The notes beneath the pieces are model-generated. The model was not told the origin of the DNA, searched no databases, and saw only the letters and a list, made by a program, of their open reading frames with translations. From the IMG/VR virus record IMGVR_UViG_3300050188_000002: a DNA stretch of 64,000 nucleotides; one strand, given 5' to 3'. The stretch comes from an uncultured virus (IMG/VR IMGVR_UViG_3300050188_000002) (lineage: Duplodnaviria; Heunggongvirae; Uroviricota; Caudoviricetes). Below are positions 1 to 64,000 of this stretch, in pieces. How positions within the stretch are numbered: the first letter of the stretch is position 1; each line of letters opens with the position of its first letter. The translations under genes were made by a program, and so were the position numbers.

Positions 1-8
1 GACGTAGA

Positions 9-221
9 ATGGTTATTCAAAATCCAGCGAATATAACAGGAAATATAAACTCTGAATCTATATATATTTCATTTGTAGGAACTGCGACTATTGCTGGTGT
101 TGGGTCTTTTGAACTAATGCCAGGAGCAACTTGGGATACTGCCGGTGCTACCCCAATAAGTTCAGCTGTATCTGTTATAGCGTCTACAACTGGGCATATT
201 ATCAACGCTTTCGAACTCTAA
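9..221 (+). CDS. small hypothetical (probably virion-associated) protein
   Basis: 70-aa ORF ending 8 nt before the start of the giant tail protein gene. Confidence 0.55.
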   Translation: MVIQNPANITGNINSESIYISFVGTATIAGVGSFELMPGATWDTAGATPISSAVSVIASTTGHIINAFEL

Positions 222-229
222 TAATAAAA

Positions 230-3200
230 ATGTCAATACGCGGCCAAACATCTGCACAAACAAATAATTTAGCAAGAGTACGTGCCTATAATGACAACTC
301 TATGGGTGGTGTTGTCTCTTATGTCAATCAAAATTTGACTATTTCCGGATCACGTTCATTTTCTGCCCCGCAACATATTATTGTTTCTGCCGCAAAAACT
401 TTGACATTAAGTGGACAATGGACCGGGCGTCTAGTTAAAAATGGGGCAGGGATCATACAGTCTAACGTCGTACAGAATTTGACGCGTTTGGACATCCTGA
501 GCGGTCGATATAACATCGGGTCGGGGGTGAACAACATTGGGCCTACNNNNNNNNNNCTACCCCAGTTGTGAACATCGGCTCCACCGGCATCCTGTACAAC
601 GGCCCGGGCTACAACTCTCAGTCGGTGTTTGCCCTGATGGGAGATAGCGGTGGGATCATCGAAAACCAGTCCGGAAACGGCCCATTCACTGTCACAGTCG
701 CCGACGTGCCGACAACGCCGATCCCGGCGTGGAACGGGACGATCGGCGGCCCCACTGGTCAGAATGTGATTGTTGACCTGGTCGGAACCGGCACCCGTAT
801 GTGGGGTGGGGTCTGGAACGGCACAGGTACCGTTTCCAGGTTCAACACAACGAACGGTCAGACTGTCATCACGTCGGCGACCGGGATGTCGAATGGTGTG
901 GCTTCCCATGCTAACATCGTCACCGCCCCCGGCGTGTTGTCCTTGGACGTCGATGCCAACGTGTGCAACCTTCAAGGTACCGGGACGGTCAATTCCTACA
1001 GCGCGACGCCACACACGTTGACCGTGAACATCGGCGTCACGCATACGTTTGCCGGCGTCCTGGACGGGCCGATCTCGTACAGCACTGGAGCGGTGACGAC
1101 CGAGGTTTGTACGTTCTCAGGTGGGCACACGAATACCGGGGCCTTCATCGCCACGACCGGAAACACCCTCAAGTACGACTACGCGACGAACAACGTCATC
1201 CCAGCCACGGTGTCTTTGACGTTGGCCGGTGGAACCCATCAGTTCCTGAACGTCTCCGGTACGGCGCTGATCGGGGGAGCGACAGCCACCGCCAACGGCA
1301 GCACCTTGAGTTTCAGCAACTGCTCCGGAACGGTGGATCTCAACACGGTCTCCTTGGGGGCATTCACGGCCAATATGTCGGGGGTGTACTCAACGCCCGC
1401 CACATGGAAGGCCACAGGGATGCCTCTGTCGTCCGATATCACGGGTCTGACCAATGGCGGATATCAAGTCTCGACTGATGCCAGCGGCTTCTTGACCGCT
1501 GCTATTCCGTCCTTGTGGAGCCAAGGGGGGACTCTCGTGTCCGCCGGGCCGGCTGTGATCTCCTACCTCGACCCGACCGGGGCTGGTGGGAACCTCGCCA
1601 GCACCCCCGTCACGGTAGGCACGGGCGTCCAGACCATTGGCGGCTTGGTGGCCAACGTCTACGCCCAGAACCCCGGCGGGTATGTCCTGCCACTCTCGAT
1701 CCCGAGCGGCGCCGGCCTCCAGACACCGTCGATCACGAACAACAATCAGGCGCTGTCGATCTCCGGGGTCGGCCTGCTCCAATCGGCAACTGCGGGCGGC
1801 ACGCTCACGATCGACAACAGCCAGACGGTGACGCTCTCGACTACGGTTCAAAACAACACGACGGCATCGTCACTCGCAAAGACCGGAACGGGCACGCTGG
1901 TACTAGCCGCCACTCAGACTTATACCGGTGGGACGACCGTCAGTCAAGGGACGCTCCAGGTAGGGACCGCTTCCCAGTTGTTCAATGCATCGGCTGCTCA
2001 ACCCGTGACCGTGTCCTCGGGCGCCGCGTTCGACCTGAACGGGCACGCAACAACCCTGGGGAATGGCTTGTCCGTGGCGGCCAACAACGGGAGTATCACA
2101 ATCGCGGGCACCGGACCGTCCGGGGCTGGCGCACTTACCAACTCTGTCGCTCAAGCCTATAGCGCAGCCACCGCCAGCCTAGTGTCTCTTGTTCTATCGG
2201 CGGACGCCACGGTCGGCGGTGCCGGAACGACACAACTGCTGTGCAGCGGGTTCATCGCTTCAACGCTGAATACGAACGGTCACACGCTGACCATCAACCA
2301 CTCCGGCACCCCGACCAACGGAGGCACCGGCTTCGGATTACTTCTAACCAACACCGCGATCATAGGTGGCGGTGCGGTGACGATCGCCAAAGGAGAATTG
2401 GCGTGGTACAACCAGAACACCAACGCCGTCTGGCCGGTCGGAACGCCGATCACGGTCGGCGACGGCACGAACACCGCGTCCTTCAAGTTCGTGGGGCAGA
2501 CCCAATTCGGAAACTTCAACGCGCCGATCACGTTGAACAAGGGTGTACTTTGTGACTGGGGTGGCCAGGCTTGGAACCATGTGAACTCGGACATCACGCT
2601 CACTGCGGGCACGACCAACTACCTCACCTCGATCAACACTCCACGGTTTCACTGGGGAAAGATCACGGGCGCCGGCAATCTGTCAACCTCACACGCAACC
2701 TTCCCGCATGCCTATGCACTTGGCTTCTTTAATCAGGTCGCCAACGATTACTCGGGCACCACGGTCCTCGACGGCAGCAACGGCACGATCTGCGCGTGGC
2801 TTGGCGGTGGAATCTCGAACGTCTTGGAGTTTGAATACTTCACGATGCGCCGTGAGGACGTGCGGCAGGTCAACGCTGGCTTCTGCTACAACATGGACCT
2901 GTACACCGGGAGTGGCCGCTTCTTGGCGCACCTTCCGTGGTCCGACGGCATCTGCTATTTCGATGCCAACAACGGTAAAGCAGCCTACAGCCGCGTTCAG
3001 GGCTCGGCGCCAGCCGTTGGCACCGTTTGTCAAACGAACTTCCGCACCTCGACGGTCAATAATTTCCAGTCTATCTGGTACGACGGAACGCAACTGGCGT
3101 CCATCGCCAATGCCATCACGAACCGCCAGATGGGGGCGTACACCCTCGGCACCGGCAACGGCGGGAGCGTCAACGCAACCGAGTGTGAGATCATCGTCCT

Positions 3201-6138
3201 CCGCCAATCGGCGTCTCTCTCGGACCGCCAGTGGGTTGAGGGCTACCTGGCCAACAAGTGGGGGACCACCAGCCGCCTACCGGTCGGCCATCCGTGGAAG
3301 ACTGTAGCACCGACTGGGACGCCCCTCACCCAATTCGGTTCAACCGTCCTGCGTCAGTGGTACGACTTCTCGGACGCCTCGACGGTCTTCACCGACTACG
3401 CCGGAACGATCGCAGCCTCCCCCGGACAGACGGTGGCGTTCATTGCGGACAAGTCCGGGAATGGGAATCACATCCGCCAACTGGACGCGACGAAGCGCCC
3501 GGTCTGGGGCAGCGCGACGATCAACGGGCTGAACACGGTGAAACTCAACAACACCTACGCGTCGTGCCCAAACCCGTTCAACCCGTCGGTCGTCTCGCTG
3601 GCGCCTTCGGGAAACGCGCTCACCCTGGGCGCAGGCAATACGAACCAGCCGACCAACTATTGCCTGATGGACAACCAGTGGGGAGGCGGGACACTGGTCG
3701 GCGGGAACACCGGCAACAACTTCACGCGGTTCGTGGTCAACGGGACGAAGCAGACCTGTCAAGGAATCTCCAGCGGAACGGTCTCGACGCGGGCCGCTCT
3801 GATCTTGGAGAATGCGGACAACATCCCCTGCTCCTTTGATGTGGGGATCATCACGCTGACCGGCAACACAGCATTCGTCCAGAACGGGTACACCCGCGAC
3901 ATGGACAACAGCGCCACGACCTACAAACTTGGCTTTACCTGCAATATGGGTGCGAGCGGCGTTCAGACATTCGCCGGTTCGGTGGTGACCTACACCGGGC
4001 CGACGACCATCAATTCCGGGACGATCGAGGCGTACAACGCCACTGGATGGGCGAGTCCTGTCACGATCAACAACGGTGGAACCTTCAAGGTCTCGAACAC
4101 CGTGCTCCAGACCCAGAATGTGACGATCACCTTGAATGGCGGTGGTACGCTCGTCCACAACGGGCTGACCGCGACCTCCGACTACTGGGTGAACGCCAAC
4201 GCGGCAACCGTGGCCTCTGGCGCCGCAGTCACGATCAACGACACCTCGGTGACCAACGTCACGGGCACCAACAAGGGCACGTTCATGGACGGCGGCCTCA
4301 AGGGCGGTGGGGCTGGGGCCGTGGCAACCATCAGTGTGACCAACGCCGGAAACGGTGTGGTATTCCGCAACAATAACACTACCTTCGCCGGCACGCTGAT
4401 CGTCAACGGCATCGCCAGCGCGACGGTCAATCTCGGAAGCGGCATCGGTGTTGGCGGCTGCACCACTGGCCTCCAGAACGCCGACATCCAGGTGAACGGC
4501 ACGATGGAGATGCTCAACCAGGGTGTCGGTTGGGCGGGCTCCGGGGCGGGGGCGTTCACGATGGGGGCACTCAGCGGGACCGGGGTGGTGATCGGCAACT
4601 TCACTTCGGGGGGTACGACGACCCTGACCGTGGGCAATACGGGCAACGGCGGGACGTTCTCCGGGGTCTTAGCCAATGGCACCGGTAATACGACGGTCCT
4701 CGTGAAAATCGGCGCCGGCACCCAGATCTTGACTGGGGTCAACACATACACCGGCACCACGACTGTCTCCGTCGGCACTCTCCAGATCGGGGATGGTGGA
4801 TCGACGAGCGCAAAACTCGGGACGGGCGCGACGAGCGTCGCATCCGGGGCATCTCTGGTCTTCAACCGCGCTGATTCTCAGACCTATGCCGCAGTCATCA
4901 GTGGTGCCGGCACGGTGACCAAGAACGGGGCAGGCACGCAAACTCTCTCCGCCGCCTGCACATACACCGGCGCGACCTCGGTGCTTGCCGGTATTCTCGA
5001 ACTCGGCGGCGCCGGCACCTTGACGAGCATCACCCCTATCGATATCTCCTCCGGGGCCACCTTCCGCTACGCCAGTTCCGGGACCAGCACGATGTCCGGG
5101 GCGATCACCGGCGCCGGGACGTTCGAGAAGGCTGCAGGCGGCACCCAGTGCATCCTGACCGGCACGAATAGCGGGTTCACCGGCACGTTCTTGTCCACGG
5201 CCGACTACCTCCGGATCGGCGCGAGCGCCGCCGGCAGCGCGAGCGCGGTCTTCAACCTGAATGGCGGCGGCCTGTTGGCGAACACCTCCAGCATCTCGTT
5301 CAACATCGGGGCGCTCACCGGCAGCGGAACGTTCGGGCAGGGCGGGTCCGTGACCAACACCACGGCCACCGTCGGGGCGCTTAACACCAGCACCACGTAC
5401 TCCGGCCAGATCTCGGGCTCGCAGTCGATTGTCAAGGTCGGCACCGGGACGCTCACGCTCTCCGGGACCAACACTCATACCGGATCCACCACGATCAGTG
5501 CTGGGACGCTATCTGTCGCCACCATTGGTAATGGCGGTGTATCTGGAAACCTTGGAGCCGCTGCTACTGCCGCCTCGAACCTAATTATCGGTTCAGCAAC
5601 CCTCGCATACACTGGTGCGACCGCCAGCAGCAACCGCGCCTTCACTCTCGGGGCTGGCTTGAGCAGCAAGATCGACGTGGTGAGCGGAACCACGCTGACC
5701 ATCTCTGGCGGAAACACGGCTACCACCGGGCAGTTGACCAAGAACGGCGCTGGTACTCTTATTCTGACCGGCACCCACCCGGCTACCGGCGGTATCCGCA
5801 GCAACGCAGGTGTACTTCAGTATTCGTCGATGCCGAGTGCCAACACCTTCGTGGTTGGCATGGCGCAGGCCAGCCAGACTACGGCGAACAGTGGCAACTT
5901 CAATTTCAACTTCGCCCCGAACTGGTCAGGCAAGGTAATCAACATCATTATGACCGAGCCGCCTGACGTCAGTACCAATTGGGTTGCTGTCAACTTCAAC
6001 CTCTTGGGTACTGGTACGCCGACCATCCAAGTTAACGGAGTTACTGTAGCCCTCTTCCTCGGACAAGGCGACTCTGGGAACGGTACGCATGTGAACTTCA
6101 GCGGTCTGGGCGGCACTATAACAATAACTCATACATAA
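230..6138 (+). CDS. giant tail fibre/adhesin-like protein with autotransporter passenger-associated beta-strand (PATR-type) repeats and an inserted LamG-like domain (~1960 aa, spans an N gap)
   Basis: ATG at 230 (MSIRGQ). Repeats such as LAKTGTGTLVLAATQTYTGGTTVSQGTLQVG and VKIGAGTQILTGVNTYTGTTTVSVGTLQIG. CTAC flanks both sides of the N gap (543-546, 557-560); collapsing it joins both ORFs in frame. No signal peptide or beta-barrel visible. Confidence 0.75.
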
Positions 6139-6145
6139 TAACCCA

Positions 6146-6658
6146 ATGTTTAAAAGTATAATTCGCACTATTAATTTTTTTGGAAAAGGTATAAAAGATA
6201 TATTTTATAATTTTTCATTTACTAAATCATTTTTACGAGGACCAGATAGATGGGCATCTGGTAAAGGGTTTCCGTGTAAAATGACACAAATAGGACCTAA
6301 TATATTTCGTATACATGCTGGATATGTATGGCCGAATGGGGACGTTTTAAAGAATGATTTTCTGACTGATGGAGGCTCAATACCAATTGGGTTTCAAATG
6401 TTGTACAATATAGATAGGTTCGGTAAATACTGCCCTTGTTTTTTCCGGCACGACTGGACTTTTTGGGGGTTTGATGGGTTTACTTTTGAATCATCTAATG
6501 AAGAACTTAGGAAGAACCTCATAGACTATGGTATGGATAAGGAAGTAGTTGATGTTATTGTTGAGGCTATTTACAAAGAGGGTAAAGAAAGATTTGGTCC
6601 TGAGGCTTACCCAGGTGAATCTAACGATCCAAAAAGTCCTACGTTCAATATGACATAA
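6146..6658 (+). CDS. DUF1353-like phage protein
   Basis: FLTDGGSIP...HDW motif typical of the family, which often lies next to tail genes. Confidence 0.65.
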   Translation: MFKSIIRTINFFGKGIKDIFYNFSFTKSFLRGPDRWASGKGFPCKMTQIGPNIFRIHAGYVWPNGDVLKNDFLTDGGSIPIGFQMLYNIDRFGKYCPCFFRHDWTFWGFDGFTFESSNEELRKNLIDYGMDKEVVDVIVEAIYKEGKERFGPEAYPGESNDPKSPTFNMT

Positions 6659-6666
6659 GTAATGGT

Positions 6667-7368
6667 ATGAATAATTTCCAGATCGTTGAAGAAATTGTAA
6701 ATGATTTCAAACTAAAAAGTGCTAGACAGAAGCAGATGTTTGGTTATATCCCGTTAGATATTAACGGCGTTATACACAAGTTTTCCACGTTATATAGACA
6801 TAAATATAAACCTGATGTTATTGTATTCGAAGGTTATAATCGAGGATTAAATTATCAGATTAAGGTGTTACCTCATGACTTTGAAAAAACCGGGGTATAT
6901 GCTGATTTTAGTAAGACAACCCTTAAAATACCTTTATCTTTGAGTGGTGCTAATGAAGTCAAACAGTTAACTGAGTCGTTGTCATCTTTAAAAATAGGCG
7001 ACTCCAATGTTGTTCTTCTGCCTATTAACGATACTCTTTTAAAGACTTCTTTATTTGGATTTGGAATCAATATGGTTGATATGGTAATAACAGGAAAAGT
7101 TAACATAGAACCCAGCTATATACTTAATAGAGATAAGAAAATTGGAACAGAGTCTGTTATTTCTCTTCCAAGTATTAAGATTTCTGAGTCTCAAACATCT
7201 AGAGTTATAACACCAATTACGATGCCTAATAACAAAATAGTTGGTAAAGATCCTCTTGGCGCATATGTATCTGTATCCATTAATAAGAGTGGGTTGACAA
7301 TAGGTAGAAAGATCAGACCGTATATGGCATTCATTGTGGATAAGATCATTAAAACAATAGATAAATAA
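6667..7368 (+). CDS. hypothetical protein
   Basis: 233-aa ORF tightly packed with its neighbours. Confidence 0.7.
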   Translation: MNNFQIVEEIVNDFKLKSARQKQMFGYIPLDINGVIHKFSTLYRHKYKPDVIVFEGYNRGLNYQIKVLPHDFEKTGVYADFSKTTLKIPLSLSGANEVKQLTESLSSLKIGDSNVVLLPINDTLLKTSLFGFGINMVDMVITGKVNIEPSYILNRDKKIGTESVISLPSIKISESQTSRVITPITMPNNKIVGKDPLGAYVSVSINKSGLTIGRKIRPYMAFIVDKIIKTIDK

Positions 7369-7393
7369 TAGTATACATTTTCTGAGACTCTTA

Positions 7394-7837
7394 ATGATAA
7401 CACTAGCATCATCCGACCCAACTAATAACTTTGAACTAATCGTTTGGATTCTTGCCGGTGTAGGTGCATCTGTTGTAATAGCAAGTGCTGTATTATGGCA
7501 TTTCGTTACTAAGATTTATAAAGCACAAATAAAGCAATTAAAAGATATTATAAATGGTTTAGAAGATAGGATAAAGAAGATTGAAGACAAATACGAAGCA
7601 CAGATTAAAGAAAAGGATGAAGAACTTAGAAGCTTACGTCATGCGAAGTCTGCTCTCGTGGCTGAAAATTCTATCCTAGAAGGTAAACTCAACGCGGTTA
7701 AAGCAGTTGTATCTAAGAGGGATGTAGTGGACTCATTAGTGTTATTGAATATCATTGATACTGATGTAGGTGCAAACGACTCTGTTAGTGGGTTTTTACT
7801 AGCCGCATATGAAAAAAATGCTAAAAAGTATGACTAA
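7394..7837 (+). CDS. single-TM coiled-coil membrane protein
   Basis: Hydrophobic LIVWILAGVGASVVIASAVLW followed by a coiled coil; late-promoter motif at 7360. Confidence 0.65.
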   Translation: MITLASSDPTNNFELIVWILAGVGASVVIASAVLWHFVTKIYKAQIKQLKDIINGLEDRIKKIEDKYEAQIKEKDEELRSLRHAKSALVAENSILEGKLNAVKAVVSKRDVVDSLVLLNIIDTDVGANDSVSGFLLAAYEKNAKKYD

Positions 7838-7846
7838 ATACTATTC

Positions 7847-9220
7847 ATGAATAGTATTGGTTTAGAAGATGTTTTACATGTAATGCTATTGGAATCCTCT
7901 AAGGACGACTATGAGGATGCTTTAGATTTATGGTCGGAACAGGCAGATGAAGAAGTTATAGAAATGGCTTTAGATGCTTTTAAGGCATTCACGTCATCAA
8001 ACCGCATTACAGGTGATAAGTCTAAGATTGAATGGTGGGTAGATAACGAAGTGCCATTTGATGTGTTTGAGTCTTTTCTTAGAGATGCTGCTCCTAAAGA
8101 ATCGTCAATAAAGAAGAAAGTTTTTGATATAGACGTTGCGTATGAGTCTGATAAGGTTGTTGTGTATAGACCAGAGACTAAAGAAGAGGTATTGACTCTT
8201 ATTAATGAAGTATTTAACCTAGATCCCAGTACTATTTCCGACATAACACGTCAAATTAGTTCCACCTATATCGGAAAGTTATACTCGTTTTATATTGTTA
8301 TTGATAAGAAAACCTCTAGCAACTCAACCATTGTAGTAATTCAAAAAACACTACAGCCATATGTTATATCTCAAACCAAGGATAAAAGACAGGAAATTAA
8401 ATCCGGGTCATCTGAGGTTAAAAATGTTGCGTCTGTATATAAGATTCCTCTTGGAATATTCGTAAATGAAGAATTGGATAGGGAAAATCATACGTTCCCT
8501 AAAACAATACATCGCCCCGACGAAAAAGATATAAAGGCGATTAATAAAGATAGTATAACATATAACCTTAAAGCAATTCATACATTCCTTAAATACGTAG
8601 TAGAAGGAACATACGGTATTAGTAAAGATGGTAAAGTTCATGTTAACGGAAGTGTTGATATGTCTCTTATGGGATTGAAGAAAATTCCTGTTAAGTTCGT
8701 CAAGGTAACTGGAGATTTCAATTGTTTTGGTAATGAGTTAGTTTCATTAGAAGGATGTCCTGATTATGTTGGAGGAGAGTTCTTTTGTTCAAGGAACAAA
8801 ATCTCCTCGTTAAAAGGCGGTCCGACTAATAACGTTCAAACTTATATATGTTCGTATAACCCTTATCTAACATCTCTAAGAGGATCTCCTGATAGAATTA
8901 AAGGTTCATTCATATGTTCTCGCACCGCAATTAAAACGTTTGAAGGTGGGCCATCATACGTAGGTAAGACTTTCATGGCATATAAAACCCCTATCGTATC
9001 ATTATCAGCCGCGCCATCCAAAGTTGGTAGAAACTTCTTGATACGTAGTACTACTGGAATCATAAGTAATTTACAATTGGCTAAGTTTAGATTTGAACGT
9101 TATGGGCTATTGGGAATGGATATAAATAAGGATATATCAAAGAGGATTTTAAACTCCAATCACCCATCAGATGAACGCTTTAGAGAAAGATTTCTAAAGC
9201 GTATCAGTAAAAAGATTTGA
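7847..9220 (+). CDS. protein with C-terminal phage leucine-rich-like repeats
   Basis: Repeats of the form NxLxSLxGxPxxVxGxFxCS (LVSLEGCPDYVGGEFFCSRNKISSLKGGP...). N-terminal LLE could be a prohead-protease site (inference). Confidence 0.7.
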   Translation: MNSIGLEDVLHVMLLESSKDDYEDALDLWSEQADEEVIEMALDAFKAFTSSNRITGDKSKIEWWVDNEVPFDVFESFLRDAAPKESSIKKKVFDIDVAYESDKVVVYRPETKEEVLTLINEVFNLDPSTISDITRQISSTYIGKLYSFYIVIDKKTSSNSTIVVIQKTLQPYVISQTKDKRQEIKSGSSEVKNVASVYKIPLGIFVNEELDRENHTFPKTIHRPDEKDIKAINKDSITYNLKAIHTFLKYVVEGTYGISKDGKVHVNGSVDMSLMGLKKIPVKFVKVTGDFNCFGNELVSLEGCPDYVGGEFFCSRNKISSLKGGPTNNVQTYICSYNPYLTSLRGSPDRIKGSFICSRTAIKTFEGGPSYVGKTFMAYKTPIVSLSAAPSKVGRNFLIRSTTGIISNLQLAKFRFERYGLLGMDINKDISKRILNSNHPSDERFRERFLKRISKKI

Positions 9221-9244
9221 CATTTGTTTAGTATCTGGTACAAT
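9217..9244 (+). promoter_or_regulatory. sigma70-type promoter
   Basis: TTGACA-16nt-TACAAT upstream of the AAGGAG RBS of ORF 9275. Confidence 0.7.
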
Positions 9245-9274
9245 AGTTACAACAATACCCTATAAGGAGAAAAT

Positions 9275-9703
9275 ATGTACGTGGTAAAGAACCTAACTTT
9301 AGTAGGAGCAAATAATGCTGCTAATGCAATCTTAACTCGTAATATCGGAAAGACTACGTTTAAGTATCAGTTGTTAACCCTATTAAAGGAACTTGCGCCT
9401 CACATCGAAGTGATTGGTAAGGTGCAGGCTCCTCTTAATCAGAAATATCAAGAGCTAATCAAAGCAACTGCTGAGAAAGATGATTCTGGTAACGTAAAGG
9501 TTAGCGAGAATGGTCAGTTTGTCATTTCAAATGTAGAAGCATTTAATGCCGGCCAGATGGATTTTAAGTCAGAGTCAGACGAATTTAATCGCCTGATGGA
9601 GACTACTGTAGAGTTTTCTTCGCAGATTTCCCTATCTCTCCTTCCTGAAGAAGGTATTTCTGCTCAAGAGTTGGTTGCTCTCCAACCTTTCATTAAGGAG
9701 TAA
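9275..9703 (+). CDS. hypothetical protein
   Basis: 142 aa with strong RBS and promoter. Confidence 0.7.
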   Translation: MYVVKNLTLVGANNAANAILTRNIGKTTFKYQLLTLLKELAPHIEVIGKVQAPLNQKYQELIKATAEKDDSGNVKVSENGQFVISNVEAFNAGQMDFKSESDEFNRLMETTVEFSSQISLSLLPEEGISAQELVALQPFIKE

Positions 9704-9708
9704 GAACT

Positions 9709-10440
9709 ATGGCAATTAAGAAAATACTCATTCCAACAACGCCTATTACGCTACCTATATCAAAGGTAGAGGCTAAGATTCGCCCCTATACTACCGGCGA
9801 ACAGAAGACGCTACTACTAACGTCTAAGGAGAATCAATCAGCGGTTGCAAACTCTGTATTGAATCTCATTCATGTATGTTCAGAAGGCACATTATCTAAA
9901 AAGAAATTATCAGAACTTCCTTTTCAAGATATCTTCTATATCTTTACTCAACTCAATGTTCAATCCACTGGTTCTGAGAAGCGGGTTAAACTACCATGTT
10001 CGAATAAGGACTGTGGTATCGATATCCCAGTAATTATCAATGCAGCCAATGCTCAACTTGATAAGACTGAATATGACACCATGGTCAAGTTCAATGACAC
10101 ATCTGGTGTGAAGATGCGCTTGCCCAACCTAGAAATATCCCTTCGTATGACTTCTATTAAAAATTCAACCGAAGGTCTAGATGAGTTCAATGCAATCGTA
10201 TCTTGTATAGCAGACTGTATCGAAACAATCATTATAGACGATGATATACAGAATGCGTCTGATAATAGTCATAAGGATGTAGTCGAATGGGTAGAATCAT
10301 TGCCTAGTACATACTTTACTAAGCTGGCTGATTGGATTAAAGGAATGCCTACAATCCAAAACGTGGTCAATTATAAGTGTGGTAAGTGCGGAACTGAACA
10401 TCAGACCGTAATCAAGGATCTAGACTCTTTTTTCGAATAA
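9709..10440 (+). CDS. T4 gp26-like baseplate hub subunit / tail assembly chaperone
   Basis: RPYTTGEQKTLL, CSNKDC, GVKMRLP, CIETI, CGKCG and C-terminal LDSFF, typical of the gp26 family. Confidence 0.8.
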   Translation: MAIKKILIPTTPITLPISKVEAKIRPYTTGEQKTLLLTSKENQSAVANSVLNLIHVCSEGTLSKKKLSELPFQDIFYIFTQLNVQSTGSEKRVKLPCSNKDCGIDIPVIINAANAQLDKTEYDTMVKFNDTSGVKMRLPNLEISLRMTSIKNSTEGLDEFNAIVSCIADCIETIIIDDDIQNASDNSHKDVVEWVESLPSTYFTKLADWIKGMPTIQNVVNYKCGKCGTEHQTVIKDLDSFFE

Positions 10441-10628
10441 GCGTTTGTAACGAAAGTCTTCAGAACTATTTCGAAACAAACGCCTATCTGATGTACAAAT
10501 ATGGAATGTCATTAGAAGAACTGGAAACAATGTATCCATTCGAGAGAATTGTATATCTCAAACTTTTTGAGAAGTTCTTAGGAGAAGAAAAAGAAGTTCA
10601 AGAAAAAGCAAACCAGAAGTTCAACTAA
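10428..10628 (+). CDS. T4 gp51-like baseplate hub assembly protein, -1 frame of gp26 (not in the ORF track)
   Basis: Manual translation RISVCNESLQNYFETNAYLMYKYGMSLEELETMYPFERIVYLKLFEKFLGEEKE...; no start codon before the NYFETN block. Confidence 0.7.
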   Translation, partial: FFRISVCNESLQNYFETNAYLMYKYGMSLEELETMYPFERIVYLKLFEKFLGEEKEVQEKANQKFN

Positions 10629-10660
10629 CCACTGTTATAGGTGGTTTTTTGATGGGATAA

Positions 10661-10668
10661 GATAAATA
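10661..10668 (+). promoter_or_regulatory. T4-type late promoter
   Basis: GATAAATA just before ORF 10674; the same motif recurs upstream of other genes; gp55 homologue present. Confidence 0.55.
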
Positions 10669-10673
10669 TTGAT

Positions 10674-10880
10674 ATGTCTAATGCAACCACAGATTATAAT
10701 AGAGACCCGACTACTGGTAGTCTATGTCTAAATAAATCGGATATGGTGCGTATGCGTCTATTGGAAAAGAATCAAAAGCGATCTGCTAGATCATTAGAAG
10801 AGAGAATAACTCTAATAGAAAATTCTCAAGACCTTATTATAAAACTACTTACAAAATTAACTAATGGCAACAACGTATGA
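10674..10880 (+). CDS. hypothetical protein
   Basis: 68-aa ORF in the structural cluster. Confidence 0.6.
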   Translation: MSNATTDYNRDPTTGSLCLNKSDMVRMRLLEKNQKRSARSLEERITLIENSQDLIIKLLTKLTNGNNV

Positions 10881-11238
10881 TTTCAGATTAATTAAAGGTA
10901 CAACCATGCGCTTTGTAGCGCATGTCGTAGACTCGTCTAATAAACCATTAGATTTAACAGACTTCGTTCCGTATGGCGCTATTACTAGATATCTTGAAAC
11001 TGAATATAGAACTCGCAATCTTGACCATGTCGTAATGAATTGTCAAGTTGGTCCAGTTTCAATCAATGGTGATATCTTAGTTGAGATAACTCCTGATATG
11101 ACTAGAACTCTACCTAGAGATATCTACAACTTCACAATAATGATTAAACATAAACAAACACAAGAAGTAATCCCTGTCTTACAGGGTAATATTACACTCA
11201 CTGAAAACTTCGCAAACGGAGCCTCGTATGCCATCTGA
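10864..11238 (+). CDS. putative baseplate/fibre-attachment beta-sandwich protein
   Basis: YDFRLIKGTT...PLDLTDF...G.I...ITP..T..L...Y...VLQGNITL pattern seen in phage virion proteins. Confidence 0.55.
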   Translation: MATTYDFRLIKGTTMRFVAHVVDSSNKPLDLTDFVPYGAITRYLETEYRTRNLDHVVMNCQVGPVSINGDILVEITPDMTRTLPRDIYNFTIMIKHKQTQEVIPVLQGNITLTENFANGASYAI

Positions 11239-11614
11239 TTTCGCAAATGTCCCTGGATATTCCAATATCATCCGATGCACCGTTGTCGGCCTTCAGGGCC
11301 CATCAGGATCTTCTGCCATTGATGATACCAGCGTAAGTCCACGCAATGTGTGGTCGTCTAATAAGGTGTCTGACGAAATTTCTAAAGTAGTCCAAGACAA
11401 GTATTATGAGCACATTCAAACGTTACCATCAATGTCTTGGACTGTTCAACATAACCTCGGAAAGGTTCCTTCCATCGTAATCCTCAATACCCAAGGAGTT
11501 CAGTTTGACTCATTGGCGTATCAATTAATCCATAATAAGGATGTAAACGGTAAGTACAACAGCGCTACCATTATATTCCCATCTGAACAAGATGGTTCAG
11601 CCCATTGCAACTAA
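11228..11614 (+). CDS. putative virion structural protein
   Basis: WSSNK and WTVQHNLGKVPS motifs; HNLG also closes the fibre at 23198-25570. Confidence 0.6.
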   Translation: MPSDFANVPGYSNIIRCTVVGLQGPSGSSAIDDTSVSPRNVWSSNKVSDEISKVVQDKYYEHIQTLPSMSWTVQHNLGKVPSIVILNTQGVQFDSLAYQLIHNKDVNGKYNSATIIFPSEQDGSAHCN

Positions 11615-11617
11615 TAG

Positions 11618-13587
11618 ATGTCTACAGTGCCCCAACAACCACCAAAGATTCCAGTTCCTACAATGGACGCTTCAAAGCAGACCGTTAAAGAGCTTGTTGC
11701 CAATAAAGAAGGTGCTGCTAAGTTAGGTACAGAATTAAAAAGTATTTTTAATGGGTTGTCCAATTCAATGAAAGGAGTATTTAATACCAAGATCTCAACA
11801 GAGATGCTTAAGGTTCAAACTCAATCATTCAAAGATATTGTAAGTCTTAATACTGAGCAAGTAACCAACGCATATAAACAAACTGAGATATTAAATAGTT
11901 TACTTGATTCAAACCAAAAGCAGGTCGATGCTTATAATAAAATGTTGGTTTCTATGGGAATCATAGAAGAAAACTCTCGTTTATCTGGAATGGAAAAGAC
12001 TGTTGGTGCTGGTATTAAGGATAGAGACGTCAAATCGAAAGTTGGAGAGAATATAAAACCTGTTGGTTCTGGATTTTTAGATTGGCTACGCTGTTAATAG
12101 GTATTGTGGCTGGGTTTAAACTATTACAAGAATCTGTAAAGAGATTTTGTGAATTGATCGAAACTGGGTTGAAGACTATTGAAGGCGTATGGCAAAAGCT
12201 GAAAGAGGTTGTCACAGGGAAAGCCACATCTGAAATAGATAAGATCCGATACCAGACTTTAGAGGAAGCTAGAGCCGCTGTGGCTGGTGTTAAAACTGAG
12301 CTAGAAGCGGCAAGATTACAAAGAACTACTGCAAGAGAGGCGTTGAATTCTGCTAAGTCTGAGGTAACAGAAGCCAAGACCATAGCCTCAAAGTTGGAAC
12401 AGTTGAATAGTGAATACAATCAATGGACTCGTTTTAGTAGAAGTAACATTGAAGAAGGCAATAGACTTAGATCTGAGATCACAAGTCTAGAAGAATTAGC
12501 ATCAGCCAAGAATGTTGCAGCGGCAAGCTCCAAGCTAATGCTTGCTGAAGTTGAATTGGAAATAGCAGAAAAGGCTTTCCAAACAGTATCAACTAAGTAT
12601 GGTATAGTAGCCCAAGCAACGGAAAATTTTACAACTTCTCTTAGAGGAAAAATTCAAGGGTTTGGAGAAGCGCTTGGCAATAAATTGGAACCTGTTCTCA
12701 AATGGTTTAAAGAGTTGCCGTTTGTGAGTACCGTCCTTTCTAAAGGTTCGTCGCTGGTTAAATTTCTAGATACCGTAAAACTATCACTTTTATCTCCTTT
12801 AACGAAACTGTTAGAATTTTTACGCTTACCAGGATTAGCCGGATTACTAAAGAAGATCCCTGTTTTAAATGTAATTATATCTGTTATAAATGTATTCATG
12901 GAAAGATTTGATACCCTTTCTAAACTTTTCAAAAATGGTGACTGGGGAGGACTGGTTGTTGAAGCCGTTAAAGACATTATTGCTATTGTCATAGACTCTA
13001 TTACATTTGGATTCTTAGATCTAAAAACTATATTTAAAACGTTTGATAACATCATAGCAGATATCAAAGAGATATTCTCTGAAGGAAAGGTTCTATCTGG
13101 ATTAGGACATTTATTTAGTGACGTAATAACAGGATTCGCCGGAGCATTAATAAAAGGAGTAGCACATCTTGGTTTAACCCTTGCTAGAATTTTTGGTTAC
13201 CTTGGTGCTAAGGTTGCTAAGTTCTTTGGGTTTGATGTTGGTGATACTGGTAAGATGATAGACGATTGGACCAAAAACCTAGATGAGTTCTTAGATGATG
13301 GTATAGCCGATAGAACCAAAAGCGAGTTCAGATTATCCCCACAACAAGAAAATGAAGTATTTAAATCCCTTAAAGCAGCCGATGATTATGCTGCTTCTCC
13401 GGAAGGCCTCAAGTTCAGAGAATCTGTGAAAATGATGAAAGAATATGAAGACCGTAGTAAGAGACAGGAAATGGAATCATTCGGCTTTAATACTAATAAT
13501 ATGGTAGACTCATCAACCCATAACACTTTCAATAGTACATCAGAGTCTCCTGTTAAGATTAGTCCAAGAACTATAAACAACTATTGA
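11618..13587 (+). CDS. putative tape-measure-like protein, split into two ORFs (11618-12097, 12082-13587) by a -1 frame offset
   Basis: Long helical/coiled-coil, amphipathic sequence downstream of gp26/gp51; the second ORF has only a TTG start with no clear RBS. Confidence 0.5.
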
Positions 13588-13612
13588 CAACGTTTGTGAC
13601 TTATGATATAAT
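13584..13612 (+). promoter_or_regulatory. sigma70-type promoter for the late sigma gene
   Basis: TTGACA-17nt-TATAAT. Confidence 0.75.
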
Positions 13613-13635
13613 CCTGTTAACTCTAACAGGATTAT

Positions 13636-14169
13636 ATGTCTAAGATATATATTAAGAAGAAACCAACTAACAAAGGTACTGACTATATTGATAATAAGTT
13701 GGTAACCGAAGAATTGATCAAGTATTCTAACGAGTTTAGGTGCTGTAAAGAAAAAAATTTACCAAGACCAAAGATGTCAGATACCCTTGGTAAGGCTATA
13801 CTTGACATAGCAAACAATATGATCAAGTCACATTACTTCTCTGGTTATACATATAAGGATGAGTTTGCTGCAAATGCTATAGAGTGTATGCTTAGGTATG
13901 CCCACAACTATAATCCCAAGATGGCTGGACCAAACGCTGGCTTCTCTTATCTTTCTATGCTTTGTTATAGAAAATGTCTAAAGACTATTGCAATCGAGAA
14001 AAAGCACAATGAAATAAAGAAACGTGCTATCACTAGAGCAATCATAAATGATAGACACAGAGATTATTCAGACGATTGTGATGTGGTACATTTCATTAAA
14101 GAGAACGACCTAACAGCCGAAATAGAACAACCAAAGAAGAAAAAGAAAATAAAGAAGGTTAAAAAATGA
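13636..14169 (+). CDS. T4 gp55-like late transcription sigma factor
   Basis: YIDNK...LGKAILDIANN...FSGYTYKDEF...AIECMLRYAHNYNP...FSYL. Confidence 0.85.
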   Translation: MSKIYIKKKPTNKGTDYIDNKLVTEELIKYSNEFRCCKEKNLPRPKMSDTLGKAILDIANNMIKSHYFSGYTYKDEFAANAIECMLRYAHNYNPKMAGPNAGFSYLSMLCYRKCLKTIAIEKKHNEIKKRAITRAIINDRHRDYSDDCDVVHFIKENDLTAEIEQPKKKKKIKKVKK

Positions 14170-14372
14170 AATATGAAACAATCCATACTGAGTTTACAAA
14201 TGACGAATTAAGACTCATTGTTAGTAATATATCAAAGGACTATGATCCAATCTCACAAACTCTTCTAGACGAGTATAAGAATGTATTCGAGGGATTAGGT
14301 CATGTGGTCTTTAATGCAATGGTGATAAAGGCTATCCAAACTATGATTGATAAGGAGACTACAAATGAGTGA
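14166..14372 (+). CDS. hypothetical protein
   Basis: 68-aa coupled ORF. Confidence 0.6.
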   Translation: MKYETIHTEFTNDELRLIVSNISKDYDPISQTLLDEYKNVFEGLGHVVFNAMVIKAIQTMIDKETTNE

Positions 14373-14730
14373 TGAAACGCAAGATCAACGTAATTTTTCT
14401 GGTAACGCTCTTCTAAAGGCCACCAATGAGACTATCAATTGGACACCTGAGATGCGAGAAGAGTATAAGAAATGTATGACAGATCCTATTTACTTTACTG
14501 AAAAGTATGTTAAAATCATCAATCAAGACGAAGGATTGATCAACATTAAGATGTATGACTACCAGAAGAGATTGATGGAAGCCATACATACCCAAGACAG
14601 AACTGCGATTCTAATGCCTCGTCAGTCTGCTAAGTGCGTCACCGGAGATACCAAAGTAACAGTTGGTACGCCTCCGGTAGGAATCAAGCGGCTGATTTAC
14701 AATTTATTATTTAGGACCAAAGATGTATAA
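14365..14730 (+). CDS. terminase large subunit (gp17-like) N-terminal fragment fused to a split-intein N-part
   Basis: GNALLK...EYKKCMTDPIYFTEKYVKI...MYDYQK...PRQSAK (Walker A), then CVTGDTKV (intein block A) and a stop after 31 aa; AAGGAG RBS. Confidence 0.85.
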   Translation: MSDETQDQRNFSGNALLKATNETINWTPEMREEYKKCMTDPIYFTEKYVKIINQDEGLINIKMYDYQKRLMEAIHTQDRTAILMPRQSAKCVTGDTKVTVGTPPVGIKRLIYNLLFRTKDV

Positions 14731-15016
14731 GAAAATTTTGATTGACAAAAGTGGTAACGGAATCATCCTTTCACAGGATGGAATCGAATGGATGAAAGTT
14801 AACCACCCAGAAAGTCCGTGGGCAGTGTTTTACAGTCCGCCTAAGAATATACGAGACAATATAGGTTTGATAGAACTGTACAATTCTCTAGGCAAGAAAG
14901 CATTTCAAACCTATTGTAGACCCGAGTTAATAGAAATTCCATCAGAAGTGGACTACAAAGTAGTTACCATCAACAACTCTGAGGTGATTGCTGATTCGAA
15001 ACATCTGTGGTATTAA
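14723..15016 (+). CDS. hypothetical phage protein
   Basis: 97 aa; no intein C-terminal HN motif or terminase motifs. Confidence 0.65.
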   Translation: MYKKILIDKSGNGIILSQDGIEWMKVNHPESPWAVFYSPPKNIRDNIGLIELYNSLGKKAFQTYCRPELIEIPSEVDYKVVTINNSEVIADSKHLWY

Positions 15017-15467
15017 CTTTTGTAAGTTCTTCGAACTCTTTAAGAAGCCTCTCATAGGCTTCTTTTAGTGTCATAGGGAGAATTTTGCAATCTTCCCCAT
15101 ACTTCTTGACTTGTTCTTTAATCCAGTTATACTGCTCTGGACGGTTCTCCTCCATCCAAAATGCGAACTGCATAGAGGCTTTGTGGGCCGATAACAAACG
15201 GCTCCAATTATGATGGGTTTTACATAAAACTATACAATTATTTGTATCCAACCACCAACGTTTTAATTCCCTTGGTAGTAAATGATGACAGTCTGCTGGT
15301 TTATCACAGGCGCCGCAAATGGCACACTTACCAAACTCCCCATTTCCTGATTTCTTTTTTGCTACTAAAGTCCAAATTTTGTAGGCTTTATTTCTCCAAA
15401 ACTTTGAATTCGGATCTAACTTCGATTTTTCTAGTTTTGATAATTTCTGTTTCTTTTGTTTGGCCAT
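14970..15467 (-). CDS. NinG-like HNH endonuclease
   Basis: CAICG...DCHH...RWWLDTNNCIVLCKTHHN; likely start MAKQKK. Confidence 0.7.
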   Translation of the reverse strand: MAKQKKQKLSKLEKSKLDPNSKFWRNKAYKIWTLVAKKKSGNGEFGKCAICGACDKPADCHHLLPRELKRWWLDTNNCIVLCKTHHNWSRLLSAHKASMQFAFWMEENRPEQYNWIKEQVKKYGEDCKILPMTLKEAYERLLKEFEELTKVNTTDVSNQQSPQSC

Positions 15468-15487
15468 ACTCTTACTTATCTTTAAAC

Positions 15488-16939
15488 ATGGACGCATCAC
15501 AACCCTCAATTTTAAATGACATACTATCTTCCAAATACTTGGCTGTTGGTGGTATTGCTGCCCTTACGGGCGGCTTTGGTATCTTAATGGCAGGATGGAA
15601 GAACGTCATCGGATTCATTACAAACATTCGTAGGTTCTTTATCATACGCGAAGAATTAAATAACCCACGATTAGCCCGTTGTGGATTACGTTATCTATCA
15701 CTGGAATTCAACCAACTAATCGGTGAGCCTTTCATATACAACGTTCCTGTATTGTATGGTAAGGATAAGAAGAAGAAATACCCAGTGTTCAGACTTCTTC
15801 CATACTCAGCTACTCTTCGTAAGGGTACAAAGTTCATCTTCTATACAACTGATGACAATGAAACTCTAACAGTAACATATCCAAGATGGATGTTTGTAAG
15901 TGGGTTCTTCGTCAAGAAGGCTCATGAACTAATGGTTGTGGAGATTGAAGAGGAAAGTAACAAAGAAGCAATTTCCATTCATAATTTAAACGTTAACATG
16001 GTTACTGGTACTAGATTCTCCGTTGCGTCGTTAGATGGTCCATCGGGTAGAGGCGGACGTGATGAGGCCGATGAAGCCCCCGGCTATAAGAATAGCGGAA
16101 GGAACCAATTAAAAACACCACAGTCCGGTACTTATTTGAACGGCATCTGGTTCTATGAACGCCACGATGAGTTTGTTAAGTGTGGAGACTGCTTGAACGG
16201 TAAACGCGACGACTACATGGTAGACTTTAGAAGTGGTGCAACTGATGTATACTTCTTAAGTCAAGAGCAGGAAACGTTTGTACAAGAGTTCTCTAGATGG
16301 TTATCCTTAGGAAATTGGTATAGAGAGCGATCGATACCTTGGAAGCGCGGACTATGTATCTCCGGAATTCCTGGCTCCGGTAAGACTTCATTCGTTAGAT
16401 ATCTCGGTATGAAATTCAACATGCCAATATTTGTAATGGATCTTTCTTCCATGACAAATGAAGATTTAAAGAACAAATGGAATAATTACATCGCTTGCAA
16501 TGCACCGTGCATTGTTCTATTTGAAGACTTAGATTCCATATATGAAGGTCGTGCCAATATTACCAACATACAAGGAGTTAAGCCCGGTGTATCATTCGAT
16601 TGCTTCCTAAACGTTATTGACGGTGTGCAGGCTAACGACGGCATCTATACCATCATCACAACCAATAGACCAGAAGTGTTAGATGAAGCAATTGCCAAGC
16701 ATGATATTGGACAGGGTGGTAAGTACATTCCTACCCGTCCAGGTAGAATAGACTCGGTGATGCATATTGGACATGCATCGGAAGACATTAAGAATAAGAT
16801 TGCTGCTAAGATTCTAGACAAATGGCCAACTGAAATACCATCGGTTCTAACGGAAGGACCAACTGATACAAGCGCTCAGATGCAAGAAAGATGTATCAGA
16901 CGTGCTATCCAACTAATTGAAAAGGAGTTTACGAAATGA
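15488..16939 (+). CDS. BCS1-like membrane-anchored AAA+ ATPase
   Basis: WYRERSIPWKRG, Walker A GIPGSGKTS, Walker B VLFEDLD, TTNRPE, RPGRID; N-terminal TM helix. Confidence 0.85.
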   Translation: MDASQPSILNDILSSKYLAVGGIAALTGGFGILMAGWKNVIGFITNIRRFFIIREELNNPRLARCGLRYLSLEFNQLIGEPFIYNVPVLYGKDKKKKYPVFRLLPYSATLRKGTKFIFYTTDDNETLTVTYPRWMFVSGFFVKKAHELMVVEIEEESNKEAISIHNLNVNMVTGTRFSVASLDGPSGRGGRDEADEAPGYKNSGRNQLKTPQSGTYLNGIWFYERHDEFVKCGDCLNGKRDDYMVDFRSGATDVYFLSQEQETFVQEFSRWLSLGNWYRERSIPWKRGLCISGIPGSGKTSFVRYLGMKFNMPIFVMDLSSMTNEDLKNKWNNYIACNAPCIVLFEDLDSIYEGRANITNIQGVKPGVSFDCFLNVIDGVQANDGIYTIITTNRPEVLDEAIAKHDIGQGGKYIPTRPGRIDSVMHIGHASEDIKNKIAAKILDKWPTEIPSVLTEGPTDTSAQMQERCIRRAIQLIEKEFTK

Positions 16940-17715
16940 TTAAGACGGCGTTTATTAGCGACACCCATGGTAACTGGGATATAATGGAACATACCCTTGA
17001 TTGTATAATTAGAGACGGCGTTAAATTAATCGTGCACAGCGGAGATATATGCCCACACTTTGATCAACGTCCAGGCACCGCACTTGATAGGATAGGCCAA
17101 CAGGAGTGGTTCAAGGAATCTTATGTAAGATACTTCCATGAACATCCTGACATAGACTTTGTTATGATCGCCGGCAACCACGACTTCTGTTTTGTAAAAC
17201 CACCATTTTATACACAAAAGTTCAATTGGTATTGGAAGTTCGATGGTAAAGATGATTGGCTTCCATGGGAACAGATCGGATTTGTTCCGCCAGAAATATC
17301 AAAGTATCTACCTAAGAACTTACATATTCTAAACTGTGAAAGTAAAGTAATCCAAGGCATAAAGTTTTTCGGGGTCCCTCATTCTAAAATTTTTTATAAT
17401 TGGTGTTTTAATGTTTCCACTGAGATGTCCAAAGAACTTTGGAACATGGTTCCAACCGATACTCAGATACTTATAAGTCATGGTCCACCTCACGGCATCG
17501 GAGACTATATTAAGAAACGAGATGAACACGTTGGTTGTGAGCATCTTACAGCCCGAGTGCCAGACTTAACTAGTCTAAAGTACATATGCTGCGGTCATAT
17601 TCATCCCGGATACGGGATATATGAGATTGGTAATACGAAGGTTATAAATGCTGCTCTATCAAACGATAACAATCATATCAAGAGCAAACCAATCGTAATA
17701 GATATTGAAAACTAA
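16936..17715 (+). CDS. calcineurin-like metallophosphoesterase
   Basis: ISDTHG, HSGD, AGNHD, SHGPP, GHIH. Confidence 0.9.
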   Translation: MIKTAFISDTHGNWDIMEHTLDCIIRDGVKLIVHSGDICPHFDQRPGTALDRIGQQEWFKESYVRYFHEHPDIDFVMIAGNHDFCFVKPPFYTQKFNWYWKFDGKDDWLPWEQIGFVPPEISKYLPKNLHILNCESKVIQGIKFFGVPHSKIFYNWCFNVSTEMSKELWNMVPTDTQILISHGPPHGIGDYIKKRDEHVGCEHLTARVPDLTSLKYICCGHIHPGYGIYEIGNTKVINAALSNDNNHIKSKPIVIDIEN

Positions 17716-17737
17716 AGAAAGGATGGTATAATAAAGT

Positions 17738-18046
17738 ATGTCATTAGAAAAGAAACTACTAGATCCTCACACCCAATTTCAAACGGTATATGACTTGGTA
17801 TGTCAATCTCAAGGGGCCTTCTTCCACATGGAAGTTCAAAACCCAGTCATGCCATTCCCTACTACATCGCTCATGTATTCTCCCCAAGATGGGACTCCTA
17901 TCATGGTTGGTTTGATTAGTTTCGTCATGGGTCAACCCCATTTTGATTCCAAGGAACAATCAAAATACTTTAGTCTTATCAAGGACAAATGTAAAAGGTT
18001 TCCAGGTTTAGGACGCATGGTCAGTATAAAGGATTGTCTAAAGTAA
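17738..18046 (+). CDS. hypothetical protein
   Basis: 102-aa ORF in operon. Confidence 0.6.
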   Translation: MSLEKKLLDPHTQFQTVYDLVCQSQGAFFHMEVQNPVMPFPTTSLMYSPQDGTPIMVGLISFVMGQPHFDSKEQSKYFSLIKDKCKRFPGLGRMVSIKDCLK

Positions 18047-18435
18047 TGGAATTCTTATTCACAGATAAGACGACTAGTAAGATAGTTATTCAAAAGAAAG
18101 TATTTACTATACCAAATGGATGGATTGAGATAGTATCTGACATGCTTCTGGATGTAGAACATATCTGTAATAATAATTATGGAATTATTCCTATGTACTC
18201 GTTCATTGGAGAATCATATGGAGTATTGAAAGTCGAGTATAAGTGGGGATATGAAAAGCATGAACCACTTGGTAGAGGGGTAGAGGCAATAGAATATACG
18301 ATAGGGTTGGCTAAAAATAAAGCCTCTAAGACTTGTTGTCTTACTGGTGCAGATGGGTTTTTATGCGGATCGGACTTCCAAGTTGCAACCCTGTGTGAAG
18401 AGAAGATGAAATTATTTAAATTTGAAAGGAAATAA
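18046..18435 (+). CDS. hypothetical phage protein
   Basis: GW...E.YG.L...S.TC...G...TLC pattern; coupled start. Confidence 0.6.
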   Translation: MEFLFTDKTTSKIVIQKKVFTIPNGWIEIVSDMLLDVEHICNNNYGIIPMYSFIGESYGVLKVEYKWGYEKHEPLGRGVEAIEYTIGLAKNKASKTCCLTGADGFLCGSDFQVATLCEEKMKLFKFERK

Positions 18436-18439
18436 TTAT

Positions 18440-19027
18440 ATGTTGAATATTGATGAATGTTATGAAACGGTTAAAGATTGGCACGTTACCTTTGGGCAGC
18501 CTGCTTCCAATACAGTTCTGAGCCAATTAGAACCAGCACGTGAGACTCTTCGTGCTAGGCTAGTATCCGAAGAGTATTGTGAGTTTGTTCGAGCTTTGTT
18601 CTTGAATAACAAAGTAGAGATGGCTGACGGTCTTGCTGATACCATTTGGGTACTGTGTGGTACTGCTGTTGAACTTGGAGATAATCGTATCCGATTGTTC
18701 AATGTCAATCCATTAAATGTGACTGATCTATTCTCATATCATTTACATAGTCCTATGAATCTAGCATTTGATCTCCTCAAGTACTTTGAGCGGTCGTTTA
18801 GTGATATGCAGGCCCAAGCTGTATGGAATGAAGTAAAGCGGTCTAACTTTGCTAAATTATGGACTAAGGAAGAAGTTGATGGGTTAAACAATTCTGAAGA
18901 TGTAGTTGGTTGGACCAAAACTTTTATTGAATCTAAATGTCAATATGTAGTAATGGATGAGACCGGCAAGATTCGCAAACCACCATCTTGGACTGCTCCT
19001 AATATCGCCGCTATTATTAATTCTTAA
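18440..19027 (+). CDS. MazG/PRA-PH-like nucleotide pyrophosphohydrolase
   Basis: LVSEEYCE, ADGLAD, EVKRSNFAK, GKIRKP. Confidence 0.8.
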   Translation: MLNIDECYETVKDWHVTFGQPASNTVLSQLEPARETLRARLVSEEYCEFVRALFLNNKVEMADGLADTIWVLCGTAVELGDNRIRLFNVNPLNVTDLFSYHLHSPMNLAFDLLKYFERSFSDMQAQAVWNEVKRSNFAKLWTKEEVDGLNNSEDVVGWTKTFIESKCQYVVMDETGKIRKPPSWTAPNIAAIINS

Positions 19028-19206
19028 AATGAATCAACCAGAGGAACGAATGAGTCAAAACTACAATATGATGGTTGACGAAAAGAGTGGTGTGTATAAA
19101 CTAACGTCTGTGACTGGAACTGTATACTACATGGTTAAGTTTCATGGAACGTTTGACGGAATCAAATATACACCAACTAATAAAGAATCTTGGAGGAAGA
19201 TATAAT

Positions 19207-20025
19207 ATGGCTTGTGAAGTTAAAATTATTGAAGACAGTATTAATATTTCTGGTAATCGCATCACCACCTACCAGTTAAAGTACTGGCGTGGAATCCATA
19301 GCGAGTTGATGACGCACAGAGTGTTCTCTCGTAACGCTAGTTCAAGTCGCGCAATTCCTATTGAAAAGATGATTTCTCAGGTTAGAACTGATCCGGCTGG
19401 ACCTGTTCATTGGGGTCTAAATCAGAAGGGTATGCAAGCCTACTCTGAACTTCCTTCTGATAAGATAGAAGTGGCTAAGGCTTTGTGGAAGCAGGCGGCA
19501 AATTCAGCAGCCGATCAAGCAGAACATATGAATGTATTAGGCCTTCATAAACAAGTTGTAAATCGCGTATTAGAACCATTTCAATACATACATGTTGTAC
19601 TGACTGCAACTGAGTTTAATAATTTCTTTGACCTACGTGATCATCCTGCTGCTCAGCCTGAGATTCAAGAATTGGCTATAGAAATGCGTAAAGCAATGGA
19701 AGTGTCTATTCCCAAGACTTTAATGTCAGGTCGTTGGCATATTCCGTATATCATGGAACACGAACGGCATGTATATCCAATTGAGACTTTGCTTAAGATC
19801 TCAACCGCCAGATGTGCTAGGGTTAGTTATATAACTCACGGTGAGACTTCCGTATCAGTTGAGAATGATGTTATCCTTCATGATAGGCTGGTTGGTTCGG
19901 TTCCAATTCATGCCAGTCCAACAGAACATCAGGCGATGGCTTGTTCTGATACTACGTGGTATAAGAACTTTAGAGGGTGGAAGATGTATAGATATATGGT
20001 TGAAGAGTCATTGCAAAAACGTTAA
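19207..20025 (+). CDS. thyX: flavin-dependent thymidylate synthase (phage type)
   Basis: ELMTHRVFSRNASSSRAIP, HKQVVNRVLEPF, AQPEIQELA, STARCARVSY, HASPTEHQA. Confidence 0.85.
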   Translation: MACEVKIIEDSINISGNRITTYQLKYWRGIHSELMTHRVFSRNASSSRAIPIEKMISQVRTDPAGPVHWGLNQKGMQAYSELPSDKIEVAKALWKQAANSAADQAEHMNVLGLHKQVVNRVLEPFQYIHVVLTATEFNNFFDLRDHPAAQPEIQELAIEMRKAMEVSIPKTLMSGRWHIPYIMEHERHVYPIETLLKISTARCARVSYITHGETSVSVENDVILHDRLVGSVPIHASPTEHQAMACSDTTWYKNFRGWKMYRYMVEESLQKR

Positions 20026-20031
20026 ATATAA

Positions 20032-20062
20032 ATAATCCCATACAGTAGTTGTATGGGATTAT
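20032..20062. terminator. hairpin between convergent genes
   Basis: ATAATCCCATACA-gtagt-TGTATGGGATTAT. Confidence 0.7.
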
Positions 20063-20066
20063 CATT

Positions 20067-20420
20067 TTAGTTGGTGATAACTGAGCAGCGCACCGTTCTA
20101 GAGGTTCGCGGTGTCGGCAGGGTGATGGTCCTGTCATTTGTGCCGGTCAGCCTCCAACCTTTGATTGATGCCGAACTCAACTGTCCAGTAGTCACCGTTG
20201 TGTCTGCCGTGATATCCGTAAAGGTGATGAGGTCAATTGGACTGCCACCAGCACTCAATGGTGTTTCTACACCAGCGATATCCCGGCAGAGTTCACCGGC
20301 ATTCACTCCGTCAGATGTGATGTACATAAGTCCATCAATATCCCCACCTATGGCTGCTCTATAATCTGAGAGTTGAACTTGAGTTATTGAAGGAATTTTA
20401 ATTGGGTTTGGAGTAGACAT
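20067..20420 (-). CDS. short paralogue sharing the ~60-aa N-terminal domain of the 21233-23197 fibre
   Basis: MSTPNPIKIPSITQ...DGLMYI.SDGVNAG..CRDIAG.ETPLS.GG shared. Confidence 0.7.
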   Translation of the reverse strand: MSTPNPIKIPSITQVQLSDYRAAIGGDIDGLMYITSDGVNAGELCRDIAGVETPLSAGGSPIDLITFTDITADTTVTTGQLSSASIKGWRLTGTNDRTITLPTPRTSRTVRCSVITN

Positions 20421-20562
20421 TTAGGTTTTAGTTAGTGAATACAGTTCCGCTGCGTCCAGTTATGATACATACTGACACAATACTGGTAGAGTACTCGGGG
20501 ATGATCTGGTCGGTTTCGGTGAGAATGGTTAGCATATCGTGGCGTCAGAAAATGATTTTTGA

Positions 20563-21225
20563 TTACAGAGAAACCAACGCTGATCTCCACGCTTCTGACT
20601 TGACGGTAGCTGCCAGTATTTCTGCTGAGGCAGCATTGTTTGCCTGTGCCATGGTAACCGCCTCATCGTCAACCGGATCTGCCGCCTTCGCCTCAGCCAA
20701 GGAGGCTGCTGATGCCTCCTTGGCGACATGCGCCGCACTCAATGCGTCCTGCGCGGCGGTTAGGCGTGTCGCAAACAACGCGACATCCGCCACCTTGATC
20801 TTGGCCGCTAGGCGGGCAACCGGCGCGTTGGTGTAGGCCTCCAACCAATCTAGGCAGGCATCCTTGGTTCCACCAGTGGCGAGGATGTAATCGCACTGCA
20901 TTTGGCAGTCAGCCATCTCCTGCGGGTAGGGGCAGGCCAGTGCGTTGCTCAAGGTCGGGAACTCGGCCAACAGCATCTGCGCGATTAGACTAATGACGGC
21001 TGCGTGTGCCGGGTTGCTTGGAGTCAGGCGGATGGTGGCAGATCTGTCGTCGCGCAACCCATCCTTGGCTATGCCGTTGACGGTGCCGAGGCGCACGGCG
21101 ACTACCGAGATGATATCTGGAGACAATTCGCCGAGCCCAAGCACTTGCACCACGGCTGGGGTGCCTTCGACTTGGTAGGCGGTGCCATCGAGATTTTTGA
21201 CGGGGAGTTGGAGAAAGTTTTTCAT
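20563..21225 (-). CDS. hypothetical Ala-rich protein (GC-rich, fibre-associated)
   Basis: Likely start MKNFLQ, 8 nt after the fibre stop codon. Confidence 0.65.
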   Translation of the reverse strand: MKNFLQLPVKNLDGTAYQVEGTPAVVQVLGLGELSPDIISVVAVRLGTVNGIAKDGLRDDRSATIRLTPSNPAHAAVISLIAQMLLAEFPTLSNALACPYPQEMADCQMQCDYILATGGTKDACLDWLEAYTNAPVARLAAKIKVADVALFATRLTAAQDALSAAHVAKEASAASLAEAKAADPVDDEAVTMAQANNAASAEILAATVKSEAWRSALVSL

Positions 21226-21232
21226 AGTATTT

Positions 21233-23197
21233 TTAGGTGATAGGGCGAGCGATGCGGGAAACCGAAGTCGTGGTGTATGCAGGGACGATGATGTCCTGGT
21301 TGTCTGGGTTGATTGCGAGGTTGTACGCCGTGCCTCCGCTGACGATGGGTACATTGTCCACGATCCCGGTAGTTGCGTTAATCAAGCTCACTCGGTTGGA
21401 GCCGGAGCACGCGACCACGGCGTTTCCGTCGCCGTCGAAAGTGATGTACTGCGGGTCTACTACTACGGTGTAAGTCGCAAGCAATGTACCGCCGCTGTCG
21501 TAACGCTTAACATCATCAGTACCCTCGCACGCGACCCATACTTCTCCGGTGGGCGAATACGCCGCGCAGGTCGGGCTACTAAGGCCGGTCTTAAAGGTGG
21601 TCACGGCGCCGGACGAGGTGTCAACTTCAACAACGGTCCCAGCGCTGTATCCCGGGAGGACAAGTTTCGTCTGTGCGACATTAAGAGACCCTTGTCCGGC
21701 GCCAGTTGGCAAGCCTGTGGCGAACGACAGTGTGACGCTGCCGCCGTTTGTCACCTTGGTTAGCGTGCCGATGGAGAGTTTGCAGAAATAATCCCCGCTC
21801 AACATCACATACAAACCGATGGTGGTTGCGGTCGCTCCGACCGTGTCGGTAGAGGCAATCGTCCCGGTGGATAAGGCGATGCGCTTGACGGTCGTTCCGC
21901 CGTTTGGCATCATCAAAATCTCGCTCGTGGTCGGGTGCATTGCGATACATGTGGGCGAAGAGTGCCCAGCCGACCACGTCGTATTGATGGCTCCACCATA
22001 CGTAGAGCGGGAAATCGTACCTGCGCTGTTATTACCGATGAAAACCGAGTCTGTGACTGGATCGACTGCGACGCAAAAAGGCTGCGCTCCGGAGACAACC
22101 CAATCGGTCTGCACGATGCTGGTGCGGTTAGTCGGGATGGTCGGAATATCGCTCGTCCACGCCAGCGTCTTCGTTGTGCTGCCATCGTAGATTTTGCAGC
22201 GGCTGTCTGTGGTCGAAAGGTACGAATACCCCTGCGCCTGCGTCAGGCCGTTCCAAGCCGTATCCGTCATGGCTGGAAATCCTAGTGTGAATCCATTGCC
22301 CCCTTCGATCTTGAATGCGTCAGTGGTCAGCGTCGCAACACTCGTGTAATTCCGCTGAATAATAAAGTGCCCGCTCATCAGTAACGATCCTTGTTGCCCT
22401 GCGTTGTCCACAAGTTCAACATACCCAGCGGAAACTAGTGCGTTGGAGGTGTCGGCCGCTGTAATCAAGGAGCTCCCACCAAAAATCCGATGGACTGCGC
22501 CGTTGGTGGTGTTGGTTACTTCGATGGCAGCAGTCCCTGTTGTATGGGACAGCGACACCGGGGTACTGGTGGCGACCGTGATCGTAGGGCCGGCATCGTA
22601 GGCGTCTTGGAGGGTACCACCACCGCCCGTCGTGCTCACCACCCCATCAATATCCACAGTCAAGGTGACACCGTCTACTTTAAGCACCCCGAGTTTAGTT
22701 GTTGATGCATGAGGTATGGCTGTGTTTGCAAGTGTATCCCAAATACCAGGGAACAAATCGCTCGGTGGTTCATTGATATTGTCTGATTGGGCAACCCAAG
22801 CAATTCCATCATTTGTCACCACAATATCCCCAGCCAAATATGGGATGAATGCATCCCATGCTCGCCCACCTATGACCATAGGCGCCCATAGAGTAGGATC
22901 TGTGCCAGGCTCAACGTTTAGAGAATCATTGGCGGCACGATAGGAGGCTCCTTGATAGTTGACCATGTCTCCTTCCAAGTACGATATTACAGGAGACCAC
23001 TCTCGCCCGCCTACGTCTCCACCACCAGTACTCAATGGTGTTTCTATGCCAGCAATGTCACGGCATGGGTTTCCGGCATTAACGCCATCTGATGGTATGT
23101 ACATAAGACCATCAACGTTCCCGCCTAAAGCTGCGCGATAAGCGATTAGTTGGGCCTGAGTTATTGACGGAATTTTAATTGGGTTTGGTGTAGACAT
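21233..23197 (-). CDS. putative tail fibre/receptor-binding protein with two CBM5/12-like repeats and a C-terminal beta-propeller
   Basis: W.....Y..GD.V...G..Y/W.A......P......W twice; NHL/YVTN-like repeats (PFCVAVDP, PTCIAMHP, PTCAAYSP, PQYITFDG, AYNLAINP). Confidence 0.7.
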   Translation of the reverse strand: MSTPNPIKIPSITQAQLIAYRAALGGNVDGLMYIPSDGVNAGNPCRDIAGIETPLSTGGGDVGGREWSPVISYLEGDMVNYQGASYRAANDSLNVEPGTDPTLWAPMVIGGRAWDAFIPYLAGDIVVTNDGIAWVAQSDNINEPPSDLFPGIWDTLANTAIPHASTTKLGVLKVDGVTLTVDIDGVVSTTGGGGTLQDAYDAGPTITVATSTPVSLSHTTGTAAIEVTNTTNGAVHRIFGGSSLITAADTSNALVSAGYVELVDNAGQQGSLLMSGHFIIQRNYTSVATLTTDAFKIEGGNGFTLGFPAMTDTAWNGLTQAQGYSYLSTTDSRCKIYDGSTTKTLAWTSDIPTIPTNRTSIVQTDWVVSGAQPFCVAVDPVTDSVFIGNNSAGTISRSTYGGAINTTWSAGHSSPTCIAMHPTTSEILMMPNGGTTVKRIALSTGTIASTDTVGATATTIGLYVMLSGDYFCKLSIGTLTKVTNGGSVTLSFATGLPTGAGQGSLNVAQTKLVLPGYSAGTVVEVDTSSGAVTTFKTGLSSPTCAAYSPTGEVWVACEGTDDVKRYDSGGTLLATYTVVVDPQYITFDGDGNAVVACSGSNRVSLINATTGIVDNVPIVSGGTAYNLAINPDNQDIIVPAYTTTSVSRIARPIT

Positions 23198-25570
23198 TTA
23201 GAAACCTATTACCTCAATGCGCAATCCGTTAGTTGGAGGGGCGCTAAGTAGTGTTACTATCAATATATTAGTCGGGTCTGCAATATCTTTATTTATGTCT
23301 TGTAATGGTACAAAAACTTCCGGTGATCCGCTAACATCCCATGCTTGTGTTACAACTAAAGACTTGCCAAGATTGTGTGTTACTGCGAATTGTGTGGCTA
23401 CACCGTCACCAACTAACTGTGTGAATGTAGGAACAGCTGTTGATACAGCCCCATCAACATACGCTGTAGTTGCTAATTTAGTTGAGTTATCATTAGGCAC
23501 CGCTGTAGGAGCAGAAGGAGTTCCAGTAAATACTGGTGATGCAAGCGGAGCGCGTGATGTATCAGAAGGGTGTACATGATCTTCGCGTGAAGCATTTGTA
23601 GATACTCCGGATGAAGCAACCCCATCCATCAGTGGAGATGATGACCCTAATTGGGCAACAGTTGGTTTATTCAATATCTGAGCCAAACCACTTACAGCAC
23701 TCCAATCTGCGTTTACAGGATCTACAATGCTTAGGTTAGTCTTGGCGCCAGAGATCGACGTTGCGCCGGTCCCCCCGTTACTTACTGAAAGAGTACCGGA
23801 CATTAATATGGTTCCGCTGGTAGTGACAGGACCTCCAGTGAATGTCATACCGGTTGAGCCGCCGCCAACGTCAACTGATGTAACTGTGCCTGAACTTGGA
23901 GATAGTCCGTCCAACTTAATCTTATCTGTTGGGTCCATCAATCCAGCATCGGTATTGTTAACAAGTGGAATAGTAGCACTTGTACCAAGTGGACTATTAA
24001 CCAACCCATTAGTTGATGATGCTGTATATGATAAGTTGCCTGATATAAGAACGTTCGCTGCCAAAGTTGCTCGACCCTTGTTGTCGAATGTAACCTGTGG
24101 AACCTGCGTTCCACTCCCATATACACCAGCTGTTACGCCTGATGTTCCTAGAGTTAGGACACCTGTATTAGATATGGATGCATCTCCAGATACAACTACG
24201 GCAGTAGCAACGTTGGACCCGTTTCCAACGAGAATGTTTCCTGATGTCAGAGTCCCGCTAATTGCATCTGTGATACCATATCCTACTAATGTTGTTGGAG
24301 TACCAGTAACATTAGCCCAAGCCGGGGTAATAACAACGTTAGAAGCGGTCGATATACGACCATCCGCTAGTACCGTAAACGTTCCGATGTTAGTTGCATC
24401 ACCATAAGATCCAGCAGTTACACCAGAGTTTGCAATTGTTGGGTTTGGATATGAACTAGCCAAAGAACCACCAGCAGGCCCAGATGGCGGGAAACCAACA
24501 GGTTGGTTGATGAGATCATTGTAATCTCCAGTAGTAGCAACGGTTGCTAAACTATCGATAGTAGATTTGTCTGTAGGAGATAATAAACCAGCATTAACGA
24601 TATCAGCCAATGATATTGATGCTCCTGTACCATTGGTATTTGTAACTGTACCATTGGATGGTGATGCTGTATAACCTAGATCTGTTACTGAAGAAGTGAT
24701 AGGAACGTTAACAGCAGCTAGAACCCGACCTTTTGAATCCAATGATATCTGGGCTACGTTATTAGCATCTCCATATGATCCGGCTGTTACACCAGAATCT
24801 TCTAAGCGAGCCGGATCTAACGTCCCAGAAGTAATGTTATCGGCGCTTACATTTGGTGTTCCAACGGCAATGTCATCGAAGTATAGATACTTAACTTCAT
24901 CTTCCCCCAACTGTCTGTTATAGAACTGTACGTCTGTAAATGCTACTTGAGTCAGTTGTTGGATAGATGCTCCAACCTTTACACCGCCCATTGTAATACT
25001 TGTAACAGCACCAGCAGTAATTGATACTGGTAATGTTGTGTATAGCATTCCATTTATATAAGTGACTATGCTAGTAGGAGTTACAAGGACTGTAACCATA
25101 TTCCAACTATTATCATCAATGTGAGCAGCATAGACCCCATCTATAGTAGTGGTGTTGTATGTAGTTCGAATAGCACCAGTTTCATCTGGTAGTGTTGATT
25201 TAGGAAGTTTAATTACGCTAATAGTATTTGAACCTGAAGCAATAGAGATCAGGTTCAACTTGGTATTACGAATGTAATTAGTTCTATATGTGAATGTGAA
25301 GGAGTATGTGCTGCTTAAGTCAGACACACATGTTATTGGTAGACTTACACTTCCAGTCAACCCGTCTACAACAACTGCGCTGTTTAGATTAAAGTCATCC
25401 AATATACCAAGTAGAACTCGATTGTTATAAGTTCCTGGTTGCCCAACGTTAATGGCGTTTCTTACGGTTGTACTTCCAATAACATCGTCGAATGGATACC
25501 AAGCAATTGGTCCTCTGTTCTTTACCTTTTCGGTATAATCTACGTATAACTGGGAAATCTTTAGTGGCAT
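23198..25570 (-). CDS. tail fibre protein with N-terminal LamG/ConA-like domain
   Basis: PIAWYPFDD...DDNSWNMV...YING...[15 protein letters not shown] repeats; [29 protein letters not shown] fibre motifs. Confidence 0.8.
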
Positions 25571-25604
25571 ATTATTACCTTTGGTAATGCGAGTTGTCTA
25601 AAGA

Positions 25605-25612
25605 TATTTATC
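25605..25612 (-). promoter_or_regulatory. T4-type late promoter
   Basis: GATAAATA on - strand upstream of the tail fibre. Confidence 0.55.
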
Positions 25613-25620
25613 TAATCCAG

Positions 25621-27810
25621 TTACTTGGGAGGATTGTAATGTCTATTAATAATTTCTGGTATAATCTTGTAATTTATACTGGTCTTACAATGTTCTATAA
25701 GTTTCATGTCGGTGGTCCAAACTGTACTCATATTGCAAGTTTCCTTAACATAATCTATTCTAGTATAACATTTTGGATCTATTGTACTCCATTTATACCC
25801 ATTGTGTTCAGTGTCATGGGCTGCTATTGTTTTAACCCCCGAATTTATAAAGTGCTGTACTATAGGAGATCTGGACATAGAACTACCATCAACGAATACA
25901 AATGATGGAATGTCGTATTCTTTTTCAGACCACGACGTCACCCCTGGTCTGACTTCGTAATTCCAATTGATATGATCCTTATATATAGTTCGTAGTTTAT
26001 CAGCCCAAGCATTATTAACTTCCATAGGAACGTTCTGTCCTTGTTCTATGGTATTCAGTTTAACTCCACCATTTAATAGAATAGACGTGGACCAATAACC
26101 TCCACCAAACTCATATACAAGTTTATCTTTTAATTCTAATACAGTTATGATATCATGTAACATACCTATATGGGTACCACATTGATACGAATACCGATCT
26201 GTCTTAATAGCCTTATCCATTATGGTCTGCAATTCGAACACATCTTTTGGTCCCCATTCATCGAATAAGTTAAACTTATGCCCAATTGGTTTAAACTTAT
26301 TCATACCACTATCAGTTGGAAACCTATCATACATCAGTTGTGCTATCTCCTTATCATACTTCTTATAAGGACGTAATAGATGTGAATCGGTATAATGTCC
26401 ATCTGCTAATGAAATCTTATTGTATCCCCAGTTTATTTTATCAATCCTGACAACCGGGATATAGTCCATGAACTTTAATATACATCCACTATTGTTTATA
26501 TCATCAGTTAACATCTGCTCATCAGTAACAAACGTCACTTTATATTTATTGTAATATGATTTACAATACTCATCAAATGTAGTATTGCTATTAAATGCTT
26601 TTGTGAATACCTCGGACTTGGCAGCAACCCACATCATGCAATACTTATCATTGTTGTAATACGGTTTTTTCCTTGAAATGCATATAGTTTCTTTATCTAC
26701 TAATGATATCAAGCTATCATAGTACTTATTCTGTAATGGCATTGAGTCGGAATCTGATATCAACATAATGCCGTCTATGAACGATGACGCATATAATCTG
26801 CTTATCTGAGACTGCCATACATAGTTTCTGCCAAACGTTGGATCAAACGTTTGTGATACTTCTGAGTTCTTTAGTCTAAGTATAATGCCATATTCATTCT
26901 CTTCTATAGAGTTCTCGTTGCATATAAACGTATAGAATGTCTTATACCCAAACTTATTCCACATATATGATACTGGTTCATAGAAGTCATGATATTCATC
27001 GTCAATGGACCCAAACGATACCCAAGCCTTAGGATTTATTCTATTAGTCCATTTTAAAGACTTAGACCTCAAATAGTCTATATCATCTGTTACTATCTTC
27101 TTATTTTCATTATTCATTGGTGCTCCGTGGTATTTACTTATTCCATCTCCTATAACATCTCTAATATCTTTTCTAACATCTAATCTTTCTCTAACCTTAA
27201 AGTCATATAACTTAACTTGAGAACTGTATTCGATACACCTATCTTTTACAATCGGATATATAACATTTCCTAAAAACAATTCATCTTCACCATAATACCC
27301 CCGCGACTTTGGTATAAACTCTTGTGATAGAGACCTTACATGTCTTATATTATCATTTCCCCTAATAGAGAATAACCCACATGGTATAGCAGATTTCTGA
27401 CCTGGGTGGTCTCTCATGATACAATAATCATATATAGTATTCAACCAATCGCTTATAACATTAATTTCTCTATGACTTATTTTGGCATCTATATCTCTAG
27501 ACAATAGTATATCACAATCTACGTTAAACCGCTGAAGACTTCCCTTATGTCCATCAGTCTTAAAGAAACTATATGAGTCTATCAATGGGATTAATCTCGA
27601 TGTTATATCTTCTCTAACATCATCACCAAACCCTATATGAATGCTCCAATCAGACCCATACATATCTCTAACATCCTTTATGTTTCTTATGGCCCCGTCT
27701 ACGTATAAGTCTTTATTACCATACAAAACGAATGAAACTATCTTGTTCTCGGTGATTAATTTCGGAATAAATTTATCTATAACTAAAGTATTACCTGAAA
27801 TAAATTTCAT
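25621..27810 (-). CDS. multidomain glycosyltransferase-like protein with a C-terminal SAM-methyltransferase-like domain
   Basis: VSFVLYG...Y..GA...SRDIDAK...MRDHP; ISDSDSMP; EFGGGYWST...VFVDG...AHD. Confidence 0.65.
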   Translation of the reverse strand: MKFISGNTLVIDKFIPKLITENKIVSFVLYGNKDLYVDGAIRNIKDVRDMYGSDWSIHIGFGDDVREDITSRLIPLIDSYSFFKTDGHKGSLQRFNVDCDILLSRDIDAKISHREINVISDWLNTIYDYCIMRDHPGQKSAIPCGLFSIRGNDNIRHVRSLSQEFIPKSRGYYGEDELFLGNVIYPIVKDRCIEYSSQVKLYDFKVRERLDVRKDIRDVIGDGISKYHGAPMNNENKKIVTDDIDYLRSKSLKWTNRINPKAWVSFGSIDDEYHDFYEPVSYMWNKFGYKTFYTFICNENSIEENEYGIILRLKNSEVSQTFDPTFGRNYVWQSQISRLYASSFIDGIMLISDSDSMPLQNKYYDSLISLVDKETICISRKKPYYNNDKYCMMWVAAKSEVFTKAFNSNTTFDEYCKSYYNKYKVTFVTDEQMLTDDINNSGCILKFMDYIPVVRIDKINWGYNKISLADGHYTDSHLLRPYKKYDKEIAQLMYDRFPTDSGMNKFKPIGHKFNLFDEWGPKDVFELQTIMDKAIKTDRYSYQCGTHIGMLHDIITVLELKDKLVYEFGGGYWSTSILLNGGVKLNTIEQGQNVPMEVNNAWADKLRTIYKDHINWNYEVRPGVTSWSEKEYDIPSFVFVDGSSMSRSPIVQHFINSGVKTIAAHDTEHNGYKWSTIDPKCYTRIDYVKETCNMSTVWTTDMKLIEHCKTSINYKIIPEIINRHYNPPK

Positions 27811-30062
27811 ATCAGTTTATTCTTAAAATGCGGTACCTCGCCGGTAATGGTATTTACCTCCAAATACTTACAAAATGGTTCCCAACCATCTTTGAATGAA
27901 TATTCTAAGAATGGTACCCCCATATGTTTACATAAGCTCCTGATCTTATCCTTATGATTTGATAAGTCTTTATCGCTTTGTAATCCTCTCCAACAAGATA
28001 TATCTATGAGGTCAGTTATAGTCTTTGTATTATTGTACTTTGCCCCTTGTAGATACTTGTCTAACCCATTCCTATTCCATGATTCTTTAACTCTTTCTAT
28101 GTCCCTATTAATATATATAACCTTAACATTATGAGTATATTGTAAGATTCCATGTAAAAATTCTGCATTATAAAACGGAGTATCAGCAAAGAAGTTATAA
28201 CCTTTACTCAATGCTGCCTTATAATTAAAACATACATGAGCACTTTTAAACCCACACCTATCAGCCATATGACACATATTAGTGGTTCCGCTCCTAGGTA
28301 ACGATGCTAGAATTATTATAGGTCTTTTTAACTCTAATTCATACCCTCTCTTTAAATCCTCTAACTCAGACTCCCACGGCAATGAACACCCTTCTAACTT
28401 TCCCCAAGGCTTAGGAGCCTCTGGAAACTGATTCGTTCTTATGTTAGAACCATGTATATGCCAAGTTTTTATACTCTTAGAAGGATTTATAACCTCATAT
28501 CCGGCTCTCATCAATCTCTCAGTAAATGCTCCATCACACCCCCATATTCCCAAACCAAATGATATTTCTGGTATGTCTTTTATCTTACCCCTAAAACCCC
28601 ACACATCAGCAGATACATACCTCGGATTATCAACCCTATACGATTTACTACTATCCAACCCTAATCCTTTTAACTCTACACCATCATACCTAGACAATGA
28701 TATAGCCTGTTTAGAACTCAACTTTAATGTATATATAATACTATCATCTAAAATTATATCAGAGTTTCCAAATAAGTTTATTGTATTATTACTTTCGTAA
28801 GGCTTTATATAGTCTATGAATTCCTTAAACATCATCCGATCTTGTTTGGTAATCTCTATTACATTGATATAAGGATTCTTTTTATTTACCATTAAACAAT
28901 AATCTAACTCTAATTGTCTAATAGGGTTTGGATGTTTAAATACTTGTACGAAATAGTTTATACGCTTGGCCGCGGTAACATCCACTATAACAGAGTCCTT
29001 CGTAGTATACTTTACTCGTTTGTATAATAACTTAACCTTAAACCGACTATTGTATCCGATTAACTGTCCATAGTTATCATACCTCAACTCATGGTTATCA
29101 AATCGTATTACCCCATCTTTTACTGTATAATCATGGTTATCTCTAGTCTTCCCGCCCTTATCAAAGACCTTCACACAAGTGAATTGACCTCCCCAAGTTT
29201 CATCTCCATCAGTATTAGGATTGATATACTGTTCCCAACTACTCTCTTCTATAGACTTTAATATGTCTATAGGAATATCAATCGTCTTCTTACTTAACAT
29301 ATTAATACCAACATCATACTTCTCTTTGCACATCTTCAACCAATCATTCTTTAACCCCGGAATTATAGTTATAACCCCAATAGGTAATTTACCCGAGTCT
29401 AATAACTCATTAATCTTACGTCCTATAACGTCATATTTACTCTCTTCATTACTCTCGGATTGTGAACTATGATGATAACTTATTCCTCCCCAACGATATA
29501 CCATAGAAGAATCATAATCTATGGTATAACATCTCCCACCAGTCTTTGTGCCTAATGCTTTAAATAAATTCTGATCACATATGTCAGCGTCATATAAACC
29601 CCCAGGCGCTATATACCCTCCAACCGTATCGTATGTATTACGACTATACGCAAATAAATGGCAATATGTATCATTTGGTTTATAGTCTATTACGCTATCT
29701 ACTGTCCCGTAATATCTACCATATAACTGTATCCAATTATGTGTAGGATTATTTTCTATATGTTTAACATATTGTTCTAAAAACTTAGGAAGGAACACAT
29801 CGTCATCGTCAAATGGTATAACCCAATCACCAGTAGATCTTATAACCCCCTCATGCATAGCCTGACAATGGTTCTTAGGCCTCTCAGATAAGTTATATAC
29901 CTTTACCAGTGGATGATCGTATATAAAGGTTTGCCGTGGACATGTATTAACTAGTATCAATTCCTTATTATCATAAGTCTGATCTAAGAAACATTGTACG
30001 ACCTCTCCCAAGTATTGGTGTCTACCATATACTATACAGATGCATGACATCTTAATACTCAT
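27807..30062 (-). CDS. GT2 glycosyltransferase fused to a second GT-like domain and a sulfotransferase-like domain
   Basis: FLDQTYDNKELILVN, DDDD; NSDI; SLPRSGTT and DGWEPFCKYL. Confidence 0.75.
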   Translation of the reverse strand: MSIKMSCICIVYGRHQYLGEVVQCFLDQTYDNKELILVNTCPRQTFIYDHPLVKVYNLSERPKNHCQAMHEGVIRSTGDWVIPFDDDDVFLPKFLEQYVKHIENNPTHNWIQLYGRYYGTVDSVIDYKPNDTYCHLFAYSRNTYDTVGGYIAPGGLYDADICDQNLFKALGTKTGGRCYTIDYDSSMVYRWGGISYHHSSQSESNEESKYDVIGRKINELLDSGKLPIGVITIIPGLKNDWLKMCKEKYDVGINMLSKKTIDIPIDILKSIEESSWEQYINPNTDGDETWGGQFTCVKVFDKGGKTRDNHDYTVKDGVIRFDNHELRYDNYGQLIGYNSRFKVKLLYKRVKYTTKDSVIVDVTAAKRINYFVQVFKHPNPIRQLELDYCLMVNKKNPYINVIEITKQDRMMFKEFIDYIKPYESNNTINLFGNSDIILDDSIIYTLKLSSKQAISLSRYDGVELKGLGLDSSKSYRVDNPRYVSADVWGFRGKIKDIPEISFGLGIWGCDGAFTERLMRAGYEVINPSKSIKTWHIHGSNIRTNQFPEAPKPWGKLEGCSLPWESELEDLKRGYELELKRPIIILASLPRSGTTNMCHMADRCGFKSAHVCFNYKAALSKGYNFFADTPFYNAEFLHGILQYTHNVKVIYINRDIERVKESWNRNGLDKYLQGAKYNNTKTITDLIDISCWRGLQSDKDLSNHKDKIRSLCKHMGVPFLEYSFKDGWEPFCKYLEVNTITGEVPHFKNKLI

Positions 30063-30955
30063 CCTAGCTCCTTCTCATACTTAAGTCTTATATCTTCTGG
30101 TGTTGTATCTAACTTAATACATTCGCGTATAACATTATTCATATACTCCTGTGTGAATAAGTCTGTAAATTGATTGGTTATAATCCTTACATCCATACCT
30201 ATCTCCAATGCCCCAATGATATAGTTCCTAATGCGATCTTCCCAACGATTAGGATATGGTTGATTACCAGACACCCTGGTAAACCTATGTGACCATTCAA
30301 GGTATGGAAGGCACATTAAACATCTACCATAGGTTTCATATCTCAATCCCAGCAGCCATTCTTCTCCACCAAATCCTTTATAGTGATTATTGAACCCAAG
30401 CCAACTAGACTTCTTAGAAGCAAATAATCCAAACCCATGTGCTCCAATTCTAAATGGCTTGATAGGAAGATCCTTACGCTCTACGTTAATCCATTGTCCC
30501 CAGAAATGCACACCCCATACATCGTTCAACCCTATAGCACAAGTGGTATTGTTCTCATGTACCATTACGCCATGTATTAGATTGTCTGTATCAGTTACTT
30601 CGAAGTATTCAATCAACTTCTCCAAAGCCCCATTGGCAAGCATAACATGACAATCTATACATAATACATAGTCTGCTGTAGCATTATTGAAAACCTCATT
30701 ACGAACCGATGTAGATACTTTCTCTGTATAAGGAATATATCTAACTACTTCTCTTCCATCGGCATACCACCCAAAGTCCGCACAAGTCTTTTTGACACAC
30801 TTCCCATGGTCTGAGTCTGGATTGTTATCCACAACAATAATCTCACATTGTTCTATGATAGGTTTATGATGCATTCTCAAAGACTGTAATGTGAAGTAAA
30901 CTCCTTCATAATCATCAAAACAGGCCATCCCAATTGTAAGTCTTGGCTTATTCAT
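30059..30955 (-). CDS. GT2 family glycosyltransferase
   Basis: LTIGM, EIIVVDN, VLCIDCH, GFGGEE. Confidence 0.8.
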   Translation of the reverse strand: MNKPRLTIGMACFDDYEGVYFTLQSLRMHHKPIIEQCEIIVVDNNPDSDHGKCVKKTCADFGWYADGREVVRYIPYTEKVSTSVRNEVFNNATADYVLCIDCHVMLANGALEKLIEYFEVTDTDNLIHGVMVHENNTTCAIGLNDVWGVHFWGQWINVERKDLPIKPFRIGAHGFGLFASKKSSWLGFNNHYKGFGGEEWLLGLRYETYGRCLMCLPYLEWSHRFTRVSGNQPYPNRWEDRIRNYIIGALEIGMDVRIITNQFTDLFTQEYMNNVIRECIKLDTTPEDIRLKYEKELG

Positions 30956-31140
30956 ATACCTGTAATTATCTCATGGTATAATGATTTTTCAACGTTAATC
31001 CCAAATCTTTTTATATGGGGTTAACCTATTTTAATTTTGAGTATTCAATACATCTAAAGAACCTAGATTCTCTATAGGCACTATTACTCCAATGTGAACC
31101 GTATGTGTGAAACTTGTGGAAACATCTACCCATAATAAGA

Positions 31141-31170
31141 AAAGGCCCTTCAACGGGGCCTTTATCTTTT
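31141..31170. terminator. intrinsic terminator after clpP-like gene
   Basis: AAAGGCCC-ttcaacg-GGGCCTTT flanked by A/T runs. Confidence 0.7.
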
Positions 31171-31846
31171 ACTTCTTACGTCTTATAATCTTCTTTTTTA
31201 CTTTGGTTTCCACTTCTGCTTTCTCCTTGGCTTCATCAACCAAATCACAGATACGACTTATCACTCCCCATATATCAGCAGGATTACGAATCACGGTGTC
31301 AACCAAGCCGTTTGCCTTCGCTTCATCTGAATCCATGTAAGTATCATGACTCATCATCTTCTTGATGACCGATATCTTCAACCCAGTCTGACTACGATAC
31401 ATCTGTTCCATTAGATCCTGTAACTTCAACATGTTCTCGGTCGAATCATATAAGTCATGGATAGTACCTTCTGTACCAGAACTTAAGCTATGAACCATGT
31501 ATGAGCTACCTGGTAAACAAAATCTCAATCCCTTACGACCTGCTGATGCTATGAAACTTCCAGCAGAGTACGCTTTACCCATCGCCAATGTAGCAACAGG
31601 ACTACGCATCAATACCTGCATGGTTTGAATCAACTCAATGGCACTCAATAAATCACCGCCATATGAACTGACGATTAGTAAAATAGGCTTACCACAATCG
31701 GCATTATCTAAGAATAACATCCTATCTATTACTCGTTTAACTTCTATTTCATTAACCGAGTTTAACCAGATAGTTCGGCTTACCTCTGAGAAGTAACCAC
31801 TACTATCTCCGCCGCTAGGCACATTTACGATTACTTGATTTGACAT
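31169..31846 (-). CDS. clpP: ClpP-like serine protease
   Basis: SSYGGD, GKAYSAGS (catalytic Ser), YMVH, HDTYMDSDEAKANGLVD. Confidence 0.85.
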   Translation of the reverse strand: MSNQVIVNVPSGGDSSGYFSEVSRTIWLNSVNEIEVKRVIDRMLFLDNADCGKPILLIVSSYGGDLLSAIELIQTMQVLMRSPVATLAMGKAYSAGSFIASAGRKGLRFCLPGSSYMVHSLSSGTEGTIHDLYDSTENMLKLQDLMEQMYRSQTGLKISVIKKMMSHDTYMDSDEAKANGLVDTVIRNPADIWGVISRICDLVDEAKEKAEVETKVKKKIIRRKK

Positions 31847-32364
31847 GTTCTAATCTCCTTTATTATATTATTTAAATTGCTTTCTAATTCATCTTTATAT
31901 GATATTCTAACCAGTTTAGCACCGGTTATAAACTCTGTAGTCGTCTTACGGCTATGCTCTGCACATTTTGCAACCCCACACTTTCTACAGCCTTTTCCGG
32001 AGTTTATATGTGCTGACGCTATTATAGCAAAATCGCCATGTTTCCTACATGTTATAGTAACAGGGTTTAAAGCATATTTATATTCAGTGTTTGTATAATC
32101 ATAGGTGTCGCTATGTATTTCTTTTGCTCTTTTTATAAACTCTTCAGTATTAATCTTCCGTTTCCTATTAACGGTCTTACACTTTAAACAACCTTGTCTA
32201 CAACTTAAATGTGCATTTGGTGTAATATTGAACCCCCCATGTATTGGACACGACACAACTACGTACTCAACAGATTTTTTATATTCTGTCTTGTCATACA
32301 AATAAAAGTTCTTATGAACTTCATTTGCTTTGTTTATAAATTCTTGTGTAGTTAAGCGTATCAT
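31831..32364 (-). CDS. zinc-binding repeat protein resembling a homing endonuclease with the nuclease core missing
   Basis: Two FI..A..H...YDY....Y......C..HG.F.....H....GC..C repeats, then directly LVRISY. Confidence 0.6.
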   Translation of the reverse strand: MIRLTTQEFINKANEVHKNFYLYDKTEYKKSVEYVVVSCPIHGGFNITPNAHLSCRQGCLKCKTVNRKRKINTEEFIKRAKEIHSDTYDYTNTEYKYALNPVTITCRKHGDFAIIASAHINSGKGCRKCGVAKCAEHSRKTTTEFITGAKLVRISYKDELESNLNNIIKEIRTCQIK

Positions 32365-33143
32365 TTTCCAAAATTCTCAAATCCAGTTGAAGATGGGGGT
32401 TTTATAGTTTCAATATTAACCTTACGAGCGTCTCTGAGTGGTTCATCATATTCTTGGTACCGTTCTTCTATAGCCTTAACAAAGTTTGATCTCAATATCG
32501 ATATATTACTTAACTTGATTATCCCAACCCCTGGTATACCAGCCAACTTATTTGCAGAATCCTCCAACCCAGACATCAAATGATTTATGTCTTTCTGTCT
32601 TATATCTCCGCACGCTATTACCTTACTGCGATGACCAACTCTGGTTAAAAGCAACCTTAATTGGGCTGGGGTTGTGTTCTGTGCTTCATCTATAATAACG
32701 CAGGTATCATGATATGTCCGACCGCGTATCAATCCAATTGTCACCGGTTCTATCACTCCAGAACTTAACATCGCGTCTACCTCTTCTTTAGAGTATATGT
32801 CTTGTAAATATCCTAACATACTATAAATATACTCATACATCTTCTCGAATAACGTTCCTGGTAAAAACCCTACACTATCCTTTAAACTCTCTTGACATGG
32901 ACGAGTTATTAATATCTTTTTAATCAACCCTTGCGACAACATCCAAGCCGCATATTGAACTGCTATCATCGTCTTACCACTTCCACTTGGCCCCAGTACT
33001 GCCGTAAATGTATTCCTGTCTAGACTCTTTATATACTCTTCTTGCTCAATTGTCCCACCTTCCGGCTTCCCTATAATACGCAGCCCTGGTTCGTATTTCT
33101 TTACTAGCAGTTCCGCACGAGCCTTTACTTTGTTCTTGGCCAT
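32361..33143 (-). CDS. phoH: PhoH-family ATPase
   Basis: GPSGSGKT, ITRP, GFLPG, RGRT, IDEAQN, GDIRQ. Confidence 0.9.
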   Translation of the reverse strand: MAKNKVKARAELLVKKYEPGLRIIGKPEGGTIEQEEYIKSLDRNTFTAVLGPSGSGKTMIAVQYAAWMLSQGLIKKILITRPCQESLKDSVGFLPGTLFEKMYEYIYSMLGYLQDIYSKEEVDAMLSSGVIEPVTIGLIRGRTYHDTCVIIDEAQNTTPAQLRLLLTRVGHRSKVIACGDIRQKDINHLMSGLEDSANKLAGIPGVGIIKLSNISILRSNFVKAIEERYQEYDEPLRDARKVNIETIKPPSSTGFENFGK

Positions 33144-33180
33144 TTTTTGAATCTCCTTAAGTGAATCTATGCGTCACGAG

Positions 33181-33188
33181 TATTTATA
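33181..33188 (-). promoter_or_regulatory. T4-type late promoter
   Basis: Perfect TATAAATA on - strand upstream of phoH. Confidence 0.65.
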
Positions 33189-33239
33189 CCACACTTAAAA
33201 CATTATACCAAAAGAAATAAACCAAGCAATAAATAATAC

Positions 33240-33482
33240 ATGATGGATAAAAGAATCATATTCCTAGTCACATTCTCCATCCTCCTAGGTATACTAGGCT
33301 ACTCTTATACTATTCCAACCCCACCTATGAAGAATGATAAGTTCCTAGTAACTCCTACAGCGGTTTATATCTATACTCAGAATCCCTCTGAGAGAGAATC
33401 CATATACTCAGCCTTCTCCGAAAATGGCTGGGATTATGAATCTATCACCCCTTCTAATGTCATAGTGCTAAAAAAGAAGTGA
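33240..33482 (+). CDS. small membrane/secreted protein
   Basis: N-terminal hydrophobic helix; AATAAATA upstream. Confidence 0.55.
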   Translation: MMDKRIIFLVTFSILLGILGYSYTIPTPPMKNDKFLVTPTAVYIYTQNPSERESIYSAFSENGWDYESITPSNVIVLKKK

Positions 33483-33516
33483 TATCACTTCTTTAATCTC
33501 AACCTATAAAGCGTTA

Positions 33517-34029
33517 TCATACTAACTCCATTATCTTATTGATTACATCACAATCACACACCAATTCCTCATAATGAGTTAATGTACGTTCTAACATATT
33601 CGATATCTCTAAATCCTTTTCTAACGCCTCTTTATAAGTTTGAACCCGCCCATTAGGATCATACTCTTTCATACGCTTTAAAAAGATCTCTATATTGTTG
33701 TATGACTTATGCCTCTCAATAATAGACTCATATAACATAGGATTCTTATCCCTATTCGTATATGCGCATCCTAATAAGATCGGACTATCTGTTATAATGT
33801 AATCAACCTTACCATATATAATACCTATCCTACGAGCCTGATTAGCACTGATCCACATCTGATCCACTAACTCAGATGTATTACCAGACCATACGACGTC
33901 TTTAGCATACTCACGTACAAGTTCTACACTCCATCCTAATCCCTTCATATATGCATATAACGACGCAGCAGTTGTACTCTTGCCCGTTCCAGGCCCACCA
34001 TATAAGTTTATGATCTTAGTGCAGTTCAT
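33517..34029 (-). CDS. P-loop nucleotide kinase (NadR/AAA_28-like)
   Basis: INLYGGPGTGKST, EYAK, ITDSP, GRVQ. Confidence 0.8.
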   Translation of the reverse strand: MNCTKIINLYGGPGTGKSTTAASLYAYMKGLGWSVELVREYAKDVVWSGNTSELVDQMWISANQARRIGIIYGKVDYIITDSPILLGCAYTNRDKNPMLYESIIERHKSYNNIEIFLKRMKEYDPNGRVQTYKEALEKDLEISNMLERTLTHYEELVCDCDVINKIMELV

Positions 34030-34481
34030 CCCCATGTTATCTCCTTATTAGTATCAACTTCAATCCCGTATCTTATCTTTAAAGAATAGTATGGAAACGT
34101 ATTAGCAAATTGTACAGAATCAAAGCCTAATAACCCAATGTAAATCTTTCCTTTAATCTTATTAATCCCATTATCAGTTCTATCACAATTCTGTACATTA
34201 ATATTAATCCTAGGGGTATATTCTAATTGTTGAATCTCTTCAGTTATAACCCGTTTTAACATATCTAAACAATCGGTATAACATGGCGGTTCAAATAATC
34301 TTTGACTTGGGTCCACCCTAGTCATAACAGCAACACCCTTAACTTTATCCTTGTCCTTTATACTTAAATATGTTGGACCATTAACCTTTACAATCTCTAC
34401 AAGATCAGTCCAAGGCTCTGGTATCCATGTCTTTATATCCCTAATCATACAACCGTAATCTAATACTATCTCTGAATTCAT
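34026..34481 (-). CDS. hypothetical protein
   Basis: 151-aa coupled ORF. Confidence 0.6.
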   Translation of the reverse strand: MNSEIVLDYGCMIRDIKTWIPEPWTDLVEIVKVNGPTYLSIKDKDKVKGVAVMTRVDPSQRLFEPPCYTDCLDMLKRVITEEIQQLEYTPRININVQNCDRTDNGINKIKGKIYIGLLGFDSVQFANTFPYYSLKIRYGIEVDTNKEITWG

Positions 34482-34510
34482 TTTATATCCTTTATGTAAC
34501 GGGTTTTATA

Positions 34511-34843
34511 TCACCAACCAAATCCTCCATACCCATACCCACCATCATAATCATATCCATACCCTTTATCGTCATAATCAAATCCTCCATATTGATCTCC
34601 CTTACTATAGGTTGAATCATATGATGCATATCCAGTCTTATAAGTTTTAACCGCGGTCTCTATACTCTTAAACATAAAATACTTATAACGGACATCTGAT
34701 CTTATAAAAGATCCCAATCTAACACTACTCATATCTCCGCCCTTCTTGACCACACGTATCACATCAGTAGCATTCACCGGCATACTAATAGGTATCTTAA
34801 TACCCCACTTATCATCTATCTTACAAAAAGTTACTATATCCAT
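34511..34843 (-). CDS. hypothetical protein with Gly/Tyr/Asp-rich tail
   Basis: Likely start MDIVTF immediately after the GluRS-like stop. Confidence 0.6.
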   Translation of the reverse strand: MDIVTFCKIDDKWGIKIPISMPVNATDVIRVVKKGGDMSSVRLGSFIRSDVRYKYFMFKSIETAVKTYKTGYASYDSTYSKGDQYGGFDYDDKGYGYDYDGGYGYGGFGW

Positions 34844-34844
34844 T

Positions 34845-35721
34845 TTATATTCCCTTATATTTCTTGTTATACCAATCAAGTTTAATAATATCAAAATTAG
34901 CAGGAGATGCCTTAAGATTTCCTTCTGTTACAAATATTTTTTCTGCCATATCTTTTGTTATAATAGGGTTAAATTTGTCATAATCAGCCTGCTTATGTGA
35001 CCAACCCAAACGTAATACCCCATTCAAAATTGCAGCAGGCTTATATCCTTCGTCTATATATTTTTGCATAGACGAATTCCCATCTCTCTTTGACATTTTC
35101 TTTTTTTCCGAAAAATTAGACCAACATGCTGAAACTTAGGCAGTAAACTCCTTCCAAGAACCAAGTTAATATGATGCATCAACGCAACCTGCCTAGCAGT
35201 ATTCGCCATATGGTCAATCCCACGCGATATTACAGAAGTTTCCATGTCAATATCATCAACGCAACTACAAAAGTGATAAACTGGCATACCATCTGATTTC
35301 ATAATTACCATCTTACTAATAATGTTCTTATCATTTGTTGACACTTTAATAGAACCAGAAATCTCGTCGTCCCACATATTAAAACTTCCCAAGTAAATTG
35401 GGTCAGGTACAAAAAAGACTGCTCCTTCTTCTCTTTTTGCAAAGCCGCTCTTTATCAAAAGCTCCGCAACTTCCTTATAACGATCAACTCGCTCAGATTG
35501 CCTAAATGCCAGTTTGTAGTCAAGACCAACCCAATCAAGACATTTAAAAATCTTATCTTCATATTCCTTATTAGACCTTTGTAAGTCGGAATCGTCAATA
35601 CGAAGATAAAACTCTTTACCAAAATGCTTTGATTGTAAATAGTTAAAATACGCAGTTCTAATGCCTGCTATGTGAAAATGACCTGTAGGACTAGGAGCAA
35701 ATCGGTATGATATACATGCAT
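34845..35721 (-). pseudogene. gltX: glutamyl-tRNA synthetase-like catalytic domain (no anticodon-binding domain), frameshifted as assembled
   Basis: RFAPSPTGHFHIAG, LRIDDSD, RQSER, YHFCSCVDD, RGIDH, KMSKRDG, LGW. Frame breaks at the A7 run (35101-35107) and between the ATGs and RFAPSP. Confidence 0.8.
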
Positions 35722-35977
35722 TTTAGTAAATAGTTTATTTTTGTCAAAGAAAATATGACGGTCTTAATTAACCCCCATCCCATAATTGTATATTTAAAAT
35801 AATCCGCTATCTTCGCAGCAACCCCACAATGTACCTTATCAATACCATATGATGTAACACTCTCTAATCCACCTTCTCCCACTTTCCTTCCTATGATTAT
35901 AACCTGATTATAACCTGTTCATACCCATACTTCTCGGCAATGTCCCTAGCAGCTGAAATTGGAATAGTCATTAACAT
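35691..35977 (-). pseudogene. small phage protein broken by an 11-bp tandem duplication
   Basis: MLMTIPISAARDIAEKYGYEQVII joins IGRKVGEGGLESVTSYG...MGW if one TGATTATAACC copy (35894-35915) is removed. Confidence 0.6.
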
Positions 35978-36165
35978 CGCAACCTCCCACCCTTCTCTAA
36001 ATCCTCTTTCCATATCCGTATACTTATATAACTCTTCCTTTCACCTCCATCTAGAGTATTCAACTCCCTTGCATACTCCCCCTGAATCCGCAAACTCTGC
36101 TCTAATAAATCTTCTAATAACATTACCCTCTTCTCTAACTCCATATAAACCTTCTTATCATTCAT
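35971..36165 (-). CDS. hypothetical protein
   Basis: GGAGG RBS, 64 aa. Confidence 0.6.
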   Translation of the reverse strand: MNDKKVYMELEKRVMLLEDLLEQSLRIQGEYARELNTLDGGERKSYISIRIWKEDLEKGGRLRC

Positions 36166-36197
36166 AATCCACCTCCCATATTGTTAAAGTTATTTCA

Positions 36198-36809
36198 TTA
36201 TACGCCATGCTGTTTACCTGTCAACTCCTCTTCTACCACCTTATTCATACGGTCATATCTCTTACGCCTCCCCTTCTTTCCTATAGTACGTTCTACCCCC
36301 TCCCACCTCTTCTTACATATGGCCCTACTCATCTCTACACTCTTATCACTTATAAAATATCTACACCCCTTCCCGCTCATCCTACTAATACGCCTCCTCT
36401 CTCCCAAATACGCCTCCTGCCTACCAAATACCTTCTCTAACTCCTTATATCCCCACCCCTCACATAATCCTAACATGTTTATTGGTAACCCTACTTCTAA
36501 CTCCTTTATACACCGTATCCCATTTATAAACTTTAAGGCCCCCCTTAAACTTATATCATCCTTCTTATATACCTTGTCTGCCCCAAAGGTATAACTAATC
36601 TCACAATGACTTATCTTCTCAAATCCATTCGGATTCTTATGGAAATAATCCCGATGTAACTCCTCATCCCAATGATACAACCTTATACCCTTTATCAAAC
36701 GTTCCTCATCACGGATCTTTAACCCATTCTCTTCTATCCCTATCTTCAACCCACGTATCCCTCGCCAAAATTTTAATAAATCTGTCCTACTAATGTATAT
36801 CATCTTCAT
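36198..36809 (-). CDS. basic hypothetical protein
   Basis: 203 aa, very purine-rich coding strand. Confidence 0.6.
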   Translation of the reverse strand: MKMIYISRTDLLKFWRGIRGLKIGIEENGLKIRDEERLIKGIRLYHWDEELHRDYFHKNPNGFEKISHCEISYTFGADKVYKKDDISLRGALKFINGIRCIKELEVGLPINMLGLCEGWGYKELEKVFGRQEAYLGERRRISRMSGKGCRYFISDKSVEMSRAICKKRWEGVERTIGKKGRRKRYDRMNKVVEEELTGKQHGV

Positions 36810-37060
36810 AAAGTGTTAATCCCCGTTTTCCTATGACTATTAAGTAATTATCCACATTTTTTCACTTATGCATCATTGGTCTCTAAAATAGGGGTATATG
36901 CCCCTTTGAGCCTCATTTGTGTTATAAGGTGTGAGATTCTCTACCTTTCTCATACAATGTCACATATGATGTCTTATATGATCGGTTTATCATACGCTGT
37001 TGCAGGCTTACGCACCCCTGGAACTTGGAGACTATAATTTTCTGTCTTTACAGAAATGTC

Positions 37061-37190
37061 GAAAAGGTCAAAAAGGTCTGAAACGCCTGTAATACGCGAA
37101 ACTCTGAAAAGGTGTAAAAGGTCTTGTTTTAACTTCATTAAAAAGCGTGGTTTATGAAAAGGTGTAAAAGGTCTTGTTCATAAACGCCTG
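37061..37190 (+). repeat. direct repeats (iteron-like)
   Basis: TGAAAAGGTGTAAAAGGTCTTGTT at 37105 and 37155, variant GAAAAGGTCAAAAAGGTCT at 37061, AAACGCCTG twice. Confidence 0.8.
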
Positions 37191-37294
37191 AAAATAAGGT
37201 ACTTACACAATATGCAACCCGGCCCTGTTATCCTCATGTTTTCCACAATGTAAGGTGTATAACAGGGTATTTTTCATGGTAGGCGGGGGTCAAT

Positions 37295-37322
37295 TTGACA
37301 AACGAAAACCCGGCCCTATAAT
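37295..37322 (+). promoter_or_regulatory. consensus sigma70-type promoter
   Basis: TTGACA-16nt-TATAAT. Confidence 0.75.
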
Positions 37323-37357
37323 GCACCCGTGGCCGGTCCCCCCGCCCACCCTGCCGC

Positions 37358-37918
37358 CCCCGGCCATGCCTCCTATACCCCGCCCCCCGCGCCCCCCGCG
37401 CGGCGGGGTTTCATTTTCGTTGCATTGGTTATCCGACCTTGGTAAACGAAGTATGAACCCCGCCGTTTGATTCATGTATCATTCCCCTTTCCGATACGGG
37501 TATAAATTCCCGTGTCTTTATCATATAGGCAATGTCGCCCTTATGATTCCCTCCCATCCGGCATCCCCGGAGATTGGTTCTACCATGTCCACCGCTACTC
37601 CTGCTCCCACCGCCATTGCCGCCCTCGCCTCCAAAATCGCCGCCGCCAAGGAAGAAAACAAGGCTATGTCGCGCAAGGTGAACGAAGCCTGCCAATCGCA
37701 AGCCTTCACCGTCGCCTCGCGGAATGCGACTCTCAAGCGTCAAATGGTTTCCTGTTCCTCTGCCGAATTTCAGGCCCGCGCCGCCGACCTCGCCTTGTCG
37801 TCCTTCGGTAAGGATGCTGAAAGCATCAAGGGAATCCGTAAGGAAGTCCGCGCTCTCATCAAGTAAGTGCTAAGGGGGAAGCGCGGGGCGCGATGGGGTA
37901 TGGGAGGCATGGTCGGGG
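37358..37918. repeat. GC-rich inverted repeat pair flanking ORF 37585-37866
   Basis: CCCCGGCCATGCCTCCTATACCCC (37358-37381) vs reverse complement of 37895-37918, 22/24 identical. Confidence 0.8.
37585..37866 (+). CDS. small Ala/Lys-rich hypothetical protein
   Basis: MSTATPAP..., GGAG upstream, C-ending codon bias. Confidence 0.65.
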   Translation: MSTATPAPTAIAALASKIAAAKEENKAMSRKVNEACQSQAFTVASRNATLKRQMVSCSSAEFQARAADLALSSFGKDAESIKGIRKEVRALIK

Positions 37919-39358
37919 AAAGCAGGTATTAGTCAATCAATGTTATACACATTGCGTTTCGCTCACCTTTTCGGAGGTTTGCTAGGCGCAATTATAACAT
38001 TGATAAGACCCAACTATACCAAAAACTTGAAAGACCTTTTCATAAACCACATTATAAAATGGAGTTGTAAACAATTCCAAGAGACTTATGAGTTAAAAAG
38101 TCCGAATGAGGTTATAAGCCTATTGCATAAGACCCTTGCAATGAGTCTTTAATCGAGAGAGGAAAAGGGGTAATAAAGGAAAACACTCTAATGCGTTAGA
38201 GTTGGTATAAATGAAAAGCGTGTATTACACACGACTTAGAAACTAAAATGTAATAAGAGAATATCTTTTGCGAATAAGTAGAAACTCCCTGTGAGATATA
38301 CGAGTTCAATAGAAGATAAGGTTATGACACCTTCCAACCAAATTGGTTATGACCTAATAGGCTAACGCTTATTTACTTGACGCTTTATCATGGCGTAGCA
38401 TAATATGCAAAAAGTGATATAATACATTAGGAATAAACTAGTGTATGAGGGAGGCTTGCAATCCGGAGCAAGTACAAAATACAAGGTATCAATTGAGACT
38501 TGTGAAACAACGAACAAATCGCTTTATGCGATAAAGAGTTTAACTCATATGTTCAATGTGTAATGATAACAATTGATATAACAATTAAATAAAAGCAATC
38601 TGAACCGTGTTCAGATATTCGCCTTATAAGGTTTAGCGACTTTATAAGGTTATACCTTATATGCGATCAATTAATAGAGGTTTATCATACCTCTCGATCG
38701 TACTCATATAAGATTATCCATCTTAAACTTTGAAAAGGGGTTTAAGATGATTTGTCTGTGGTTATCATATTTTCAGAAATCTCCTAGGAGAGAATATGGG
38801 AACATTTATCCACGGTTAACTTTCCTTCCTTTTATAGGAGTCGGTTATGACCTTCAATGAAAATACTCGTGAGTTGGTGCGGAATTTCAGGAAGTTTAGT
38901 GCAATCGCTCACAAATTCCCAAGCGATATAAACTTGGAGGTGTTGCGCCGCATGGAAAATGACCTCTGGGACATTGTGGGTGTTCTAATAAAATGATGAA
39001 TAAGGCAATCAAACATTACATTGATTGACCACCAGTTACATCTTGATCTCCGACAGGAGTTTAAGATGATTTTACATTTCTCGAAGATGGGCTCCCACAT
39101 ATTAAACCACTGGGCCTAATCATCTTTAAGAAGTATGTCCTATTTAACTCGGACACGGGTTAAATAAGGTTCTCAGCCGATTGCGCTCACACGCACTTTT
39201 CAAATCATTTGGAAATTTGAGCGTACTCAATCCGCTGCTCTGAATCCTTTACTCAGAAATGAGTATTAGGATTATTTGTTTTAAATCTCATCTAACTACT
39301 GATGAGTTAGTATCTTACACTATCTTGTAAGAAACCCTCCTTATATAGGAGAATTACC

Positions 39359-39700
39359 ATGCGTTTCGTAGGACCCATCGCCCTGTGCCTTTTGTCCAAT
39401 GGTTGCGCCACCTGCAATGCTTCGCAAGCCGAAGTCGAACGCAGGGCCACCGCCTATCATACTGGATACGGTGTTCCTGCCGTTCAAACCGGTATGCTCG
39501 CAACTGGTGCGGTGTTCTTTCCGCCCATCGTGTTGTCCATTCCCCTTCCGCTGGTTGATTCCGCTTTGCAAAACTTGGCCGCGGAAGACAATGCACGCTT
39601 CGACCTTCATTACGAAGAACTCCAAACCAAATACGGCCCGTGTCCCAATCCCGAATTCATCCTCACCGAATCCGGCTGGCGTAAACCCGGCTTGTTCTAA
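39359..39700 (+). CDS. putative lipoprotein/membrane protein
   Basis: AGGAG RBS, signal-like LCLLSNGC, second hydrophobic segment. Confidence 0.6.
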   Translation: MRFVGPIALCLLSNGCATCNASQAEVERRATAYHTGYGVPAVQTGMLATGAVFFPPIVLSIPLPLVDSALQNLAAEDNARFDLHYEELQTKYGPCPNPEFILTESGWRKPGLF

Positions 39701-39708
39701 TTCATTTT

Positions 39709-39741
39709 ACCATTAACCTCGGAAACGGGGTTAATGGTTTT
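39709..39741 (+). terminator. intrinsic terminator
   Basis: ACCATTAACCTCG-GAAA-CGGGGTTAATGGT-TTT. Confidence 0.7.
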
Positions 39742-39805
39742 CAAACCCCTATCTAATTATTGATAGGTATGTATCTTACACATACTTGTAAGAATAAATC
39801 CTTTC

Positions 39806-40039
39806 ATGGAGGTTTCCAAAATGGATACCAACGAAGTGATCGTGTCTGGTAAGCGTCCTGGTGGTAAGCGGCGGGCTTTCAAGGTTCAGAAACGCGTTGA
39901 AGCCGAAGCCCGTCAAGCCAAGTTCAATTCCCTTACTATTCAACAGAAGTTGGAACGTGCTCAGAGGCACGGAGCGAAAAAGGAAATCGCTAAGTGGTCG
40001 AATCAATTGGCTGATGTGCCGCCTTCCAAAAAGAAGTAA
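39806..40039 (+). CDS. small basic hypothetical protein
   Basis: 77 aa; the real start may be MDTN after GGAGG. Confidence 0.6.
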   Translation: MEVSKMDTNEVIVSGKRPGGKRRAFKVQKRVEAEARQAKFNSLTIQQKLERAQRHGAKKEIAKWSNQLADVPPSKKK

Positions 40040-40115
40040 AAATCCTTTTCCAAACTTTCCTTTTCACTTTAAAGTGACACTTATCATATAGGTGAACCCT
40101 CCAAAGGAGTTATAT

Positions 40116-40424
40116 ATGATTCTTTCCGACAAAGCCATTGCATCTATCGTGCGTGAAGGTATCCTCGCTCGTAAGACTGCTTCCGCCAAACAGTTCAAAC
40201 GCCATGATGCCGGTATCACCGACATTGATCGCATCAAGGACATCACCAAAGCCCAAGGCGGCCTCCGTTCCGCCAAGATGACCACAGACGAATCCAAGCG
40301 GTTCCATCACGCCCATCCGAATGGCAAGTTCGAGATTGGTGAAGATGTGTTTCATGTCGGCACCCACCTTTTCAACATCAAGGTTGGCGTTGGTGCCGAA
40401 GCTCCGCAGTTGTACGTCGCATAA
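40116..40424 (+). CDS. hypothetical protein
   Basis: AAGGAG RBS, start MILSDK. Confidence 0.65.
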   Translation: MILSDKAIASIVREGILARKTASAKQFKRHDAGITDIDRIKDITKAQGGLRSAKMTTDESKRFHHAHPNGKFEIGEDVFHVGTHLFNIKVGVGAEAPQLYVA

Positions 40425-40487
40425 AACCCTTTCCTCTTTAGACTTAAGTGTTTAAAGAGGATTTTTAAATCTTATTAGGACACCATC

Positions 40488-41144
40488 ATGGAAAATGATT
40501 TCAAACTTTGGGATGGAAGTTATGATAAGACTTGGTATGATATACGACTTCCATCTGGTGAAGTTTTGACCTGTTGGCCTAATGCTGGATGTATGATGTC
40601 AATGGATGGATCGGGTCGTACATGGCTTCCAAAAGATAATATTGAAGTCAGGTTTGGACAAAGTCCTTTTAATAAGGTATAATGATGTTTGAAATCCTAT
40701 GGCATTGGAAATGTGATAGGTGTTACAAGGTTATTATTGCTCCTCAAAATCATAGACCTGAGAAATGGTCTTGGTTTAAGGAGGATGGAGCACTTAAACA
40801 TTCTTGTGATACATGTGTTAAACCTTTAGACATTCAACTTGGTAAAATGAGTCGGTGTCAAAAGTAAGGACTATTGAACTTTCAACCGGAGAATAAACAT
40901 GTCTACTCTAACCACAAAGTTAGAAGAGGGGTTTAACTTATTTGAAATGATTCTTGATGTAAAGGATAAGGCAGCAGATCAAGGATTGATTCAAACTGTT
41001 GAATTGTATCAAACTCGTTTAATTCAATTAAAAAGTAGCATCACAGACATTATTAAGAAATGTCCTCCAGGGTTCTTACCTCCTATTGAAGATTTTCAAG
41101 AGAAGTATAGGGGTGTTTATAGGACTTTATTAAAGAATTCTTAA
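40488..41144 (+). CDS. three small hypothetical proteins (40488-40682, 40682-40867, 40899-41144)
   Basis: Consecutive ORFs with RBS; the middle one has two CxxC motifs. Confidence 0.55.
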
Positions 41145-41154
41145 CCCATTTAAA

Positions 41155-41229
41155 GTCCTCGTAGCTCAGTTGGATTAGAGCGGCTGCCTTCTAAGCAGCA
41201 GGTCGATGGTTCGAGTCCATCCGGGGACA
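41155..41229 (+). tRNA. tRNA-Arg(TCT)
   Basis: Full cloverleaf GTCCTCG...CTTCTAA...GGTTCGAGTCC...CGGGGAC-A. Confidence 0.93.
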
Positions 41230-41252
41230 TTTCCTTTTTAAGGATATCAAGC

Positions 41253-41858
41253 ATGCGCAACTATGAAATCACTTATAGGTCTTTGTCTGTTCCGTATGAA
41301 CGGATGGTTGTGATTCAAGCCGCATCTGACATGTATGCCAGACAAATTTGCAGGAGTCGGTTCCCCGATTGTCATGCAATCAAGTGGTGCAAGGAAGTTT
41401 CAGATAAGAAGGCTGAGATTGCATCTTTGATGCCTGTTCAAGTGTTTCATACAGTTGTCGAAAACGAATTTAAATGTACTTCCCACGAGTGTGAGTACAC
41501 CTTCGACGACTATGTGAATGATTACGAATTCCAAAAGACTCACAAACGTGAGATTTTGAAGACTCCGTATAAGAAGGAAACGATTTGGAGTAGTACTATC
41601 GAATGTATTGCTCGTTTCTTCGCAGTTCTCCAAGTTTGTTGTTGGGTTCCTGGGATTCCTATAGGGGTTTGTACCCTGTTAGGTGTGATCCTTTTGTGGA
41701 ACGAAGGGGTTTCCGAACGTCAATGGGGTTGGATTTGGCTTTCTGTGGGTCTGAATTTGATTCCAATTGGGATCTCACTGGTGTTTTACAGTGTGCATTC
41801 CACGGGAATCTTTAAAGAAGTTGCATACTTAGAGGCTGAAGGATGGGTTGAGAAGTGA
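41253..41858 (+). CDS. hypothetical membrane protein
   Basis: Two C-terminal TM segments. Confidence 0.65.
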   Translation: MRNYEITYRSLSVPYERMVVIQAASDMYARQICRSRFPDCHAIKWCKEVSDKKAEIASLMPVQVFHTVVENEFKCTSHECEYTFDDYVNDYEFQKTHKREILKTPYKKETIWSSTIECIARFFAVLQVCCWVPGIPIGVCTLLGVILLWNEGVSERQWGWIWLSVGLNLIPIGISLVFYSVHSTGIFKEVAYLEAEGWVEK

Positions 41859-41865
41859 AATTAAA

Positions 41866-41900
41866 GGTTTAGGACTTTGAAAAGGGTTCTAAGCCTTTTT
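41866..41900 (+). terminator. intrinsic terminator
   Basis: GGTTTAGGACTTT-GAAA-AGGGTTCTAAGCC followed by a T run. Confidence 0.75.
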
Positions 41901-42000
41901 TTATTTCGGTTTTCGAGAAAATTCCAAGCGATTACGATGCGATGTGTGTGACATATCGCCGATAAATATCCTTATCAGGATATAAAAGGACAAAACAACC

Positions 42001-44001
42001 ATGGCTTCCCTCAAATTGAACTCTCATCACGCTCCGATCACTCGCAACGAACTGCTTGCTCAGCTTCGTCATCTGTCTACCAACAGTTTGGTGTCTAAGG
42101 AAGACGAATTGAAAGCTGCTGTGAAGGCTGCGAATACTCCGGAAGAAGTTGCTGAAGCCAAGGCACATTTGGCAGACTTCCGTGCTCCGGCCACGAACAT
42201 GATGAAGGTGAAGAAGGAGTTGAACGCCTTGGACGCCGAAATCGGAAGTAATCGTCCGACGAAGGCGCAGTTGGCCAAGCGTGGTGAACTTTTGGCTAAG
42301 AAAAAGGAATTGGACGGATACCTTATCCAATTTCAGAAGGAGGTTAACACCTTTTTGAATCCGGCTACTGACTTGATCCGTTTGGATGAGCGGTTGATTC
42401 TCCAAGTATTGAAAACCGGCCGTGAGTCTGTGGAATCTTCGAAGGTTGCGGCCGACAACATGATCAAAGTCATGGGACAGGCGATTGAAGCCCAGAAGAC
42501 GAAGATTTCTGACACCCAGGCTTTGATGCAGTCCGACAAGGTGAAGTCCATCAAGGATAGCTATCAGTTGATCATGGCTGATGCCCATGATTTCGTTGCC
42601 GAGTCCAACAATAAGATCGAAAAGTATCAGAAAGAATTGAAAAAAGAGTTGGAATCCTTGTCCAAAGTGAAGTTGGACGTGGTTGCCACTGCTTCGTCCG
42701 AAGAGAAGTCTTCGGCTCGTGAGGCAGCAGAGGTCAAGGTGAAAGAGTTGGAAGACGCTCGTTCGGCTGAATTGATGGCATTCGATGCTTCCAAGGTTCC
42801 GGGATATACTGAAGCCGAGAACAAGGAGACTTTCCGTCGTACCGAGATGGTTAAACACAACGAGATTGTGACCAAGAAGTACGAGAAGGATTTGAAACAG
42901 GCTCAGGAGCAACTTGGGAAGGTTATGAAAGCCGAGTATCAGGCTGCTCATGGGAAGAAGGACTTGAAGCAGGGATCAGAAACTCCTGCGGTTCAGGTTG
43001 TGAAACAGATTACCGATTACATCAACAGTGTGAAGAATGATTCTGACGAGAAGTCTATCTTCTTTGATAATCCTATGGTCTTGAAGTCTGAGTTGGTTGG
43101 TGCGAACCGTGATTTGTTGGAGAGCATTATCCCAGAGGAGTATAAGGCGAAGTTCCAAAAGGTGTTAGACACTATGGGTGCGATGCAATCGGCGTTAGAA
43201 AGCCGTGAACGTAGAGTTGCAGACGCCTATGCTCAACTTGAAGAGACTCCTGGTGCCAAGGGAGAAGTTGAAGAGTGGTTGACTTTGGACAAGGTTCTGA
43301 AGCACCAGTCGATGGTACTTGGAAAGATGATGGTAGAGAAGGAGCGTCGTGAGCGAGCCGTTAAACACGGGGTGTTCGCTGATGAGAAGCCTGTTGAAGT
43401 GAAGTCTGATTTCAATTTGTCATTGATGGATAAGTCGAAGGTTGGATACGGGTTCGATCGTTCCGGGCCTGGTATGAATGACTCGAAGTTGAAGCGTATG
43501 GAGATTCAAACTGACCTTGGGGTTGATGATCCTTTGATGATGGTGTACTTCTATGAAGGTATCAAGAAGTTGGTATCTTCTGGAAACAAGCGTTGGGTGA
43601 ACGAGAACATCATGGGAAGTTCTGGTGAGAACATCAAACGTGAGCCTAACACCGATGGCGCAAAGGACAAGGGCGACAAGAGTGGAACGTTCAATGTGGA
43701 CACCCAAAATCAAAATTACTTCTTACGCGACTTGACTGCCATCTCTGGTCGCAAGTGGTGGGATATTGGTAAGGGTAACATCTGGCGTTCCATTGCTGCA
43801 AAGGCGATGGCAGCCGGTGTGCGTGATATGGGTACCACTGGTGATCGCAGGGCTGAGTTGGTTGACCAGTTGGAAGCCAACACCGTTATTCATCGCAAGG
43901 ATAAGTCTCCTGAAGAAGTTGCTAGGTTGAATGACGAGCGCGAGCGTCTTCAGAAGGCATTGGTGGTCATTGACGCTGGTGCAAACCGCAAGGGCATGTA
44001 A
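42001..44001 (+). CDS. large coiled-coil protein, possibly a late virion/internal protein
   Basis: 666 aa, K/E/A-rich; GATAAATA at 41961; terminator hairpins on both sides. Confidence 0.7.
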   Translation: MASLKLNSHHAPITRNELLAQLRHLSTNSLVSKEDELKAAVKAANTPEEVAEAKAHLADFRAPATNMMKVKKELNALDAEIGSNRPTKAQLAKRGELLAKKKELDGYLIQFQKEVNTFLNPATDLIRLDERLILQVLKTGRESVESSKVAADNMIKVMGQAIEAQKTKISDTQALMQSDKVKSIKDSYQLIMADAHDFVAESNNKIEKYQKELKKELESLSKVKLDVVATASSEEKSSAREAAEVKVKELEDARSAELMAFDASKVPGYTEAENKETFRRTEMVKHNEIVTKKYEKDLKQAQEQLGKVMKAEYQAAHGKKDLKQGSETPAVQVVKQITDYINSVKNDSDEKSIFFDNPMVLKSELVGANRDLLESIIPEEYKAKFQKVLDTMGAMQSALESRERRVADAYAQLEETPGAKGEVEEWLTLDKVLKHQSMVLGKMMVEKERRERAVKHGVFADEKPVEVKSDFNLSLMDKSKVGYGFDRSGPGMNDSKLKRMEIQTDLGVDDPLMMVYFYEGIKKLVSSGNKRWVNENIMGSSGENIKREPNTDGAKDKGDKSGTFNVDTQNQNYFLRDLTAISGRKWWDIGKGNIWRSIAAKAMAAGVRDMGTTGDRRAELVDQLEANTVIHRKDKSPEEVARLNDERERLQKALVVIDAGANRKGM

Positions 44002-44065
44002 GAAACAAACTTTTGAAACAACCTTAGGAAACTGGGGTTGTTTTCTTTTAGAAAGGAGGTGTTCA

Positions 44066-44335
44066 ATGGTTGGCGAATATCAGAAGTATGTCAGTGATGC
44101 CAAGAAGTTGTTGAACGTTCTTCCTCCCGGATATAGAGAACGCGCCTTAGCGAACTTCAACAATGATGGTTGTGTTAGGAGATTCTTTCGTGATGGTATG
44201 TGTATAAGAAAAAGTCGGGTAATCAATGACACAATCTGCTGGGATAAAACACCAGAAGGCATCGGTTTTTGGCATTCGGTACACTCTCATGTTGAAACAA
44301 ATGGCAGTAGACCTCTTCCACCTTTACCCAAATGA
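44066..44335 (+). CDS. hypothetical protein, paralogue family A
   Basis: LP.GYRE.A..NF...W...EG..FW..V...PLPPLP. Confidence 0.7.
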   Translation: MVGEYQKYVSDAKKLLNVLPPGYRERALANFNNDGCVRRFFRDGMCIRKSRVINDTICWDKTPEGIGFWHSVHSHVETNGSRPLPPLPK

Positions 44336-44760
44336 CACACACATCCAAGCCAGTTGTTTTTAGAGAGCATTGGCACACGGTCTTGGATAGACTGGACATG
44401 TCAAAGGAGTATCGAACGGAGGACAAGTTCGATGGGTTGAAAGCAGAATGGGAGGCAGTGTATGAGAAGATGTATTATTCTACGTTGAATCTGACGACGG
44501 CAATTGAAACCTCTTTCATTGATGTGATGGCTGCAAGGATTCCCGGATTGGAATCCTCTCACAAAGAGATTAGAAAGGTGTATGAATCTGTGAACAATCG
44601 CATCAAGAATTTCAATGATATGATTGTGTTTGAGTGGTATAAGAATTTGTCTGATGGCAATTTCATGGTAGGAGAAGAATGCGATTTTGTAAAGCCTTAT
44701 GGATGGACGGATGTCAACGGGTTTAACAAGGGGTTCAAGCCTATTCTAGAGGAGGTTTAA
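44332..44760 (+). CDS. hypothetical protein
   Basis: 142-aa coupled ORF. Confidence 0.65.
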   Translation: MTHTSKPVVFREHWHTVLDRLDMSKEYRTEDKFDGLKAEWEAVYEKMYYSTLNLTTAIETSFIDVMAARIPGLESSHKEIRKVYESVNNRIKNFNDMIVFEWYKNLSDGNFMVGEECDFVKPYGWTDVNGFNKGFKPILEEV

Positions 44761-44761
44761 G

Positions 44762-45063
44762 ATGGCAGGCGAATATCAAACCGCTTACAGTAAAATTCGC
44801 AAGCATTTACAACTCCTTCCTGATGGATATCGAGAACTGGCATTAAAGAATTTCGAGGCTGCTAAGAATGGTAAAAGAGTTAAGTGTGGGGCCAGTGAAT
44901 TCCTTAAAAAATGAAAGGATTGCCATTACATCAGGTGATTGCCGAATCTATTAATTATGGGTTTGAATGGTACAATGATGCCGAAGGTTCGGAGTTTTGG
45001 AGCAAGGTATATGAACACTTCATCTCCAATGAAATTAGACCTCTTCCTCAATTACCAACGTAA
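44762..45063 (+). pseudogene. paralogue family A member, frameshifted at A6 run 44906-44911
   Basis: MAGEYQ...LPDGYRELALKNF then, in the -1 frame, ...EGSEFWSKV...PLPQLPT. Confidence 0.65.
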
Positions 45064-45065
45064 CA

Positions 45066-45356
45066 ATGTCAAGAATACTTTCCAAGAAAGAGATTGAGTC
45101 AAAGGAAGAGTATTGGAATTCTGTTCATTCCAGTTGCCCACTAGATAGATGGTATTGTGGAGGAACGGATGGAACGGATCAATACGAAGTTGTGTTCGAA
45201 AAGCAATGTGAGGATGGTCTGATGGCAAGTTATTGGGGTAGACATACGGGTCATTGCTTCGGGTTCGATGGTAAGGACAAGCACGAAGAGGCTATCGAAC
45301 TCATCAAATCCAGACATGGGTTGAAAATCAATATCATTAAATGTACCTATTGTTGA
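45066..45356 (+). CDS. hypothetical protein
   Basis: 96-aa ORF. Confidence 0.6.
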   Translation: MSRILSKKEIESKEEYWNSVHSSCPLDRWYCGGTDGTDQYEVVFEKQCEDGLMASYWGRHTGHCFGFDGKDKHEEAIELIKSRHGLKINIIKCTYC

Positions 45357-45380
45357 CACCTCTCACAAAGTGTGTATAAT
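45353..45380 (+). promoter_or_regulatory. consensus sigma70-type promoter
   Basis: TTGACA-16nt-TATAAT. Confidence 0.75.
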
Positions 45381-45389
45381 GATTGGTTA

Positions 45390-45690
45390 CAATTTGGAAG
45401 AACAGGTTTAATCTTTCTACTATAGCCTGACACTAACGAGAGTAGTTGTGTAAAAAATCTAGAAACAAAGGTCTGTATCAACGACTATTCCAGTAATGGG
45501 ATTTCAGGGCTAATGTAAAACCGAGGCATTAGGATACACCTCTATCGAGACCACAAACAAATCCAAGCTCTGTCCATCCTGACAACTTTGGTCCTGGAAC
45601 CCTTAAATGGGTTTGTGTAGATAGACTCTCAGCATCATCAATTCTTTCTTCCAATACAAACAACTGATGCTAAGCCCTTTTCCAGGGTAG
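45390..45690 (+). ncRNA. candidate structured ncRNA
   Basis: No ORF, own promoter, long-range and nested helices (see findings). Confidence 0.45.
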
Positions 45691-46171
45691 TGGAGCTCGG
45701 TATGGACTTTATCAGAATAGTGTTCATAGTCAGTATGCTTCCCACAAGTGTTATGGGGATGCATTACTTTGGACTTCCTTTGCTCACAAGATTAGATGAC
45801 TTTTTAACAAACCGATGAACGCCAATACTTTTTACATGGTCAGGTTCCAGCCTGATATTTTCAACCTTTTCTTGGAGATGTGTTTATGATTTTCCCTGCC
45901 ATTCTTGGGACTATCCTTTTGCTAACTGGTGGTTTGATGGATTTCGTCAAGCATTATACAAGTGCTGAAGACCATCCGTTCAAGTTGTTGGGTTGGATGT
46001 GTTTCGATATCGTCATGTTCGCGGTTCCGATTATGTGTATATGGAGTCTATACCTTAATGTAAAGGATTAAATCCCATGCCTCAAGAATGCAGTTGTGAG
46101 GTTTCCGATTCCGTCATTGGTCGATTTACCCTTGCAGGTAATATCCTTCTCAAGTACCCAAAGGAGAAATA

Positions 46172-46552
46172 ATGGGACGCATCCTCATCCTCGAAGACGA
46201 TCCGAACCGGATGGAAAAATTCCACAAACGGTTCAAGAACGACACGGTTATTCACCACGACAACGCAGTAGGATTCATCAAGGAGTTCGATAAGGACGAG
46301 AAGTATGATGCAACCTTCTTGGATCACGATCTCGGAGGTGAGACGTATGTATCTTCCGCTGATCAGAACACCGGGTCTGAGGTTGTGAGACACATGGTAC
46401 AAGCAACGAAGATGGACAAAGGGTTCGCAGATCGTTTCGGAATCGTTGTAGTCCACTCCTTGAATGTGAACGAGGCTCCGAATATGTTGCATGATTTGGT
46501 CCAAGCCGGGTTCGATGCTTGCAGAGTTCCGTTCACTGCTATGAAGTTTTGA
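46172..46552 (+). CDS. stand-alone receiver-like domain (cyclic-phosphate-processing receiver type)
   Basis: ILILEDD, FLDHDLG, TG, VVHSLN. Confidence 0.7.
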   Translation: MGRILILEDDPNRMEKFHKRFKNDTVIHHDNAVGFIKEFDKDEKYDATFLDHDLGGETYVSSADQNTGSEVVRHMVQATKMDKGFADRFGIVVVHSLNVNEAPNMLHDLVQAGFDACRVPFTAMKF

Positions 46553-46572
46553 TAAGCGGCGAAATAAAAGTT

Positions 46573-46654
46573 GGGTTGCTGACCGGAGATGGTATCGGAA
46601 CACGCTGTAAACGTGTTGCTTTTAAGCATGGAGGATTCGAGCGCCTCGCAGCCA
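46573..46654 (+). tRNA. tRNA-Tyr(GTA), somewhat non-canonical
   Basis: ACACG-CTGTAAA-CGTGT anticodon arm, long variable arm; mismatches in the T-arm and acceptor. Confidence 0.7.
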
Positions 46655-46673
46655 TTTAAAAAGGAGTCGTTAT

Positions 46674-47000
46674 ATGCCGCGTCAAAAGACTGGTGATATT
46701 CAGAAGGCCGATCGGTTGGTTCGTAAGTTACTGAATAAACTCCCTGTGAGATATCGTCAATTAGCAATCGCTAATTTCGATTCGGATTGTGGGAAGCAAT
46801 ACGTTGGAGAAAATAGAGGTAACCGGTATATTGCTCTTGGTGCTTCTGAGATCTTGAAAAAGGTTCGAAGCCCAGCTGACGCGTTAGACTGGGCGTTTTT
46901 ATGGAATCATAGCAATGAGGGCTCAGCGTTTTGGAGTTCAGTGATTGAAGGTCTCAGAAGTGGAGGCCCTCTTCCTCCTCTCCCTTCCTCAACTCTATAA
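46674..47000 (+). CDS. hypothetical protein, paralogue family A
   Basis: LPVRYRQLAIANF...EGSAFWSSV...PLPPLP. Confidence 0.7.
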   Translation: MPRQKTGDIQKADRLVRKLLNKLPVRYRQLAIANFDSDCGKQYVGENRGNRYIALGASEILKKVRSPADALDWAFLWNHSNEGSAFWSSVIEGLRSGGPLPPLPSSTL

Positions 47001-47803
47001 GAAAAAAAACAATAAAGGAGACTCCAATGACCTAGAGTCATCCATAAAAGTGATTCTTTCACAGCTGCCTTACAAGGCACCTAAAGAAGACCTCGTGTTA
47101 CCATACTACGAATCGCGTTTTATCCGTAATGGATGACCCAACAAATGTGTGGCCCCCAGCGCTATAGACAGAAAGAGGTTCTCTATGTGATTAACTAATA
47201 TTGGAGATGGACTATTCTACTTTGTCGGTTTATGTTTAACCGATGACTATGTCTTGTGTTGGATATGTAATCCTAACAAGAAGAGTTGTGCACGATTCGC
47301 GGTAAACACAACTTTAACTCCGATCGCGGAAGACCTGTGACGTGGTTGTTACAGGCTTTAAAAGTTCTTATCTTTATAAGATAAGAGATACACCTGCCAT
47401 GGCGGTTACTAGGAAGTCTTTAACCATGGTATTCTGATGAATCCTAGTGAGACGGTGCATACAAAACTGCGTATGATGCCCTGAGGTTGTAAAAGAGCCT
47501 CAAATCTACCCATAAGCCTCAGCAGGGAGGCATTCTACATCACATCGCTGGCTCAAGATAGCCCTAAGATGCACATCAAAGTGTATCAAAGCCCTTTTCA
47601 AAGGGGTTATGTGGTGTTGCGAAATGTCGTGTTGCGAAATGTCGTGTCAGTACCAAAAACTGACAGGGACAGTGGACTTGTATTTCTATTTCTATTTCTA
47701 TTTCTATAGAACACAATGATAATGAGAGATTTGGTTACTTACAAGTTCAACCGATATTCGACGATCGGTTTCGCTATCTTCCTTTAAATTTTAAGGATAA
47801 GTC

Positions 47804-48493
47804 ATGCCTGCTAATTCAGTTCATACATCTCCTATCGGACCCGGTATTTGGATCGGTATCGAAAACGAGTTGCGTAACAAGGAGTCAGAATCAACTATAC
47901 CACTTGGTTGGTTATGCGCCAAGAGGGAAGCATGTCATAATGCCGATATGATTGTGCGCGACTGTGGACATCTGGTTAAGACGGATGGATCTCTGGATGA
48001 TTATGACAGGGAGTTTGTTACGCATCCGTTCCAGATGCCCAAGTTCAAAAATGTGTGTGAGATGTTTTCTAAACTTGGAGAACACTTTTATGCTCCCGAT
48101 CACATTATTGCTAATGCGAAGCATCATATTTGGTATGGGTTGCATGTGACAGTGAGTGGAATTCCTTATGATAAGGTTGATTTGAAGAACTTCGTTTGTA
48201 ATCATAAGACGAAGATCGAACAGATAGCCGGACGTGAAGAGAATCATTACTGTGAGTATGTTTCATCAATTCACATTAGAGGTGCTGTGAATTATCGGTC
48301 TAACGGTAGTGTTGAATTCCGCATGTTTCATGCCACGGTTAAGACTCACATGTTGAAGGTACGAGTTCAAATGGCCATTGCACTCATGAAGTATCATAAG
48401 AGTCTCACATGGGGGTTGTTTGTGAGAGAAGTGAGTGGTGACCCGATGTTGAAGGATTTGAATAGGTTCATTCAAGAAAGGAGAATTCTATGA
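47804..48493 (+). CDS. putative amidoligase (COOH-NH2 ligase)
   Basis: IGIENE, KTDGSL, EFVTHP, GLHVTVS, AVN, VEFRMF. Confidence 0.7.
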   Translation: MPANSVHTSPIGPGIWIGIENELRNKESESTIPLGWLCAKREACHNADMIVRDCGHLVKTDGSLDDYDREFVTHPFQMPKFKNVCEMFSKLGEHFYAPDHIIANAKHHIWYGLHVTVSGIPYDKVDLKNFVCNHKTKIEQIAGREENHYCEYVSSIHIRGAVNYRSNGSVEFRMFHATVKTHMLKVRVQMAIALMKYHKSLTWGLFVREVSGDPMLKDLNRFIQERRIL

Positions 48494-48938
48494 TCGGATC
48501 TGGTCTATTCGACGTTCTGATGGTTCTTACCGGAATCGCCGGATTCATCCTTTTGTGGGGTGGGGTGGTTTATATTGTATCTTCAATGGTAATAACAAGT
48601 TGTGTAAGGTTAAAATCTTTATCAAGGTTGTTGTTTGGATTTCTGTTATTGGTGGTGACATCGGACTTTTCGTGTGTTGGAATTCTATTCGTAAAGAATG
48701 TGAAGCAAAAGAGAATGCTGAGGCTGCCGTTGCGAAAAAAGAATCAGATGCTTATTACTGGGCCCATGCTTTCGATAATGATGTTGTAATCATATCTGGT
48801 AATGATACAGGATATGTTGCAGAAATGAGTTCGTGTTATGTGTCGCACGGTTATGAGTGCCAAGGTGGAGCCGGAGTTAGTGTAGATAAACACGGGTGGC
48901 AAACTATCGTTCAAACCATGGTTCGTAAAAAGAAATAA
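48490..48938 (+). CDS. membrane protein, possibly one gene with a -1 frame offset near 48550
   Basis: The RBS-bearing ORF at 48490 overlaps a start-poor ORF at 48555 that reads to 48938. Confidence 0.45.
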
Positions 48939-48949
48939 AGGATAATAAA

Positions 48950-49517
48950 ATGTGTCGCAAATTCCCATTCACGATATCACAAACATTGTCAATCTTGATT
49001 GTCATTGGAATTTTTGGTTTGGGAGCTTCTGTATCTCATTCCATATTATCCAAACCGCCCAAACCGAAAGAACCACCACATTGGGTAGTTTGTTATGTCC
49101 CAATGACAGATGAGGAAAGGGACAGAGTTAAAGAGAGATGTAATGATTATTCGAATAAAAATAGAGGATGTCCTGCACACCCACCATTGTATTACGAATC
49201 TTGTTGCATACCAACTGCATGGGAAATCGACTCTGACGGTAATAAGACTGGCCGATGGAAGCCGGTTCAAAACGTGTTAGAGTCCGATAAAGACAAGATT
49301 GTTGCCCCCAATTTGGTAAAGGAGTAATCCTATGTGGTTATCCAAGTATCCGAATGATTATGATAGCATTGTCTTAGGAATTCTTATAGGAGCAACCATC
49401 ACTGTGATGGTATTTTATATGTTTGGTTGTACAAGTATTAAGTACGATCGGATGTATATGTACAACGATGAGTCCGGAAAGCGTCCTGTTGTTGGTGTTA
49501 GGTTCAACGTGAATTAA
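48950..49517 (+). CDS. two small membrane-anchored proteins (48950-49327, 49332-49517)
   Basis: N-terminal TM helices, RBS. Confidence 0.55.
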
Positions 49518-49675
49518 AAGAGGATATGCACATGGACGTGCTAATTGTCTTAGTCGTAGGAGTTGGATTCCCCCTTACAGGCTTGATTGTGAGCCTCTTC
49601 TCAAAGGATCAAAAGATGCAAAATCACGCTGATACTGAATGGTTGGAGTGGTTCTTTAAAGGAAAGTAACCAGTC

Positions 49676-50146
49676 ATGTCTAAATCGTCAAACATCAAAA
49701 CCCATCATCTTGTTGTACAACCTTTAGTATGGAAAAGTTGTATTGTGCAGGCTGATGTTAGACTTAGTATTTTGAAGAAGTATAGAAATAGGTTTGAAAT
49801 TCAGACAAACTTTGTCAAAACCACTGGCAACGGTTTGGGTTTGACAGTTACGTGGGACCCTAAGAAGTTCCACTCGGCATGGACCACGTGCAAGGATTTC
49901 GCGAGTATTAGAGGTACTGATGTTTTCGGGTACTTTGTCACAAGGTCTGCGGTTGACATCGAAAGCCCACTCCAAGGTATAGAGATGTCTATGACATTCA
50001 CATATGGTAGGTATTATGCGAATGAGCCTTGTGAGCACTTCACTCCATTATTTGATAAGGATTACAAACTAAGAGGGTTTGAATACACTTTTATGGATCT
50101 TGGTGTAAGACTCATGGACCACATCAACACCCATAAAATCAATTGA
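49676..50146 (+). CDS. hypothetical protein, paralogue family B
   Basis: HH.V...W...V.WD...FG.F...EM..TF...TPL.DK.YKL.G..YT.MD.GV shared with 51137-51621. Confidence 0.7.
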   Translation: MSKSSNIKTHHLVVQPLVWKSCIVQADVRLSILKKYRNRFEIQTNFVKTTGNGLGLTVTWDPKKFHSAWTTCKDFASIRGTDVFGYFVTRSAVDIESPLQGIEMSMTFTYGRYYANEPCEHFTPLFDKDYKLRGFEYTFMDLGVRLMDHINTHKIN

Positions 50147-50155
50147 ACGGAGTAT

Positions 50156-50344
50156 ATGCCAAACGAAGAAGGATCTGAAATTGAATTAGAGTTGTCTGAT
50201 AGGTCTAACAGGTGTATCAAGTGTAATACAGCATCTGCAAATGAACCTAGACCATGTCCTTACAAAGCGGAAATTAGTGGCAATTATACTTCTTTGTGTA
50301 ACTGTTGTTCTAGTTGTAGGCATGAATGTGCAATGGATATCTAA
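50156..50344 (+). CDS. small Cys-rich protein
   Basis: CIKC...CPY..EI...CNCC..C..EC..DI. Confidence 0.65.
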   Translation: MPNEEGSEIELELSDRSNRCIKCNTASANEPRPCPYKAEISGNYTSLCNCCSSCRHECAMDI

Positions 50345-50399
50345 TTGGCCTCCCTTGACACCTTGGGTATGAAGTCCGTTCGATGCGGATGAATTAGGT

Positions 50400-50665
50400 G
50401 AAATCAGCTTTAGGGTCAACCCCTAGAGGTGGTGTTCTGCAATATAAGTCGTTCTCTTTACGACTATGTGTGGAATCACATATCACTCCTGTCTAAAACT
50501 ATATGACAGGCAGTAGGAAATAGTTTGAAGCATCTTAAGCGATGTAGAACCCTAAAGCCGAGTCTGACACTGGTGCCATCTCTATGAGGAAGGCGGTGTC
50601 GGATAGTCCTTGTTTGATAAGGTTTGCTCCACTCGGATGATATCATCTCACGTTGAAATGGTTTC
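50400..50665 (+). ncRNA. candidate structured ncRNA with pseudoknot
   Basis: Perfect 10-bp long-range helix and many hairpins, no credible ORF (see findings). Confidence 0.5.
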
Positions 50666-50687
50666 TTAAGCGTTTCTAATAAACAGA

Positions 50688-50715
50688 TTGACAATATTGT
50701 TCTGAGATGTACAAT
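50688..50715 (+). promoter_or_regulatory. sigma70-type promoter upstream of tRNA pair
   Basis: TTGACA-16nt-TACAAT. Confidence 0.7.
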
Positions 50716-50802
50716 GTTGAAAGCGGTAAAAGCCGTGTGTGACTTCTTGTGAATCGTGTGTGATGCGCGAATAGAAAAGAAGTCTATGAAACGCTTTTTG
50801 TA

Positions 50803-50876
50803 GGGCCATTAGTTTAGCGGTCAAAAACGGAGAACTCATAATTCTTTTATCCTTGGTTCGAATCCAAGATGGCCCA
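50803..50876 (+). tRNA. tRNA with CAT anticodon, probably tRNA-Ile2 (lysidine)
   Basis: Cloverleaf, CTCATAA loop; C4:G69 and C5:G68 pairs (TilS determinants in E. coli); tilS in window. Confidence 0.85.
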
Positions 50877-51010
50877 TGTGTTTATATATGTTATAATGGT
50901 TTAACCAACGTCGTACTACTGGTTGACAAACGTTATATTGCTTTGCTATGTTCTTATTTATCTCGTATATCGGTTTTCGAATCTTTTTACCCGCACAATG
51001 ATTTTTATCC

Positions 51011-51084
51011 CCGCTCATAGCTCAGTGGTCGAGAGCAGGATGCTCATAACATCTTGGTCCTTGGTTCGAATCCAAGTGGGCGGA
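51011..51084 (+). tRNA. tRNA with CAT anticodon (Met or Ile2)
   Basis: CCGCTCA...GGATG-CTCATAA-CATCT...GGTTCGAATCC...TGGGCGG-A. Confidence 0.88.
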
Positions 51085-51136
51085 TAATACTGTAATCTCT
51101 GCTTTAGAGTCTTTTCGCGCCCATAAGGAAAATACG

Positions 51137-51621
51137 ATGAACGATTTTCTGTTCAAGGTTAAACGTCATCATATTGTAGCAGGAAGTGTTACTTGGAAAA
51201 GAAGACATGTGATATCTGGCGATGTATATCTGGATATTTCGAACTCAAAACGCAAGAAGTTTCCTGTTAAAATTGAACTATTAACAACTACTTCTGATGC
51301 TTTGGAATTAGAAGTGAAGTGGGACTTCGAAGACTTTGGCGCAGGATGGACGTTTCGAGTTGAGCCTGCGAGTCTTAGAGGACCAAAGGGTGATGACTTA
51401 GAGATGACTTAGAGATATTCGGATTCTTTTGTATGAGAGATACAAAAGATGTAGATCCTTCATTGTTGGCCGTTGAGATGTTTTTGACCTTTCCCAAAGG
51501 ATTAGTCAAATCACCAATGGAATATCACACCCCATTGTATGATAAGGGTTATAAACTTTGTGGGGTTCGGTATACGATTATGGATATCGGAGTTGAACAA
51601 TCATGCACGGCAAGGATATAG
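51137..51621 (+). pseudogene. paralogue family B member split by an 11-bp tandem duplication
   Basis: GATGACTTAGA x2 at 51392-51413; removing one copy gives DDLEIFGFFCMRD, collinear with 49676-50146. Confidence 0.7.
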
Positions 51622-51682
51622 AAGATCTAAAATAGTTATAATTGAAAAGAGATAAAAATGTCTGACTCCATTATTCTGAACC

Positions 51683-52093
51683 GTGACGCGTATAACGTAT
51701 TCCTTCAAGCCAGAGAAGGGTATATATTCAAATTTCAAACTTATGTATAAGTATGGATCTCATCAGATGATCTTTGCCAACGGTCCAACTCATTATTTTG
51801 GTGATGATTGTGGTGAGATCAGTAGTATCCAAGAAATTCAGAAAACCTCCCAAACCGTTGAAACGATCTATAATCGGGGTGATGATTCAAAGAATGTGAA
51901 ATCACCAAATGAAAAATGGGTTGTGATTGGTAGGTCTGCTACTACTGCACATCACGGATCTGAACAATTGGCCAAGGATGAAGCCAAGAGGCTTTCTGGT
52001 TTGAACCCTGGTCAAACGTTCTATGTTGCACAGATTGTATCTGAATGTAAGGCTGAGAAACGGCCGATCTTCTTCGAAAAGTCATATAGGTAA
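51683..52093 (+). CDS. hypothetical phage protein
   Basis: H.S...A..EA.RL....PG..FYV motif; start uncertain. Confidence 0.6.
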   Translation: MTRITYSFKPEKGIYSNFKLMYKYGSHQMIFANGPTHYFGDDCGEISSIQEIQKTSQTVETIYNRGDDSKNVKSPNEKWVVIGRSATTAHHGSEQLAKDEAKRLSGLNPGQTFYVAQIVSECKAEKRPIFFEKSYR

Positions 52094-52097
52094 TATC

Positions 52098-52349
52098 ATG
52101 ACAATGTTCATAGTCTGTAACAATTCAACCGGAAACTACCGAGTAGAGGTTGATGTTCCAAGAGGGTTTAAACTTAAGTCTCGTTTAAAGCGACTAGTAA
52201 CCGAAGAAAATAAGACCAGAATGTTAATGATGAGTATCGAAGGAGATTATCCGTTCGGTCGTTTACATAGGTATGGTCCTTATACATTTAACCACGAACT
52301 TCGAATTGATTCTGAACCGTTTAAAAGGTTTGAAATAGAAAAGGAATAG
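52098..52349 (+). CDS. hypothetical protein, paralogue family C (NNSTGN)
   Basis: CNNSTGN...P.GF.L...VT...GP..F...KRF. Confidence 0.65.
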   Translation: MTMFIVCNNSTGNYRVEVDVPRGFKLKSRLKRLVTEENKTRMLMMSIEGDYPFGRLHRYGPYTFNHELRIDSEPFKRFEIEKE

Positions 52350-52350
52350 C

Positions 52351-53022
52351 ATGGTACTCAAAGAACAAATTGGAAATATGATCCGGTCTCAAAGACTTTG
52401 GTCTATTTCCAAATCTTTTCATCATTACCATGTTAAGAATCTCTCCATGGTAAGAGTGTCGGATAAAATCCTGTTGTACATTGCCGGATTCGATCACCTA
52501 CTTCATACCAATAGTGAAGCAACGGGGTTTAATAACCAGAGTGTTGGGTTTCATTCACATCAGTGTGATGTTACTTTCACATTGATTCATGCTGAAAGTC
52601 CTAATAAGAGTATTAAACCTTATTTGATTAACATGCGAGCGGACCTTCAGCCTGATGTTAAAGGAATGCCTCAGTACTTACCGAAGTTTGGAGTGTATAA
52701 ACATCGCCGTAAGAGTCAGATTAAGGCAGGGGAAGGCAATTTCTACCATATTGGTATTACTGATTTGTATCTATCTCTTGGGATTAAAACCCTAATGCTT
52801 GGAGAACCAGTACATACAAAGGCCAATGAATTACATACGGTGTATGGGACTAAAGATTGTAAGTTTGCTTTCCTTGCAGAAAAGGGTGATGACAATCCTG
52901 CGTTTGAATCTTTGCATTACTCGACGTCTGATCTCACGAAATTCTCAGACGTGGATTTATATAAGCCTATGTCGGAAAACGATCATAGAACCATCTTGTC
53001 ATCTATTGGAATAACCGTATGA
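52351..53022 (+). CDS. hypothetical His-rich (cupin-like) protein
   Basis: FHSHQCD and ELHTV motifs. Confidence 0.55.
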   Translation: MVLKEQIGNMIRSQRLWSISKSFHHYHVKNLSMVRVSDKILLYIAGFDHLLHTNSEATGFNNQSVGFHSHQCDVTFTLIHAESPNKSIKPYLINMRADLQPDVKGMPQYLPKFGVYKHRRKSQIKAGEGNFYHIGITDLYLSLGIKTLMLGEPVHTKANELHTVYGTKDCKFAFLAEKGDDNPAFESLHYSTSDLTKFSDVDLYKPMSENDHRTILSSIGITV

Positions 53023-53321
53023 CAATTGTCAAACAAATCAAATTCACCTCAATGGAAAAAAAGTTTTGGGGTGAAACGGATCATGAGACCAAATATCAGA
53101 TCTGTGAAAGGTCTGATTATCTTCTTAGGTATCTAGCCCAATACTATTACGGGTCTGATAAATTCAAAGACTTGTTGAACATGTATAAGACTGAGAGCAT
53201 AAGACTCAGCAAGGGCAAGAAAGATTCCGATGGGAATGAGAAGAAGTCAACCGTCGTAGAAGTGTCGACTGAGTTGTGTCAATATATTCGGATGATGTAT
53301 CCAACCATTGTAGGAGGGTAA
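53019..53321 (+). CDS. hypothetical protein
   Basis: Coupled 100-aa ORF. Confidence 0.6.
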   Translation: MTIVKQIKFTSMEKKFWGETDHETKYQICERSDYLLRYLAQYYYGSDKFKDLLNMYKTESIRLSKGKKDSDGNEKKSTVVEVSTELCQYIRMMYPTIVGG

Positions 53322-53322
53322 C

Positions 53323-53997
53323 ATGAAAACTCGCATCTTTGGTAATCCGTTGGACAAGACTCTATCTAGATTCTGGTATCCGGACTTGGATATGTGCGAT
53401 AAGTCTCCGAAGGATGTTGACCTTCTGACGCACGATATCAACATTATAACATCTCCTTACAAGGGTGATGTGTTGGAAGCTGTTAAAAATACCACAAAGA
53501 TCGCCTGTGTATCAACTAATATGGCCGAAGAAACCGGAGTTGCTAATCTGGTTTTGATTGGTGGGAATGAAGAAGGCGCGTTTGCATCAGTGATTAACAC
53601 CGATGCATCTGCGTTCATGACCATCTTTGCAACAATGGAATCCAAGAATTTGTTTAGTTATACTAACATCAACCGTATCCAAAAGGTTGCCATCATTGGA
53701 TTTGGTCCTGTTGCAAGGACTGCCAAGATAGTGTGCGAAGACGCGATCAAAATGCCTGTCGAAATCTTCAGTCGGACTGGCGAAAAGAAGCCTACTCCGA
53801 AGATGGAATTCGATAGGCATACTCTGGTAATCAACACAGCTCCTGCCGATGCATATGAAATCAGTGCAGCCCACTTGATATCATTGGATCAAACTCCGAC
53901 CAAGAATATCGGAACCGTGACCAACACTCGTGGAATTGAATTCTTTGTTGAACAGGCAAAAGTTCAGTCTTACATGATTAAAGAGTTCTTCAAATGA
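53323..53997 (+). CDS. divergent shikimate-dehydrogenase-like Rossmann protein
   Basis: LS, TSPYK, GVANL, NTD, IIGFGPVART, INTAP, GIEFFVEQA in AroE motif order. Confidence 0.65.
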   Translation: MKTRIFGNPLDKTLSRFWYPDLDMCDKSPKDVDLLTHDINIITSPYKGDVLEAVKNTTKIACVSTNMAEETGVANLVLIGGNEEGAFASVINTDASAFMTIFATMESKNLFSYTNINRIQKVAIIGFGPVARTAKIVCEDAIKMPVEIFSRTGEKKPTPKMEFDRHTLVINTAPADAYEISAAHLISLDQTPTKNIGTVTNTRGIEFFVEQAKVQSYMIKEFFK

Positions 53998-54780
53998 AAT
54001 ACCAAGTCTTCATCTGTTCGTCTTACTTCGATCGATGGACTGTGTCTCCAGGTCCATCACCTAAGCCATTCCATGAGTGCCCTGATTTTGACACCAAAGA
54101 ATTGGCACTTGATTGGTGCAAGCAGCAGCTGGTTTGCGATGAGATTGTTGAGCCTTGGGATAAGTCAGTAAACATGGCTTACTGGCGTGAGACTCTTGGG
54201 TTGAACTTAAACCGAGATGTCATCAAGCACTTTCGTGGTGAACGTAAGAGTTGTGTTCCTATGCATATCAAAGCCGAAACATCCATCTGGAAAAGGAATT
54301 AAGACATGAGTGTTCCCAAATATCCGACCTTGTGTTTCTCGATTATCAAATAAAAAGGTTGGTGATCATGTCAATCAGACGTTCATATCAAGGCGATTTG
54401 TACCCGATTCTCTTCGGTATTACTGCAATTGCTGATGGACTTGTTGTTGTACTCAGTCTTGGTAGGTTGTGTACTGATTGGCAAATGAGTTGTGCTGTCT
54501 GGGTTCAAAAGAAGAGAATGCAGAAACGAATCAAGATGTCTTCACCCCATAAACATCAAAGTTAAAAGGATTTGTTATGTGTGATAAATGTACTCCCACT
54601 GCACTTGTGAAACGTATATTAATTGATCCGACCGATTTTACACCGCATACGAGTACGTATGACGCTTGTATTCATCAGCAATGTCAGACATGCAATGGTA
54701 CTGGGATTAGAAAAGACGGACGCGGAAATTGTGTACATGCGATTTCTTGTAAATGTAAATCTTGTACTCCTTGGGATTGA
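53994..54780 (+). CDS. three small hypothetical proteins (53994-54302, 54368-54565, 54577-54780 Zn-finger-like)
   Basis: Consecutive ORFs; the last has CxxCxGxG...C.H...C.C..C. Confidence 0.5.
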
Positions 54781-54784
54781 TTTG

Positions 54785-54859
54785 GATCTCGTAGTTCAGC
54801 CTGGTTAGAACAACTTCCTTTTAAGAAGTGGGTCGAAGGTTCAAATCCTTCCGGGATCA
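54785..54859 (+). tRNA. tRNA-Lys(TTT)
   Basis: GATCTCG...ACTTC-CTTTTAA-GAAGT...GGTTCAAATCC...CGGGATC-A. Confidence 0.92.
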
Positions 54860-54880
54860 TAAGAAAGTAAGGTATACACC

Positions 54881-55146
54881 ATGACCATTTTTAAAAAAAA
54901 CATATTGTTATTTGTAATAACTCCACTGGTAATAAAAAAGAAACAGTTTGGATTCCAGAGGGTTATACGCTTGTTTCTAAAAACATGCAACGAGTCACCT
55001 CAAATAATGCAAGAAATGCTCTAAAATTTCTAAATGCTACATCGCATGGACCTTCAATGTTTAATGATGATGATGATATTAGAATTGGGTTTCTTGAATA
55101 CATACGAATAAACGTAGTCAAACGATTTATTGTTAAAAAGGAATAA
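54881..55146 (+). pseudogene. paralogue family C member needing a -1 shift at A8 run 54893-54900
   Basis: ATG frame MTIFKKN; -1 frame HIVICNNSTGNKKETVWIPEGYTLVS...HGPSMF...KRFIVKKE. Confidence 0.65.
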
Positions 55147-55156
55147 ATAGCAATAT

Positions 55157-55951
55157 ATGAAACTGGTTAAACCAATAGCACTGTTGTTGTCATTATTTAC
55201 AACCTCCGCCACTGCTGCAACGATGACGTTTGACAGTGTATCAAATGGCGTGTGGGATAGAACTGATACGAACTGGCTTCCGAGTTCTGGGTCCAACAAT
55301 GTTTGGAATGCTGGTAACGGTCCAAATAACACGGCCGTGTTCTCTAATACTTCCGTTAAAACCATTAGTCCCACAAGTGTTTATGCTGGTACTTTAAACG
55401 TTAACGGCGGAAGTACTACTACGTTCTCTGGTGGCACGGTTCGTAGTGGTCAAATCATCATCAGAAATAACTCCAAAGTAGTAATTCAAAATAGCACATT
55501 CCAATCGGTATCACAAGTAATGTTTCAGGATTATGGAACGCTGCGTATTAGTGGTACTGGTTCGGTATTGGCTAATACATACCTGTTCCAGACTGTTGAT
55601 CTTAGTTCCGGTAAACATGGCGAGTTAGACCTTACCGGTTCGAACCAATCTTTGACAGGGATTGACTCAAAGATTAAACTTGGTCAACAATTGAATGTTG
55701 CATCGGCTGGTAGCAATTATGCTATTAAACTGATTGACTTTACCGGAGCAACTAACATAGGAACAATTCCTGCTGATGGCTCCCAACTCGTAGGATACAC
55801 TCCTACTAACGGGTTGTTATATGGTCAGGCTATCATTAGACGTGGCGGCGCTTTTTATCTGGTTTCGATTGTTCCTGAACCTGGTACTATAGCATTACTT
55901 GGAGTTGGTTGTTTAATCCTCCTCAGACGACCTTCGAAAAGGCGTCGTTAA
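55157..55951 (+). CDS. PEP-CTERM sorting-domain surface protein
   Basis: Sec signal peptide; C-terminal VPEPGTIALLGVGCLILLRRPSKRRR. Confidence 0.9.
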   Translation: MKLVKPIALLLSLFTTSATAATMTFDSVSNGVWDRTDTNWLPSSGSNNVWNAGNGPNNTAVFSNTSVKTISPTSVYAGTLNVNGGSTTTFSGGTVRSGQIIIRNNSKVVIQNSTFQSVSQVMFQDYGTLRISGTGSVLANTYLFQTVDLSSGKHGELDLTGSNQSLTGIDSKIKLGQQLNVASAGSNYAIKLIDFTGATNIGTIPADGSQLVGYTPTNGLLYGQAIIRRGGAFYLVSIVPEPGTIALLGVGCLILLRRPSKRRR

Positions 55952-55967
55952 CCCTTTCACAAAACAA

Positions 55968-56534
55968 ATGAAAAAGTTTGCCATCTTCGCCGTTATCGGT
56001 CTTGCTATCTTCGTTGCCTTGATCATCGCCATCGGTGGTTGGACTTTGGGAGTCCTTAACAACGAGGCCAAACTCGAACAACTGGTCAAAGCCAAACAGG
56101 TTGACAACCAGAACGAATACGACAATTGTTGGAAGAGCATCAGCCAAACCGCTCAGGTGTCTGAAATGCAGGCCAAGGCATTGACTGATATCGTTGTCAA
56201 ATACGCCGGTGCTCGTGGTAGTATCAATGGTGGAGGTTGTATGATTGATGCTAGACAGGTTCATGAAGTGGTTCCGAGTCTCGATGGTCAGATGTTTACC
56301 AACCTTATGAACACCATCAGTTCCAAGCGCGATGGATTTGCCTTGCGTCAGAAGGAACTGTTGGACATCAATCGCGAACACAATACCATGTTCCATGTGC
56401 AGCCGCAGGGTATCGTTCTAAGCATCTTCGGTCGTAAGGAAACCGAAGTCAAGATCGTTACTTCTGCTCGCACAGAGCGCGCTTTCGATTCCGGTAAAGA
56501 CGATGATGTGACGGTCTTCTCCAAGGACAAATAA
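55968..56534 (+). CDS. membrane-anchored helical protein (LemA-like)
   Basis: N-terminal TM, helical body, KIVTSARTERAFDSGKDD. Confidence 0.6.
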   Translation: MKKFAIFAVIGLAIFVALIIAIGGWTLGVLNNEAKLEQLVKAKQVDNQNEYDNCWKSISQTAQVSEMQAKALTDIVVKYAGARGSINGGGCMIDARQVHEVVPSLDGQMFTNLMNTISSKRDGFALRQKELLDINREHNTMFHVQPQGIVLSIFGRKETEVKIVTSARTERAFDSGKDDDVTVFSKDK

Positions 56535-56536
56535 CC

Positions 56537-57718
56537 ATGACATTCGCACTTCTGTATATCGTGGCTCTGGCAGTCATCCCTATCGGCTATGCGGTGTGGT
56601 TCCTGTTAAAGGATAAACTTGCATGGTATCAGCCACTTATTGCAAGTGGTACTGGGTTGGCTTTGGCTGCTATTGTCCATCTCTGTGCATTCTGTGGGCA
56701 GGGATTGAACGATAATCAGTTGTTGCATGGTATGGTACAAGAAGCAGAATTCATTCCTAGATGGAAAGAGTATTACGAAGAAGCCATCTATAGAACCGAG
56801 TTTTATACAACCACTAATGACAAAGGTGAAATAGAGTTTCATACAAGACAAGTGTTTGACCATTGGGAACCGTGTACAACTTGGCATTCTGATACGTTTT
56901 ATGAGACCGATACCTTCGAGACTGTTGAAATTTCGAGAGAACAGTATCAAAGCATACTGAATGAATTTGGTGATAAGAGGTCCGAACATCATCCACGTTC
57001 GACTGGCGAACATAATTCTCATCAGATTGGTGGTGATACAAACGTATATTACACGGTGAATAAGAACCAAGCGACTTATCCGGTTCATATCACTAAGTCG
57101 TATACGAATCGTATCATTGTGAATCCAACACTGTTTGGGTTTACACATCCGGAAGGATTTAAGCCGATTACGATTCCCGAGCCCAGCGACAGGTTCAACT
57201 GTCAATTGACTTGGGGTAATTGTGGGATTCAGAATCGTGAAGTTGAAAGACTGAATGCGGTTCTTGGACCGTCGAAGAAAGTTAACCTGATGGTTAGATC
57301 TATGGGTGACAAGTCCTCGGAAGAGGCTCACATCCTTAGGTCTGATATGTTGGGTGGAAAGCGCAATGATTTGATTGTGTGTTTTGGTGGGCCTGCCGAA
57401 CGGCCTACTTGGTGTGTAGTGTTTGGATGGTCTGAATCGTTTTTGACCATGCGTAATATCGAAACTCTGGTTTTGAAGGATGGTGTGAATAGCACTACTC
57501 TGAAGAATATTGGAGATGAGATTAAGCGCACATATCAAATTAAGGATTGGCACAAGTTCGATTATCTTCCACTTCACATTAGTTGGTTGTGGTTGGTATT
57601 GGAATTGTTTTTGATTCTGACTGCTGATACTTTGATCTTCATGTTCCTGATACCTGCTTTGAAAAAGCCTTATAGGTATATTGGTAAAACTTACAATAGA
57701 TATAACCCTTATAGATAA
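56537..57718 (+). CDS. membrane protein with a large extracytoplasmic domain
   Basis: Two N-terminal and one C-terminal TM; GGKRNDLIV. Confidence 0.7.
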   Translation: MTFALLYIVALAVIPIGYAVWFLLKDKLAWYQPLIASGTGLALAAIVHLCAFCGQGLNDNQLLHGMVQEAEFIPRWKEYYEEAIYRTEFYTTTNDKGEIEFHTRQVFDHWEPCTTWHSDTFYETDTFETVEISREQYQSILNEFGDKRSEHHPRSTGEHNSHQIGGDTNVYYTVNKNQATYPVHITKSYTNRIIVNPTLFGFTHPEGFKPITIPEPSDRFNCQLTWGNCGIQNREVERLNAVLGPSKKVNLMVRSMGDKSSEEAHILRSDMLGGKRNDLIVCFGGPAERPTWCVVFGWSESFLTMRNIETLVLKDGVNSTTLKNIGDEIKRTYQIKDWHKFDYLPLHISWLWLVLELFLILTADTLIFMFLIPALKKPYRYIGKTYNRYNPYR

Positions 57719-57732
57719 AGAGATTTCTACAA

Positions 57733-58062
57733 ATGAAAACGTTCATGTTCGCTGTTTTGTGTTTGTCTACTACATCTTCTTTTTCGTCTCCTGCTCAGGC
57801 TGATCCTGGTGATTACATGGCTATGCATTGTGGGATGACAGAGGACCAAGAACAAGGCGAAGACGATCCTATCTACGGTGAAGTGGAGGATGAAGTTGAC
57901 CTATGCTCTGATATGACGCCTGTTCAGAAAAAGATATTTAAACTTTTGGCGTCTGACAAGATCACAGTCCAAGAGGCGGACGAGTTGGAAGAAAAGTTGT
58001 CTGATGTTTCCGAAGTACGTGCTTTGGAAACTTTGACGGATATTGAAGGTGAAACCAAATAA
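57733..58062 (+). CDS. acidic hypothetical protein with signal-like N-terminus
   Basis: 109 aa. Confidence 0.6.
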   Translation: MKTFMFAVLCLSTTSSFSSPAQADPGDYMAMHCGMTEDQEQGEDDPIYGEVEDEVDLCSDMTPVQKKIFKLLASDKITVQEADELEEKLSDVSEVRALETLTDIEGETK

Positions 58063-58070
58063 GGAACAAT

Positions 58071-58595
58071 ATGTCCTTGAGAAAATTTCTGAGAGCTCGT
58101 ATCGAAGAAGGTCGTGCAGTCTTCTTTGACATGGATGGCGTCCTTTGTGACTTCGACTCCAAGGTCAAAGAACTCTTCGGAGAAGAGAAGTTCAACGCTT
58201 TCCCTCGTGATGAAGAGGGAGTGATGGATATGGGTAAGATTGATTTCGAGACCCTAGTCCATATACACGGGTTTAAAGACCTGCGTCCTACTCCTCTGCT
58301 TCCCTTGTTCAACGAACTTCTCATGGAGTTCCCTCTCAAGGTTAGGATTTTGACCGCGACAGGAAAACCTCATGCAAACTCGGTCGCTCAGCAAAAGATA
58401 GAATGGATTCAGAAGTATGCTGAGCGACCGGTTTCTATGAACTTCACTCAGCAGGCAAAGCAGAAGGGTGAGTTTGCTGATAGAAAGCATGTGTTGGTTG
58501 ACGATCGTTTGAAGGCTATTGGGCCTTGGGTTCTCAATGGTGGCATCGGTGTACGATTTAAATCCGTGGAAGATTTCGATATTCATACTCTCTAA
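58071..58595 (+). CDS. HAD-family 5'(3')-deoxyribonucleotidase
   Basis: FDMDGVLCDF, ILTA, K..W, LVDDR. Confidence 0.85.
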   Translation: MSLRKFLRARIEEGRAVFFDMDGVLCDFDSKVKELFGEEKFNAFPRDEEGVMDMGKIDFETLVHIHGFKDLRPTPLLPLFNELLMEFPLKVRILTATGKPHANSVAQQKIEWIQKYAERPVSMNFTQQAKQKGEFADRKHVLVDDRLKAIGPWVLNGGIGVRFKSVEDFDIHTL

Positions 58596-58606
58596 TTCAT
58601 ATTCCA

Positions 58607-59566
58607 ATGTCCAAAGTCCACACTCGTAAGTTGATTATCCTCAAAGGTCTTCCTGGTTCAGGGAAATCCACTTGGGCTAAGGAACAAACTCTGAAGGACA
58701 AGCGTACGATTCGCGTCAACCGCGATGATATCCGTCAGATGGTTCGTAAGGACTATCAGTTTGGTGACTTCAAGTTGGAAGATCTCGTGACCTCCATCGA
58801 ACAGGGATCTGTGATCGCAGCCTTGAAGCAGGGATTCAATGTGATCGTTGATTCCACCGGGTTGAATCCTAAGTTCCAATCCACGTGGACTAAGATCGCG
58901 GAAGAGTTGGCCGGTTACGACTATGTTGTGCAAGTCGTGGTCAATGATGAGTTCTTGAAAGTTCCGTATGAAACCTGCGTTGCTCGCGATCACAAGAGGT
59001 GTGTTGCTGAACAACCTTGGGTTGGTCGGTCTGTCATCACCGAAATCGCGTTCAAGTTTGGGTTGGTTCCCATGACAGAAAAGGTTGTGTTGTGTGATAT
59101 CGACGGGACTGTTGCTGACATCAGCGTTCGTCGCAAAATGGCAGATCGCAGTAACGGTTCCATGGATTGGGTGATCTTTAATGATCCTCATTATATGGAA
59201 TTGTATGACAAACCTCGGGAAGATATCATCAAACAAGTTAATGAACTTCATCATTCTGGTTACACCGTTATCATGGTGTCTGGTCGTATGGGTGGATTCA
59301 ATGATAAGACCGATGTTTTGGAGATGACTGTTCACCAACTTAAACATGAATGGGGGCTGAAGTTCGATCACATCCTCATGCGCAAGCAGGGTGACAATCG
59401 GTCGGACGTCATCTTGAAGAAGGAGTTTTTGGATATGATCGGTGGCCCTTCCAAGGTGTTGAAGGTGTTTGATGATCGCAAGTGTGTCATCGACATGTGG
59501 AGGACGCATGGTATCGAAGTTGTTGTGTGCGACCCAAATGACACCGTAAATGGTGGCGACTTCTAA
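58607..59566 (+). CDS. pseT: polynucleotide 5'-kinase/3'-phosphatase
   Basis: GLPGSGKSTWA, RVNRDDIR, CDIDGT, VSGR, FDDR. Confidence 0.9.
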   Translation: MSKVHTRKLIILKGLPGSGKSTWAKEQTLKDKRTIRVNRDDIRQMVRKDYQFGDFKLEDLVTSIEQGSVIAALKQGFNVIVDSTGLNPKFQSTWTKIAEELAGYDYVVQVVVNDEFLKVPYETCVARDHKRCVAEQPWVGRSVITEIAFKFGLVPMTEKVVLCDIDGTVADISVRRKMADRSNGSMDWVIFNDPHYMELYDKPREDIIKQVNELHHSGYTVIMVSGRMGGFNDKTDVLEMTVHQLKHEWGLKFDHILMRKQGDNRSDVILKKEFLDMIGGPSKVLKVFDDRKCVIDMWRTHGIEVVVCDPNDTVNGGDF

Positions 59567-59575
59567 GGAGAGTTT

Positions 59576-59875
59576 ATGAATGATAACGTCTTTGATAAAG
59601 AAATCGATCATGCGCGAAAAACTTATGGTATCCATGATGTAAAAGTTGTGTGTAATAACTCTACTGAAAACCGGCGGCAAATAGTTATTATTCCTAAAGG
59701 ATACAAACTAGTGAGTACTAAGCCTGCTGTCGTGACAAGTGAAACAGTTTCAACCTTCCTTATGGGAGGATCATTTCGTGACGGTCAAAAACATGGCCCA
59801 GACATGTTTGATGCTTCTGACTACAAATCTAGTGTTATTGGATGTAAAAGGTTTCAAGTAATAAGGAAGTATTAA
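59576..59875 (+). CDS. hypothetical protein, paralogue family C
   Basis: CNNSTEN...IPKGYKLVS...HGPDMF...KRFQV. Confidence 0.7.
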   Translation: MNDNVFDKEIDHARKTYGIHDVKVVCNNSTENRRQIVIIPKGYKLVSTKPAVVTSETVSTFLMGGSFRDGQKHGPDMFDASDYKSSVIGCKRFQVIRKY

Positions 59876-59876
59876 T

Positions 59877-60155
59877 ATGTCAACCTTACTTAGATTTAGA
59901 AATAACAGCACTGGTAACAAACTTGTTATAATCAGTATTCCTGATGGTTATGAATTAGTTTCTACCGTGCCTGTGACTGTGACTGATGAAAACATACCCC
60001 AGTGCCTTGCTTATAACCCTGATTTTGGTTCCGACTTTGGCGGTTGTTCAGTTAAAGACTCATTTATTTCTGGTTCTAGAAACCCTCATCATTTAGTTAA
60101 TGCTAAGGGAATTGGAACCAAACGTTTCCAAGTAAGAGAAGTTAGCCGCAATTAA
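59877..60155 (+). CDS. hypothetical protein, paralogue family C
   Basis: RNNSTGN...IPDGYELVS...KRFQV. Confidence 0.7.
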   Translation: MSTLLRFRNNSTGNKLVIISIPDGYELVSTVPVTVTDENIPQCLAYNPDFGSDFGGCSVKDSFISGSRNPHHLVNAKGIGTKRFQVREVSRN

Positions 60156-60161
60156 ACTCTT

Positions 60162-61286
60162 GTGTTGCATATTGAGGATATAACAATGAAAGACATCATC
60201 AGACCACACCAAGGCCAACGTCCTAAATTTGAGGAAAATAATATGGTAAAAAGAGTTCATGACCGTGATAATAGACATGGAGATCGAAAGACTGTCGTTG
60301 ATGACAACGATGTCATCAACGGCACCATCACTAAGAAGGATGGGATATTGTACGGTGAAGAAGGAGTCACCATGGTTACTGAACTTCGACCAGCTACTCC
60401 GATTGTAAAACGAAGCTACAAGGACATTTTGGTTTATGCCTTGTTGGGGGTTACCCTCATTGTCGGAAACGGCCTGTCCGGATTGTATTTCATTCCAAAT
60501 GGAAAGTGTTCGATCTTCATGATAATCTTCATGGGAAGCTTGATATTTACCTGCTTTTTGATCAACGTTCTATGCGGTATGAACGTGATTAACTGTCCTT
60601 GTGGCAACGGGTGCTACAAGAAGAGTAAGGAGTGATGTATGGTTAATACCATATGTAGACGTTTGGATATTGAGAATAAAAAAGTTGGGTATGACGCTAT
60701 CAGGATGTTGTACTTGATTTGTGATACTGTTACTGGCGAAACTGAATATGTTGACTCACTCGATTACATGGCAAACAAATCCAAGTATCCTGCTATTATG
60801 CTGTATGAGCATGAGTGTTATACGTTAAAACATAATCACAAAAAAGTAGATCTTCCAAAAATGGAAGTCCCAAAAGAGTATGTGCCACATACTACTGATG
60901 TTAGAAAGATCGTGAGTGGTAATCCTGTTCCTCAAGAATACTTCTGTCCGTACGCACCTTCAATACCGTCTATAACTGATGAATGTGAAAAGGTATTGGA
61001 TTCTGGTGTGTCCAGAATAGAACACGAAGGTACATCACTCGAATTTGAGATGGCTGAATACAAAGAAACTGCCTTTGATAAAGTTGCATTAGGATTTCTT
61101 TCGATATATGATCTCTTGAAGATTAATCCTACAGGATTTCTAGCGGTATTGGGTATAGTGGTTGTTATTATAACCATGACGTCGGAAACATTTAGACCCT
61201 ATGGTGGATATGTTATGATGTTGACGATTTTGGGTGTAGGACTTCTCACATTGTTTAGAATGTATCGGATGGTGCATCGTTCGTAA
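60162..61286 (+). CDS. two membrane proteins with C-terminal TM pairs (60162-60635, 60639-61286)
   Basis: Hydrophobic segments. Confidence 0.6.
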
Positions 61287-61292
61287 GTCACC

Positions 61293-61328
61293 AAAGAAAC
61301 ACCTGCATGTTGCAGGTGTTTCTTTTTC
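61293..61328 (+). terminator. intrinsic terminator
   Basis: AAAGAAACACCTGCA-tgt-TGCAGGTGTTTCTTT-TT. Confidence 0.75.
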
Positions 61329-61349
61329 TCTTTCAGAAAGGTTAGTGTC

Positions 61350-62265
61350 ATGGTTAATAAGGATCTCCTCAAGGGTCTCGGTCTCGGTCTTGGCGTCGCT
61401 GTCGCAGGAGCTGCCATCGCTTACGGCGTGAAGAAGTACGCCGACAAGAAGAAGGCCGAAGATGGTGAAGGTCTCAAGGTCGGTTCTGCCCTTTCCCAGT
61501 TGAAGCCTTTGCTTCTGGAAACCCTGAACAAGATTCCTGATCCGACTCCGGCTGTTGGCACCGCGAATGTTCCCGCCGTTGCTGGTCGGTGATTCAAATC
61601 TTTAACAAGCGCGGTCAACGCTGTGCTTGTTATTTCGTTTTCCTCCACCCTCCTTTTTAAGGATATGTATGTCCACCGCAACTGCCGACTCCGCTCCGGC
61701 TTCCGCCAATGCTCTTTCAACCATCGTTGATGGTCTGACATCCACGATCGGAGACTCGTTGAAGAGTCTCGGAGAGGAGTGTATGAAGACTGCCAAGCAG
61801 TATGTTAAGTTTCGTGTGATCTTATTGTTCACCGCGATCATCACACGCAGCATTGGCATTCTTGGTGTGCTCACTGGTCTGGTGTTTAACACTATGTGGA
61901 TGATTAACCAGACCAACGACGACAAGGTGAATCTGTCCAAGATTACCATCAGCGGCGTTGTGTTGGTGGTTGGTCTGTGCTTTCTCTACAAACTTTGGAA
62001 GGGGCTTCCTAGGCTTGTAGGTGAAGGCACTATGGCTGCGTTTGCTCCCAATGTTTATATCGCCAAACTCGGCGTCGAGGGAGTCAAGAAGCTTATGGAT
62101 GGTTCTCTGTGGTCTTCCGTTGGTGAGGCTGAATATAGTGGGGTTACTTATGTTGCTAAGGATTTCCGAAACCCAAAGATCGGTGAACTCTTTGTCAACA
62201 AAAGCGGCGTCGTCGAGAAGGCCGACAAGGATGCTGAGATCGGACCACGTCTGATCGTTGGCTAA
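61350..62265 (+). CDS. two membrane proteins (61350-61592, 61669-62265)
   Basis: TM helices, RBS. Confidence 0.6.
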
Positions 62266-62309
62266 ATCAAATCTTACAATCCATCTCGGAAACGGGTTGG
62301 ATTGATTTT

Positions 62310-62588
62310 ATGCATATCAACATTAACATTGGGGTTTTCCATCCTTCCCTTTGGAATAAGTTTGATGAGATAGTTGAGTTGTATTGGAATTCAACGTTTG
62401 ATGACATTAAGAAGAAGTTTAACGTAGAGTTCGACGCCGATGGTTTTATTCCTAATGGTTGGAATGAGATCAAGTTAACATCAACTGAAGGTATACTTTT
62501 CATATGGAAAGAGATTGAGTGGGACTTGAAGATTGATCTTGGAAACCATTTGACTAAACTCTTGGGTGGAATTAGGATAACAACATGA
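62310..62588 (+). CDS. hypothetical protein
   Basis: 92 aa, coupled to tilS. Confidence 0.55.
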   Translation: MHININIGVFHPSLWNKFDEIVELYWNSTFDDIKKKFNVEFDADGFIPNGWNEIKLTSTEGILFIWKEIEWDLKIDLGNHLTKLLGGIRITT

Positions 62589-63250
62589 ACAAGTACGAAC
62601 GCGATATGATTCCCAGCGGATTGGGATATACGGTGGCTGTGTCTGGTGGCATTGACAGTATCGGCATCGCGCATTACTTGGCCACTGGAAAGAAATTACC
62701 TATCAATGTTTGGCATTTCAATCACAAACTTCGACCACAGAATGATTTGATGGAAGACGCCGTTAGGAGGTTTTGTGTTGAGTTTAACATTCCATTGATT
62801 GTAAATCGAAGAAAAGAAAGCGACACCAAGCCTGATGGTGAATCTTGTGAATCATTTTATAGAGATCTACGCTTGAAAGAGATGTATAAGATTACAAATC
62901 ATATCATCTTGGGACACCATTTGAATGATTGTGTTGAGAGTCATATTTTAAACTTCTTGAATGGCAAAGAGATGTATGCTCCTATGCCTGTGTATACTCC
63001 ATTGAGTGAGCATGGAAGTATCATAAGACCATTCCTATTGGTGACTAAGCGTGATATCTTGGATCATTGTCGTAGGTTTGATTTGGAACGTTTTGTAGTT
63101 GCGGATGAAACGAACGCATGTGTAGATATGCGTCGAAATTGGGTTAGACATGATTTAATTCCGACGATTGAGACGAAGTATCCTGGGTTGGAAACCATTG
63201 TGAAAAAGAAAGTCAGACAAGCTTACGACAACCATTACTTAAGGATATAA
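62585..63250 (+). CDS. tilS: tRNA(Ile2)-lysidine synthetase, catalytic domain only
   Basis: AVSGGIDS PP-loop, HFNHKLR, GHHLNDCVE, IRPFL, DETN, RRNWVRH. Confidence 0.9.
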   Translation: MNKYERDMIPSGLGYTVAVSGGIDSIGIAHYLATGKKLPINVWHFNHKLRPQNDLMEDAVRRFCVEFNIPLIVNRRKESDTKPDGESCESFYRDLRLKEMYKITNHIILGHHLNDCVESHILNFLNGKEMYAPMPVYTPLSEHGSIIRPFLLVTKRDILDHCRRFDLERFVVADETNACVDMRRNWVRHDLIPTIETKYPGLETIVKKKVRQAYDNHYLRI

Positions 63251-63251
63251 C

Positions 63252-63479
63252 ATGTTTCTAGAGATGCTTAATAGTGTGGTTGGACTTTTCGGGTATAAGG
63301 TGATTCCGAATTTTGTTCCAACTGTCACTCCGGAAACGCTTGAATTCGAGATGGTTACCTACGCAGCCAATCGCAATCAAGTCAAGCCTGTGTCAGAGAT
63401 CCAAGAGTATGATGATAGAAGAATTGCATATCAATGCTCAATGCCGGAGTTAGGTCATTACATTGTATCAATCGTGTAA
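63252..63479 (+). CDS. hypothetical protein
   Basis: 75 aa, coupled. Confidence 0.55.
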   Translation: MFLEMLNSVVGLFGYKVIPNFVPTVTPETLEFEMVTYAANRNQVKPVSEIQEYDDRRIAYQCSMPELGHYIVSIV

Positions 63480-63569
63480 TAACTTTAACAGAGAGAGTAA
63501 AATCACCAGAAGTACAAGCGGTTAAGTCAATCAAGTTCGACATTCCAATGTTTTGGTAATCATCATTCA

Positions 63570-63829
63570 TTTGTGATGTTTAAAAGAAATCCACCCAAAG
63601 TCCAAGGTGGTGTATTTGGCGAAGAGGATTAGTAGTTTAAGGTCATTCCGTATACAATCCCGTAATACCCAATACATACTCATACTTCGGTATGAGTATG
63701 TAACTAAGTAATCCGGTACGTGTCGGTCATACTTCAACGAAAATCCTTGTCGGTGAGAATAGCCGACATTGTGGTTCCAGCCGGATAAGGATGGATGTAA
63801 GTGGTTGCTATTCTGCAACCTTCCACGTG
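63570..63829 (+). ncRNA. candidate structured ncRNA
   Basis: Perfect 13-bp cUUCGg hairpin and several other stems; no credible ORF. Confidence 0.45.
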
Positions 63830-63932
63830 GAGTCATTGGTATAAGTACCGTGTGAGGAGGCGCCTCTTAACATGGGAAGGTGTGCATACAGTTCTAAAGA
63901 CTGTAGAACCGGTTCGAATCCGGTATGACTTT
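63830..63932 (+). tRNA. atypical tRNA-like element with a hairpin inserted in the D-loop; anticodon ambiguous
   Basis: Acceptor GAGTCAT/ATGACTT, canonical T-arm ACCGG-TTCGAAT-CCGGT, anticodon arm ACAGT-TCTAAAG-ACTGT. Confidence 0.5.
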
Positions 63933-64000
63933 ATTAGAAAGGTTCAATATGTCGAGAGTAATAATTCAAAACAATCAATCTAGAAATCGTCGCATAACTC

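Follow-up and report, generated by a model that had tools for sequence, protein, structure and literature searches.

The window, as the whole 64-kb stretch of DNA analysed here is called, belongs to an uncultured virus of the class Caudoviricetes (IMG/VR record IMGVR_UViG_3300050188_000002). On its plus strand, an open reading frame at positions 14347/14365-14730 encodes the N-terminal part of a large terminase subunit (TerL), which is followed by a short tail resembling the front piece of an intein. The open reading frame and its surroundings contain the following features:

13584..13612, plus strand: sigma-70-type promoter-like site (TTGACA, 17 nt, TATAAT, TG) matching 12 of 12 consensus positions; a consensus match alone.
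13636..14169, plus strand: the gene that opens an apparent operon, coding for a gp55-like late sigma factor (E 8.5e-32 to phrog_234 'late sigma transcription factor').
14166..14372, plus strand: 68-aa ORF with no Pfam or PHROG match; it shares its last 8 nt with the beginning of the TerL fragment.
14365..14634, plus strand: TerL N-extein, residues 1-90, recognised by TerL homology; its last residue is the Walker A lysine (PRQSAK).
14635..14727, plus strand: candidate N-terminal intein part (IntN) of 31 aa, residues 91-121, composed of Cys1 and block A and then 21 aa of divergent sequence; the stop codon TAA is at 14728-14730.
14723..15016, plus strand: 97-aa ORF matching only phrog_16527 (E 0.004); its ATG lies inside the last few codons of the TerL fragment.
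14970..15509, minus strand: HNH endonuclease, a candidate free-standing homing nuclease (phrog_8048, E 1.8e-6; phrog_22514, E 3.4e-6; HNH_2, E 0.0059).

Counted from the ATG at 14365, the product of the TerL fragment gene is 121 residues long. The start codon is preceded at a distance of 8 nt by the Shine-Dalgarno sequence AAGGAG, both neighbouring genes overlap the open reading frame, and the frame is intact, so that the gene appears to be expressed. The promoter-like site is positioned just upstream of the gp55-like gene, and no strong terminator was found between it and the TerL fragment. As far as a sequence match can indicate, the fragment would belong to a sigma70-driven gp55 operon, as proposed in a preliminary description of the locus. 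The fragment adjoins gp55 and accessory genes, and lacks the small-terminase neighbour found in phage vB_VmeM-32. The HNH gene is found 240 bp past the 3' end of the fragment, in the opposite orientation; it has no homologue in 160 related IMG/VR loci or in the compared loci of phage records.

Residues 1-90 match the profile phrog_5989 'terminase large subunit' with an E-value of 8.6e-20, and the best tblastn match among phage records is the TerL of Melnitz (48.8% identity, E 6e-22). The segment retains the YQ pair positioned about 20 residues before Walker A, together with the arginine of the RQ pair, and alignments to relatives show that the YQ, arginine and lysine positions of the ATP site are all kept. 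The Walker A lysine is present in the fragment, whereas the threonine of G-K-[T/S] would be supplied by a partner. Walker B, the catalytic glutamate and the nuclease domain of TerL are not encoded in the 64-kb window, according to Pfam and profile HMM searches. The homology supports the identification of the fragment as a genuine N-extein of a T4-type (gp17, Terminase_6) TerL, broken at the Lys|Thr intein site of the P-loop.

The Walker A motif of the fragment reads S-A-K, with alanine at the position that is occupied by glycine in relatives. At the point where the extein of the fragment stops, an unbroken RQxGK[T/S] is present in all of the 79 readable relatives from 80 IMG/VR loci taken for the comparison, and each of these 79 unbroken sequences contains the glycine. 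The only members of the split or contiguous family that depart from glycine (L114 and L125/L127/L135) all have serine, and none has alanine. In T4 gp17, changes at this glycine are reportedly lethal.

The junction of the Walker A lysine with the first cysteine of the tail (K|C) also occurs in 61 split N-halves and six read-through genes from the 80 IMG/VR loci, as well as in the GenBank phages vB_VmeM-32 and SCTP-2, and the residue following the insertion site (+1) is threonine or serine in all relatives. For TerL, Kelley et al. 2016 (PMC5050341) describe Lys|Thr as the 'classic' site of P-loop inteins. Interruption of the gene by a group I intron was ruled out because the window contains no downstream TerL exon.

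The tail starts with Cys91, directly after Lys90, and its block A sequence C-V-T-G-D-T-K-V forms, together with Cys1, the first strand of ten residues. The motif C[VIL]xGDTx[VI] occurs only once, at 14635, in the 127,996 residues of the six-frame translation of the window. Nine of the first ten residues are identical to those of the IntN of vB_VmeM-32. The open reading frame, tblastn and motif searches agree with the preliminary description, in which a gp17-like N-terminus ends at the Walker A sequence PRQSAK and continues into an intein block A.

The resemblance to inteins is weaker in the remainder of the tail. The family IntN HMM, built from 42 distinct IntNs, aligns to residues 1-10 alone with a score of 5.9 bits, which ranks seventh among the frames of the window and is reached by 8 of 1000 shuffled sequences. 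The intein profile TIGR01445 (intein_Nterm) gives no match even at E-values up to 10; the same profile matches the tail of vB_VmeM-32 weakly (E 0.016). Searches of Pfam, PDB and NCBIfam with the 31-mer alone, a very short query, returned no matches. Pairwise BLAST aligns the whole tail to the IntNs of three family loci (L103, L105 and L148) and most of it to that of L122, with a gap of 3-5 aa, and the tail seems to be 3-5 residues shorter than the IntNs of the family. Past 14635, the two remaining forward frames, inspected by eye, contain nothing IntN-like that a frameshift could restore. The tail is a candidate IntN, with a block A start and a weak resemblance to the family past residue 10.

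A complex of residues 79-121 (43 aa) with a heterologous alignment of the C-terminal intein part (IntC) of the family was predicted with a score of 0.33, and the best of three controls reached 0.01. At least 82% of contacts agree between the runs, and the pLDDT of the partner is at least 56. Of 157 solved complexes, 116 reach the mark passed by this prediction, as do 2 of 215 mismatched pairs; at scores of 0.60 or lower, the numbers are only 18 of the 157 solved complexes and both mismatches. The pass may be due to likeness only, given that a heterologous IntC was used and that structures of split inteins have been solved. The model hints that the 31-mer may dock on IntC.

The search for a partner of the fragment covered the window, 64 kb of a source contig of 167,681 bp. 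No match to positions 12000-20000 was found by megablast among phage records, and an exact 47-base pattern of the window did not occur in collections of viral, metagenome and genome contigs. Among the 74 ORFs scanned, none contains a Terminase or Hint domain of Pfam, and tblastn with the C-half of a relative identified nothing real. Profile HMMs of IntC and of IntC joined to TerL, run with --max in six frames over the 64 kb, gave a best E-value of 0.39. A cognate IntC ending in His-Asn and followed by a +1 nucleophile is absent from all six frames, and neither the 14 kb before the fragment nor the 49 kb after it contains a C-half. These results bear out the earlier statement that neither an intein C-part nor the rest of TerL is encoded in the window. 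Proteins that start with an IntC and continue as TerL fall into 106 clusters in one search and 916 in another; no IntC protein on the contig of the fragment was found among the 106 clusters or the best 120 of the 916, and in this comparison clusters P0099, P0119 and P0190, whose longest contigs exceed 167,681 bp, are still candidates. That no partner was found counts against a trans-spliced terminase.

It is conceivable that the stop codon and the tail are unreal, created by the joining of two molecules or strains near positions 14660-14730. The depth is low, with a k-mer depth of about 6.8, and a single sequencing run holds the sequence; two other runs of the same study contain next to none of the sequence words of the window. 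However, a 7466-bp Logan contig, produced by a second assembler, extends from 13743 to past 18000 without a differing letter, joint or loose end. The Logan run may be the source of the assembly itself, so this agreement does not constitute independent evidence. The break is also positioned exactly at a known intein site and is followed by the start of an intein, an arrangement that a random chimera would not give. An assembly artefact is therefore highly improbable.

The split P-loop TerL proteins form a large family, in which a short IntN (31-59 aa, 42 distinct sequences) is combined with a long IntC of about 120 aa. A profile search identified at least 3279 representatives in public data, and of the top 150 profile matches, 125 have an IntC that begins no later than residue 17. 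Among solved inteins, the IntC profile matches VidaL (6vgv, 2e-11), gp41-1 (6qaz, 6e-11) and CatC (6dsl_B, 2.1e-9), and an intein related to the family IntC is present in 303 phage records. No paper on this Cys1/Thr+1 family of atypically split TerL inteins was found within the literature searched.

The two halves of the gene are linked in 59 of the 80 IMG/VR loci (L085-L164), on the same strand with a gap of 146-3563 bp that usually holds a homing-nuclease gene, either Vsr-like (DUF559/MTES_1575) or T5orf172. The expectation that fractured phage genes usually keep their halves close together is thus borne out, and this norm of the family counts against trans-splicing from a distant gene. In the 'fractured gene' type of arrangement (Dassa et al. 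2009, PMC2677866), both intein halves are located in one locus around a free-standing nuclease; this is not the case in the window. Unlinked TerL halves already occur in two GenBank phages, vB_VmeM-32 and SCTP-2, and in IMG/VR record G003 the halves are about 22 kb apart on opposite strands. The novelty assigned to the locus in the preliminary description was therefore overstated. IMG/VR record G001 (L092) was rejected as a fifth unlinked case; its N-terminal ORF ends with SRQMG and six further residues and has no IntN. Records of the phiM12 type with 'two terminase CDS' contain an unrelated split further upstream.

The linkage of most family members raises the possibility that the fragment is a decaying remnant of a fractured TerL gene, which lost its C-half by rearrangement or replacement, so that the ORF is unused and another TerL is encoded elsewhere. 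The replacement of the near-invariant Walker A glycine by alanine, the tail that diverges from the family IntNs past residue 10 and seems shortened, the unusual position beside gp55 and the nuclease gene that follows the fragment where no C-half does would all fit such a loss. The alanine, the weak match of the tail to the IntN profile and the gp55 neighbourhood in place of a small-terminase one likewise count against trans-splicing. However, the reading frame, the Shine-Dalgarno sequence and the overlaps with adjacent genes have not decayed, and neither have the YQ, arginine and lysine positions of the ATP site. Serine occurs at the glycine position in L125/L127/L135, which read through at least 629 aa and are otherwise complete genes. 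When residues 1-90 were compared with phage records by tblastn, 2509 records were matched, each in one place, which sets a base rate against a spare copy of TerL. A remnant is the second-best explanation of the locus, and a rather unlikely one.

The best reading, to which a probability of roughly 0.65 is assigned, is that the TerL of this phage is made by trans-splicing with the product of a distant gene. The N-half ends in an intein front piece and the window holds no partner for it, so the rest of the motor probably comes from elsewhere in the genome. The reading is supported by the K|C junction that the fragment shares with its relatives, by the uniqueness of block A in the window, by the unlinked halves of vB_VmeM-32, SCTP-2 and G003, and by the abundance of TerL proteins that start with an IntC. 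The ORF at 14365-14730 would be the working N-half of the only TerL gene of the phage, split at the P-loop between lysine and threonine. Its product, 90 extein residues with a 31-aa IntN, would be made from the gp55 operon. Its partner would be encoded beyond the window and, by analogy with the relatives, would have at its start an IntC that ends in His-Asn and is about 115-125 aa long, and continue with threonine or serine and the remaining part of TerL. The short IntN would dock on the IntC to complete the HINT fold, after which an N-S acyl shift at Cys91, the attack of the +1 threonine or serine of the partner and the cyclisation of the terminal asparagine of IntC would join the exteins. 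Such splicing would rebuild Walker A and the full-length motor.

It is also possible that the two proteins associate and splicing does not take place. The 121-residue product would then bind an IntC-TerL protein through a dead intein, or act alone as a TerL N-domain, for instance in the role of a regulator or a small-terminase partner. An intein that lost its chemistry and kept its binding could be in line with the divergent tail and the altered Walker A, and the complex prediction speaks weakly for docking and is silent on catalysis. However, ATP binding is unlikely in a P-loop that contains an insertion of about 150 intein residues, and Cys1 and block A are kept. According to Kelley et al. 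2016 (PMC5050341), TerL inteins need to splice if pentamers are to form. A word-limited search among proteins of 66-212 aa found only the protein of the window itself, and no family of free-standing 90-aa TerL N-domains. A function of the fragment that does not involve splicing is thus quite improbable.

Trans-splicing from unlinked genes could also place the motor under the joint control of two transcription classes. The N-half would be expressed early, under the sigma-70 promoter and alongside the late sigma factor gp55, and the half carrying the IntC would be expressed late with the structural genes, so that active TerL would appear only after both programmes had run. Ligation would depend on a minimal IntN of 31 aa lacking 3-5 residues of the usual hairpin, and split P-loop inteins would serve as breakpoints for the rearrangement of T4-like genomes, as may be seen in vB_VmeM-32, SCTP-2 and the IMG/VR contig. 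This elaboration is speculative, and all of its parts are unlikely to hold together.

If the partner gene exists, the phage would represent a fourth lineage, beside the three found here, in which the packaging ATPase is trans-spliced from the products of distant genes. A split intein would then make it unnecessary for an essential gene to remain undivided, and could thereby provide a breakpoint for the rearrangement of phage genomes. Terminase split inteins appear in the searchable literature only as linked 'fractured genes' or as tools derived from metagenomes. The existence of a cultured host for vB_VmeM-32, one of the precedents, makes the idea accessible to experiment. With 31 aa, the IntN is among the shortest of a large natural Cys1/Thr+1 family that may be of interest for protein engineering, although this copy is not the best-looking member.

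The P-loop split loci L085-L164, from uncultured T4-like phages, share the host protein and the K|C junction with the fragment of the window, and their N-halves are 26-41% identical to its extein. A nuclease gene adjoins the N-half in both. However, no C-half is present within 49 kb downstream of the fragment, whereas the gap is 146-3563 bp in 59 of the 80 loci. The nuclease of the window is of the HNH type and encoded on the other strand, and the linked loci do not contain its homologue. The IntN of the window, with 31 aa, is at the short extreme of the family and only weakly alike.

A parallel with a visible partner is Vibrio phage vB_VmeM-32 (KU160494; VmeM32_00107 and VmeM32_00001). The gene for its N-half encodes 225 aa and ends with RQxGK|C and a 34-aa IntN, and its C-half, located 76.7 kb away on the opposite strand, begins with a 118-aa IntC that ends in His-Asn and is followed by threonine. 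In vB_VmeM-32 the partner is seen, the N-half follows a small-terminase gene and Walker A contains glycine; the fragment of the window differs in all three respects. The words 'intein' and 'split' do not occur in the paper on vB_VmeM-32 (PMC6483233).

The TerL of Salicola phage SCTP-2 (MF360958) is encoded in three scattered pieces at about 429, 256 and 216 kb. The N-terminal piece of 130 aa ends with RQLGK|C and a 43-aa IntN, and a distance of about 172 kb separates it from the piece carrying the matching IntC at its start. Unlike the window, SCTP-2 has, according to a reading of its ORFs, a second atypically split intein by Walker B, with the third piece about 38 kb further away; that piece also carries a contiguous intein. 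A literature search found no paper describing the split TerL of SCTP-2, whereas its PolB mini-intein is mentioned.

The naturally split TerL inteins AceL-TerL, GOS-TerL and Cat provide a further comparison; the original papers on this group are reportedly Thiel 2014 and Bachmann and Mootz 2015. According to a review (PMC11766414), their IntNs are 25, 37 and 30 aa long and their IntCs 104-115 aa, and the +1 residue is cysteine. The 31-aa IntN of the window falls within this span of 25-37 aa. Since the +1 residue is threonine or serine in the family of the window, the two groups occupy different sites in TerL, as the preliminary description stated for AceL-TerL and GOS-TerL. The consensus Cat intein (PDB 6DSL) is distantly related to the family of the window (CatC, E 2.1e-9).

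Contiguous P-loop inteins of TerL, such as those of mycobacteriophage TerL1-a, Ackermannviridae, CP220 and VAP7, are inserted between the Walker A lysine and threonine (PMC5050341), as in the window. In Vibrio phage VAP7 and Campylobacter phage CP220 the intein is positioned inside a single TerL ORF, unlike in the window. An essential enzyme is trans-spliced from the products of distant genes in the case of cyanobacterial DnaE and Nanoarchaeum PolB, whose inteins are split at the canonical site, with a long IntN and a short IntC, and are encoded on cellular chromosomes.

The open reading frame listed at 14347-14730 on the plus strand probably starts at the ATG at 14365, with AAGGAG 8 nt upstream, and has a product of 121 residues. 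Residues 1-90 correspond to the N-terminus of a T4-type large terminase (TerL). In tblastn searches the fragment matched 2509 of 50,697 phage records, at one place per record, the best match being Methylophilales phage Melnitz (48.8% identity, E 6e-22). It also matched phrog_5989, 'terminase large subunit' (PHROGs, E 8.6e-20), and had no Pfam match, as expected for a stretch preceding the ATPase core. The TerL part ends in Met-Pro-Arg-Gln-Ser-Ala-Lys; at the corresponding position, RQxGK continues unbroken into Thr or Ser in all 79 readable relatives from 80 fetched IMG/VR loci (one gave no row). In the window, Lys90 is followed by a 31-residue tail starting with Cys-Val-Thr-Gly-Asp-Thr-Lys-Val and ending at a TAA stop. 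The pattern C[VIL]xGDTx[VI] occurs once, at 14635, among the 127,996 six-frame residues of the window. Given the reading frame, the homology, the break point and the single motif, the preliminary description of a TerL N-fragment with a 31-residue tail at 14365..14730 is correct in coordinates and wording.

The closest informative relative of the fragment is VmeM32_00107 of Vibrio phage vB_VmeM-32, annotated as 'similar to terminase; part of conserved domain'. Its TerL part stops at SRQLGK, after which come Cys and a tail of 34 aa; nine of the first ten tail residues are identical to those in the window. A whole-record search located the remaining TerL at 1102-3216, where 118 intein residues ending in His-Asn lead through Thr-Thr-Val into a normal TerL that carries a further contiguous mini-intein at Walker B. 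The two halves are on opposite strands, 76.7 kb apart. The words 'intein' and 'split' each occur zero times in the vB_VmeM-32 paper (PMC6483233).

The C-terminal intein piece (IntC) of vB_VmeM-32 retrieved 106 proteins beginning with IntC, mostly 550-600 aa long, from a collection of 5.8 billion proteins, and an IntC-only profile matched 916 clusters. An exhaustive profile search of 1.84 billion representatives gave 3279 matches at E<=1e-3, of which 1128 reach 1e-10 and 413 reach 1e-30. IntC begins no later than residue 17 in 125 of the 150 best of the 3279, the arrangement of the split form. Among solved inteins, the profile matched VidaL (6vgv, E 2e-11), gp41-1 (6qaz, E 6e-11) and Cat, the consensus atypical intein, through its C piece (6dsl_B, E 2e-9). 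A TerL intein between the P-loop Lys and Thr is termed 'classic' in an excerpt of Kelley et al. 2016 (PMC5050341). According to a section of a review (PMC11766414), AceL-TerL, GOS-TerL and Cat have Cys as the +1 residue and therefore occupy another TerL site, as the preliminary description stated for the first two.

The layout of the family was sampled at 80 IMG/VR loci with 10-kb flanks. At 59 of them the N-half ends in RQxGK followed by Cys and a short tail, and the IntC-TerL gene lies downstream on the same strand, with 146-3563 bp between the N-half stop and the conserved block of IntC. The N-terminal intein pieces (IntN) are 31-59 aa long (42 distinct sequences). Contiguous inteins are read straight through at six loci, one locus (L119) has a 114-aa tail, and 14 have no N-half recognized by the search pattern, with contig ends too close in most. 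In gaps longer than 700 bp the largest open reading frame most often encodes a Vsr-like nuclease (DUF559/MTES_1575), with T5orf172 and zinc-finger proteins seen as well. The arrangement of N-half, nuclease gene and C-half is the 'fractured gene' of Dassa et al. 2009 (PMC2677866).

IntC is also N-terminal on non-terminase P-loop proteins (P0242, P0243, P0258, P0298, P0322, P0207 and P0244 of the search), in which His-Asn is followed by Thr or Ser and continuations resembling Walker A regions of SbcC/gp46-type or DnaB-type proteins. Judging from these sequences, the lineage seems to target GK followed by T or S in several ATPase families. A 250-kb viral contig (L089:10001-11300) has two IntC-TerL starts 908 bp apart, with nearly identical IntC regions that differ, in the printed stretches, in the first few residues alone; a tandem duplication of the C-half start is possible.

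The partner of the TerL fragment was sought within the window. Terminase_6, Terminase_6C and Hint/intein Pfam domains are absent from the 74 open reading frames scanned, and a tblastn search with a relative's C-half returned the block-A motif itself as the sole match. Profile HMMs of 12 IntC-TerL proteins and of 33 IntC regions, run without filters against every stop-to-stop frame of at least 20 aa, reached best E-values of 0.39 and 2.2, respectively. These searches confirm the earlier claim that the 64 kb hold no open reading frame combining an intein C-end with terminase. Portal, capsid, sheath and small-terminase genes were likewise not found in the window, which encodes a baseplate hub, tail-fibre-like proteins and many accessory proteins (ThyX, MazG, PhoH, a ClpP-like protease, PNK).

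Ahead of the baseplate genes of the window, a 1856-aa protein (568-6138, plus strand) carries six passenger-associated-transport repeats (PF12951, E 1.4e-30), whose usual place is in autotransporter passengers. A 751-aa protein in which a family 2 glycosyltransferase is fused to a sulfotransferase domain (27807-30062, minus strand) adjoins a second glycosyltransferase (30059-30955, minus strand), both amid large tail-fibre-like genes. A 134-aa open reading frame (35054-35458, minus strand) represents a phage-borne synthetase fragment, covering only the middle of the class I Glu/Gln-tRNA synthetase catalytic domain (PF00749, positions 157-226 of the 314-position profile, E 4.8e-15). Three accessory genes, encoding a cyclic-phosphate-processing receiver domain (PF20274, E 1.1e-8; 46172-46552, plus strand), a polynucleotide kinase-phosphatase (phrog_505, E 6.3e-58; 58607-59566, plus strand) and a TilS-like PP-loop protein (PF01171, E 1.2e-30; 62585-63250, plus strand), together point to a putative set for RNA repair or modification.

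The gene for a gp55-like late sigma factor (phrog_234, E 8.5e-32) is preceded at 13584-13612 by a perfect sigma-70 consensus (TTGACA, 17 nt, TATAAT with TG), and only two weak terminator-like sites, one per strand and both within the gp55 gene, lie upstream of the TerL fragment; gp55, ORF68, the fragment and ORF97 could thus plausibly share one transcript. The T4 late-promoter motif TATAAATA is not above chance in the window (5 found, 4.6 expected). An HNH nuclease gene, 240 bp downstream of the fragment on the opposite strand, is reminiscent of the nuclease in fractured loci, but no homologue of it turned up among 160 related IMG/VR loci and the phage-record loci compared. The genes for the ClpP-like protease and PhoH flank a further nuclease gene (31831-32364, minus strand; DUF723; phrog_681 endonuclease, E 4.8e-24), and homing-type nucleases are scattered across the genome.

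Several features speak for a functional copy. The TerL fragment has an intact frame and a ribosome-binding site, overlaps both neighbouring genes, and retains the YQ pair, Arg and Lys of the ATP site. In pairwise alignments the tail stays in register with family IntNs to its end (L103, L105, L148) or to residue 114 (L122), with a 3-5-residue gap and shared Gly-x-Ile and Tyr/His-Asn-Leu-Leu positions. The predicted complex of residues 79-121 with the family IntC alignment weakly supports docking of the tail on IntC, with a score of 0.33 (best of three controls 0.01), which may reflect likeness only, because the IntC is heterologous and solved split inteins exist. Of 157 solved complexes, 116 reach the mark used, as do 2 of 215 mismatches; at scores <=0.60, only 18 of the 157 and both mismatches do so. 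At least 82% of contacts agree between runs, and the partner pLDDT is at least 56.

Other features count against a functional copy: the partner not seen in the window, the normally linked family, the Ala replacing the Walker A Gly, and a tail that is weakly IntN-like. The Ala is unique among about 150 junctions compared; Ser occupies the position in L114 and, among the genes read straight through, in L125, L127 and L135. In the comparison of the 31-mer with intein N-terminal profiles that the preliminary description proposed, an HMM of the 42 IntNs aligns the first ten residues only, at 5.9 bits (seventh among window frames; reached by 8 of 1000 shuffles), and TIGR01445, which weakly matches the vB_VmeM-32 tail (E 0.016), does not match the window tail. 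A decaying remnant, with which these features would be consistent, is nevertheless unlikely. An extra N-terminal copy next to an entire TerL would be unusual, since none of the 2509 matching phage genomes has a second place. A non-splicing or stand-alone role of the fragment, for which the divergent tail and the Ala leave room, is improbable.

The stretch is present in one public run, which may be the assembly's own source. Logan contigs of that run, made by a different assembler, span 12000-18000 in three pieces; one of 7466 bp (k-mer depth about 6.8) reaches from 13743 to past 18000 with zero differing letters, indels, joints or loose ends. The misassembly near 14660-14730 that the preliminary description had considered is thus not seen, in data that are not independent, and the contig's unchanged passage across the site argues against a misjoin. 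An assembly artefact is very improbable.

Besides vB_VmeM-32, two more cases have unlinked TerL halves, SCTP-2 and G003. From a reading of its open reading frames, TerL of the cultured Salicola phage SCTP-2 (MF360958, 440 kb) appears to be in three pieces joined by two atypically split inteins, one at the P-loop and the other adjoining Walker B. The middle piece ends in a second short IntN-like tail, and the third also contains a contiguous intein.

Unlinked TerL pieces in SCTP-2 and in the 30-kb IMG/VR record G003
SCTP-2, ~429.4 kb (L169:1456-1848, minus strand): N-piece, 130 aa, RQLGK followed by Cys, tail of C + 43 aa
SCTP-2, 256,428-257,321 (L167:4001-4894): middle piece, 297 aa, starting with IntC
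SCTP-2, ~216-218 kb (L174:1030-3114, minus strand): third piece, 694-aa open reading frame, IntC-like start and rest of TerL
G003, 2095-4134, plus strand: IntC-TerL gene
G003, ~26.5 kb, strand opposite the IntC-TerL gene: N-half, SRQTGK followed by Cys, tail of C + 55 aa

Record G001 (305,782 bp, complete, with terminal repeats) was set aside as a fourth case. Its TerL N-frame (L175:1474-1833, minus strand), 14 kb from the IntC-TerL gene, ends without an IntN in SRQMG and six residues, short of the Walker A Lys; a small exon or piece may be missing. The literature searched, with subscription papers such as Thiel 2014 outside it, yielded no mention of the three-piece TerL of SCTP-2 and no description of terminase halves encoded apart or of the atypically split TerL family at the P-loop.

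The analysis as a whole favors, with a probability of about 0.65, reading the TerL fragment as the genuine N-half of a TerL divided at the P-loop by an atypically split intein. The matching half would then be encoded beyond the window, by likeness to the three other phage lineages with unlinked halves, vB_VmeM-32, SCTP-2 and G003. Split TerL inteins are an already known and abundant kind of element; what is unusual in the window is the unlinked layout together with a minimal, divergent IntN.

Follow-up and report, generated by a model that had tools for sequence, protein, structure and literature searches.

What is a stretch of about 1.4 kb, crowded with hairpins and seemingly devoid of genes, doing in the genome of a phage? 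The first-pass annotation had offered two answers for this locus, one or more large structured RNAs or a signal in single-stranded DNA. We have analysed it within the 64,000 nt of DNA that surround it (hereafter the window). Judging from the features of the sequence, we favour a third reading, to which we give about half of our credence: the stretch would be a cassette array in a plastic region of the T4 type, and its hairpins would be of three kinds, namely a family of terminators, hairpins over Shine-Dalgarno (SD) sites and palindromes at the junctions between cassettes. The array likely also includes one small gene, three orphan terminators and an early RNA unit of ~330 nt. Seen in this way the locus is most likely a succession of small early transcription units, hence a plastic region of rather common type; a single giant RNA or a DNA signal is improbable. 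The features that we have identified are collected in Table 1.

Table 1. Features of the hairpin-rich stretch (positions within the window).
Feature	Position	Strand	Characteristics
Long imperfect hairpin H1	37932..38009	+	UUCG loop at the apex, ~30 pairs; immediately 3' of GC-rich cassette
Inverted iteron copy	38034..38074	-	80% over 41 nt to unit 37124-37163
ORF-free spacer with + strand-specific structure	38075..38376	+	GGTTATGAC twice (38320, 38345)
Tandem sigma-70-type promoter-like sites	38377..38423	+	TTGACG-16-CATAAT plus extended -10 TGATATAAT; consensus matches only
Predicted promoter-to-terminator unit	38430..38760	+	~330 nt, 5-6 hairpins, z -5.7
Family hairpin H11	38719..38749	+	13 pairs, GAAAA loop, tail ATTTGTCTGT; terminator-like; no ORF before
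ORF49, 49-aa ORFan gene	38847..38996	+	AGGAG at -11; SD inside small hairpin; codon score 0.186
Hairpin with inverted third copy of TCAATCAATGT	39004..39033	.	15 nt, 93% complementary to 37932-37946
Family hairpin H14	39039..39068	+	GACA loop, tail ATTTTACATT; 43 nt after ORF49 stop
Family hairpin H15	39137..39170	+	CTCGGACACGGG core; no U-rich tail; no ORF before
Irregular hairpin H16	39174..39237	+	Predicted fold
Family hairpin H17	39243..39273	+	GAAA loop, tail ATTTGTTTT
Junction motif	39269..39351	+	Second copy 39728-39811, 73% over 85 nt (self-comparison)

A distant T4-type phage and the search for its relatives

The contig that carries the window is a singleton of 167,681 bp. It encodes a gp55-like late sigma factor (13636-14169; PHROG 234, E 8.5e-32) that retrieved 1323 phage records by tblastn, mostly from Escherichia and Synechococcus phages and with a best identity of 33%, together with a baseplate hub (9709-10440), a polynucleotide kinase, ThyX, MazG-like, PhoH and ClpP proteins and four tRNAs. 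By its gene content the phage is best classified as a distant T4-type myovirus.

The neighbourhood of the stretch, on the other hand, is made of ORFans. None of the eleven ORFs scanned in 36198-44001 (those at 36198, 37474, 38847, 39359, 39806, 40092/40116, 40488, 40682, 40899, 41253 and 42001) matched a Pfam or PHROG family. Three proteins, of 666, 113 and 49 aa, match only themselves, the first of them having been searched among 5.8 billion proteins. For a 203-aa neighbour there was neither a family nor a phage match in tblastn, and its Atlas matches were at chance level. Nothing was found either by blastn of 37400-39800 against phage records, by scanning IMG/VR for relatives with three flanking proteins, by comparing the junction motif and the PhoH protein with metagenome contigs or by comparing a 93-aa ORF of the adjacent GC-rich cassette with genome contigs. 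A search of IMG/VR with the pattern of the iterons (see below) returned four loci, none of them similar to the window by blastn or tblastx, and we have discarded them as chance matches. A single contig spans 33000-43000 with uniform depth and without joints or ends (contigs, by their nature, cannot show termini). One DNA sequencing run, possibly the source, was found to contain the stretch, and no RNA run.

Coding potential of the stretch

The stretch had been described as having no credible genes. This holds for 37930-38846 and for 38997-39358 (917 and 362 nt respectively, ORF-free as far as can be told) and fails between them, where ORF49 is a credible gene. We have used a codon-usage score trained on the 37 long ORFs of the window, and ORF49 obtains 0.186 per codon, the mean of the training genes being 0.188. 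An exhaustive protein search returned an identical 49-aa record, called as a protein in a public collection, and no relatives. A 70-aa ORF at 37940 is weak (codon score 0.019, without SD) and a 40-aa ORF with a GTG start (38441-38563) is doubtful, its codon score being borderline (0.127). When 20 stop-to-stop frames of 30-92 aa were compared with Pfam and PHROG nothing appeared below E 0.05, and the recoding of stops (TGA as W, TAG and TAA as Q) opened no long ORF in 38153-38846. A point against the cassette array is the length of this DNA: the 917 nt lacking an ORF far exceed a PeSL of ~100 bp (see below), and the array can make of them no more than a spacer, a scar or a small RNA. The amount of non-coding DNA, which had been considered unusual for a phage, is not unique to this place: the window is 84% coding and contains three further gene-poor gaps of 850-1036 nt, as delimited by a crude gene call.

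Stretches like this could be the decayed remains of former genes or cassettes, retained for spacing only. Some traces of this kind can be recognized. An 18-nt exact copy of 46737-46754, which is part of the ORF 46674-47000, is located at 38282, the start region of ORF49 (at 38843) recurs as GGTTATGACCT at 38345, three of the terminator-like hairpins described below are orphans, and a window of 30 codons (38092-38181) has a coding-like score of 10.4, above the 95th percentile of shuffled sequences (9.4). This last window is A/G-rich, however, and has two stops inside, none of the frames gives a family match, and no decayed paralogue of the region is detected by tblastx elsewhere in the window. 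Folding far above that of shuffled sequences (see below) is also unexpected for drifting DNA, and we consider decay very unlikely as the explanation of the stretch.

One feature connects ORF49 with the genes that follow. Short hairpins of the CTCC..GGAG type cover the SD in seven of the eight genes located between 38847 and 41253, versus 9 of 48 elsewhere, and in the cassette array this covering would be one of the ordinary jobs of its hairpins.

RNA structure and strand asymmetry

All the hairpins previously listed (37936-38004, 38186-38206, 38598-38616, 38719-38749, 39039-39068, 39137-39170 and 39243-39273) were found where they had been placed and all are predicted to fold, the first of them as part of the longer hairpin H1. 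Their loops had been described as GNRA-type, which is correct for the GAAA loops and incorrect for the GACA ones. The comparison with dinucleotide shuffles that had been suggested as a check also gave a clear result on both strands, with structure that exceeds chance: RNA folding of 37930-38850 has a z of -7.9 on the + strand and -4.5 on the - strand (20 shuffles each). Using 100 shuffles per strand, the values for the + and - strands were -4.0 and -1.25 in 38010-38427, -5.7 and -4.9 in 38428-38760, and -8.3 and -5.0 in 38997-39358, i.e., the + strand surpasses the - strand in all four RNA comparisons. With DNA parameters the folding becomes nearly symmetric (z -6.4 and -6.9 on the two strands). 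Since DNA parameters give the two strands alike, the difference seen with RNA comes from the G.U pairs, and in these folding models it points to RNA of the + strand as the structured molecule, leaving room for a role at the level of DNA. The symmetry and strength of the DNA folding are, for their part, an observation that does not favour the cassette array. Counting G.T against A.C in the stems was of no help: under a strict filter the result was 3 versus 3, and composition confounds the comparison. When 120-nt windows (1065 of them) were folded on both strands and their MFE was regressed on GC, 38281-39300 came out as the top-ranked ~900 nt for structure in the 64 kb, whichever the strand.

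This amount of structure raises the question of whether one or two large, functional and strand-specific structured ncRNAs of a new class occupy 38010-38750. Such an RNA could be the long 3' UTR of the transcript that starts at 37295 or could begin at the promoters at 38377/38415, and the family hairpins would then be 3' ends. Several of the results already described could be accommodated, such as the 917 nt without a credible ORF (either with table 11 or with TGA, TAG or TAA recoded), the lack of Pfam and PHROG matches in the stop-to-stop frames and the excess of the + strand in the two segments that make up 38010-38760. A second ORF-free stretch of the window (47005-47800) behaves likewise (z -5.35 on the + strand and -3.10 on the - strand), and a long-range helix that joins ~38305-38321 with ~38824-38840 is kept in both the MFE and the centroid folds. 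The rest of the evidence goes in the opposite direction. The excess stability is mostly due to discrete local hairpins, a promoter (38377-38423) sits in the middle of the stretch and no alternative pairing competes with the terminator hairpin H11. Rfam was equally unhelpful to this idea: over the stretch no family matches at the gathering threshold, nor when E is allowed to reach 5. The best matches within 37300-40100, with E 2.1-4.9, are far below gathering, and with the covariance models of Rfam 15 the four tRNAs alone reach the gathering score in the 64-kb window. Large ncRNAs thus seem unlikely to us, and what survives of the original proposal of "one or more large structured RNAs" is the structure in + strand RNA, not its continuity, given that the stretch breaks into ORF49, family hairpins, SD hairpins and the junction motif. 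More ambitious still would be to suppose that 38010-38760 and 47005-47800 produce large (0.3-0.9 kb) + strand-specific structured early ncRNAs of an undescribed class, acting in host takeover or counter-defence, instead of being spacer between cassettes; we regard this as a decidedly speculative possibility.

A riboswitch or attenuator at H11 was considered separately and rejected: with the 3' arm blocked, the 5' arm is left unpaired and no antiterminator pairing is seen.

A family of terminator-like hairpins

Part of the stretch is made up by members of a family of eight + strand hairpins, half of which are packed into 555 nt of it (38719, 39039, 39137 and 39243, that is, H11, H14, H15 and H17). 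The other four are outside the region, at 39709, 41863, 44015 and 62277, and are strong + strand hairpins with GAAA-type loops. They begin 5-14 nt past the + strand stops at 39700, 41858, 44001 and 62265, a position that makes them look like terminators. We aligned the eight hairpins on loop-centred windows. All eight align with an invariant G and two A in the loop (GAAA or GACA) and with an apex of the form C-G / U.G / C-G, and the U.G pair at one stem position is retained in six of them, a point in favour of structure at the RNA level on the + strand. T-rich tails follow seven of the eight. The exception is H15, and the absence of a U-rich tail there is an observation against the cassette array. 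A covariance model made from the eight recovers all of them at 27-40 bits and only on the + strand (their reverse strands do not exceed 16 bits), and gives one further match at E below 0.01, at 17595 (22.5 bits). The eight were selected for folding, so that the pair counts do not prove the structure independently; the informative points are the shared apex, the conserved wobble and the placement after stop codons.

Five of the eight follow a stop codon, namely the four outside the region plus H14, and H11, H15 and H17, having no credible ORF before them, are the orphan terminators mentioned above. H11 and H14 are paralogous (38719-38753 versus 39039-39072, 80% over 35 nt) and have dG values of -12 to -15, and the core of H15, CTCGGACACGGG (CTCGGA-ACGGG), is common to the terminators at 39709 and 62277. 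The form of an intrinsic terminator, a hairpin plus a U-rich tract, fits H11, H14 and H17, with 6-8 T of 10 in their tails. From their shape and location the family hairpins look like phage-specific intrinsic terminators. In a cassette array those at 38719, 39039, 39137 and 39243 would act as terminators or attenuators, insulating small cassettes and stabilising 3' ends, and the three without a gene could be scars or duplicates left by the turnover of cassettes or the ends of small early RNAs (e.g. 38430-38760).

Promoters, junctions and the cassette array

The promoter reported at 38377 (TTGACG-16-CATAAT) was found, as a 10/12 match to the consensus, with the extended -10 TGATATAAT downstream of it at 38415. 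An early-type promoter of perfect consensus (12/12 class) is located at 37295 and, besides these two, there is a further site of 10-12/12 at 40655. Near-consensus sigma-70 promoters are frequent throughout the window, with 22 sites of at least 10/12, four of them 12/12. None of the five exact window copies of TATAAATA, which we take to be the T4 late promoter motif, falls in the region. The host sigma-70 RNA polymerase would read rightward from the early-type promoters at 37295, 38377 and 38415, and the hairpins would form in the resulting + strand RNA and do ordinary jobs there. Downstream of the tandem promoters, the predicted unit of Table 1, which includes H11, is likely an early RNA in this model, either non-coding or carrying the doubtful 40-aa GTG ORF.

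The other recurrent element is the junction that closes the stretch. In both of its copies the order is the same: the 3' arm of a terminator with its T-run, a weak -35-like site, a palindrome over a -10-like site and an SD hairpin. The palindrome, TATCTTACAC-N3-CTTGTAAGA, has two copies in the window when 0.01 would be expected. Both junctions directly precede the ATG of the next ORF, these being two consecutive ORFs, and the one at 39269-39351 is closed by a CTCCT/AGGAG SD hairpin, followed by the ATG at 39359. The hexamers, as judged by eye, match the consensus at ~7-9/12 with spacers of 15-16, and neither copy reaches 10/12 in the scan. With its palindrome over a -10-like site and its recurrence before two consecutive ORFs, the 85-nt terminator/promoter/SD junction resembles the PeSL cassettes behind gene shuffling in the hyperplastic regions of T4-type phages. 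From sequence features, folding and gene positions we infer the way in which the array would work, including transcription, termination and recombination.

PeSLs (promoter-early stem-loops; Arbiol et al. 2010, PMC2839356; Comeau et al. 2014, PMC4122927) are described as intergenic elements that combine a sigma-70-like promoter with a stem-loop terminator containing G-T pairs. This stem-loop often separates the promoter boxes or overlaps them, and an SD and an ATG form the end of the motif (PMC2839356; PMC4122927). They sit among ORFans and mediate the gain and loss of cassettes in the hyperplastic regions of T4-type phages (PMC2839356; PMC4122927). Their promoter and terminator activity has been assayed with a lacZ fusion vector (PMC2839356). 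As far as these descriptions go, the likeness is considerable. The T4-type genome and the ORFan setting are shared, and so are the stem-loop terminator, the AT-rich DNA, the promoter-like boxes, the stem-loop over the -10 and the SD followed by an ATG. The PeSL copies of one genome resemble each other, and the two junctions found here are 73% identical over 85 nt. Measured against the same accounts there are also differences. The stems here are AU-rich with an apex of the CUCG-GAAA-CGGG type, whereas those of PeSLs are GGGG...CCCC; the promoter part of the junction is weak, with two full junction copies in the window; several stem-loops stand without a gene; and a PeSL is ~100 bp, compared with the 0.9 kb of ORF-free DNA here. 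The strong sigma-70 promoter that defines PeSLs being weak in the junction is another of the observations against the cassette array.

If the cassette array is correct, the promoter/terminator cassette logic known from T4 relatives among the coliphages and vibriophages would also apply to this singleton, a very distant T4-type phage of plant-associated metagenomic origin. The phage would have a hairpin family of its own, with an AU-rich stem, a conserved U.G and a loop of GAAA or GACA. Such hairpins would offer a handle at the sequence level and could be used to mark cassette borders and early units in ORFan-rich genomes. The ~0.9 kb of ORF-free, strand-specifically structured DNA and the cluster of iterons would be candidates for an early phage RNA and for an oriE-like origin, respectively.

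Stable hairpins between T4 genes have an older precedent. Tuerk and colleagues (Tuerk et al. 1988) reportedly found stable C(UUCG)G tetraloop hairpins in the intercistronic regions of T4. Very stable tetraloop hairpins between cistrons are what both cases have in common, and H1 has an apical UUCG loop; the difference resides in the recurrent GAAA and GACA loops found here and in the conserved U.G, two pairs below the pair that closes the loop.

The left edge and a candidate origin

The left edge of the stretch has a different character. Three direct iteron units, of which two share 24 identical nt, are found at 37054, 37099 and 37149 (spacing 45 and 50), outside the stretch in 37054-37178, and two inverted copies inside it, one at 37965 within H1 and the other at 38034. 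H1 carries a DnaA-like box (TTATACACA) at 37943 and an inverted iteron core (37964-37982), and has an extended -10 (TGTTATAAT) on its - strand at 37999. All four window copies of AAAAGGTCT are at the left edge and iteron area, as are 8 of the 23 copies of AAAAGGT. Of the 25 DnaA-like boxes of the window (at most one mismatch), five are within 36848-38806; the + strand carries all five, and a single one is perfect. This cluster is only suggestive after allowing for scanning, the expectation being ~0.8 per 2 kb. A further observation against the cassette array is the extension of iterons and DnaA-like boxes into the leftmost 150 nt of the stretch. Genes run leftward from 36809 and rightward from ~37295; the point of transcriptional divergence, which had been placed at the stretch itself, is actually ~1 kb further to the left, between these two positions. 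Cumulative GC skew reaches its lowest point at 37-40 kb.

Taken together, hairpins and repeats could be the DNA signals of an origin similar to oriE of T4, in which an early promoter would prime through AT-rich DNA. According to the T4 review (PMC3016281), the direct repeats of oriE are evenly spaced and an early promoter is required, and oriE, oriF and oriG occur at transcriptional divergences with a shift in composition (PMC3016281). Evenly spaced direct repeats, an early promoter (perfect in the case of 37295) and a divergence with a compositional shift are also present here, matching the features of oriE in that account; to these can be added the inverted iteron copies, the local concentration of AAAAGGTCT and of + strand DnaA-like boxes, the change of strand and the skew minimum. 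As an explanation of the stretch, though, we consider such an origin quite unlikely. Most of the features are to the left of the stretch, with H1 and a single iteron copy as the only ones within it. Correction for scanning leaves the DnaA-box cluster weak, with one perfect box, and the GC skew also tracks the direction of the genes. From 38400 onward the hairpins would act in RNA, to judge by the RNA-type asymmetry and the conserved U.G. Next door no initiator protein was recognized nor, in comparison with oriE as described in that review, a repE-like gene, and the repeats themselves differ, with 24 nt at a spacing of 45-50 nt here and 12 nt in oriE. By analogy, an oriE-like origin at 36.8-38.1 kb is a fair candidate, mainly in DNA outside the stretch.

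The early suggestion of a DNA signal had included the control of injection or packaging. An injection-stop or packaging signal like the iss of T5 would be the closest parallel, its region being described in a preprint (bioRxiv 10.1101/866236) as untranslated and rich in repeats, inverted repeats and palindromes, with 8 DnaA boxes. A long untranslated stretch, repeats, inverted repeats, palindromes and some DnaA-type boxes can all be seen here as well. The phage is T4-type and not T5-like, however, the ordered set of 8 DnaA boxes of that description is absent (two of the five DnaA-like boxes are inside the coordinates of the stretch, neither of them perfect), and nothing indicates a terminal repeat, all of which makes this parallel extremely improbable. 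In summary, of the proposed DNA signal the origin part has support only at and beyond the left edge, by virtue of the iterons, the DnaA-like boxes and the skew minimum, and the injection and packaging part found no support.

Returning to the cassette array, its immediate neighbours deserve a comment. The GC-rich ORFs at 37585-37866 and 39359-39700 have AT-rich flanks and promoter- and terminator-like sites of their own, recalling the morons of lambdoid phages, which are independent transcription units of deviant base composition according to 'The moron comes of age' (PMC3594210). Morons, as presented there, are not defined by conserved flanking motifs, unlike the junctions found here. No homologues of these two genes were found. 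The first of them belongs to the GC-rich cassette located between the two sets of iterons, which comprises the perfect promoter at 37295 and the ORF at 37585-37866 (93 aa, GC3 0.68). Its C-rich leader (37350-37397) pairs with a G-rich trailer (37876-37926), and the modelled transcript folds at a z of -11.7.

The strand switch and its flanks

The divergent gene blocks are separated by an iteron cluster (36848-37265), located at the GC-skew minimum, in which three units are spaced 45-50 nt apart and two of the three are identical over 24 nt. This arrangement, iterons with DnaA boxes at a point of divergence, resembles T4 oriE as described in PMC3016281. To its left, the + strand is extremely rich in pyrimidine between 35900 and 36800, with a GC skew reaching -0.75, a tract that spans an orphan 203-aa gene (36198-36809, - strand) and the adjoining small ORFs.

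Between the iterons and the hairpin-rich stretch lies a cassette (37265-37930) with a GC content of 55-72%, compared to ~35% in its surroundings. The 5' leader is C-rich and the 3' trailer G-rich, 37350-97 being complementary to 37876-926 (78% over 51 nt), and the modelled transcript is predicted to close as a panhandle (z -11.7). Since transcripts crossing the cassette in both directions would each end in a G-rich RNA tract, the formation of R-loops at this location is conceivable.

Predicted signals and repeats at the strand switch and in the second ORF-free stretch
Feature	Position	Strand	Context
Sigma-70 consensus, perfect	36224	-	Inside 3' end of 203-aa gene
DnaA box, perfect	36848		Iteron cluster
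DnaA boxes, one mismatch each	37228 and 37239		Iteron cluster
Perfect consensus promoter (predicted), TTGACA-16-TATAAT	37295		GC-rich cassette
93-aa ORF, GC3 0.68	37585-37866		GC-rich cassette
Extended -10 promoter (predicted)	37999	-	Faces GC-rich cassette
Tandem repeat, 15-nt unit x2	near 47611		Second ORF-free stretch
Tandem repeat, TATTTC x4	near 47683		Second ORF-free stretch

Hairpins and repeats to the right

For seven of eight consecutive small genes at 38847-41253, the Shine-Dalgarno site lies in a short hairpin of the pyrimidine/purine type (CTCCT-TATAT-AGGAG or TCCTT-TTT-AAGGA, for example); in the rest of the window these hairpins appear at 9 of 48 genes. A second stretch without ORF, of about 0.8 kb (47005-47800), had no match in Rfam, and its RNA structure is biased to the + strand (z -5.35, versus -3.10 on the - strand). 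An exact 18-nt repeat is found on the same strand in the ORF-free spacer of the hairpin-rich stretch (38282-38299) and within the coding sequence of ORF 46674-47000 (46737-46754).

Possible host-like and disrupted genes

One gene (568-6138), just downstream of an N run at 547-556, codes for a protein of 1856 aa in which PATR autotransporter-type repeats occur six times; the gene has a GC content of 62% versus about 38% for the phage. Genes at 20.5-23.2 kb are likewise GC-rich (51-58%). Together this suggests a recent acquisition of host-like genes.

At 34845-35715 (- strand) there is a GluRS/Glu-Q-RS-like catalytic domain (Pfam tRNA-synt_1c, E 4.8e-15), with HIGH-type and KMSKR motifs recognized by eye. 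No ATG, GTG or TTG start was found upstream of the HIGH motif, and a frameshift in an A-run immediately ahead of KMSKR splits the domain. This could mean that the gene is now a pseudogene, that it contains a sequencing error or that it is recoded. Elsewhere, a 127-aa ORF (14347-14730) that matches terminase large subunit profiles only in part (PHROG 5989, positions 89-172 of 347) and an HNH endonuclease gene (31831-32364) flanked by clpP and phoH hint at split or invaded genes.
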